The position numbers were made by a program, and so were the translations under genes. From positions 420,001 through 452,000 of the forward strand of contig CBDCNV010000001.1 of NCBI GenBank assembly GCA_965219535.1: a stretch of DNA of 32,000 bases. The letters are read 5' to 3'. Of this stretch, positions 1 to 32,000 are shown piece by piece; position 1 is the stretch's first letter, and each line of letters starts with the position of its first letter. The notes under the pieces were generated by a model. The model was not told where the DNA came from. It was given only the letters and a program-made list of their open reading frames with translations, and searched no databases. Source of the stretch: Opitutales bacterium (GTDB lineage: Bacteria; Verrucomicrobiota; Verrucomicrobiia; Opitutales; PNEW01).

Positions 1-1575
1 AACGGTAAAGGTGCCGCTCCCGGAAAATTCAACCTGCACGATGTCTTCGTCTTCGTCCATAAACGATACCCGAGTAATTTGATTCGGTCTCGCTTGAAGC
101 TGAATGGATTCACCCGTGAGCAGGATCTGGTCAAAGACATTACCATTCGGATGCTGAATATTTTCACCGGCGATATCACCTGACCCATTGAGGACAAGGG
201 GGACAGATGGAGCAGCCACGGTGATGACTGCAGTATCACTGTCGGTATTTCCTCCAGCATTGGAAATCCATACCCAGAAGCTTGTGCTCGCGGTGAGCGC
301 GCCGGTGTCTAAAGTGCTACCGGTCGCGCCGCCTACAGGAGCAGCGGTGTCACCGCTGTTACCGGTATACCATTGATAGCTCAAGTCTTCTCCACTGGCG
401 GTAACGGACAAACTCACCGAAGTGCCGGACTGCACTGCCTGGCTCGCGGGCTGAGTAGTGATGGATGGACCTTGTGCAGTAGGCGTATCTTCGAAACCCG
501 GCGCACCGATCGGGGTAAAACCGAAATCGTCGATGCTCGTCGAGCTGATATTAAGATTTGCACGTATATTATCAGTATAGGTTATTTTGGCAATGCCGCC
601 CACCGCACCCAATTCACTGGCTATTAATATAACCTGAAAAGGAAGGGTATTGGGGCTGAGGAATGCCGGCAGATCTTCGATCGTAACGAGCAAATTATCT
701 TCCGTGTCAAATACCTCAATCGTACCGTCATCTTCGCCAACCGCTTGATCAAAGATGGCTGCGGCATAGAATTGAACCCGTGCTGCCGGCGTTTCGAAAG
801 TGATCGTTCCGGTTTCACCTTCAAAAACTCTCCAGTAGTCGCAACATGAGCGGCTGAAACCTGAATGCAATGCTGTAAGGCCATTAGTAAACGTTGCGGT
901 AAAAGGAGATGAGCCAACCGTAAAATTATCAATTCCTGTGGTGAATTCTTCAAATCGGGTATGCACGGTATTATTTCTTGGCACTTCTGAATGGGTAAAA
1001 CCAAGATCATCGATGACTAATTTTCCCGTGACATTAAATAATTTAACTTCAGTGATACCGTCAAAGTAGTAGTCGATATCAACAAAATTTGAAATGCCTT
1101 CAGGCACATTGACGAACCGTTGCACAGGAGGATTGCTATCGGGGCTGATACTGGTCGGTAAGCCAGTTATTGTATATTGCGGTAGTGGTATTAAGATTAA
1201 TTCAACATATCTCTTTTCTAAGCTAATTTCACCGACATTCCCAGGACCCCCGGCTTCAATTTTGCCCGCGCCCGTGTTCTCAGCCACGTAAAATTCGATT
1301 TCAGCAATTCCCTTTTCAGTGAAGATCTTCCCTTCTTCACCGGGACCCAGGGTTATAGCTTTGGTTCCCGAATGTAAGAGTGATGGATCATCTAAAGTTT
1401 CCACCTTAAAGCCAACTAACTTGATCCGGTTTGGCTCTACACCGATAAAAATTTCACCTTCCCCGCTGATGTCCTCAAAATCCGTGAATACTTCGAGGTC
1501 CTGCGGAAGAGCGCGAAGAAGAGTCGGAAATAAAAGTGAAATCAATAATACAGCTACGATATATCTAAAGTGCAT
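1..1575 (-). CDS. Secreted modular protein, paralog of 12437..14725 (signal peptide, two beta-sandwich-like head modules, Ig-like domain, start of the shared C-terminal module). The 3' end runs off the window.
   Basis: Absent from the ORF track because there is no stop in the window. Hand translation of the minus strand from ATG 1575..1573 gives MHFRYIVAVLLISLLFPTLLRALPQDLEVFTDFEDISGEGE... The same frame (codon starts at positions divisible by 3) was checked at 1014 (VIDDLGFTHSE) and 66..1 (SFMDEDEDIVQVEFSGSGTFTV). Motifs EFYVAE/QFYAAA, IDDLGFT/IDDFGFT, YQWYTGNSGD and LNGSGDIAGENIQHPNGNVFDQILLTG are collinear with 12437..14725. Confidence 0.85.
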   Translation of the reverse strand, partial: MHFRYIVAVLLISLLFPTLLRALPQDLEVFTDFEDISGEGEIFIGVEPNRIKLVGFKVETLDDPSLLHSGTKAITLGPGEEGKIFTEKGIAEIEFYVAENTGAGKIEAGGPGNVGEISLEKRYVELILIPLPQYTITGLPTSISPDSNPPVQRFVNVPEGISNFVDIDYYFDGITEVKLFNVTGKLVIDDLGFTHSEVPRNNTVHTRFEEFTTGIDNFTVGSSPFTATFTNGLTALHSGFSRSCCDYWRVFEGETGTITFETPAARVQFYAAAIFDQAVGEDDGTIEVFDTEDNLLVTIEDLPAFLSPNTLPFQVILIASELGAVGGIAKITYTDNIRANLNISSTSIDDFGFTPIGAPGFEDTPTAQGPSITTQPASQAVQSGTSVSLSVTASGEDLSYQWYTGNSGDTAAPVGGATGSTLDTGALTASTSFWVWISNAGGNTDSDTAVITVAAPSVPLVLNGSGDIAGENIQHPNGNVFDQILLTGESIQLQARPNQITRVSFMDEDEDIVQVEFSGSGTFTV

Positions 1576-1624
1576 TGAAATATACGGGACATAATATTTA
1601 TGGCCCTAAATCTTAGGTAGGGCA

Positions 1625-2542
1625 TTACTCCTCAAGAAAAAACGGTTGGGTCCAGGCATTTCTCTCTCCCTCACCCCAACACTCGAAACGCAGGTAACCA
1701 GACATAGGCGGCCAATTTTCATCTTTGGATACATCCACTTTTATCATACCACTATCACTTGAGGCAATGCGTTGCCCATGTCGGGATATTCCTACGATTC
1801 TGCTCGCATTTTCACATTCTATTACGATTTCGGATCCTTCCACGTGAATGGTTTTTATGACGACACCGGTAGAACAATAAAAGCGTCCATTTTCTAATGA
1901 TTCCAAAATATTTTCAGAACTACGTGAGTCAGCATAAACAACATTCCATCCAACACCTGTATCAGAAATACCTGGCTTGCGGTTCCCCGCACACCAGAAA
2001 TGAGCATCATCATTCGCAAAGCCCCAAAGGCGACGTCCTTCAGAGAGGAGCATATCCCATTTGTTTGTCGCGTAAGGGCTGCCCGCTAACCTCCTTACAA
2101 TCGTATTAAAAATTTCAATGCCCACGTAATCTGTCCATTCATGCAAAAGTTCGATGGGACAAAAATTAAAACCAGGCGTGAGGTTAGGATGGGCAACAAC
2201 GACGAAACCCTGGGTGGCTTTTGCTTCATCGAAGACTAGCTGTCGGTTGACATGGGGTTCGATTAAACGGTCTCCATTTACATGCAATAAATGTGGACCA
2301 TCCTTTGATATTTCATTTCCCGGTATGAGCACGAGGCCCTTGTTGTCTATCTTTTCATATTCGGTGCGGCCGGTGAATATGTCATGGTCGGATATTGAAA
2401 GAAAATCGTAACCGTGGTCTGCGTAGGTATTTATTACCTCCTGCATAGAGTAAGTGCCGTCACTGTTGGTTGTGTGCGTGTGCAAATTCCCGCGAAGCCA
2501 GGTCCCGCCCTTTAAGTTTTCGTAGGGATGAGTTATTTGCAT
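1625..2542 (-). CDS. PHP-domain (polymerase/histidinol-phosphatase-like) metal-dependent phosphoesterase
   Basis: 305-aa ORF. N-terminal LRGNLHTHTTNSDG followed by FLSISDHD matches the His/Asp metal-ligand pattern of PHP-family hydrolases. Confidence 0.75.
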   Translation of the reverse strand: MQITHPYENLKGGTWLRGNLHTHTTNSDGTYSMQEVINTYADHGYDFLSISDHDIFTGRTEYEKIDNKGLVLIPGNEISKDGPHLLHVNGDRLIEPHVNRQLVFDEAKATQGFVVVAHPNLTPGFNFCPIELLHEWTDYVGIEIFNTIVRRLAGSPYATNKWDMLLSEGRRLWGFANDDAHFWCAGNRKPGISDTGVGWNVVYADSRSSENILESLENGRFYCSTGVVIKTIHVEGSEIVIECENASRIVGISRHGQRIASSDSGMIKVDVSKDENWPPMSGYLRFECWGEGERNAWTQPFFLEE

Positions 2543-2715
2543 GATAGGTTATCCTCGATTAAATAAACTTCATAGATTTTATTTTAATTATTGTTGAAAG
2601 CAGATAAATTGAAACACTCTATCGGTAATGCCAAGGGAAATGCCATGATTACTCAAAAGAAAACTAATGCGAGTAACAATCGACATTCGCCTATCGTACC
2701 GAGGGCGCAGTCCTT

Positions 2716-2789
2716 CAACAGTGAACAGTGAAACTTCGCTTTCTCTTAACAAAATTTAGACAAGAGATACATCATATATTATGCAACCC
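2716..2789 (+). repeat. Intergenic repeat, copy 1 (about 2 TGAACAG units plus a ~55-bp tail)
   Basis: aacagtgaacagtgaaACTTCGCTTTCTCTTAACAAAATTTAGACAAGAGATACATCATATATTATGCAACCC aligns with 5040..5132 at roughly three-quarters identity by eye. Confidence 0.7.
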
Positions 2790-2791
2790 AT

Positions 2792-2866
2792 GGTGGAGCG
2801 AGCTGTCCCTAGCACGCTTCTTCATTTTATTCATTCTCAAACGCGGTAGGGACACCGCGTTCCACC
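2792..2866. repeat. Palindromic intergenic element with a terminal hairpin AACGCGG-TAGGGACA-CCGCGTT
   Basis: The left arm GGTGGAGCGAGCTGTCCCTAGCACGC and the reverse complement of the right arm GGTGGAACGCGGTGTCCCTACCGCG are similar. They flank an AT-rich ~25-bp spacer. Confidence 0.7.
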
Positions 2867-2996
2867 TTGATAGCATTATTAAAAACTGAATGGACGATGA
2901 TTATTGCTTATCCTGGTCATACTGATAACTAACCATGGTTAAGTATTTTATTCTACCCGTCACATCAGGTCTACACGCTTCGACCTATTAAGCCTT

Positions 2997-5039
2997 ATGA
3001 AGATAAACATTTTTCGCAGCTTTCGGATAGCGATCACGTTATTAGTTATGGCTTTCATTACTGCGGTATGGGGCTGCGGCGGGAACAGAGAAACCCAATC
3101 AAAAGAAGGAGCGGACAAACCTGAACGGGCCGCGGTCAATTTAGAAGGATTCAGTTTTATTTATCAAGGTCCGCCAGTTGCACATTTCAGTGAAGCGCCA
3201 GTTCTAGCGCAGCGCGTTGCCACGGGTGAACTCCCTCCGGTCGAAGATCGCTTACCCGACGAGCCCTTGATAATACCGCCCATAGAACGCATTGGCCAAT
3301 ACGGGGGTACCTGGCGCCGCGGTTTTACGGGGCTTGATACTAACAACATGGACCGGATAATCCATGATCACGTCATTTACTTTGACTTCGACGGCTACAC
3401 CCTGATGCCACACATCGCGAAAGGATGGGACATCAGCGAAGACGGGAGAACATTCACTTTCTATCTGCGGAAGGGCATGAAGTGGTCCGATGGCGCTCCG
3501 TTCACAGCCGATGACTTCGTTTTCGCCTTTGAAGATGTGACATTGAATAAAGATTTAAATCCGGTAAAACCCAGCCACGCGATAGTGGATGGGCAGCTCT
3601 GCAAATGTGAAAAGATAGATGAGACGACGATTCGCTATACCTTTCATAAATCTAATTATGTGTTCATCGAGAAAGTTGCTGGTTTATTTATCGGCGGCCA
3701 GTTCACTCGCGGAGGGGGCGCACCTCTCTACGCACCCCGGCATTATTTAAAGCAGTTTCTCCCGAAGTATACTCCTTTGGAAGAACTAAAAAACAGGGCG
3801 AAGGCGGCGGGGGATGAAAGTTGGAAGACATACTTCCTACGCATAGCTTCACCCCACAAGAACCGCGGCTTGCCGGTTGTCGGTCCATGGAAGATGGTTA
3901 CTCCGCTGACGAGTGAAATCTACTCTTTGGAACGCAATCCCTACTACTACGCCATCGATCCCGAAGGGAATCAGCTTCCCTATATCGATAAGATTGAAAT
4001 GCTTCTGTTTGAAGACGTGGAGGTGTTCAATGCACGTGCCATTGCCGGTGAGGTGGATATGCAACATCGCCATATCCTGCTAGACAAAGTCCCTCTGATC
4101 AAGCGTGAGTCAGACAAGGGTGACCACCGCCTACTCTTATGGCCTAATCTGGGCGGTTCTGACGCCATCATCTATGTTAACCAGACCTGGGTGGGAGATC
4201 CCGAAATAGTAAAGTGGCTGAGAAGCCGAGATTTCCGAAAGGCCCTCTCGCTTGCTATTGATCGGGAGGAGATAAACGAATTAATTTTTCTGGGCATCGG
4301 GAAGCCAAGAGCTTTCCTCCCATTACCCAATAACCCGTATTATCCCGGTCCAGAATATGAGAGAAAGAATGCGGTTCGAGACCTGGAGCAATCCAATACG
4401 ATCCTCGACGCACTCGGTTTGGATAAGAGGGACAGTGAAGGCTACCGCTTGCGTACGGATAACAGGGGTCGTCTCAATATTAGAATCTCAGTGGCTGGTC
4501 AGACGTTTGTAAATTTTGATGATATAGCTGAACTCCTCGTGAATCACTGGAAAGATGTCGGCCTAAACATAAAATTAAATATTGAAGCGGAAACTTTATA
4601 TGGCGTACGTGCTACAAACAACGAACACCAACTTAGCATGGGGGTTGCTGGGGGTTCTGAAAACCCGTGGACTTACCCAGTTATGACCATACCCGTTAGT
4701 ACCGGTGCTTTTGCCCCGCGCGTTGGCTCATGGTATATATCCGAAGGTAAAAAGGGTAAAGCACCTTCCGGCGGTCTAAAACGTTTAGTGGAAATCTATG
4801 AGGAGGGTAATAGTTTACCCAAAAAAATGCGCACGGAACTGGGAAAAGAATTATGGAGAATTCATTCAGACAACCTGTATGTAATTGGAACGGTGGCAAT
4901 CTCCCGCCATGAACGGGGTTGTCGTGGTGAAAAAACAATTTTCGCAATGTTCCCGATGTCGCTCCCAATAGCGCAACATTGCAATCACCGGGTATTGCCC
5001 GCCCCGAACAATTCTTTTTTGAGGGAGAGTGATCCGTAG
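2997..5039 (+). CDS. ABC-transporter family-5 (peptide/oligosaccharide/nickel type) solute-binding protein with no adjacent permease genes. The 3' end appears frameshifted, so it may be a pseudogene or carry assembly errors.
   Basis: 680-aa ORF. Signal peptide with Cys (MAFITAVWGCGG, possible lipobox). Size and internal patterns (GYTLMPHIAKGWDISEDGRTFTFYLRKGMKWSDGAPFTADDFVF, ERNPYYY, RKALSLAIDREEI) are typical of family-5 SBPs. After about 4896 the family-like sequence continues in the other two frames; see the finding at 4890..5039. Confidence 0.8.
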   Translation: MKINIFRSFRIAITLLVMAFITAVWGCGGNRETQSKEGADKPERAAVNLEGFSFIYQGPPVAHFSEAPVLAQRVATGELPPVEDRLPDEPLIIPPIERIGQYGGTWRRGFTGLDTNNMDRIIHDHVIYFDFDGYTLMPHIAKGWDISEDGRTFTFYLRKGMKWSDGAPFTADDFVFAFEDVTLNKDLNPVKPSHAIVDGQLCKCEKIDETTIRYTFHKSNYVFIEKVAGLFIGGQFTRGGGAPLYAPRHYLKQFLPKYTPLEELKNRAKAAGDESWKTYFLRIASPHKNRGLPVVGPWKMVTPLTSEIYSLERNPYYYAIDPEGNQLPYIDKIEMLLFEDVEVFNARAIAGEVDMQHRHILLDKVPLIKRESDKGDHRLLLWPNLGGSDAIIYVNQTWVGDPEIVKWLRSRDFRKALSLAIDREEINELIFLGIGKPRAFLPLPNNPYYPGPEYERKNAVRDLEQSNTILDALGLDKRDSEGYRLRTDNRGRLNIRISVAGQTFVNFDDIAELLVNHWKDVGLNIKLNIEAETLYGVRATNNEHQLSMGVAGGSENPWTYPVMTIPVSTGAFAPRVGSWYISEGKKGKAPSGGLKRLVEIYEEGNSLPKKMRTELGKELWRIHSDNLYVIGTVAISRHERGCRGEKTIFAMFPMSLPIAQHCNHRVLPAPNNSFLRESDP

Positions 5040-5132
5040 TGAGTGAACAGTGAACAGTGAACAGTGAACAGTGAAGATTCGTCTTTTTGCTAACAAAATT
5101 CGGACAATATTTACATCATATAACATGTAGCC
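5040..5132 (+). repeat. Intergenic repeat, copy 2, headed by a TGAACAG heptamer tract (4 perfect units at 5044..5071 plus partial flanks)
   Basis: tgag-tgaacag x4-tgaag, then ATTCGTCTTTTTGCTAACAAAATTCGGACAATATTTACATCATATAACATGTAGCC. Same orientation as copy 1. Confidence 0.8.
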
Positions 5133-5362
5133 GATTGGGGAGAAATTATAATCGGTTATTAGATATTGAATCCCACTTGTCATTGCGCCTGTCGGCTTAG
5201 CCTTGGCGACGGCTGAAGGAGCAACGTGAAGTGGCAAACCAGGGGAATGTCAACACGTGACCGTTAACCCCCTGGATTGGAAGCTGTCGCTACGCTCGGT
5301 AAATACGGCAGACAAGCAGAATTCTATTTTTGGGTGTCACGATTAATGACTTCCAATTCTTC

Positions 5363-5797
5363 CTAGCTTATCCAACTTTTGTTCTTGGCGTGCTTCGAAT
5401 ACCAGATCAAAAACGCGGCCACCACCAGGGGCATCAGAATGTACATCGAGATCTCAAAGGGACCGAAGTCGATGGTTGAACCGGCCATGCCAAGGTATGG
5501 GATCATGTGCACAAGCATGCCAAGGAGTGACGCAATAAATAAATAGAACGCAGCAGACTTCCTGAGCAGAAGGAGAAGGGAGCCAAGCGCGCCACCGAAA
5601 ACAGCTATCGCAAAAGCTCCGGTGGCCCATGTGGGTCGGCCTTCAATTATCGCACGCTGCGCCTCGGGCATAGCAGTGAGCGCGTCTGCATTCATTTGCA
5701 TGAATAAATTCATGACGCCCATAAGATTCCAGATCAGTGCGACAGCGCCGATTATCCAGAAACTCCAGTGAACACCACCGACTTTCTTATCGTTCAT
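5363..5797 (-). CDS. Hypothetical integral membrane protein (about 4 TM helices)
   Basis: 144-aa ORF with four long hydrophobic segments (WSFWIIGAVALIWNLMGVMNLF, GAFAIAVFGGALGSLLLLL, FYLFIASLLGMLVHMIPYL, MYILMPLVVAAFLIWY). It lies directly downstream of pfp on the same strand. Confidence 0.6.
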   Translation of the reverse strand: MNDKKVGGVHWSFWIIGAVALIWNLMGVMNLFMQMNADALTAMPEAQRAIIEGRPTWATGAFAIAVFGGALGSLLLLLRKSAAFYLFIASLLGMLVHMIPYLGMAGSTIDFGPFEISMYILMPLVVAAFLIWYSKHAKNKSWIS

Positions 5798-5883
5798 AGC
5801 CTCTCCTTATTGCTTGTTATTCTATTGCCCGGGTAGAAAGTGTGACAACTTCTTCTGATCGACAGGACGATTTTGCAAGGAAA

Positions 5884-7146
5884 TCAATCTATAGTATAAG
5901 GAGCCAGTTTCTTATCCACCCGGTATTTGTCGAGGTGAACAAATTTTGGGACACCATTTTCGTAGGTAATCGGTAATTCACCCTGAACAAGTGGTAAAGC
6001 GTATTTGAAATACTGGAAATTAAGACTTACACCATCTTCATTAATCCAATTTTGTGGAATGTTCTTAACGTTATTAGCCACTTCTTCGAGATCACAAAGT
6101 CCGGTATCGCAACCATACTGATCAGAGTCACTGCGAACAAGCGTAACCATTTTATCAGTTTCCCCATTTACCGCAGCTCGCACCGCGGCCTGTCCGATTG
6201 CGAAAGATTCATCGCTATCTACCTGTGAGGACAAGTGAATAGCTGCGCGTTGAGCATAACCGAGTTTTGTAATGCGCGCATCCACACCTAAATGCTGCTC
6301 GACCATGGTACCAAGATATTCGCCGATACCGCCAAGTAGACTGTGCCCGAATGCATCTGTCTGCGTTGCTGAAGTAGTAACGTAATTACCGTCGCTATCT
6401 ATTAATCCTTCCCCCACAACGACAAAACAGGAATTCGCGGTTTTAAGAATACGCTTAACGTCCTCGATATATTTTTGCGGGGAAAATGCCACTTCAGGTA
6501 GATAAATTAAGTGAGGTGGATCGTGAGGGTGGTCCCGTCTTTTTGCCAGCGAAGCACCGGCGGCAATCCAGCCTGCGCTACGGCCCATAACTTCGAGGAT
6601 CATTACTAAATTACCGCGCCCCATTGCCTCGTTATCCTGGGCAATTTCTTTGACCGTCGTCGCCACATACTTAATGACGCTACCATAACCCGGGCAGTGG
6701 TCGGTGCCGACAAGATCATTGTCGATCGTTTTCGGGATACCAATGATTCGCATTTCATGGCCCTTTTCCTTTGACAACTTTGACAGCCTGTTCGCCGTGT
6801 CTTGGGAATCGTTACCGCCAATGTAGAAAAAAAAGCGAATATTATGCGCCTGAAAAACCTCGATAGCTCTTTCACAATCCTGCAGTTTTTTGAGCTTGAA
6901 TCTGCAGGTACTGAGAGCGGATGCAGGTGTAGAGCGCAACCCACGAATCGTTTGCTGGGATTCCTCAGCGAGGTCAACGATCTCCTCTTGAAGGATCCCC
7001 TGAATTCCATTCAGTCCGCCATACACTTCCTCAATGCATTCGTGATTAAGCGCTTCCGTAATGACGCCGGCCAAGCTGGCGTTTATAACGGAGGTCGGTC
7101 CTCCCGATTGCGCTACTAAACAATTACCTTCTAAATCATCTGCCAT
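5884..7146 (-). CDS. pfp: Diphosphate (PPi)-dependent 6-phosphofructokinase
   Basis: PFK motifs QSGGPTSVINAS, FFYIGGNDSQDT, IGIPKTIDNDL and MGRSAGWIA. The Asp in GGND-S and the Lys in PKTIDND sit where ATP-dependent enzymes have Gly (GGDGS, PGTIDND). The track ORF starts at 7197, but the ATG at 7146 (MADDLEGNCLVAQSGGP) fits family N-termini better. Confidence 0.85.
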   Translation of the reverse strand: MADDLEGNCLVAQSGGPTSVINASLAGVITEALNHECIEEVYGGLNGIQGILQEEIVDLAEESQQTIRGLRSTPASALSTCRFKLKKLQDCERAIEVFQAHNIRFFFYIGGNDSQDTANRLSKLSKEKGHEMRIIGIPKTIDNDLVGTDHCPGYGSVIKYVATTVKEIAQDNEAMGRGNLVMILEVMGRSAGWIAAGASLAKRRDHPHDPPHLIYLPEVAFSPQKYIEDVKRILKTANSCFVVVGEGLIDSDGNYVTTSATQTDAFGHSLLGGIGEYLGTMVEQHLGVDARITKLGYAQRAAIHLSSQVDSDESFAIGQAAVRAAVNGETDKMVTLVRSDSDQYGCDTGLCDLEEVANNVKNIPQNWINEDGVSLNFQYFKYALPLVQGELPITYENGVPKFVHLDKYRVDKKLAPYTID

Positions 7147-7360
7147 AAGTTCTATTTCTTGAAAAAAAAGGACACATTGCATGGCCGTTATAAACAAAGC
7201 AATCTTAAACTAATCACGATTGGGGTATGTCCATCCGTCACACGAGGCTTAAGACCTCGTCCCGCAATCGCGGGACTGTGCCTGGCAAGATGGAACGCAG
7301 GCGGGAACCACCCGCTGAACAATTGGGTGATAAATCACCAACCCCGCTAATCGCTAATGA

Positions 7361-8785
7361 TTAGAGTATTTTTATAGGCTTATAATCTGCGGCCTCTGGG
7401 AATCGCTTTTTCCAGACGCTCGATTCACTAATAAAAGCGTCCACCTGACTGGCAGCTGAACCAACCAGTTTTTCACTCTGGGCCAGGATGTCCTGGATTT
7501 GATTTCGTTTTAGACCTAAACGAGGGTCATCTGCCAGCCGATCAACAAGATCATTTTCCTTAATCTTACCCGCTCTTATATCCTTGGTTACCGTTACCGC
7601 TTTTTCCTTTATCGCCGCATGGGCGGACTCTCGACCGGCGCCATTTTTAACTGCTTCCATCATGATCGTCGTTGTCGTGAGATAAGGTAAATATTGGTTG
7701 TTTTCTTTTTCAATATTAGCGGGAAATATTTCCATCTGTTGAATCACATTGAGAAAAGTTTCAAGCAGACCATCAATGGTGAAAAAACTGTCGGGCATTA
7801 CGACCCGCCGAACGACTGAACAGGAAACATCGCCTTCGTTCCACTGATCACCTGTCAAGCCCGCGATCATCGAAAGATGCCCCTTGAGGATTATATTGAA
7901 TCCATTAATACGTTCGCAACTGCGGCTGTTCATCTTGTGCGGCATTGCGGAGGAACCCACCTGGTTTTCGCCAAACCCCTCGCTCACTAATTCGTGTCCA
8001 GCCATTAATCGTATGGATTTTGCCATACTGGATGGCGCGCTGGAGAGCAAAAAGAGAGCGCTCACGACAGAGAAATCGATGCTGCGGGGATATACTTGTC
8101 CGGTAATGGACATCAACTTGTTGCTTCCCAGGTAATCGAGAATTTTTTCTTCAAGGTCGACCACTTTGGACGCATCCCCATCAAAAAGAGTAAGGAGATC
8201 GATTTGAGTACCAACCGGTCCCTTGAGTCCGCGAATGGGGTAATGTTCAATGAGATTATCCAATCGCTGCAGAGCGAAAAGTAATTCTTCTCCGAACATC
8301 GCGAATCGTTTGCCTAAAGTCGTCGGTTGTGCGGCCACATTATGTGTGCGTCCAGTAATGACAAGGTCGCGAAATTCGTCTGCTCGTTGCGCTAAATTAA
8401 TAAGTGCGGACACGGCTTTTTGACGTATGATTTCCAGTGATCTCAATATTTGAAGTTGTTCGACGTTTTCAGTGAGATCGCGACTTGTCAGGCCCTTGTG
8501 GATATGCTCCTGCCCGGCGAGATCGTTAAACACCTCGATACGTGCTTTTACGTCGTGCTTTGTCGTTTCTTCACGGATGCGTATTAAGTTGATATCTACC
8601 TGCTCCTTGACCAACTCATAGGCGTTGATCGCCTCATCGGGGATGGCCAGCCCAAGGGCACGTTGCGCCTTCATTACCGCGATCCAGAATTCCCGTTCCA
8701 GAATGATCTTGCCGCGTGTCGACCAAACATCCTTTAGATTCTCTGATGCATAGCGTTCAGCTAAAATATTTGGTGTATCAGCCAT
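7361..8785 (-). CDS. purB: Adenylosuccinate lyase
   Basis: Fumarate-lyase superfamily signature GSSAMPHKMNSRSCE, an N-terminus of ERYASENLKDVWS, and a length of about 475 aa. The track ORF (to 8809) begins with TTG, so the ATG at 8785 (MADTPNILAERY) is preferred. Confidence 0.85.
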   Translation of the reverse strand: MADTPNILAERYASENLKDVWSTRGKIILEREFWIAVMKAQRALGLAIPDEAINAYELVKEQVDINLIRIREETTKHDVKARIEVFNDLAGQEHIHKGLTSRDLTENVEQLQILRSLEIIRQKAVSALINLAQRADEFRDLVITGRTHNVAAQPTTLGKRFAMFGEELLFALQRLDNLIEHYPIRGLKGPVGTQIDLLTLFDGDASKVVDLEEKILDYLGSNKLMSITGQVYPRSIDFSVVSALFLLSSAPSSMAKSIRLMAGHELVSEGFGENQVGSSAMPHKMNSRSCERINGFNIILKGHLSMIAGLTGDQWNEGDVSCSVVRRVVMPDSFFTIDGLLETFLNVIQQMEIFPANIEKENNQYLPYLTTTTIMMEAVKNGAGRESAHAAIKEKAVTVTKDIRAGKIKENDLVDRLADDPRLGLKRNQIQDILAQSEKLVGSAASQVDAFISESSVWKKRFPEAADYKPIKIL

Positions 8786-9049
8786 AATTTGTTTACATCC
8801 AGCCTTCAAATTAATAAACGAGTCATTACAAAGCCACTAAAAAGTTAAAATAGCAGCAGTGTTTTATTCTTTGGAATTTAAGTAGTTTAACATTAGCGTC
8901 TTAATTATAGATGCGAACTAATTCTTATAGCCGTGATACTTATTATAAAACCTGTTGTTTTAGATTGGAATTCTAATATAATGAAGATAAGAAGGATTAA
9001 GGCAGATTAAATATTTTATTGCGAAGACTAATCATAAAAGAGGTCTAAA

Positions 9050-10240
9050 ATGATAATGATAGGTGAAAATTCACGGTTAATGCAAAGATATGAAGTGCTG
9101 GAGCGAACCGCGATGCGTTATTCAGCGGGATGGGCGATGGTTACCTCTTCATGGGACATCAAAGTAACCCTGGGAAGGCATATGTGGCAGGACGCACAAA
9201 GAGCAGACCGCCTTCGATGCAGGCTTAAAGAACTCCGCTCCGGTCCTCTTGCCAACGACAATAATTCGGGTTTAGACAAGGTAGTCAATTATGCCGCTAG
9301 TGCTGAAAACATTTCCGAGTATATAGCCGGAATGTATAAAGTTGTAAAAGCTGACCTTCTTGAAGCTTATCATCATCACTATAAAACTACGAATATCGCT
9401 TTAGATGATGCCACAGTCGATTTGTTAAATGCCAATATTGCCACTCTCGAAGAACAATGTCGATGGGCTGAGGGATTAACCGAATTCGACTCGCGAACGA
9501 CATACGATAAAGAAGCCTGTGAAAAATGGCAGAATGTAGTCTCTTCCATGTTGATTTCACAGGGGGGGATTGATGGGCGTGAAGCAAAAGCAGCCACTTC
9601 TGCGGCAATTATCCCACCTCGCGAACCTTTTGAGCGCCCGCACGAACAACATTTAGACGACATAATTACCCAACGCGGTCGTGATGAAGCGCCAGTAGAA
9701 GAAGCCGGTGAACCCTGGCGGGAATATGTCCTTCGCAACTACTTTAATGAGATCGGAGCAGGGGATAATGTGGCAAGCATAGTTTTCGATGCACCTGAAC
9801 ATGTCGAATGGGAATTTCTTTATGATATGGCGCGGCATTGTTGGGACGAATACCGCCATGCAATGATGGGGAAACAACGCCTTACCGAGGTAGGTCTGGA
9901 TACAACAAAATTACCCATAGGCACCGGAGTTTATGAATTTCGCGATCGCCTGCCGCTAGTCGAACGTTTGGGCATGATTGTTTTCCTCGATGAAGTCAGT
10001 GCGTTTCCCTATAAGCGCAGGAGTCGGGAACTACTTAAAGCTATGGAAGATGAAGAGAGTTCGGATTATTTGGCCTACGATATTTGCGACGAAACACGCC
10101 ACGTCGGGAATGGTCATAAATGGCTGGAGCATTTGCAGAAGGTTACCGGTGATAAGCGCGACCGTGATCAGTTGATGAAAGATTTGAATCAACTCATGGA
10201 TGAGCGTGCAAATTACATCGGGACTGGACGGGCAAATTAA
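9050..10240 (+). CDS. Hypothetical protein, probable ferritin-like di-iron carboxylate fold
   Basis: 396-aa ORF with an AGAGG Shine-Dalgarno-like sequence 8 nt upstream of the ATG. Two E-x-x-H motifs (HCWDEYRHAMMG and ICDETRHVGNGHKW) about 90 residues apart match di-iron four-helix-bundle proteins. No closer assignment is possible by eye. Confidence 0.45.
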   Translation: MIMIGENSRLMQRYEVLERTAMRYSAGWAMVTSSWDIKVTLGRHMWQDAQRADRLRCRLKELRSGPLANDNNSGLDKVVNYAASAENISEYIAGMYKVVKADLLEAYHHHYKTTNIALDDATVDLLNANIATLEEQCRWAEGLTEFDSRTTYDKEACEKWQNVVSSMLISQGGIDGREAKAATSAAIIPPREPFERPHEQHLDDIITQRGRDEAPVEEAGEPWREYVLRNYFNEIGAGDNVASIVFDAPEHVEWEFLYDMARHCWDEYRHAMMGKQRLTEVGLDTTKLPIGTGVYEFRDRLPLVERLGMIVFLDEVSAFPYKRRSRELLKAMEDEESSDYLAYDICDETRHVGNGHKWLEHLQKVTGDKRDRDQLMKDLNQLMDERANYIGTGRAN

Positions 10241-10305
10241 GCATTATTAATTAATGCTCAGGGTATTGTGCCAAGTGCCGTTCAGCGACAGGTGTTTAAT
10301 GGATT

Positions 10306-10791
10306 ATGCCAATGAAACCGTTGAATATTATCGCTGCCTGTTCGGAGAATCGAGTTATCGGACGAGCAGGAAAGTTGCCTTGGAAAATAACAGAGGACTG
10401 GAATTACTTTCTTAACCAGACTAAGGGGGGCACCCTCATCTTTGGTCGCAAAGCTTTTGAGGAATTTGGCCACCCCTTCCCGGATCGTCAAACTATCGTG
10501 CTGACCCGAAATAGAGAATGGACAAGTAAAGATATAATCGTTGCAACTTCCCTGCAAGAAGGTTTGGACACGGCACAGAAACTCGAGGGTGAAATATGGA
10601 TTAGTGGAGGTCGGCATGTTTATGAACAGGCTATGCCAATGGCAGACAAACTTTACCTTACACTTATTCATGCTGAGGTTGAAGGAGATGCTTTTTTCCC
10701 CGCATGGGATTCCTTTTTTCCTAAAACTATTTCTCAATGTGCAAGTCGTAATGACAATTTTCGTTACACCTTTTTTGTATTTGAAAAATAA
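10306..10791 (+). CDS. folA: Dihydrofolate reductase
   Basis: 161 aa. LNIIAACSENRVIGRAGKLPWKITEDWNYF, LIFGRKAFEEFG and LYLTLIHAEVEGDAFFP form the classic DHFR pattern. Confidence 0.9.
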   Translation: MPMKPLNIIAACSENRVIGRAGKLPWKITEDWNYFLNQTKGGTLIFGRKAFEEFGHPFPDRQTIVLTRNREWTSKDIIVATSLQEGLDTAQKLEGEIWISGGRHVYEQAMPMADKLYLTLIHAEVEGDAFFPAWDSFFPKTISQCASRNDNFRYTFFVFEK

Positions 10792-10812
10792 TTTAACAAG
10801 AAGGGGAGTGCT

Positions 10813-11376
10813 TTGATAATTACAGGTGGTGCAGCTCGCGGGATTCGACTCAAGATTAGAAAGGCCGATTCCATTCGGCCAGCGATGGGTCGCATGCGGG
10901 AGGCGGTATTTTCCAGTCTTGGTCCCGGGATTACCGAGAGCGAGTTCCTGGATCTCTATGCCGGAAGTGGTGCCTATGGATTAGAGGCGCTTAGCAGGGG
11001 GGCTTCAGGTGGGGTATTTATTGAAAAAGATCATCGAACAATTGGTTATTTACATGAAAATATCTCTGCCGTGTGCAAATCACTCGGATTGAAACAGTCA
11101 CCTTGCGATGTTATCGAGATGGATGTTTTTAAATGGATACCGATAAATAAACAAAGATTTGATTTTATATTCGTCGATCCGCCTTATGACATCATCAATA
11201 AATGTATGGAATTAATTTTCGCGCTCGCACAATCTTGTCTTAGTAATAAAGCATCCTCGCGCTTAATATTTGAAGCGCCGGGAGAGTTAGTCTTAAAGGG
11301 GCAAGGTTGGGAACAAATGAAGAAATTGGGGAAAGGGCGCCATGAATCCACGGTGTCTCTTTTTCGACGCCTTTAG
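10813..11376 (+). CDS. rsmD: 16S rRNA (guanine966-N2)-methyltransferase
   Basis: 187 aa with a TTG start. GGAARGIRLK..RP..GRMREAVFS, motif I LDLYAGSGAYGLEALSRGA, and motif IV FIFVDPPY. Confidence 0.85.
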   Translation: MIITGGAARGIRLKIRKADSIRPAMGRMREAVFSSLGPGITESEFLDLYAGSGAYGLEALSRGASGGVFIEKDHRTIGYLHENISAVCKSLGLKQSPCDVIEMDVFKWIPINKQRFDFIFVDPPYDIINKCMELIFALAQSCLSNKASSRLIFEAPGELVLKGQGWEQMKKLGKGRHESTVSLFRRL

Positions 11377-11401
11377 TTAATAAACAAAACTGAGACTATA
11401 A

Positions 11402-12127
11402 CTAGTGAGGGCTATGGGTCTCAATTTTTGAAACCAGGATTGAAATTGCGGCAACCCCGGCAGTTTCTGTCCGAAGGACGCGCTGACCAAGATTATAGAA
11501 TGCAAATTCAGCACCGTGCAGCAGATCCCTCTCTTCTGTTGACCACCCACGTTCTGAACCGATTGCGATGACACTGGCAGGATGGTGTATTTTATAAGAA
11601 CCCAATTGTAACGTGGCTTCGTAATTATCAAGTGCGATACGGTCACTCTGCGTACTCAACTTCAATATACATTCGGCAAGCGAATCAAAATTGCAAACTT
11701 CAGGTATATGCGTAGTAAAAGCCTGTTCAGCACCGAGGTGTAGATGGCGTCGCCATTCGCCGGTACTCCAGAGGCGGCTGCGGCTGTAAGAGGGCTCCCC
11801 TTTGTCAGCTTGGAAAAACCAAATGGCGTCAACGCCTAAACTCGTCATATCCTGCAGGATTTTTCGCGCAGTTTGGGGTCGAGGCAGCCCTGCTATTAAA
11901 GTAATGGGGTAGGGCACCGGCGGTACATCACCCCATTCCATAGTCAAGTTCATGCCATCAGAATCATCCGAAATAATGCGCGCTTTTCCCCGCGGGCCGT
12001 TGGTTACACCGACGTCAAATTCCTGACCAATGCCCATTTTAAGTACCTTCCGGACATGTTCCGCGCGTGGATCATCAAACGGAATATTTAAGTGGGTGTA
12101 CTTCTCACAGAAGAGAATGAGATTCAT
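11402..12127 (-). CDS. rsmE: 16S rRNA (uracil1498-N3)-methyltransferase (SPOUT family)
   Basis: 241 aa. N-terminal PUA-like segment (DPRAEHVRKVLKMGIGQEFDV) and C-terminal IAIGSERGWSTEE...LGQRVLRTETAGVAAISIL, typical of RsmE. Confidence 0.85.
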   Translation of the reverse strand: MNLILFCEKYTHLNIPFDDPRAEHVRKVLKMGIGQEFDVGVTNGPRGKARIISDDSDGMNLTMEWGDVPPVPYPITLIAGLPRPQTARKILQDMTSLGVDAIWFFQADKGEPSYSRSRLWSTGEWRRHLHLGAEQAFTTHIPEVCNFDSLAECILKLSTQSDRIALDNYEATLQLGSYKIHHPASVIAIGSERGWSTEERDLLHGAEFAFYNLGQRVLRTETAGVAAISILVSKIETHSPH

Positions 12128-12436
12128 GGCATAAGAGTAATTATTTCTTATATTACATATTTTTGGATTTCGTGGATAGGGATTTCTTCTTTAGAATTCA
12201 GCAATAAACAGAGGGGAACAATAATGTTTTTCTCTCTTTGAAGAAACGGTCATAATAATACATCTATAATTGTGCAAGATGCTAGATATAAATGGGTTAA
12301 ATAAATTTCGATCGCTTGACTTAAGAGGGTTAATAGATTCATTTAAACTATAACTACAACACGTTTACCATCGTTGACATTAATCTGATTAAAGTAGTTA
12401 TTTAATCGTGCTCTTTCGGCCCGATAAGCTATCTCT

Positions 12437-14725
12437 ATGAAAGGAAATTATATTATGTGCTCGAAAAAAAATCTCTCCACCTTGTTGATATCACTGGTTT
12501 TCACCGTATGGTTATCCGCTCAGCCGCAATCGCTTGAAACCTTTTTCGATTTCGAAAATGAAACTGCCACAGGGACAGATTTTACTTTGGGCGTTGCCCC
12601 GTTTACCATCCGGGTTATTGGATTTACCCTCGAAACGGTGGATGATCCAGCCCTCGCTCATTCGGGGACCAAAGCTTTGGTCCTTGAAGCGGGTCAGGAA
12701 GGGAAAATTATTTTAGAAAGAGGCGCCAATTTACTCCAGTTTTATGCTGCTGAATCAACCGGTGGCGGCCGATTGGAGCTTAGAGATAGAAACCGATTTT
12801 TTTTAAGGGAAGGTGGGACGATCGAGGGATTGCCGACAAACATCAGTCCCGGCGCCAACCCCCCGCTTCAGAGTTTCATCGGTTTCTCAGGAGATATTAA
12901 TGATGCTGCAGACCTTAACTATACGAACGGTGTCCTGGAAATAAAAATAATCAACGTAAATGGACGGGCGGCCATCGACGATCTTGGTTTTTCTTATGTT
13001 GTGGGTCCCCCCAACAATACTGTTTATGAAGATTTTGCGAATATAGCTAACAGTCCTTATTTTAGAACACCGGGTAGTACCAGTGCCAATTCGAGATTAA
13101 TTTTCACCATCGGTGAGTCCCCTTACACCGCAACGTTTACCGGTGGCATTGCGGCTGTCTCAGGCGGAGGTTTCTTTAATCATACTATTCCTGATGGTGA
13201 AACACAGGGGGGAGGAGATTTTCCCCTCGTCCCCGGTGCATGGAGAGTTGAGGACTTATCTTTTGGAGGAAGTGGTTTAGGTGTTATTACTTTCGAAACC
13301 CCTGTCGCCAAAGTAGAATTTTATGCCGCTGTGTTCCTTGAGGAAGATGGAGAACTCCAGATTTTTGATGCTAATGATAATCTACTCACTTCAACCAAAG
13401 ATATACCCCTTAATATAAGTCACTTATTTGAAGCACCCTTTGATTATTTATCCTTTAATGCGGCGGAGTTGGGGGCGCCTGAAGGAATTGGGAAGATTCA
13501 TTATCTCAATTTGGATAAAGTATCTTTTCAAGGGAATGTGCTGCACAATGTTATTGATGATATTGGATTTACCCCGGTCGGTGCCCCCGGTAGTGGTTCC
13601 GAGGGACCGCCTCCCGTAGCCGGTCCCACCATTACCACCCAGCCCGTGAGCCAGGAAGTACAGTCCGGCACGGCTGTTGTTTTATCGGTAGCAGCGAGCG
13701 GTGACGATCTTAATTATCAGTGGTATACAGGTAATAGTGGTGACACTGCGAGTCCCGTTGCTGGGGCTACCGGCAGCACCTTAACGACCGGTGCCCTAAC
13801 GGTGAGTACCAACTTCTGGACGCAGGTAAGCAACGCAGGTGGAAGCGCTGACAGCGATACCGCCTCCATTACCGTAACCGCTCCACCGGTGCCTCTCGTT
13901 CTCGACGGCTCGGGCGATATCGCCGGTGAAAACATCCAGCATGCCAACGGTAATGTCTTCGATCAGATTTTACTCACCGGGGAGTTCGTCCAACTCCAGG
14001 CCAAGCCGGGACAGATCACCCGCGTCTCCTTCATGGACGAAAACGAGGATATTGTGCAGGTAGAATTTTCAGGTAATGGGACCTTTACCGTAACCCTGGA
14101 TCCGTCCACCTTCCTGCCCCCGGCCATACCCCCGCGCTACAACCAGCAGGTTGAGTACGTGACGGGCAAGCCCAGCGTGGTTATCGATGGAGCGGACGCC
14201 AATACCTTCTTCAGTATCTTCACCGTGGGGAGGATCAACGCGTTTAACCAGGCCCTCTTCCCCGAGGGACAGGTCTATGACGCACAAGCGGACGTGGCCC
14301 TCGTGGAAGTAACCAACTCCACGGGACTTGGAGGGGTGCAGTTATCGAACACCGTCTTCAGTGGAAGCACGGGCAAGGTCGGTGTCGATGCGCGCGGGGT
14401 ACCGATCGCGGTACGCTTAACCGTCGGCGACATTGATGCTGATGGCGACGCAGTCCCACACCTGTTATTCGGATCCGGATCCTTCACGGTACCGGCCGGC
14501 AATCCCGGCTTGCGAATTACGGGTGGTGACCTCTTGCAGACAAACGGTGCCGCAGTCGTGGTAGCGGTGAGTGGATCGACAACGACCGGGTTTGATACCC
14601 TGATCACGCAGAACAACTTCAAATCTGACGAAACGCCTCAGCCGACACTGAGTATCGATGCCACCTTCGCCAACGAAGATGGCGATGCGATCACGGTGAC
14701 GGTCGAAGAGATTACGATTGAGTGA
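12437..14725 (+). CDS. Secreted modular protein: signal peptide, two beta-sandwich-like head modules, Ig-like domain, and the shared ~275-aa C-terminal module ending in EITIE
   Basis: 762-aa ORF. An alternative ATG at 12455 is preceded by AAGGA. Hydrophobic N-terminus LSTLLISLVFTVWLSAQ. Ig-like segment ITTQPVSQEVQSGTAVVLSVAASGDDLNYQWYTGNSGD...ITV. The C-terminal 275 aa are highly similar to the C-termini of 21265..22752 and 26597..28519 and to the visible part of 1..1575. Confidence 0.9.
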   Translation: MKGNYIMCSKKNLSTLLISLVFTVWLSAQPQSLETFFDFENETATGTDFTLGVAPFTIRVIGFTLETVDDPALAHSGTKALVLEAGQEGKIILERGANLLQFYAAESTGGGRLELRDRNRFFLREGGTIEGLPTNISPGANPPLQSFIGFSGDINDAADLNYTNGVLEIKIINVNGRAAIDDLGFSYVVGPPNNTVYEDFANIANSPYFRTPGSTSANSRLIFTIGESPYTATFTGGIAAVSGGGFFNHTIPDGETQGGGDFPLVPGAWRVEDLSFGGSGLGVITFETPVAKVEFYAAVFLEEDGELQIFDANDNLLTSTKDIPLNISHLFEAPFDYLSFNAAELGAPEGIGKIHYLNLDKVSFQGNVLHNVIDDIGFTPVGAPGSGSEGPPPVAGPTITTQPVSQEVQSGTAVVLSVAASGDDLNYQWYTGNSGDTASPVAGATGSTLTTGALTVSTNFWTQVSNAGGSADSDTASITVTAPPVPLVLDGSGDIAGENIQHANGNVFDQILLTGEFVQLQAKPGQITRVSFMDENEDIVQVEFSGNGTFTVTLDPSTFLPPAIPPRYNQQVEYVTGKPSVVIDGADANTFFSIFTVGRINAFNQALFPEGQVYDAQADVALVEVTNSTGLGGVQLSNTVFSGSTGKVGVDARGVPIAVRLTVGDIDADGDAVPHLLFGSGSFTVPAGNPGLRITGGDLLQTNGAAVVVAVSGSTTTGFDTLITQNNFKSDETPQPTLSIDATFANEDGDAITVTVEEITIE

Positions 14726-14764
14726 GGAGTGATCTATCGATCAGTTTTAAGTTTTAGGTGTTAA

Positions 14765-14870
14765 GGTGGATCGGGCTGCCTGACCGCCATAGCTTTAGCG
14801 ACGGCTGGTTCCCTGGCACGCTTCTTTAATTACTACATTCTTCAACGCGCTAGGGACAGCGCGTTCCACC
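14765..14870. repeat. Second copy of the palindromic element, with hairpin AACGCGC-TAGGGACA-GCGCGTT
   Basis: 14845..14870 (acgcgctagggacagcgcgttccacc) matches 2841..2866 at 24 of 26 positions. Left-arm-like sequences GGTGGATCGGGCTGCC and GCTGGTTCCCTGGCACGC lie upstream. Confidence 0.7.
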
Positions 14871-15099
14871 TATTCTGTCATTACACACCTGTCTGCTGTT
14901 TATTTCTTCTATCTACTGAGCAATGACCACTGGGCAGGATGTCGATGTCCATCCTTCTTACATCGAATATCGTAGCTCGTAAATAGTATATCGATACTAT
15001 TAAGTTCTCATTCGCGCTCAGCAATCTGATGTTGACACGCATTAATTGAAGAGAAGAGTACATACTAAGATCAACAATTAAATTCAGGAGGGTTTATCT

Positions 15100-15504
15100 A
15101 TGCGATATAAGTTTGCGGTATTACTATTTTTCGTTTTTGGAATATCGTCACTCAGTGCTTATGATATTTATACGGTCCAGGTGTTTTCTGGAGCACGTGA
15201 GTCGACTTGGACAAAGATGCTTGCCCGGGAGATCGGAGAGGGAGATATGACGCGTAAGATTCCCTATTTAGTGCCCGATTTCGTTACTAATAATCGCGCT
15301 TATGAAGTTAATTTTATTGAAACGTGGCATGAGGGTTTTGGGCAAGTATTACATGCCAGGGATGTATTAAAAAAACAAGGGGTATTAGTACTTATCGTTC
15401 CACATCTGGAAAAGAGCAGACAACTACTCGCGTATATTGAGAAAGAACGCTGTGAGCCTTACGATATTGAGTTAATTGTCATTAGGAGAAAACCTGGAAA
15501 ATAG
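15100..15504 (+). CDS. Hypothetical small secreted protein
   Basis: 134-aa ORF with a signal-peptide-like N-terminus (MRYKFAVLLFFVFGISSLSAYD) and GGAGG 9 nt upstream of the ATG. No family recognised. Confidence 0.55.
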   Translation: MRYKFAVLLFFVFGISSLSAYDIYTVQVFSGARESTWTKMLAREIGEGDMTRKIPYLVPDFVTNNRAYEVNFIETWHEGFGQVLHARDVLKKQGVLVLIVPHLEKSRQLLAYIEKERCEPYDIELIVIRRKPGK

Positions 15505-15548
15505 CCTGACCGACCACTGCTTATCTTCTCCAGACCTGAGCGTTCCTT

Positions 15549-16823
15549 GTGCCTGAAGAGTCTGCTATAGAGTGCGAATCCGCCGTGTATAAGGATACGC
15601 TTGTGCTCATTGTTTTCTCATTCATCCCGTCAAAGGGTGAGATGGTGAAATGGTATTGGACTCGTATTGCCGGTGTACCCTACCTTTTAAGAAACATCAT
15701 CAATATCCAACGTGGTGGGGGTAATAAAACATATTTGTATCATAGTGAGCAATTCGCACCTCTTAAAGAATTATGCCGTCTTGTTAATGACGATCCAAGA
15801 GTGCTAAACAAAACAGAGTGTATATCAGTGCCCGAGGATTTAGAACGCGTGCTTCGGAGCATGAAAAACATCCTTATCCTGAATGGCTCAGTCCTTCATC
15901 ACAGATTAGAAATCCAGAACGCTCTTTCATTATTCACTCAATATACCGTTACAGATAGAGATGAAAAAAAAGAAAGAGTTAGTATCGATAACTTACTCTC
16001 TCAATTCGATAAGCATGAAGATTTCAATGTTCAATGGTCTGAAAAGATTACTGCGATAAGCGTTGGTGATAAACCGGTATCCCCTTCAAACGAAAGTATA
16101 CGGATTCAATATTTGTCCGGCAGTAAGATTACGAAAATAACAACCGAAAATGATTTTCATAAAGAGCATATGCGTATCATGAAGTCTGGTGGCCTGGAAA
16201 CCGACAGCATGATAAACAGGTTATTTTCTCGTAGCGTATCACGATTCTTAACACGACTGGCCATTCATACGCCGGTAAGCCCTAATCAGGTCACTTTGTT
16301 AAGTTTTTTCCTTGGATTAATATCGACCTGGTTTTTTTTCCAAGGCGTTTATGGGATGAGCCTGGTAGGAGCGGTCATCCTGGTGATTTCTACTTGGATA
16401 GATGGTGTCGATGGTGAACTGGCTAGATTGACTTTCAGGGAATCTAAAATGGGAGCTAAATTGGATATCACCTTGGATTGTTTTGTAAATTACATCGTTT
16501 TCTTTTCGATTGGCGTGGGATTAACCCGTTCATCCGGGGACAACCTTTATGCTATTCTTGGTTTAGTCGCGGTTATTGGCAGTATTATTTCTTTTGTCTT
16601 TATGAGTTCTTTAATCTCAGAGAGCAAATCACCTGAACGACATGACAGTATTTCAATGGATAAGCGTCGTATGATTCAGGATAAAATAGCCAATCGGGAT
16701 TTTATTTTCATCCTGTTTTTACTCGCGCTTATTGATAGAACAGAAATATTCATCTGGCTCGCGGCAATCGGAGCCAATGTCTTTGCCCTTTATTCACTTT
16801 ACGCCAGGTGCATTGCCAAGTAG
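15549..16823 (+). CDS. CDP-alcohol phosphatidyltransferase family membrane protein with a ~230-aa soluble N-terminal extension
   Basis: DGVDGELARLTFRESKMGAKLDITLD matches D-x2-D-G-x2-A-R-x8-G-x3-D-x3-D exactly. Several hydrophobic helices follow residue ~235. The N-terminal part (LVLIVFSFIPSKGE..IAGVPYLLRNI) loosely resembles a nucleotidyltransferase fold but lacks the G-x-G-x-R loop. GTG start as in the track. Confidence 0.75.
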   Translation: MPEESAIECESAVYKDTLVLIVFSFIPSKGEMVKWYWTRIAGVPYLLRNIINIQRGGGNKTYLYHSEQFAPLKELCRLVNDDPRVLNKTECISVPEDLERVLRSMKNILILNGSVLHHRLEIQNALSLFTQYTVTDRDEKKERVSIDNLLSQFDKHEDFNVQWSEKITAISVGDKPVSPSNESIRIQYLSGSKITKITTENDFHKEHMRIMKSGGLETDSMINRLFSRSVSRFLTRLAIHTPVSPNQVTLLSFFLGLISTWFFFQGVYGMSLVGAVILVISTWIDGVDGELARLTFRESKMGAKLDITLDCFVNYIVFFSIGVGLTRSSGDNLYAILGLVAVIGSIISFVFMSSLISESKSPERHDSISMDKRRMIQDKIANRDFIFILFLLALIDRTEIFIWLAAIGANVFALYSLYARCIAK

Positions 16824-16900
16824 AGGATTTTTATCATCAAGAAATTGGAACGAAGGCCGAATTAGAGCGGCGGTAGGTGTTTATTAAATCGATGAAATAT

Positions 16901-17923
16901 TCAATTACTACCTTGCTTTTCTCTCGGTGCGCAAGCGCGCGGATTTTCAATCTCACGCTTTAATTGATCCATTCCCTCTTCGACAGAAATCTCAGGTTCA
17001 AAGTTAAGTTCATGACGAATTTTATCCATACACAGAGTACTTTGTGTCGTTAGCATATTTATGGCCGTATGTGTCAAGAAGGGACGGTCACCTGGTTTTA
17101 ACCGTTTGTGTGTACATTCAAATATGGAAGCCATGATGCGTGCTACGGGAAGTGGAATGGATTTTTTAACCGGTTTAGAACCGACTATTTTAGCCAGATG
17201 GTTGAAGAATTCATTAAATGAAATAGGCTCGTTATCCCCTACAATGTATCCTTGCCCAATCGCATTCGGGTGTTCCGAAGCAAGTAGTATCGCGTCGATC
17301 AAGTTATCGATGTAACAGGGATGGCAGGTGCCTTTACCGCCGGCGATGAGAAACATTCTGTTTTGGCGGATTAAGCGGAGAGGTTCTTCAACCCAACCGC
17401 TACCGAGGCCATAAACGACGGATGGTCGTAATACCACGACTGGTAATCCGTGATCGCTATGATATTTAAAGACGAGGACTTCACCTTCAATTTTCGATTG
17501 AGAATAAAAGTCTTTTCCGGGATTGTATGGTGTTTTGTCGTCAAAGTAAGCCGGTGAGGGAACACCGAATACTGCGATGGAACTGAGGTGAATAAATCGT
17601 ATTATCTTTCTTTCAACAGCTGCTTCTAATAGCCATTCTGTGCCTTGTACATTCGTTGAATGAAAAGTTTCTTCTGTGCCCCAATCCAAAACATGACCCG
17701 CACAATGAAAAACCCGTTCAACGCCATGCACGGCTTTATCAATTGAATCGCGGTTACCTAAATCCCCGATCACTATTTCTGCCGACTCTTTGGAAATGGG
17801 TGGCAGTTTATGTTCACTCTCAGGTCTGCAGAACAGTTTTACCTTACGCCCTTCTCTCAACAAGCGTTCGCTCAGATGACGGCCGATGAATCCGGTAGCA
17901 CCGGTTATTAGATCAGCATGCAT
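16901..17923 (-). CDS. NAD(P)-dependent epimerase/dehydratase (extended SDR)
   Basis: 340 aa. Rossmann motif GATGFIGRHL and catalytic YSQSK (YxxxK). Its start lies 2 nt after the stop of the upstream SDR gene, suggesting an operon. Confidence 0.8.
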   Translation of the reverse strand: MHADLITGATGFIGRHLSERLLREGRKVKLFCRPESEHKLPPISKESAEIVIGDLGNRDSIDKAVHGVERVFHCAGHVLDWGTEETFHSTNVQGTEWLLEAAVERKIIRFIHLSSIAVFGVPSPAYFDDKTPYNPGKDFYSQSKIEGEVLVFKYHSDHGLPVVVLRPSVVYGLGSGWVEEPLRLIRQNRMFLIAGGKGTCHPCYIDNLIDAILLASEHPNAIGQGYIVGDNEPISFNEFFNHLAKIVGSKPVKKSIPLPVARIMASIFECTHKRLKPGDRPFLTHTAINMLTTQSTLCMDKIRHELNFEPEISVEEGMDQLKREIENPRACAPREKQGSN

Positions 17924-17925
17924 AG

Positions 17926-18915
17926 TTAAATATACCCGTTGCTTCTAAACCATTGGATAGATCTTTCCATTGCTCCGTCGCAGGATATTGGATTATATCC
18001 CAGTTCATCTTTGGCTTTTGCGCTTTCATAGTATAAATATTTTCCAATCAGTCCCTGCATACCCACAGTTAATTTTGGCGCTCTGTGAGTAAAGTGATCA
18101 GCTATGCCCTCTTGACAATGCGCGACAAGGCTAAGTAGAGATTTTGGGATACGCACTTTCGGTCGTCCTTTTCCTGCAAGCTTCGCGATCTTCGACATAA
18201 ACTCTTTGTTAGAAAGATTATCACCAGCAAGAAGATACTGTTCACCCGCTCGACCTTTTTCTAGGGCTAACCATAATCCCTGAACGAGGTCATGGACATC
18301 GACAAAACAGGCGCCGCCATCTACCCAAACGGGCCACCATCCTTTACAGATATCAATGATCGGTTCACCGATTGGAGTTGGTCCGTAATCCATTTCACCA
18401 ATAGCGGAAGCGGGATTTACGATAACTACGGGTAAATCTTTTTCTTTTGCCCATCGTTTTATTTCATCTTCCCCAGCTTTCTTTGTCTCCGCATATAAAA
18501 ATCGCTTACCAGACATATTGAATTCCGATTTTTCATTACGCGTTACTGGCTGTTCAGATACTCCAAGTGTAATGCAACTGCTTACGTGGACCATTTTTTC
18601 TATACCCGTGGCCAGACTGGCAGCGGCTATATTTATTGGACCGAGGACATTCAGCTTGTGAAAGACATTGGGATCTCTCGACCAGTAACGGTTAAAACCG
18701 GCGAGATGAATGAGAACATCGCAGCTATTGAGAAAGGGATATAAACTCTCTGTATCAAGTACGTCACCCCAGAAAACTTGATGGGGCAAGTTTTCTAGAA
18801 GCGTATCCGACGTGCCTTGAAGAAGAAAGGCGATGACCTCGTGACCCAAAGAGGTGACGTAGCGGGTCAAATGATTTCCTATAAAACCATTTGCGCCTGT
18901 TATCCCTACTTTCAT
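17926..18915 (-). CDS. NAD(P)-dependent epimerase/dehydratase (extended SDR)
   Basis: 329 aa. GANGFIGNHL and YAETK motifs. Confidence 0.8.
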   Translation of the reverse strand: MKVGITGANGFIGNHLTRYVTSLGHEVIAFLLQGTSDTLLENLPHQVFWGDVLDTESLYPFLNSCDVLIHLAGFNRYWSRDPNVFHKLNVLGPINIAAASLATGIEKMVHVSSCITLGVSEQPVTRNEKSEFNMSGKRFLYAETKKAGEDEIKRWAKEKDLPVVIVNPASAIGEMDYGPTPIGEPIIDICKGWWPVWVDGGACFVDVHDLVQGLWLALEKGRAGEQYLLAGDNLSNKEFMSKIAKLAGKGRPKVRIPKSLLSLVAHCQEGIADHFTHRAPKLTVGMQGLIGKYLYYESAKAKDELGYNPISCDGAMERSIQWFRSNGYI

Positions 18916-19227
18916 AACGGTTATTGTCGATTGCCCTTTGCCGATTGTCGATGTCGGATTGACTGAACAGCGTTTGCAGGTCGACCTATAGACGTATACA
19001 ATCTATCCAAGTAGGATCAATTAATTCCTCATTTTTTTTGATATCTTGACCTTGCTGCAAGTCTATATAAAATAGATTCAAAGTCAGATAATGTCTTTCA
19101 ATCATTATTATTTAATTATTCGTTAAATCTGAAACGGTCAAAGCTTTGATCTCTATCGCTTATCCCCATAGTGTCATTAGAATATTTGTCTGCACTATTT
19201 TAAGACGATTACATAAAATAGTTTTAT

Positions 19228-21225
19228 ATGCAGAAAATTAAATCCCTTTTCGGATTATTGGTTTTTTCAGCCTGTGCCTGCACGGAATTGCTGGCGGTAG
19301 ATGTCATCTTTCTGGATATAGACCTGGAAATAGCAATTCGAGAGGTGCTGGAGAAACCTGACGGGCCAATAACAGACACGGACATGGCCCTGATAGAATC
19401 GCTTACTATCAATGAAAGAAGTATACTTAATCTAACTGGGCTGGAATATGCAGTTAACTTGGGCTACTTGGATCTTTCTAATAACCTCGTCATAGATACC
19501 AGCCCATTATCGGGGTTGGCTCAGCTTGAAACGCTATATTTGTTTGATAATCTAATCAGCGATTTCAGTCCATTGGCTGGGTTAACTCAACTGACATCCC
19601 TCGATCTTGAGTTTAACTTTATCAGTGACCTCAGTCCGTTGACAGGTTTAATCGAATTGACATTCCTGAATCTGGACAACAACGAGATCAGTAATCTTAA
19701 TCCCTTGGCTGGTTTAACGCAGCTGACTTTTCTTGATCTAGACAACAACCAGATAAGTGAACTCGGTCCATTAGCGGGTTTAATCCAATTGGACTTTCTG
19801 AGTCTAGACAACAACGAGATCAGTAATCTTAATCCCCTCACTGGTTTAACGCAGCTGACCGTCCTGTTTATTGACAATAGCCAGATCAACGATATCAGCC
19901 CGCTGTCTGGGTTGACTCAGATGGAGTCCCTGACCCTGTTGAATAATCAAATCAGTGATATCAGTCCCCTGGCAGGTTTAACCCAATTGGACTTCCTGTA
20001 TCTAGACAATAATCAGATTAGTAATCTTACCTCCCTCGCTGGCTTAACGAATTTGAGGATCCTGTTTATTGACAGTAGCCAGATCAGTGATATCAGTCCG
20101 TTGTCTGGCTTAACTAAGCTGGAGTCTCTGACCCTGTTTGATAATCAAATCAGCGATATCAGTCCCCTGGCAGGTTTAACTCAACTCACATTTCTGAGCC
20201 TAGGCGACAACCTGATCAGTGACCTCGGACCCTTATCGGGCTTAACCCAAATGTCATTACTGGGTCTGGACAACAACCAGATCAGTAATCTAAACCCCCT
20301 GGCTAGCTTAACGCAACTGACACTCCTGTATATTGACGGTAGCCAGATCAGCGATATCAGCCCGTTGTCTGGGTTGACTCAATTGGATACCCTGACCCTG
20401 GTTGATAATCAAATCAGCGATATCAGTCCCCTGGCAAGTTTAACCCAACTGGAAACTCTCAATCTTTCCACGAACCAAATAAACGATCTCAACCCCTTAG
20501 CCGGTCTAACGCAACTTACAGGATTATATCTTACCTCGAACGCAATCAGTGATACCAGCCCACTGGCCGGTTTATCTCAGTTGAGTGAATTATTACTTAC
20601 CGATAACAATATAAGTGCAATCGACTCCCTGGCCGGATTAAGCAGTCTCACCTACCTTGATCTCGAGGAAAACCTATTAGACATAAGCGAGAATTCCGAA
20701 GCACTGGATATAATCGAAAATCTTATTTCTAATTATTCCACAGTCGTTTTTTTCCAAACGCAAAATACGGATGTGCTATTTTTGCAGGTAAGCAAAGGGA
20801 CCTTCACAGATAAAATTCAGATTACATGGCAAAGTGTTGAAGGTGCGACTTACGATCTTTTCCGTAATACCACGCCTGACACCAAAGGAGCTATTTTATT
20901 ACAAGCCAATCTCAACGTAACTGTTTACGATGATATTACACCTCAATCAGGAGTCACTTACTATTATTGGTTAGCGATTAAGATCAACGGGGAAACGATC
21001 AGTATATCCAATACGGATAGTGGCTATCGAGCACAAGCGCTTGTCGGCATTGGCGCATGGGGTGATGATGATAAAGGTCAGTCTACAATACCCGAAGAGC
21101 TGACTGAAGTGATCCAGGTTGATGCCGGATCCGCGCATAGTATAGCATTACAGTCTAACGGCACGGTCGAAGTCTTTGGAGATAACAGCCTTGATCAATT
21201 GGACATTCCTGGAAATCTCACATGA
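19228..21225 (+). CDS. Leucine-rich-repeat protein: signal peptide or possible lipobox, about 20 x 22-aa LRRs, an Fn3/Ig-like domain, and the first RCC1-like blade. It is the N-terminal part of a gene interrupted by an in-frame TGA.
   Basis: 665-aa ORF. N-terminus MQKIKSLFGLLVFSACAC. Repeats fit LxLxxNxIsDisPLaGLTQLxx. Then QITWQSVEGATYDLFRN...YYYWLAIK, then AWGDDDKGQSTIPEELTEVIQVDAGSAHSIALQSNGTVEVFGDNSLDQLDIPGNLT followed by the stop. Confidence 0.85.
   Translation: MQKIKSLFGLLVFSACACTELLAVDVIFLDIDLEIAIREVLEKPDGPITDTDMALIESLTINERSILNLTGLEYAVNLGYLDLSNNLVIDTSPLSGLAQLETLYLFDNLISDFSPLAGLTQLTSLDLEFNFISDLSPLTGLIELTFLNLDNNEISNLNPLAGLTQLTFLDLDNNQISELGPLAGLIQLDFLSLDNNEISNLNPLTGLTQLTVLFIDNSQINDISPLSGLTQMESLTLLNNQISDISPLAGLTQLDFLYLDNNQISNLTSLAGLTNLRILFIDSSQISDISPLSGLTKLESLTLFDNQISDISPLAGLTQLTFLSLGDNLISDLGPLSGLTQMSLLGLDNNQISNLNPLASLTQLTLLYIDGSQISDISPLSGLTQLDTLTLVDNQISDISPLASLTQLETLNLSTNQINDLNPLAGLTQLTGLYLTSNAISDTSPLAGLSQLSELLLTDNNISAIDSLAGLSSLTYLDLEENLLDISENSEALDIIENLISNYSTVVFFQTQNTDVLFLQVSKGTFTDKIQITWQSVEGATYDLFRNTTPDTKGAILLQANLNVTVYDDITPQSGVTYYYWLAIKINGETISISNTDSGYRAQALVGIGAWGDDDKGQSTIPEELTEVIQVDAGSAHSIALQSNGTVEVFGDNSLDQLDIPGNLT
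19402..20721 (+). repeat. Tandem 66-bp coding repeats (about 20 LRR units) with higher-order 132-bp and ~200-bp periodicity
   Basis: The LRR units are in frame and contiguous. For example, 19675..19728 and 19807..19860 (offset 132 bp) share perfectly identical blocks of 30 nt and 20 nt. The blocks starting near 19863, 20064 and 20330 are also near-identical. Confidence 0.9.
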
Positions 21226-21264
21226 GTAATCGCCGTCGCCGCCGGTTATTTTCATAATTTAGCT

Positions 21265-22752
21265 TTGAAGGAAGACGGTAGGGTGGTCGCCTGGGGTTGG
21301 AATACTAACGGTCAGACGAATGTGCCCACGAATTTGGAAGATGTCAAACAGGTATCCGGTGGTGGTGATTTCAGTCTTGCTTTAATTGGTGATGGGACGG
21401 TGAGAGCTTGGGGTAATAATTTCGCACATCAGACCGAAGTGCCGAAAGGGCTTGCCGATGTAAAACAGGTGTCAGCGGGGGGATCGCACGCGCTCGCCTT
21501 GAAAGAAGATGGCACGGTTGTAGCATGGGGAAATAATGCAGATGGTCAGGCAACGGTGCCGTTCGGACTACGCGATGTAGTAGCAGTTGCTGCTGGTAAA
21601 TCACACAGTTTAGCATTAAAAGCTGACAGCACGATCGTTTCCTGGGGCAGCAATAACCGCGGACAACTTGATTTCCCTGGAGTATTTAACAGTCCCTCCA
21701 AGCAAGGTATTTCTGCGCAGTTTAATGCCTCTAGCGTTGTTTCCATTGCCGCAGGATTTAATCACAACCTGGCCCTGGATGCTGAAGGAAACGTCGTTGC
21801 CTGGGGAGATAATACATTCAGCCAGGCGACGGTTCCTGAAGCACTTACAGGAGTAGAAAATATTGCTGCCGGGGGTCGGCATAATATTGCCTTGTTTGAG
21901 TCTGCTGCTGTTGCTGAGAGTATTATACTCGATGGCTCGGGGATAATCGCAGGACAGGATATCCAGCATTCCAACGGAAATATCTTTGATCAGGTCCTGC
22001 TCACCGGAGAGTTTATTCAGCTTCAAGCCAAGCCGGAACAGATTACAAGGGTATCCTTCATGGATGAAGATGAGGACATTGTGCAGGTAGAGTTCTCAGG
22101 AAGCGGAAACTTTACCGTAACCCTGGATCCAGTTAGCTATTTACCTTCTGCTTTGCCAGCGCGTTATAACCAACAGGTCGAATATGTTAGAGGTAAGCCG
22201 AGCATCCTAATCGAAGGCGCCGACGCTACTACTTTCTTCAGTATTTTCACCGTTGGTAGGATCAACGCGGTGAACCAGGCATTGTTTCCGGTCGGTCAAG
22301 TTTATGATGCCGAAGCCGACGTGACCCGGGTAGAAGTGATCAACTCAGTGGGAATCGGGGGAATGCAAATGTCGAATACCGTATTTTCGGGTAGCACGGG
22401 GAAGATTGGTGTTGATGCCCGAGGGGTACCTGTTGCTGTGCGTATAACGATTGGAGACATCAGTGCCAGTGGCGGCGCTGTTCCTTATTTAATGTTTGGT
22501 TCAGGATCTTTCACCTTGCCCGCTGGTAATTCGGGATTGCGAATAACGGGGGGCGACTTGGTTCAGGCAAACGGTGCCTCGATCGTTGTTGCAGAGAGTG
22601 GATCGACGACACCAGGATTTGAGACCCTTATCATGCAGAATAATGTTAAGTCGGATAGCACCCCTCAACCAACTCAGAGCAACGGGGCATCATTTATTAA
22701 TGAGGATAATGCCGCGATCAACGTGACAGTGGATGAGATAACGATCGAATAA
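21265..22752 (+). CDS. RCC1-repeat protein with the shared C-terminal module. It is the C-terminal part of the interrupted LRR-RCC1 gene and has no signal peptide of its own.
   Basis: 495-aa ORF in the same frame as 19228..21225, with a TTG start placed inside an RCC1 blade. About 6 RCC1-like blades (VVAWGxNxxGQxxVP...V.AGxxHSLAL). The C-terminal ~275 aa match the shared module and end in DEITIE. Confidence 0.8.
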   Translation: MKEDGRVVAWGWNTNGQTNVPTNLEDVKQVSGGGDFSLALIGDGTVRAWGNNFAHQTEVPKGLADVKQVSAGGSHALALKEDGTVVAWGNNADGQATVPFGLRDVVAVAAGKSHSLALKADSTIVSWGSNNRGQLDFPGVFNSPSKQGISAQFNASSVVSIAAGFNHNLALDAEGNVVAWGDNTFSQATVPEALTGVENIAAGGRHNIALFESAAVAESIILDGSGIIAGQDIQHSNGNIFDQVLLTGEFIQLQAKPEQITRVSFMDEDEDIVQVEFSGSGNFTVTLDPVSYLPSALPARYNQQVEYVRGKPSILIEGADATTFFSIFTVGRINAVNQALFPVGQVYDAEADVTRVEVINSVGIGGMQMSNTVFSGSTGKIGVDARGVPVAVRITIGDISASGGAVPYLMFGSGSFTLPAGNSGLRITGGDLVQANGASIVVAESGSTTPGFETLIMQNNVKSDSTPQPTQSNGASFINEDNAAINVTVDEITIE

Positions 22753-22885
22753 AGTGGATAGGCGTTCGATTATCTGGTACTCGTTTGGGGATCAACTATA
22801 GTCTAGCAGTAGCGAGGCTCTGTCGGACTATCCAAAGGTGGTTGTGAGCCCTTCGGCTATTGATGCTCTGCGATCACTGTTCGAC

Positions 22886-22959
22886 TGGTGCGGGTGGGGA
22901 GAATCGAACTCCCGTAGCCAGCTTGGAAGGCTGGAGTTTTACCACTAAACTACACCCGC
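22886..22959 (-). tRNA. tRNA-Gly (anticodon UCC), CCA encoded
   Basis: The minus strand reads GCGGGTG-TA-GTTT-AGTGGTA-AAAC-T-CCAGC-CTTCCAA-GCTGG-CTAC-GGGAG-TTCGATT-CTCCC-CACCCGC-A-CCA. All four stems are perfectly paired, and it is 74 nt long. Confidence 0.93.
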
Positions 22960-23170
22960 TTGGACCAAGTGTTCATATTTCGCAATTATTCCCGGGGGTG
23001 GTCAAGATTGAATGTTATCTTAGATAAAAGTTGGTTCCAATGATCTTCGTCTTCGTCAAGGAAGACGGGGTTCAGGTGTTGGGTGTCGGAGTCTAGGGAG
23101 TAAGCTATGGGTTAAATTACAAGCTTCGTCTTCGTCTGCCTCTTCGTCTGTAATAGAGCTTCGGTTATTC

Positions 23171-23205
23171 TATACGCAATGGAGGGACACACTCCATTGC
23201 GTATA
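23171..23205. repeat. Perfect 14-bp-stem hairpin with loop GGACACA
   Basis: TATACGCAATGGAG-GGACACA-CTCCATTGCGTATA. The stem-loop junction reads AGGGACAC, the same 8-mer found in the loop region at 2848..2855. Confidence 0.75.
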
Positions 23206-23410
23206 CTTTAAAATGTTGTTTACGGCCACGACGGAGCGTGGCCCTCCAGAAAATATATAATGAGGATGGAGCATCATAGTACATAGACCTCTAGAAAAAG
23301 AAAAAATAGAAAGGCACGCTCCGTAAATCCGCAGAAACGAAGACGAAGGGACGAAGACAAACATTATCTTCGTATTACCCCATTAATAATTAAGTAAAAG
23401 TATGTGAAAT

Positions 23411-23443
23411 AAAAAACCCACTTCGGAAAGGCGATAGTGGGGG
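23411..23443 (-). terminator. Probable rho-independent terminator of the 23475..24062 gene
   Basis: On the minus strand: CCCACT-A-TCG-CCTTTC-CGA-AGTGGG followed by TTTTTTATTT. The stem is about 9 bp with a 1-nt bulge, and it lies about 30 nt downstream of the stop at 23475. Confidence 0.6.
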
Positions 23444-23474
23444 CTCATCTAAAATAATTTGGACTGAGGTCAAA

Positions 23475-24062
23475 TTATAATTTCTTGCGAACACGAGTTC
23501 TTCTCGTGGGGACCTGTGGTCTTTTCTTTTTCTTGATCGCTTCCAAATCATTTTTTGAAATTTGTGATAGTTGCTGGAACAGATCCTTTCTTCTTCTTCT
23601 CTCAGTATCAGGGAGTTGATTAATATTGGTCATGTTCGTCGGGTGAATGGTTTTAGCTAAAGAAATCTTCTGCTGAAACCCGTCTTTCGTAACAACAACT
23701 GTATAATTGAGTGGATCGTAATCGACTATTGTCATGTCCTCATAACTTTCGTTCATGCCCACCCAAAAAGCATCGTTGCTATTTTTATCTTGGAGACAAA
23801 AAATATATTCTCCGTCCAACTTTACAATCCCTCGCAGATCCAGGTTGCTGAGAGGAATACCAGGCTGATTGCTATTACTTTTAGTCGAACCTACTTTATT
23901 TTGATCAAAACCAGTTGGAATAAATGGTGAATTCGTGGTCAAATTTTGAATTTCTTCGGCTTTGACGTATTCCAATGCATAAACCTGCCCATGCAGAAAG
24001 GTTACTGGTATCAGGGCCACCAACAGAAATTTTTTTATGAATACTGGTTTAATGCTTCGCAT
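23475..24062 (-). CDS. Hypothetical secreted protein with a basic C-terminal tail
   Basis: 195-aa ORF. Signal peptide FLLVALIPVTFLHGQVYA. The central LDLRGIVKLDGEYIFCLQD...MTIVDYDPLNYTVVVTKDGFQQKISL weakly resembles the small beta-domain pattern of PilP/GspC-type proteins (speculative). The C-terminus is KKKKRPQVPTRRTRVRKKL. Confidence 0.5.
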   Translation of the reverse strand: MRSIKPVFIKKFLLVALIPVTFLHGQVYALEYVKAEEIQNLTTNSPFIPTGFDQNKVGSTKSNSNQPGIPLSNLDLRGIVKLDGEYIFCLQDKNSNDAFWVGMNESYEDMTIVDYDPLNYTVVVTKDGFQQKISLAKTIHPTNMTNINQLPDTERRRRKDLFQQLSQISKNDLEAIKKKKRPQVPTRRTRVRKKL

Positions 24063-24142
24063 AACCGATTATAATATTCTCACATCTTGGTAATCGCGTC
24101 AACTCAAAGGGGAATTATGCAACGATGAATGAAGATGCAGTT

Positions 24143-25672
24143 TTATTTCGCATTCTCGCTTTTGCGTAGTAGGGCTGCTCCGGTAGTATAATTGTGATGA
24201 GCCGCAGAAAGGCGATGCCAAGTGAGAAAGCTTTTAATGTCTTCGCGATTCCATTGAGGAGAGTGTTGATTATTAAAAGCAGGATGAAACCAGATCAGCT
24301 TTTCGAATGAGGAGAGTGTCAGCGGTGTTCCGCCCCATTCCGGATAAGACATGTCATAACCTGGTTCACAAACATCAAAGCTGATACCGAGATAACCTCC
24401 GGGCTTAAGGACTCGTACTGTTTCATCAACGGCCGTATTTTTATCCTCCTGATGCTCGATCACTGATAAGCTAGTTACAACATCTATAGTCGCGGTATCA
24501 ATGGGAAGTTGACAGGAATCAGTGATTACCCAGTTAACATCCACTTCCAGTTTATTACGCACAGCCTCCCACTGATTTACCCAATTGGTTTGGGTCTCTA
24601 CAATGGTGACGTGAGCTCCTTTCAAAGCAATCATCCAGGGCCAAGGCGATTGTTCACTGCCTATGTCGAGTAGATGTACATCTTTCCAGTTTAATCGATT
24701 TAAACCTTGAAACCATAGCCGTGGATACTCCCAGTTTTTTGCCCAGTTACAAAAGGTGCGCAAGCCGAGCGGTTCAGCTAGTTCATTAAGGGTATCTATG
24801 AACGCGCAATAATCAGGGCTAAAAGTCTCTTCTAAATTAGCTAAATAGCGTGGGCTGTTGACAGTGCGCTCTCGCTTCCTGGCAATTGTAATTTCATGAG
24901 AAGTTTGCCAACAATCATCGTTTTCCAGGACTTCAAAATCACAGGTATTAAGAATTGTTGCAATTGATGAGCGGGTAAAAATAAACGCGTGTTCTTCGGG
25001 ATCGAATACATTGGTGTTAAGTGATTCGACATCTGTGTTTTCATTAATCAAAGGTAATTGCAGATAGAGAATACCCTTGGGATGAAGTTGACGGTGAGCG
25101 GCCTTAAGAAACGCAACCGGATCGCGCGAGTGTTCCAGAACATCGCAAGCCACAATCAGTTCAGCTTTTGGTAGATTATCGACGTCGGGGAATACCCCGG
25201 ATCTTACATCGAGATCAGCTATTTTATTTACCTCAGATGCGGTATGTGGATCAGGTTCAATGCCGATCGTTTTCCAACCCAACCCCTTCAACGCAATTAA
25301 AAGGGATCCCTCAGCACAGCCGACCTCAATCACACGTCCGGGGGTAGAGATGTGTTTTTTAATGCTCGTTAGCCATTTGTTCACTCTACCATCTTCCACA
25401 AAAATTGCCTGGCGCTCTTCTAAAACGGGGTGTTCCTTATGCATCTGCCGTTTCTGCCAATAGCCACGATAGGAGTAAAATGACGATACTGCTTCGGATT
25501 TAATTCGTCGACGGGCATAGTGGGTAGCACAGCGTTCACATTCAAGATAGTCGGGAGAAAATCTGCTTACGGAATTACTTTTCCAACCGCACCAACACCT
25601 GTCGGAAACTTCAAAACGGGCATCGGTATCAAAATCAACGTGCCCGTTTTCAGTATTTATTTCGTTATTCAT
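24143..25672 (-). CDS. Double class-I SAM-dependent methyltransferase with an N-terminal Cys4 zinc-ribbon
   Basis: CWCGW...CERCATHY (4 Cys). First MTase domain: VIEVGCAEGSLLIALKGLGWKTIGIEPD, ACDVLEH, LHPKGILYLQLP. Second MTase domain: LLDIGSEQSPW..VTIVE, IDVVTSLSVIEH, LKPGGYLGISFD. The track ORF starts with TTG at 25726. The ATG at 25672 (MNNEINTEN) overlaps the upstream stop by only 8 nt and is preferred. Confidence 0.8.
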   Translation of the reverse strand: MNNEINTENGHVDFDTDARFEVSDRCWCGWKSNSVSRFSPDYLECERCATHYARRRIKSEAVSSFYSYRGYWQKRQMHKEHPVLEERQAIFVEDGRVNKWLTSIKKHISTPGRVIEVGCAEGSLLIALKGLGWKTIGIEPDPHTASEVNKIADLDVRSGVFPDVDNLPKAELIVACDVLEHSRDPVAFLKAAHRQLHPKGILYLQLPLINENTDVESLNTNVFDPEEHAFIFTRSSIATILNTCDFEVLENDDCWQTSHEITIARKRERTVNSPRYLANLEETFSPDYCAFIDTLNELAEPLGLRTFCNWAKNWEYPRLWFQGLNRLNWKDVHLLDIGSEQSPWPWMIALKGAHVTIVETQTNWVNQWEAVRNKLEVDVNWVITDSCQLPIDTATIDVVTSLSVIEHQEDKNTAVDETVRVLKPGGYLGISFDVCEPGYDMSYPEWGGTPLTLSSFEKLIWFHPAFNNQHSPQWNREDIKSFLTWHRLSAAHHNYTTGAALLRKSENAK

Positions 25673-26396
25673 TAATAGAGTAACCAAATTTTGAAAATTC
25701 CCCGACCTCAGTTTTTTCCAATGCAACCTTCCAGGCTTCGTCTTCTTTCCACAACTCGTTATTTCCAGACCGATAGAAAGTGCGCTCGCCGTCTTTTGTT
25801 ATTCGATCGAAATGTGTCCACCAAAAGACATATTCAGATTTTAGTTTTGGTGTAACACCAATGAAATCTACGATTTTCTGTAACTCTTCGTGCCCAGCTT
25901 TGAGTGCTTCAAAGCGAACGATTAATACTTTCTCCGGATTATCTTCATATAATCGAAACGCCTTATCGTAGAACTCTCGATAGAGATTAAAATTTTCCTT
26001 TATCCAGACAACAGTGTCATCAATCTTTAATCCCCAGCGTTCGCAAGCAGTAAGATATAAACTGTAGACGCTGGCATAGGGATTGCGGATGAGAATTATG
26101 GTCGGGTTAGGTCCGTCTTGTGGTTGTCCGTGCAAGCCATTAGGAGCCGCATTAATAAATACCGGTTGATAGGGTACCGTATCCGATCTGAGTTTCAATG
26201 CATAGAGAGCCATCGGTTCCAGCTCTTCCTGGCGCTGTATTGCCTCCTCATCGTTAACAAATTCGTTTTCAAAAAATACGAGATCGAAGAGCCCCGTGAA
26301 ACAATTCCACAGAAAATGGCTGCCCGTGCGTAAGAACGCGTAGTAGTCCAACTTGCGTGCCAAACGAGTGCCAAAAAAGTATTTATCTTTGTCCAT
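25665..26396 (-). CDS. Sulfotransferase-family protein
   Basis: 243 aa. A 5'-PSB-like LRTGSHFLWN, a 3'-PB-like IILIRNPYASVYS, then VRFEALKAGHEELQKIVDFIGV and FYRSGNNELWKED. Order and spacing match PAPS-dependent sulfotransferases. Confidence 0.65.
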   Translation of the reverse strand: MDKDKYFFGTRLARKLDYYAFLRTGSHFLWNCFTGLFDLVFFENEFVNDEEAIQRQEELEPMALYALKLRSDTVPYQPVFINAAPNGLHGQPQDGPNPTIILIRNPYASVYSLYLTACERWGLKIDDTVVWIKENFNLYREFYDKAFRLYEDNPEKVLIVRFEALKAGHEELQKIVDFIGVTPKLKSEYVFWWTHFDRITKDGERTFYRSGNNELWKEDEAWKVALEKTEVGEFSKFGYSINE

Positions 26397-26596
26397 CGAA
26401 TTTTAAGAAACTAAAGAGTGTAGCCGCTGTCTCCAACGAAGCAAACTTAGAATTATTACGCCCTGACTTTAAAACGTGTTAATTTCTGCTTTTGAAATTA
26501 AATGTAGATTATTAAAGGAGTCTTTTTTTGTTAGTTTAAAGATGGCTTGCCACATTTTATCACTTTGATATAAGTAATCTTTTGAATATACAGGGT

Positions 26597-28519
26597 ATGA
26601 AATTTATTAAAAATAAAATAATACGCGTTTTCATTTTAATCTCTGCTTTGTTTTTTATCTCGGAACTACCGGGATTCGCACAACCAAAAGCGCCCCCCAC
26701 TGCGCCCCCGGTTATAATAAATGATCAATCTATAGCTGTTAATCCGAAGGGTGAAATTCAAGCGGCGGCAACTCAATATTCGATTGGTGACCCAACGGCT
26801 GAAGAGCAGCTTGTTTTAGAATTTATAAATCGCGCGCGCGCTGATGCCAACGCGGAGGCACAGAGGTTAGTTACGACGACAGATGAAGATGTATTAAGCG
26901 CGATAGATTTTTTCGGAGTCGATCTCGGTGTCGTGGTCAACCAGTTTGCGACTCTCACGCAAACGCTTCCGCCGCTCTCCATGAATGCGCAACTCACAAC
27001 CGCCGCGAGATTGCACAGCCAGGACATGTTCAATAATGTATTTCAAGGACATTTTAGTTCAGATGATCCGGTATCACCGAATGAGCCGGGAGATAGCAGT
27101 GGGGACCGCGCGAGACATCAAGGATACACTTTCATGAATTTAGGGGAAAATGTTTTTTCATTTGCTCGATCAGTTTTTGAATCGCATGCGGCATTTGAAA
27201 TTGATTGGGGTTTTACTCCGACTGGCATTCAAGATCCACCCGGACATCGAACCAACATTCACGGGTCTGCATTTCGGGAGGCTGGGATTGGTATCGTTCT
27301 TGGAACAAATAGTTCAGGGGATGACTCGGTGGGGCCTATACTAATCACCCATGATTTCGGTGTTCAGTTAATCGGAGCTACCCCTTTTATTACAGGTGTT
27401 ACCTACGACGATCAAAATGGAAACGCCTTTTATGATTTAGGTGAAGGATTGGGTGGCATTAATGTTGACGTCAATGGCTCTGATTTTTTTGCCGTGACTG
27501 TGACAACGGGTGGCTACTCTGTTCCCGTGCCGGGAAACGGCAATTATTCGGTGACATTTTCCAGTCCATCAATAACCGATCAGACAACCCAGGTTGTCAT
27601 ATCCAATTCTGAAAATAAAAAGCTCGATTATACGCCACAAGCAGCAGGCAGTAATGGTGGAAATGGAAGTGAGCCTGAACCTAATGCGCTGATTATTGGA
27701 GGTACGGGGGATATCGCGGGAGAGGACATCATGCACCCGAATGGGAATGTCTTCGACCAGGTCCTGCTCACCGGACAAAGCATTCAGCTTCAAGCCAAGA
27801 CGGGGCAGATTACGCGCGTCTCTTTCATGGACGAAGACGAGGATATCGTTCAGGTAGAGTTCTCTGGAAACGGAACTTTTACTGTGACCCTGGATCCAGC
27901 CACCTTCCTGCCACCAGCCATTCCCCCGCGCTACAACCAGGCAGTAGAGTATGTAACGGGGAAACCGAGCGTGGTTATCGATGGTGCGGATTCCAATACT
28001 TTCTTCAGTATCTTTACCGTGGGGATGATCAATGCGGTGAACCAGGCTTTGTTCCCCGCGGGTCAGGTCTATGACGCTGAAGCGGACGTGACCCTGGTAG
28101 AAGTGACCAATTCCACGGGGATGGGCGGGATGCAGCTTTCAAACACTGTATTTAGTGGTAGTTCAGGTAAGGTTGGCTTGGATGCGCGAGGAGTGCCGAT
28201 TGCAGTACGCCTGACTGTAGGCGATATTGATGCATCGGGCAGTGCGATACCACACCTGCTTTTTGGGTCGGGGTCCTTCACGGTGCCTGCCGGCAACCCC
28301 GGTTTGCGTATCACTGGAGGAGACTTGGATCAAACGAATAATGCATCGATCGTGATCGCGGAAAGCGGATCGACGACTCCCGGATTTGAGACTTTGATCT
28401 TTCAGAACAACTTCAAGTCTGACAATACACCTCAGCCAACGCAGAACAACGCGGCCACTTTTGTCAATGAGGATGGAGTGGAAATCACCAAACCCGTCGA
28501 CGAGATTACGATTGAGTAA
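26597..28519 (+). CDS. Secreted modular protein: signal peptide, CAP/SCP/PR-1-like domain, a small beta-sandwich (carboxypeptidase-regulatory-like) domain, and the shared C-terminal module
   Basis: The track ORF starts with TTG at 26582, but the ATG at 26597 (MKFIKNKIIRVFILISALFFISELPGFAQ) is preferred. CAP-like: EEQLVLEFINRARADANAEA, PLSMNAQLTTAARLHSQDM, GHFS, GENV, PPGHRTNI. Then GVTYDDQNGNAFYDLGEGLGGINVDVNG..GGYSVPVPGNGNYSVTF. The C-terminal ~275 aa match the shared module and end in DEITIE. Confidence 0.85.
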   Translation: MKFIKNKIIRVFILISALFFISELPGFAQPKAPPTAPPVIINDQSIAVNPKGEIQAAATQYSIGDPTAEEQLVLEFINRARADANAEAQRLVTTTDEDVLSAIDFFGVDLGVVVNQFATLTQTLPPLSMNAQLTTAARLHSQDMFNNVFQGHFSSDDPVSPNEPGDSSGDRARHQGYTFMNLGENVFSFARSVFESHAAFEIDWGFTPTGIQDPPGHRTNIHGSAFREAGIGIVLGTNSSGDDSVGPILITHDFGVQLIGATPFITGVTYDDQNGNAFYDLGEGLGGINVDVNGSDFFAVTVTTGGYSVPVPGNGNYSVTFSSPSITDQTTQVVISNSENKKLDYTPQAAGSNGGNGSEPEPNALIIGGTGDIAGEDIMHPNGNVFDQVLLTGQSIQLQAKTGQITRVSFMDEDEDIVQVEFSGNGTFTVTLDPATFLPPAIPPRYNQAVEYVTGKPSVVIDGADSNTFFSIFTVGMINAVNQALFPAGQVYDAEADVTLVEVTNSTGMGGMQLSNTVFSGSSGKVGLDARGVPIAVRLTVGDIDASGSAIPHLLFGSGSFTVPAGNPGLRITGGDLDQTNNASIVIAESGSTTPGFETLIFQNNFKSDNTPQPTQNNAATFVNEDGVEITKPVDEITIE

Positions 28520-28587
28520 TAGAAGATCCGGGTTAACCTGATCTCAACAATCTTATTAATTAAATCAGTACTTTCACCGGGAAAGTC

Positions 28588-29766
28588 ATGTCTGCTGACT
28601 TTATAATTTCTTTTATTATCCCCTCTTATCAGCAGGGTGTACATTTAAAAAAATGCCTCGACAGTATTGCCGAACAAGGTCTGTCGAGGGAACAATATGA
28701 ATTACTTGTTTACGACGGGGGAAGCGAGGATGATACTATCGAATTGTTAAAAAAGCATTCGCTCCATCCAACCTGGGTCAGTCAACCTGACCATGGGCAA
28801 GCGAGCGCTGTCAATCGCGGGTTGCAAGAGGCAAAAGGTAAAGTGATTGCCTGGATTAACTCAGATGACTACTATTTGCCTGGTGCGATCAAAAAGGTCC
28901 TCGACTTTTTTAATAAACATCCCGAGGTGGATATTCTTTACGGCGATGCTGATATTGTAAACGAAAACGGGAATAAGCTTTACCCTTATCCGACAGAGGA
29001 ATGGAACTATGCACAGTTGGCGGATATTTGTTTCATCTGCCAACCAGCAACATTTTTCCGCGCAACTTTGATTGAGAAACACGGTCTTTTAGATGAATCA
29101 CTGGATCTTGCCATCGATTACGAATACTGGCTCCGAATTGGGAAAAGCCAGGAACTGCATTATTTAAAAGAACCTCTGGCCTGTTCACGGCTTTACGGAG
29201 ATGCGAAGACATTGAGGATGAAAACACGAAGTGATGCGGAAGCGCTTTTTGTTTCTCGTCGCCATACCGGTAAATGGTCAGACAAGTGGAGAATAGGATT
29301 GGCGCGTCATAAAACGAAAGATTGGATGAGCCTTTTTTCATCAAAAAATGATACAATCGCGCAAATGATTTATACCGGAGTTGAACAAAATTTGGATTTC
29401 AAATTAAGCGGAATGGAAATTACGGATGTGCTCTCCAGTCCACCGCAGGATTTATGGGATAGAACCCCGGAGGAACTGGGAAAGTTTATTGAAATGCTGG
29501 ATAAAGACCGCAATGCGTGGAAGGGAAATGCCGAACGCGCACAGAAAGAAGTCGAAGCCGCTCATGAATCTCTCAGGTCCGCTCACGCATCAAACAAAGA
29601 GTTTCAATCGAATATCGAGAATTTAGATAATAAACATCGTAAAGAAATTGAACTGTCAGGGCTGCGAATAGAGGATCTTTCACGCCAGCTTACCGCTTTA
29701 AGAGGCAACTTTTGGGTGAAAATGGGAAGAAAAATGAAAATAATAAACCCAGATAAATCACCATGA
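28588..29766 (+). CDS. Family-2 glycosyltransferase (GT-A) with a coiled-coil-like C-terminal extension
   Basis: FIIPSYQQGVHLKKCLDSIAEQ, LLVYDGGSEDDT and WINSDDYY. The last ~100 aa are heptad-rich (KEVEAAHESLRSAHASNKEFQSNIENLDNKHRKEIE). The stop overlaps the next start (ATGA). Confidence 0.85.
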   Translation: MSADFIISFIIPSYQQGVHLKKCLDSIAEQGLSREQYELLVYDGGSEDDTIELLKKHSLHPTWVSQPDHGQASAVNRGLQEAKGKVIAWINSDDYYLPGAIKKVLDFFNKHPEVDILYGDADIVNENGNKLYPYPTEEWNYAQLADICFICQPATFFRATLIEKHGLLDESLDLAIDYEYWLRIGKSQELHYLKEPLACSRLYGDAKTLRMKTRSDAEALFVSRRHTGKWSDKWRIGLARHKTKDWMSLFSSKNDTIAQMIYTGVEQNLDFKLSGMEITDVLSSPPQDLWDRTPEELGKFIEMLDKDRNAWKGNAERAQKEVEAAHESLRSAHASNKEFQSNIENLDNKHRKEIELSGLRIEDLSRQLTALRGNFWVKMGRKMKIINPDKSP

Positions 29767-30290
29767 ATAAAGAAGTAAAGCAGGGCAAAATTGATTTATC
29801 AGCAATTCACTCTGTAATGCAAAAAGAACTGGACTGGAAAACCAAGTCTCAACTTCTTGACCGCATGTTTTCTGAAAGCGATGATCGTGAGTTAACAATG
29901 ATAAAACATCAACAATGGGAAGAAATAGAAAGTTTTATTTCTCAGGCCGTTGACGGTAATCATCCGAAAGTGAAAGGGCCCGCCCTCTATCGACGATTTC
30001 GACGAAAACAGGGGAAAGTAAATCGAATGATAATACTGGTTCTATCCAGATTTTTAGAGTTGATCAAAAGTATCGATAAGCGGCTGCATAAAGTTGAGAT
30101 TATACCTTTAAATAATTATCGCCATCATGACGAATCAGCTATGCAATCCGAAAACGAATTGCGAGCTACTGATGAATTAAAATCTGATTTAAAAGATATG
30201 CGCCATAAATTAAATTTATTAGAAGAAGAAATTAATAAAATTGAAAAATCGCGTCCATCATCAGAGACGTCGCCTGTTAACGAGGTTTAA
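29763..30290 (+). CDS. Hypothetical protein, charged and coiled-coil-like
   Basis: 175-aa ORF translationally coupled to the GT2 gene by an ATGA overlap. The C-terminal LKSDLKDMRHKLNLLEEEINKIEK is coiled-coil-like. No family recognised. Confidence 0.55.
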   Translation: MNKEVKQGKIDLSAIHSVMQKELDWKTKSQLLDRMFSESDDRELTMIKHQQWEEIESFISQAVDGNHPKVKGPALYRRFRRKQGKVNRMIILVLSRFLELIKSIDKRLHKVEIIPLNNYRHHDESAMQSENELRATDELKSDLKDMRHKLNLLEEEINKIEKSRPSSETSPVNEV

Positions 30291-30328
30291 GTTTCGAACG
30301 AGCGGGAGTTATCCCCTCGTATCTTAAT

Positions 30329-31375
30329 ATGAGGATTCTTATCACAACGACACAAGTGCCATTTTGTTATGGGGGCGCTGAAATGCTTGCTGAAACATTG
30401 AAAAATGCATTCTTGGAAGAAGGGCATGAAGCGGAAATTGTCGCCATACCTTTTCGCTGGTACCCACCGGAAGAAATCCTCGATCATCTTTTAGCCTGCC
30501 GGATGCTCGATATTAGAGAAAGCAATGGTGTTCCCATTGACCTGGTCGTAGGTCTTAAATTTCCCGCCTATCACATTAAACATCCTAATAAAGTTCTCTG
30601 GATTCTCCATCAACACCGCTCGGCTTTTGATTTGTGGGAAAATACCGGCAATGATATGGCTGCTTTTCCCAACGGGGATAAAATAAAACAGGGTATAGGA
30701 CATCTCGAAATGCAATTGCTTTTGGAGGCTAAACGCATTCATACACTATCTTCTAATGTATCCCGTCGACTTGAAAAATATAGCCGAATCTCTGCACCCC
30801 CTCTTTATCCTCCACCTCCCCAGGCGGAAAGTTTCTATTGTGAGGATGCAGAGGATTATATTTATTATCCCAGTCGATTAGAAGTTCTCAAACGTCATGA
30901 TTTAGTTATTCGCGCACTAGCTTGCACCAAAAAGCCAGTTAAAATTTATTTTTCCGGCCGACCGATCAAACCAGAATTCCTGAACGATTTGAAAAGTTTA
31001 GCAGAAGAATTAAAAGTTAGTGATCGTATTTCCTGGTTTGATTGGATTAGCGATGAAGAAAAACAGAAAAAGTACGCACGGTCGAGAGCAGTATTATTTA
31101 CTCCACTCGATGAAGATTACGGATACGTTACCCTCGAAGCTATGCTTTCCTCTAAGGCGGTCGTAACATGCAGTGATTCAGGTGGACCTCTCGAATTTAT
31201 TAATCATGAAGTTAACGGGTTGGTTGCCGAACCCACACCTGAGTCTCTGGGGGAGCGTTTGGACGAGATTTGGGGCGATCCCGGGTTTGCGATAAAAGCA
31301 GGGCGACTCGGTAATGAAAAATATCACTCGTTGAATTTATCCTGGAAACACGTCGTTCAGACATTAACACAATGA
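30329..31375 (+). CDS. GT-B glycosyltransferase (GT4/GT1-like)
   Basis: 348 aa. The C-terminal EDYGYVTLEAMLSSKAVVTCSDSGGPLEFINHEVNGLV contains the E-x7-E motif of retaining GT-B enzymes. Confidence 0.85.
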   Translation: MRILITTTQVPFCYGGAEMLAETLKNAFLEEGHEAEIVAIPFRWYPPEEILDHLLACRMLDIRESNGVPIDLVVGLKFPAYHIKHPNKVLWILHQHRSAFDLWENTGNDMAAFPNGDKIKQGIGHLEMQLLLEAKRIHTLSSNVSRRLEKYSRISAPPLYPPPPQAESFYCEDAEDYIYYPSRLEVLKRHDLVIRALACTKKPVKIYFSGRPIKPEFLNDLKSLAEELKVSDRISWFDWISDEEKQKKYARSRAVLFTPLDEDYGYVTLEAMLSSKAVVTCSDSGGPLEFINHEVNGLVAEPTPESLGERLDEIWGDPGFAIKAGRLGNEKYHSLNLSWKHVVQTLTQ

Positions 31376-32000
31376 AAATCAATTGGTTTTCTCCTCTTCC
31401 TCCTGCACGTACCGATATAGCCCATTATACGGCGAGAATAATTCCTGTCCTTTCACAGGTTAGTGACTTAACGCTTTGGACTTACCAGCAAGAGTGGGAT
31501 AAAGGTCTTGAACACTATGCACCTGTTCTTTCTTTCAAAGAGGATAAACTGGATTGGTCGAAATTGAATAGAGCGGATGCGACACTCTACAATATAGGAA
31601 ATGATGGGATCTATCACAGAGATATTTTTTCATTCAGCCAACAGCATTCAGGTATTATTTTGCTTCATGACTTTAATCTGCATGAACTGTTTGAAGGCAT
31701 TTACCGTTCTCAAAGCGATTACAAGTACCTGGAAATGCTTCGCCGTATTTATGGTTCGAAAGGATTGGAAGAGGGAATAAAGTATATCAACGGTGAGACA
31801 TCTAAGGACGCGATGATTACAATGTTCCCATTTTACGAGCTTGCATTAAACAATTCTCTCGGAGCTGTAATTCATAATTTTGATAATTTAGAATACGCGT
31901 CGGATAATAACCCTGCGCCAGTTTTCTATACTCCGTTGCCCTATGCTAACGAAAATAATCTCAGGCCTTTGAATTCCAGAATTAGTTCAACGGAAAAAAG
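31372..32000 (+). CDS. Probable glycosyltransferase, N-terminal part. The ORF runs off the window and is absent from the ORF track.
   Basis: ATG 31372 overlaps the GT4 stop (ATGA). Hand translation is open for 209 codons to the window end: MKINWFSPLPPARTDIAHYTARIIPVLSQ...GIILLHDFNLHELF... An N-terminus of this style is seen in GT-B glycosyltransferases. The coding call is firmer than the product call. Confidence 0.6.
   Translation, partial: MKINWFSPLPPARTDIAHYTARIIPVLSQVSDLTLWTYQQEWDKGLEHYAPVLSFKEDKLDWSKLNRADATLYNIGNDGIYHRDIFSFSQQHSGIILLHDFNLHELFEGIYRSQSDYKYLEMLRRIYGSKGLEEGIKYINGETSKDAMITMFPFYELALNNSLGAVIHNFDNLEYASDNNPAPVFYTPLPYANENNLRPLNSRISSTEK

Follow-up and report, generated by a model that had tools for sequence, protein, structure and literature searches.

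A conserved all-beta module joined to changing heads in exported proteins of Opitutales: a candidate surface-attachment domain of Verrucomicrobiota

Four genes in a 32,000-nucleotide stretch of an Opitutales genome (the whole stretch analysed here is referred to as the window) share a module of 276 amino acids that belongs to a large protein family of Verrucomicrobiota and is joined to heads of many kinds. Our best explanation, held with less than even confidence, is that the module is a free-standing, non-covalent extracellular attachment domain that would serve as a shared anchor for the surface display of these heads. We infer both that the module binds something and what it binds.

Genes carrying the module in the window

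The module copies and the parts of the proteins that precede them (heads) are located as follows.

Gene A, head: 12437..13894, plus strand; within the ORF 12437..14725
Gene A, module copy A: 13895..14722, plus strand; 276 aa, stop codon at 14723-14725; from translation and alignment A1
Gene B, head: 19228..21921, plus strand; signal peptide, LRR array, RCC1 blades
Gene B, module copy B: 21922..22749, plus strand; 276 aa, stop codon at 22750-22752; from translation and alignment
Gene C, head: 26582..27688, plus strand; signal peptide, CAP/SCP domain, CarboxypepD_reg-like sandwich
Gene C, module copy C: 27689..28516, plus strand; 276 aa, stop codon at 28517-28519; from translation and alignment
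Gene D, head: 199..1575, minus strand; signal peptide, two beta-sandwiches, Ig domain; from translation
Gene D, module copy D: 1..198, minus strand; first 66 aa visible, continuing beyond the window edge

The translations place the module at the end of four genes exactly where the original prediction had it, with a length of 276 aa instead of about 275. The head of gene A begins with a signal peptide, followed by two beta-sandwich domains spanning aa ~32-380 and, at aa 401-484, an Ig_7 domain (PF19081, E 3e-9 in the Pfam scan); its AF2 model has a pLDDT of 71. The same scan identified LRR_4 (E 2e-91) and RCC1_2 (E 1.6e-47) in the head of gene B, and CAP (PF00188, E 8.6e-6) together with CarbopepD_reg_2 (E 8e-5, under the family cutoff) in that of gene C, for which the ATG at 26597 is likely the true start. 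Gene D starts at 1575 on the minus strand, and its head, 53% identical to that of gene A (alignment A6), is paralogous to it. The heads of A, B and C differ, as originally proposed, whereas those of A and D are homologous, leaving three head types in place of four unrelated ones.

An in-frame TGA (21223-21225) breaks the coding sequence of gene B within the head. The ORFs on either side share one frame ('...PGNLT*VIAVAAG'), and the TGA is identical in two further assemblies (L074 and L075). Genome-wide recoding of TGA was considered and rejected because TGA is the stop codon of other genes in the window.

Sequence features and divergence of the module

Relative to copy A, amino acid identity is 77% for copy B, 83% for copy C and 88% for copy D (over 66 aa). 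Over the whole module, synonymous sites are saturated among the window copies (pS 0.66-0.90, compared with pN 0.06-0.15), and dN/dS between copies A and C is ~0.07. A recount of the 20-codon stretch highlighted in the original prediction again gave 12 differences, all 12 synonymous. The pS and pN values uphold the view that the copies are old and under purifying selection, and are neither recent duplicates nor conversion tracts.

The module is acidic (pI ~4.05) and contains neither Cys nor Trp. Its start was confirmed by relatives in which the module lies right behind the signal peptide and begins at the identical [LI]V.xGSG. The three complete window copies end in ...V(E/D)EITIE followed by the stop codon, an acidic C-terminus that lacks a hydrophobic helix. 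The EITIE described as invariant is so in these three copies but not across the family: close relatives end in E[ILVM]T[IV]E, and the ends of distant relatives differ strongly (for example, DVTxQIVVNP). In P0121 and P0123, where the module is N-terminal, the EITIE tail is kept inside the protein. The tail forms the final strand region of the fold and is not a terminal sorting tag. Many polar and aromatic residues are conserved family-wide, namely H16, D23, Q24, R43, D48, D52, E57, Y82, Q84, Y88, N118, Y128, N152 and Q215.

The alignment bears out the report of a single FG-GAP/VCBS-like loop: copy A shares with these repeats one DxDxDG-like loop (GDIDADGDA), which is degenerate in copy B (GDISASGGA), as noted before, and in copy C as well (GDIDASGSA). 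Unlike FG-GAP/VCBS proteins, the module model shows no propeller-like repeats, and no FG-GAP/VCBS HMM matches the module at E<=1.

Conservation of module and heads among paralogs

The module is conserved far more strongly than the heads. Among 53 paralogous proteins of ~740 aa, identity is 52% in the head, 76% in Ig_7 and 90% in the module, and pN is 0.353 in the head and 0.059 in the module. Module conservation is very uniform along the sequence, at 0.87-0.94 per 30-aa block, with pN/pS of ~0.1. The association with signal peptides claimed in the original prediction extends to all of these full-length proteins: a signal-peptide-like h-region was detected in 53 of 53 by a crude hydrophobicity test.

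Predicted fold and database searches

The AF2 model of the module is all-beta (pLDDT 94.2, pTM 0.92), suggesting an autonomous fold. Aligning module segments against each other with hhalign revealed no internal repeats, so that a triple repeat like that of CWB2, considered as a candidate, was rejected.

The module had not been recognised as any described sorting, anchor or secretion domain, and profile searches and structure comparison likewise leave it unassigned. Neither Pfam nor NCBIfam yielded a match to the module at E<=1, with the module alone or the full window proteins as queries, and neither holds a family that covers it in the five window queries or in ~90 relatives. When alignments A2 and A4 were used for profile searches, no PDB sequence scored better than E 0.54. 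Foldseek found no neighbour of the module model in PDB (best E 2.2, TMq <= 0.10) or in BFVD (best E 0.25); the gene A head model, run through the same pipeline as a positive control, returned 196 matches, with Ig, MAM, reelin and CBM-type sandwiches in PDB. Weak recurring Foldseek matches to vault, SPFH and flavivirus E proteins (E 2-9, TM <= 0.1) were dismissed as local long-hairpin resemblance. Because the fold has no known neighbour, structural analogy provides no argument on function.

Literature searches turned up neither an account of the domain nor any publication that cites the related accessions. The only names attached to related clusters are 'hypothetical protein', 'delta-60 repeat protein', 'S-layer protein' and 'serine hydrolase', which are automatic or head-derived labels.

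The family in relatives: size, architecture and genomic context

The family comprises 786 clusters at 50% identity, hosted by Verrucomicrobiota (Opitutales and relatives), and two Opitutales genomes encode at least 53 and at least 44 full copies, respectively. Distant members carry an N-terminal LExLExRxLL motif of the Planctomycetes type, with a Pfam match to Planc_extracel below threshold.

Among 150 representatives, the module is C-terminal in 81, N-terminal and directly behind the signal peptide in 27, internal in 18, and alone or in tandem in 11. In P0157 and P0159, it occupies both ends, separated by He_PIG/Ig, whereas the conserved form in the P0098 cluster is a signal peptide followed by the module alone. 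These positions contradict the idea of a dedicated C-terminal device, although essentially all gene A-like loci retrieved from the two Opitutales genomes do encode a C-terminal module. The standalone, tandem and two-ended forms are no less compatible with a lectin or a lattice-forming unit than with a self-anchor.

The notion of a constant module with swappable heads gains from the relatives, in which the module is combined with Ig, CARDB, subtilase, trypsin, polysaccharide lyase, CBM96, nuclease, FG-GAP, RCC1, CAP and LRR domains; the enzymes among these heads include ExeM/NucH nuclease, S8 and PPIase. Heads such as subtilase, trypsin, polysaccharide lyase, CBM96 and ExeM/NucH nuclease bring an activity or substrate binding of their own, which makes a catalytic or substrate-binding role of the module unlikely.

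Clustering of the flanking ORFs of 69 module loci disclosed no conserved partner or secretion-system gene adjoining the module genes. The recurrent neighbours are PhyH-like and symporter-like proteins and IS3 transposases, all from families that are abundant anyway, plus antisense artefacts. Many sulfatases and sugar-acid enzymes are found in the genomic neighbourhoods of module genes.

A putative non-covalent attachment domain

Under the attachment reading, Sec would export the module proteins by means of their ordinary N-terminal signal peptides, after which the module would act as a common, non-covalent attachment unit. Its binding partner would be one and the same throughout, most likely part of the cell's own envelope (for example, a glycan or protein of the surface), so that dozens of differing heads (enzymes, LRR, RCC1, CAP, Ig and jelly-roll binders) would be held and displayed on the cell surface. 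The position independence of the module supports such a role, and its general-purpose use, with dozens of copies per genome, its predicted autonomous fold and its acidic, Cys-free composition count in the same direction. The absence of a conserved partner gene from the flanks and the standalone, tandem and two-ended forms speak against it.

The best functional analogy for the module architecture is provided by the Cwp family of Clostridioides difficile, in which CWB2, an anchoring block of ~270-300 aa, occurs in some 29 paralogs, flanked on either side by variable functional domains (proteases, adhesins, CAP-like and others), and attaches non-covalently to a surface polysaccharide. However, CWB2 consists of three alpha/beta repeats and is found in Firmicutes, whereas the module is a single all-beta unit from diderm Verrucomicrobiota that matches no CWB2 HMM. 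SLH domains are likewise non-covalent surface anchors, located at the N- or C-terminal end of S-layer proteins and of exoenzymes, but they are short helical repeats, to which the module shows no relation in sequence or fold. No known non-covalent anchor (SLH, CWB2, LysM and others) was matched in Pfam by the five window queries and ~90 relatives.

In the multigene Sap S-layer family of Campylobacter fetus, a conserved anchoring region that binds LPS is joined to a highly variable remainder, and this gradient parallels the one between module (90%) and head (52%) described above. In Sap, however, the conserved part is N-terminal and fewer than 10 copies share one promoter switched by DNA inversion, whereas the module genes number more than 50, are dispersed and each encode their own signal peptide. 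The module family displays the signature of an anchor, namely, many exported paralogs, variable flanking domains and an anchor more conserved than its cargo. This signature supports the view that the module works like the known non-covalent anchors, not that it belongs to any of them.

Alternative readings

In an unlikely alternative, the module would be a lectin or an adhesin that tethers secreted enzymes, together with binding heads of eukaryote-like type, to a target outside the cell, for example, a glycan of a host or an alga or the surface of a particle. Lectins and CBMs typically show standalone, tandem and two-ended architectures, the heads include a polysaccharide lyase, a glycanase, proteases and nucleases, sulfatases and sugar-acid enzymes abound near the module genes, and many polar or aromatic residues are conserved family-wide, from H16 to Q215. 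However, a genuine CBM (CBM96) is already present in some carriers, a module shared at ~90% identity by more than 50 proteins of one genome is unusual for a substrate-targeting CBM, and the module lacks Trp. Searches of Pfam, PDB and BFVD detected no sequence or fold likeness to any lectin or CBM, including jelly-roll, ConA-like and beta-trefoil folds.

The uniform conservation of the module over its whole length would also fit extensive protein-protein interfaces, as expected if the modules of many paralogs co-oligomerise into an S-layer-like lattice or a fibre base that presents the variable heads. Two-ended and tandem forms could cross-link such a lattice, the conserved standalone module could serve as its base subunit, and one distant member bears the IMG label 'S-layer protein', an automatic and weak indication. 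Nevertheless, a pN/pS of ~0.1 is ordinary for a well-folded domain, and we regard self-assembly as quite unlikely.

Recognition of the module by an outer-membrane translocon, which might also remove it or attach it covalently, as in the type IX secretion system (T9SS), is improbable. The likeness to the C-terminal domains (CTDs) of T9SS cargo in Bacteroidota (Por_Secre_tail/CHU_C) is nonetheless apparent: these too are constant, C-terminal and beta-rich, occur behind unrelated heads in many Sec-exported proteins and often follow Ig-like spacers, much as an Ig_7 domain ('CHU_C associated') lies just upstream of the module in gene A. In addition, the C-terminal position is the commonest (81 of 150, and essentially all gene A-like loci retrieved from the two Opitutales genomes), and the tail E[ILV]TIE is kept in close relatives. 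However, T9SS CTDs are strictly C-terminal and ~70-100 aa long, whereas the module is about three times that length, which agrees with the original prediction, and can be N-terminal, internal or duplicated within single proteins. T9SS HMMs (Por_Secre_tail, CHU_C, and NCBIfam type A and B) matched none of the window proteins at E<=1 and none of 60 representatives, and more generally no sorting-domain HMM of Pfam or NCBIfam matched. Neither SprA, PorV and PorU nor other machinery genes recur in the 69 flanks, and to our knowledge, use of T9SS is not known in the phylum that hosts the module.

Other export routes fit no better. In contrast to PEP-CTERM/exosortase substrates, the module C-termini have no PEP motif, transmembrane helix or basic tail, and no PEP-CTERM family of NCBIfam matched. 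The terminal residue is Glu and not aromatic, as pointed out originally, which together with the N-terminal and tandem occurrences sets the module apart from autotransporter and outer membrane protein barrels; no such family was matched in Pfam, and Foldseek produced no PDB barrel for the model. Given that the module can be N-terminal or internal and that the tail stays internal in P0121 and P0123, a C-terminal export signal, one of the functions initially suggested, is disfavoured.

It is very improbable that the module is catalytic, for example, a new carbohydrate-active family to which the 'heads' would be accessory binding modules. An active site could be built from the His, Arg, Tyr, Gln, Asp and Glu that are invariant throughout the family, and catalytic domains occur at either end of multi-modular CAZymes, but many heads are complete enzymes with unrelated activities (S8, trypsin, nuclease, PPIase, lyase), LRR and RCC1 heads are pure binding scaffolds, and more than 50 near-identical catalytic domains in one genome are implausible.

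Finally, it is hardly credible that gene conversion among paralogs, and not functional constraint, makes the modules similar: although the median pS of the module is somewhat below that of the head (0.55 and 0.75), 19 of 1378 paralog pairs combine a saturated head with a module pS < 0.3, and clustered copies and IS elements would favour recombination, this source of similarity is largely refuted by synonymous divergence, which is still high among paralogs and window copies alike and comes with the low pN/pS, and the domain is conserved over all 786 clusters, including members with the Planctomycete-type leader.

Implications

The ways in which Verrucomicrobiota and their relatives hold proteins at the surface are poorly understood, and no classical anchors were detected with Pfam or NCBIfam on the module proteins. 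The module family is a concrete candidate for surface attachment: it is large, its structure is predicted with confidence, and over 50 exported proteins of a genome carry it, eukaryote-like LRR, RCC1 and CAP proteins among them. As a defined domain family, it would annotate thousands of 'hypothetical' metagenomic proteins. The family also presents a case of a constant base with rapidly diverging heads. It is possible, if somewhat doubtful when all parts are taken jointly, that the fold is previously undescribed, that its receptor belongs to the envelope, and that the module is the universal base of surface display in Verrucomicrobiota and relatives, carried by more than 50 proteins (~2-3% of some Opitutales genomes), on which the fast-diverging heads would form a variable coat, possibly for interaction with hosts or particles.

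A module shared by four window genes

Translation of four intervals of the window yielded the same 276-aa module, as the original prediction had it, with copies B, C and D showing 77%, 83% and 88% protein identity, respectively, to copy A:

13895-14722, + strand, module copy A
21922-22749, + strand, module copy B
27689-28516, + strand, module copy C
198-1, - strand, module copy D (66 aa visible)

The three complete copies all end with EITIE followed by the stop codon, and the predicted left boundary matches [LI]V.xGSG, the start of the mature protein in relatives that carry the module directly after the signal peptide. A recount of the 20 codons at 14045-14104 and 27839-27898 gave exactly the 12 synonymous and no non-synonymous differences initially reported (12 nucleotide differences, no amino acid change). 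Across the whole module, Nei-Gojobori estimates among the window copies combine saturated pS (0.66-0.90) with low pN (0.06-0.15), which argues, in agreement with the earlier proposal, that these copies are old and evolve under purifying selection.

The claim that the heads (the parts N-terminal to the module) are mutually unrelated fails for genes A and D, which end in copies A and D and have paralogous heads (53% identity); the window thus holds three head types, not four. Gene D starts at 1575, and its head consists of a signal peptide, two beta-sandwiches and an Ig domain. Signal peptides, predicted for every intact gene, were found on genes A, C and D and on the first ORF of gene B.

12437-13894, + strand, gene A head: two jelly-roll, MAM or CBM-like sandwiches and an I-set Ig domain
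199-1575, - strand, gene D head: the same organization
19228-22752, + strand, gene B: LRR/RCC1/module gene, split by an in-frame TGA at 21223-21225

The Ig domain apart, the gene A/D head has no Pfam match; it is the variable part of a family of more than 50 members, with a mean identity of 52% and the lowest conservation near aa 241-270.

Gene B comprises two same-frame ORFs parted by the TGA ('...PGNLT*VIAVAAGYFHNLAL'). Other RCC1 blades contain Gly or Asp at the equivalent position, so that a single GGA-to-TGA change would explain the stop. The TGA is also present in two other assemblies (loci L074 and L075, identical over 141 bases across the junction), which rules out a one-off assembly error; since TGA serves other genes of the window as an ordinary stop codon, it is here either a genuine premature stop in this population or a site of read-through. 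Around gene B (18-26 kb), L074 retains the same gene order.

A confidently modeled domain unrelated to the families tested

The module had no match in Pfam-A (2025 copy) or NCBIfam 20.0 at E<=1, was not covered by any family in 60 diverse and 30 further relatives, and in profile searches of all PDB sequences reached a best E-value of 0.54. The AlphaFold2 model, built from a 44-sequence alignment, is very confident (pLDDT 94.2, pTM 0.92) and consists of about 20 beta-strands, two 14-residue strands at the start among them, and no helices. Foldseek searches with this model detected no neighbor in the PDB (best E 2.2, TMq <= 0.10) or in BFVD (best E 0.25). The gene A head, used as a positive control, was modeled far less well (pLDDT 71) and still produced 196 PDB matches at E<=1e-3, among Ig, MAM, reelin and CBM-type sandwiches, so a fault in the pipeline does not account for the lack of matches to the module. 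The module is acidic (pI ~4.05) and lacks Cys and Trp, and no internal repeats were found. The module, previously described as unrecognised, is unrelated to every family tested, and Foldseek returned no neighbor for its confident model.

Family size and domain architectures

Among 1.84 billion cluster representatives searched with a profile, 786 clusters matched at E<=1e-3, 590 of these at E<=1e-30. None of the listed homologs is UniRef-sourced and their source names are uninformative, which may be why a curated family is missing. Distant members are 35-45% identical and include proteins starting with '...LEALEQRQLLA', the N-terminal motif that is characteristic of extracellular proteins in Planctomycetes (the match to Pfam Planc_extracel is below threshold). 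A scan of species-representative genomes confirmed 122 module copies, and the best 69 loci all come from two Opitutales MAGs, OY829953.1 (4.49 Mb) and CBDANS01; copy A is 98% identical to one of these loci, L001, which marks the source of the window as a close relative. The fetched loci alone contain at least 53 distinct full-length copies in one genome and at least 44 in the other, and most are gene A paralogs of ~740 aa.

Module position in the best 150 representatives
Position: representatives
C-terminal: 81/150
N-terminal, directly after the signal peptide: 27/150
Internal: 18/150
Alone or tandem: 11/150
Fragments: 13/150

Two proteins (P0157 and P0159) have one module at each terminus, with He_PIG and Ig domains in between, and the 302-aa proteins of the P0098 cluster, found in contigs from several genomes, consist of a signal peptide and the module only. 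In P0121 and P0123, where the module is N-terminal, the tail is kept internally as 'EELTID', and the AlphaFold2 model places a strand at module residues 269-272; the tail region is therefore part of the fold rather than a free terminal tag.

The partner domains are highly varied, including Ig types, CARDB, PPC, fn3, Big_7, subtilase, trypsin, polysaccharide lyase, CBM96, ExeM/NucH nuclease, PPIase, FG-GAP, HAF and delta-60 repeats, internalin-type LRR, RCC1 and CAP. N-terminal modules can be followed by a second, C-terminal domain of ~130-150 aa that ends with G[TS]F.[EQ][LI] and has no Pfam match (P0059, P0060, P0079, P0090, P0102, P0108, P0112, P0150 and P0173). Long poly-Asp tails close other relatives (P0077 and P0081).

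Genomic context and disrupted copies

Housekeeping genes and genes for envelope glycans or lipids surround the module genes of the window. Between the module genes, at 15549-18915 and 24143-31375, are genes of envelope biosynthesis, among them those for a CDP-alcohol phosphatidyltransferase, two NAD-dependent epimerases, a double-domain methyltransferase and a GT2; the ORF at 30329-31375 may encode another glycosyltransferase. Clustering of the flanking ORFs of 69 loci revealed no recurrent secretion or sorting genes, only generally abundant families and IS3-type transposases. ORFs of the latter (HTH plus rve) adjoin 10-12 of the loci L001-L069 (e.g., L004, 1309-1623 and 2149-2613). At 24 loci, two or more module-matching ORFs occur within ~6 kb, although some of these could be fragments of a single disrupted gene. 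Mobile elements may be behind the family's expansion.

In the CBDANS genome, a further RCC1-module paralog is broken into two ORFs that overlap (L076/L077, 3082-4041 and 4001-5572), and gene A-like paralogs are seemingly truncated or disrupted at L002, L022, L051-L054, L059, L064 and L067. Such paralogs suggest ongoing pseudogenization in this large family. Separately, the SBP_bac_5 solute-binding protein ORF of the window (2997-5039, + strand) has an odd, low-complexity-looking C-terminal stretch of ~60 aa (4866-5039) overlapping an ORF on the minus strand, which could reflect a frameshift close to the 3' end of the SBP_bac_5 ORF.

Selection on the module and its putative function

Mean pairwise amino acid identity and median pN and pS were compared by region among 53 paralogs of ~740 aa, all of which (53/53) have a signal peptide-like h-region.

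Divergence by region among 53 paralogs
Region: mean identity, median pN, median pS
Head: 52%, 0.353, 0.75
Ig_7: 76%, 0.121, 0.615
Module: 90%, 0.059, 0.55

This pattern indicates that the uniformity of the module results from selection, not from recent gene conversion, and concerted evolution without function, largely refuted, is barely credible. In 19 of the 1378 pairs, a saturated head accompanies a module pS below 0.3, so occasional old gene conversion among modules is possible.

The independence of position, use by dozens of exported proteins, conservation stronger than that of the heads, and the link to signal peptides together imply that the module is most likely a general-purpose extracellular attachment module. 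The heads of these exported proteins already have catalytic or binding functions of their own. We tentatively favor retention on the producer's own surface, whereby the module would bind one invariant envelope component and so keep the carrier protein in place. That the module is instead a lectin for an external ligand seems less probable, and a self-assembling lattice unit is unlikely. A C-terminal export signal is more doubtful still, being at odds with the N-terminal, internal and tandem forms; an enzymatic role is very improbable. For surface retention, the closest functional analogs, none of them homologous, would be anchor blocks such as CWB2 or SLH and, in the Sap proteins of Campylobacter, the conserved region that binds LPS. 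The combination of one constant module with swappable heads is of a well-known kind; what differs here is the domain that fills this role.

Follow-up and report, generated by a model that had tools for sequence, protein, structure and literature searches.

The window analysed here is a stretch of 32,000 nucleotides from an uncultured Opitutales bacterium (Verrucomicrobiota), in which two neighbouring open reading frames (ORFs) raise the question of whether they are separate genes or one gene cut by a stop codon, and, in the latter case, whether that stop is genuine, recent and read through. The initial annotation had proposed that the ORFs lie in one frame, that a lone TGA parts them within a run of RCC1 repeats, and that they descend from a single gene of ~1170 aa. 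Translation of the window bears out the shared frame: the TGA is the sole interruption between the ORF that begins with ATG (19228..21225, 665 aa) and the frame that closes with TAA at 22750-22752 on the same (+) strand, and once the TGA is counted as sense, 1174 sense codons run from ATG 19228. At the junction the upstream product ends in ...DQLDIPGNLT, and beyond the stop the frame continues as VIAVAAGYFHNLALKEDGRVVAWG... The stop falls inside the RCC1 propeller region, between the second and third of seven WG/FG blade motifs, with Pfam RCC1_2 matching on both sides of it (residues 628-655 of the upstream piece, resuming at residue 1 of the downstream piece). Feature coordinates are collected in Table 1.

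Table 1. Features of the interrupted LRR-RCC1 gene, in window coordinates.
Feature	Position	Strand	Remarks
Upstream fragment	19228..21222	+	665 codons; leader (aa 1-~23), LRRs, FN3-like module, RCC1 blades 1-2
Premature TGA	21223..21225	+	from GGA (Gly), G>T at 21223
Downstream fragment	21226..22752	+	508 codons plus TAA; RCC1 blades 3-7 and C-terminal domain; no signal peptide
RCC1-like propeller region, seven blades, bisected by the stop	21037..21894	+	seven WG/FG...GQ motifs and Pfam
C-terminal domain (CTD), conserved, about 280 aa	21913..22749	+	missing from the truncated product
Gene-caller start, probably fortuitous	21268..21285	+	GTG 21283; SD-like AAGGA 10 nt upstream

The read-through protein of 1174 aa comprises a signal peptide, ~20 internalin-like LRRs, an FN3-like module, a seven-bladed RCC1 propeller and a 280-aa CTD. 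Its N-terminus, MQKIKSLFGLLVFSACAC, is signal-like as read by eye and includes a lipobox-like FSAC. The LRRs, about 20 of 22 residues each with a 66-nt period, span roughly 19390-20710, a 66-nt repeat family covers 19481-20602, and Pfam LRR_4 matches the upstream piece in 17 stretches (2e-91), with LRR_8 also strong. The FN3-like label given to approximately 20791-21036 comes only from a weak PelI N-terminal match (E 0.087) and from reading the sequence. Downstream, Pfam returned RCC1_2 (3.5e-56, five stretches) and WD40_RLD (3.7e-49); with 186 bits for RCC1_2 (cutoff 22), 168 for WD40_RLD (150) and 51.8 for RCC1 (21.7), the repeats exceed the Pfam gathering scores and, together with the seven WG/FG motifs of the read-through translation, define an RCC1-like beta-propeller. 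This propeller would be complete only with the TGA read through, the blades in either fragment probably being too few for closure. These RCC1 and LRR matches recall bacterial RCC1-repeat (RLD)/LRR 'eukaryotic-like' proteins, and the homologues include many bacterial RCC1 proteins of ~1000 aa with Ig-like modules. A full-length query was drowned in generic LRR proteins and a second was made without the LRRs; unlike those proteins, the LRR, FN3-like, RCC1 and CTD architecture was found only in close Opitutales relatives among the matches listed.

Orthologous loci reveal the ancestral state of the stop codon. The position of the TGA is occupied by GGA in L003, L084, L085 and L001, and by a Gly codon in L088, a JGI contig whose copy has no interruption over 1172 codons; Gly is likewise found in P0249 and P0244. 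One intact relative, L003 (OY829953.1), has an uninterrupted 1282-aa ORF with 94.5% nucleotide identity to the window in a collinear alignment, while L001 is a relative at 82%. With GGA in four relatives and Gly in the fifth, the lesion is GGA>TGA, a single G>T transversion, which settles in favour of Gly the earlier proposal that either Gly or Ser had been lost by one substitution. Because all five loci read straight through the stop position in frame with a Gly codon, and homology thus continues across it, the continuity of the two ORFs is not a chance effect, and they represent one ancestral gene.

It might still be argued that the true codon is GGA and the TGA a sequencing or assembly artefact, a possibility raised in the initial annotation: the public contigs are low-coverage long-read assemblies (5x and 8x in their names), and the window contains a second frameshifted gene with one of its frameshifts in an A6 run. 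However, the lesion is a substitution rather than a homopolymer indel, and the identical TGA recurs in three further assemblies of different accessions, one from a different assembler: ENA ERZ25072670 (L002/L081), ENA ERZ25067264 (L083) and Logan ERR13605531 (L082). Across these three, 0-2 other sites differ from the window, L002 and L083 having two such differences each. All four near-clonal window-type assemblies therefore carry the stop, counted at the level of assemblies rather than reads; the TGA is fixed, or at least dominant, among them, and the recurrence effectively excludes an artefact. When JGI metagenome contigs were scanned for an exact pattern with NNN at the stop codon, so as to catch a minority GGA allele of the window strain, there were 0 hits. 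The window-type full-length protein (about 1174 aa) was absent from protein searches too, an absence of little weight given that neither the 665-aa product nor the L003 protein, although intact, is in that index.

We then considered whether the downstream fragment could be expressed as a gene of its own. No signal sequence could be read in this piece, as had been noted earlier, and it is collinear with the intact orthologues in alignment. TTG 21265 is merely the mechanical first start codon, and public gene calls take GTG 21283 to yield P0121 (489 aa). Both this GTG and the AAGGA that precedes it lie inside the coding sequence of a repeat motif, LKEDGRVVAWG, and since other blades and the intact orthologues contain the motif too, GTG 21283 is probably not a dedicated start. 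A promoter and terminator scan around the LRR-RCC1 gene gave chance-level results only.

Constraint on the downstream fragment suggests that the stop is young. Beyond the stop, pairwise dN/dS is 0.14, vs 0.13 between two relatives that have no lesion in that part, and it is 0.20 upstream; the downstream changes polarised to the window branch comprise 28 synonymous and 8 nonsynonymous ones, compared with 16:7 for L003, whose gene is intact. Because these substitutions are still mostly synonymous, the nonsense mutation appears to be recent, with downstream constraint not yet relaxed. Together with GGA in the relatives and the reproducible TGA, this agrees with the fresh nonsense mutation or pseudogene that had been proposed.

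Unrelaxed constraint is also expected if the UGA is read through or recoded often enough for the protein to have kept its function, with a near-cognate tRNA-Trp, a Gly suppressor or selenocysteine decoding it. The full-length protein might then be a minor isoform under regulation. UGA is generally the leakiest stop codon in bacteria, the downstream part has no excess of nonsynonymous change, and the site falls in an inter-blade loop that varies (E, D, S or G at this place in the other blades) and should tolerate Trp or Gly. Yet the segment 21213-21300 (88 nt) has no SECIS-like structure (MFE -22.2 vs a shuffle mean of -22.5, z 0.10), an Rfam search at E<=10 over 18500-23500 returned only the neighbouring tRNA-Gly and chance-level matches, and the orthologues all have Gly at the stop position, with no Cys or Sec among them; on these grounds a selenoprotein was rejected. 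Alternative codes in which UGA is read as Gly (code 25) or Trp (code 4) were likewise rejected: TGA ends five other ORFs in the window, including one at ...EEITIE, the C-terminus conserved in the family, this is the only in-frame TGA among roughly 24 ORFs, and the sole tRNA in the window is a normal Gly(TCC), with no UCA-anticodon or suppressor tRNA within it. Moreover, the TAG stops and frameshifts found elsewhere in the relatives' gene are beyond rescue by any single recoding mechanism. The sequence thus appears to hold no hint of programmed read-through, and we consider functional read-through very improbable.

The gene is also broken in several close relatives, by lesions other than that of the window. 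In L084, a circular 5.05-Mb chromosome at 21x, codon 134 has changed from GAG to TAG, and a +2 frameshift lies in a G9 tract that is G6-G7 in the window and L001. L085 (9.5x) has a T7>T6 frameshift, L086 (4x) two frameshifts, L001 (3x) a TAG at codon 351, and the paralogue L087 three stops and a frameshift. The homopolymer frameshifts of L085 and L086, and perhaps the G9 shift of L084, could be long-read consensus errors, and the L001 TAG is weaker evidence because several other genes of that assembly are also lesioned. This leaves the window TGA and the L084 TAG as the robust independent events. The 12-15 neighbouring genes are all intact in the window, L003 and L084, and the three lesions among these sequences all fall in this gene, which accounts for some 21% of the codons compared (P~0.01 by rough calculation, on one ~20-kb neighbourhood). 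The recurrence of breakage exceeds what random decay predicts, as judged on that one neighbourhood. Elsewhere in the window, an SBP-like ORF (2997..5039) shows apparent frameshifts, including the one in the A6 run mentioned above; a check of their reproducibility in public assemblies found no record of this ORF. In view of it, a generally raised pseudogene load is possible.

The initial annotation had also suggested an on/off variant. This finds no support within the near-clonal population of the window, where four of four assemblies have the TGA, and holds at the level of the clade: of the genomes of the sister species, one is intact and others have lesions of their own. Phase-variable contingency loci offer a parallel insofar as a surface-type gene is on or off among close strains and L084 is out of frame at its G9 tract. 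Unlike such loci, the window lesion is a substitution in the non-repetitive context ACA TGA GTA, from which reversion by slippage is impossible, and the G tract, which most strains have in a short form, codes for a conserved RCC1 'AGG' motif. A slippage-type locus was rejected for the window lesion, which lies in unique sequence; the G9 shift is seen in L084 only. A more tentative proposal, which we hold to be possible but on balance doubtful, is that the gene may be a hot spot of recurrent, recent and independent loss of function, with intact and broken alleles coexisting within a species at the 97.5-97.8% local identity found for L003, L084, L085 and L086.

From the observed ancestral codon, cross-assembly reproducibility, lack of recoding signals, independent lesions of relatives and intact neighbours, we conclude with a probability of roughly 0.85 that the TGA arose by a genuine loss-of-function mutation of recent date in the LRR-RCC1 gene, one of several independent disruptions among close relatives. 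The allele, a young pseudogene or truncated form of an ordinary kind, belongs to a pattern of recurrent loss. In this lineage, a Gly codon has been converted by the transversion so that translation from ATG 19228 stops at codon 666. The predicted product would be an exported protein of 665 aa that begins with the leader and retains the LRR array and the FN3-like module, but has fewer than two RCC1 blades out of seven and lacks the CTD. The 508 downstream codons may go untranslated, or the fortuitous GTG may give rise to a little product that has no export signal. In both cases the full-length surface protein would be lost save for background UGA read-through. Given the several independent and recent disruptions, the gene appears to be dispensable or counter-selected in the clade at present, much as might be said of inlA premature-stop alleles, and we infer that selection may underlie the recurrence.

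Some truncated forms of InlA have been proposed to have a function of their own, and the truncation seen here could itself have been selected, turning a surface protein that is anchored, or bears the CTD, into an LRR protein exported in free form. The leader and the whole LRR array are kept in the upstream fragment, where dN/dS is still 0.20, and all four window-type assemblies have the allele. A recent mutation accounts for the low dN/dS equally well, however, and the lesions of the relatives are scattered, some of them very early (codon 134 in L084, codon 351 in L001), so that no particular truncated product is preserved across lineages. We regard a selected truncation as unlikely.

The loss-of-function reading has its nearest counterpart in the inlA premature-stop (PMSC) alleles of Listeria monocytogenes, in which natural point mutations at many positions, in different lineages, remove the C-terminal part and leave truncated products (PMC12427964, PMC10299213). 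Both cases concern a predicted exported protein with an N-terminal array of internalin-type 22-residue LRRs and premature stops at differing positions, and internalin_A is the best NCBIfam resemblance of the LRR part in the window. The window protein is nevertheless no internalin: it scores 311.6 bits against the internalin_A-like LRR model NF033189, far under the 1600-bit cutoff, no LPXTG anchor is present at its C-terminus (...VDEITIE), and it instead combines its LRRs with an RCC1 propeller and an uncharacterised CTD. Identity as a class 1 internalin (InlA-like) was thus rejected, the LRR type alone being in common. The host also differs, being an uncultured Opitutales bacterium in which the allele is known from sequence alone. 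Like other young bacterial pseudogenes, the gene differs from intact orthologues by one inactivating substitution, its constraint is unrelaxed and gene callers split it in two; unlike them, it shows independent hits in a number of close relatives, and in the one neighbourhood compared the genes around it are intact.

The CTD, which the truncated product lacks, also ends the ORFs at 12437..14725 and 26582..28519 of the window. It has no sequence match in Pfam, NCBIfam or PDB, and Foldseek found no match for its AF2 model in PDB or BFVD. The model is confident and predicts an all-beta fold (pLDDT 97), and 711 representative clusters match the domain at E<=1e-3. The present comparison has thus brought to light a widespread domain with a confident predicted fold and no family or structural match.

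Annotations should combine the two called ORFs (665 aa and 489 aa) into a single entry marked as a disrupted gene, not list them as two proteins. A lone young pseudogene would be routine; what is added here is that the same gene carries different lesions in relatives, with its neighbours intact. As for habitat, a sponge symbiont, suggested by the style of the MAG name, was dropped, as the closest JGI contigs resemble seawater metagenome ids. The LRR-RCC1 gene is a candidate target of cell-surface selection in an uncultured marine-type Verrucomicrobiota lineage. If the gene does prove to be a hot spot of recurrent loss, selection on this internalin-like surface protein would have to be fluctuating or negative, for instance because phages use it as a receptor or because grazers or a host recognise it. 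The gene would then provide a natural parallel of the inlA PMSC alleles outside pathogens, with the window TGA as one instance.

The TGA at 21223-21225 closes an ATG-initiated ORF of 665 aa (19228..21225, +), whose frame then remains open, with no further stop, until a TAA at 22750-22752; reading through yields a product of 1174 aa (see table). The TGA falls between the second and third blade motifs of the RCC1 region, and the Pfam RCC1_2 match of the upstream piece stops at residue 655 and begins again at residue 1 of the downstream piece. The initial annotation had described a single gene in one frame, with the TGA as its sole break and lying within an RCC1 blade, and this description is accurate. 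The TTG at 21265 is merely a mechanical ORF start, and public gene calls choose the GTG at 21283 instead. An SD-like AAGGA sits 10 nt 5' of this GTG, and both are coding sequence of the recurrent LKEDG..VVAWG motif.

Domains of the read-through product in the window, and state of the gene in related loci
Feature or locus	Location or source	Evidence or state
Putative signal or lipoprotein-like leader	N-terminus of 1174-aa product	MQKIKSLFGLLVFSACAC; read by eye
LRRs, ~20 x 22 residues	after leader; array at 19481-20602	Pfam LRR_4 2e-91; 66-nt DNA period
~85-aa module	after LRRs	weakly FN3-like
RCC1 blades, seven		Pfam RCC1_2, RCC1 and WD40_RLD, each above cutoff
C-terminal domain (CTD), ~280 aa	21913-22749; C-terminus of 1174-aa product	
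L003	OY829953.1, 'MAG: Opitutales bacterium', 4.49-Mb chromosome; 94.5% identity to window over shared ~20 kb	intact
L084 5398-9254	ENA ERZ25766727 ctg362391_21x_c, 5.05-Mb circular contig, 21x	GAG>TAG at codon 134
L085	9.5x	T7>T6 frameshift
L086	4x	two frameshifts
L001	3x	TAG at codon 351, in LRR; repeat consensus there Q
L087 3753-7092 (paralogue)	ENA ERZ25072670 ctg255800_7x_l	three in-frame stops, one frameshift

Orthologues were recovered using a search query that lacked the LRR part. The gene of L003 is one intact ORF of 1282 aa, and L001 (a syntenic relative of ~82% identity), L084 and L085 provided further syntenic loci. Codon alignments, a check proposed in the initial annotation, place GGA opposite the TGA in all four, and the residue is Gly in both the JGI contig L088, whose gene is open across 1172 codons as far as the contig end, and the protein match P0249. 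One G>T substitution at 21223 thus turned GGA into TGA. Gene length otherwise varies solely by whole, in-frame LRR units among the window, L003, L084, L085 and L001: the window and L001 lack a 330-nt block of five repeats, whereas one 66-nt unit occurs in L001 alone. This pattern points to recombination inside the 66-nt repeat array.

Three further sources carry the same TGA, namely ENA ERZ25072670 ctg253071_8x (L002), ENA ERZ25067264 ctg833823_5x (L083) and a Logan contig of run ERR13605531. As L002 and L083 each carry two substitutions of their own relative to the window (at 27927 and 30427, and at 21428 and 24473, respectively), the assemblies do not reproduce a single consensus. As a substitution, the change also differs from the homopolymer indels that are typical of long-read errors. 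A sequencing or assembly artefact is thus very improbable, and the premature TGA is genuine.

We found no sign that the stop is subject to programmed read-through. Five other window ORFs end in TGA, among them 12437..14725, where the stop follows the C-terminus conserved in the family (...EEITIE), and the residue at this position in homologues is Gly rather than Cys. The Rfam scan returned no relevant element, and the fold of the sequence around and 3' of the TGA was no better than that of shuffles (z 0.10). The sole tRNA in the window, tRNA-Gly(TCC) at 22886-22959 (-), lies 134 nt 3' of the gene on the other strand and decodes the ancestral GGA codon; its normal anticodon rules it out as a UGA suppressor, and its closeness to the gene looks coincidental. 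Background UGA leakiness at the site is possible. Given the TAG codons and frameshifts found elsewhere in the same gene among relatives, no single recoding mechanism would rescue all of them.

Pairwise dN/dS upstream and downstream of the stop was 0.20 and 0.14 for the window versus L003, and 0.21 and 0.13 for L003 versus L001. When codon changes were polarised with L001 and counted on each side of the stop, synonymous to nonsynonymous ratios were 47:22 upstream and 28:8 downstream on the window branch, and 38:19 and 16:7 on the L003 branch. Neither measure revealed relaxed constraint 3' of the stop among these three loci, which argues that most of the ~5% divergence arose before the gene was disrupted. 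The TGA itself is older than the very shallow diversity (~1e-4) of the window-type assemblies. We conclude that the described feature exists and belongs to a familiar kind, that of the young nonsense allele, bearing out the favoured reading of the initial annotation, a fresh nonsense mutation or pseudogene.

Local identity among L003, L084, L085 and L086 is 97.5-97.8%, and these four effectively belong to a single species. L084 carries a second lesion, a +2 shift in the stretch encoding the RCC1 'SAGGSH' motif, in which GGGTGG is replaced by a run of nine G (G9); the window has G6 and L001 has G7 at this tract, and the site could be slippage-prone. The L087 LRR-RCC1-CTD paralogue lies in a different genomic context with PhyH and SSF neighbours, on a contig that differs from that of L002 and is linked to it at the level of the sample, with similar coverage. 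Searches with the window proteins recovered each of the 12-15 neighbouring genes in L003 and L084 as one match free of stops. Across the window, L003 and L084, the three best assemblies, all three lesions fall in the LRR-RCC1 gene, which makes up ~21% of the compared codons; by our own arithmetic, for one neighbourhood, the chance of this is roughly P~0.01. Homopolymer shifts in the low-coverage contigs are possibly errors. Lesions also occur in several other genes of L001, and in L085 the CAP-CTD orthologue of window 26582..28519 (16183-17965 in L085) likewise has an in-frame stop. In the window itself, an SBP_bac_5-like gene can be read to its end only with two frame changes. Secure independent events are the window TGA and the L084 TAG, within a pattern of clade-level recurrent disruption that was established for a single neighbourhood and in part on low-coverage assemblies.

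That SBP_bac_5-like ABC substrate-binding protein gene (2997..5039, +) has its lesions at ~4890-4940, and its C-terminal ~50 codons pass from frame 1 ('...LYVIGTVAIS') to frame 2 ('SPAMNGVVVVK') to frame 3 ('KNNFRNVPDV...PEQFFFEGE*'), the second change falling at an A6 run. It may be a second damaged gene, or the frame changes may be consensus errors at homopolymers; searching public assemblies for the gene gave no record. An extra LPG_synthase_TM-family gene of ~1 kb lies between a CDP-alcohol phosphatidyltransferase gene and two epimerase genes in L003 (4804-5808), L085 (2861-3769) and L001 (5589-6542), and is lacking from the window (~16823-16901) and L084. L085 has a guanylate-cyclase/TPR gene (10151-12166) inserted 3' of the LRR-RCC1 gene.

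The CTD also forms the C-terminus of window ORFs 12437..14725 and 26582..28519, giving three predicted exported proteins that bear it, and is present in many copies (dozens) per related Opitutales genome. It had no sequence match in Pfam, NCBIfam or PDB, even at permissive thresholds, yet matches at E<=1e-3 were obtained in 711 representative clusters, in most cases at the C-terminus of the protein. AF2 predicted an all-beta structure (pLDDT 97), for which Foldseek retrieved nothing from PDB or BFVD. The CTD may be a surface or sorting domain that is so far undescribed.

The gene is otherwise conserved, and from the nonsense substitution observed in it we infer that translation would stop at codon 666, and that the exported product would retain the LRR array with fewer than two of seven blades and without the CTD, such that the propeller would be unable to close and the role of the CTD, whatever its nature, would be lost. 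The downstream part appears to have no export signal, and its sole start is probably fortuitous. Across relatives, lesion positions range from codon 134 through the sixth blade, a spread that favours simple loss of function over upkeep of one truncated product. The nearest parallel on record is inlA of Listeria monocytogenes, an LRR surface-protein gene with premature-stop alleles that arose through many independent nonsense mutations and encode truncated products (PMC12427964, PMC10299213). Membership of the internalin family itself was rejected: the score was 311 bits, where the cutoff is 1600, and the gene product lacks an LPXTG anchor. Recurrent disruption in the clade raises the interest of this gene somewhat beyond that of a lone young nonsense allele.
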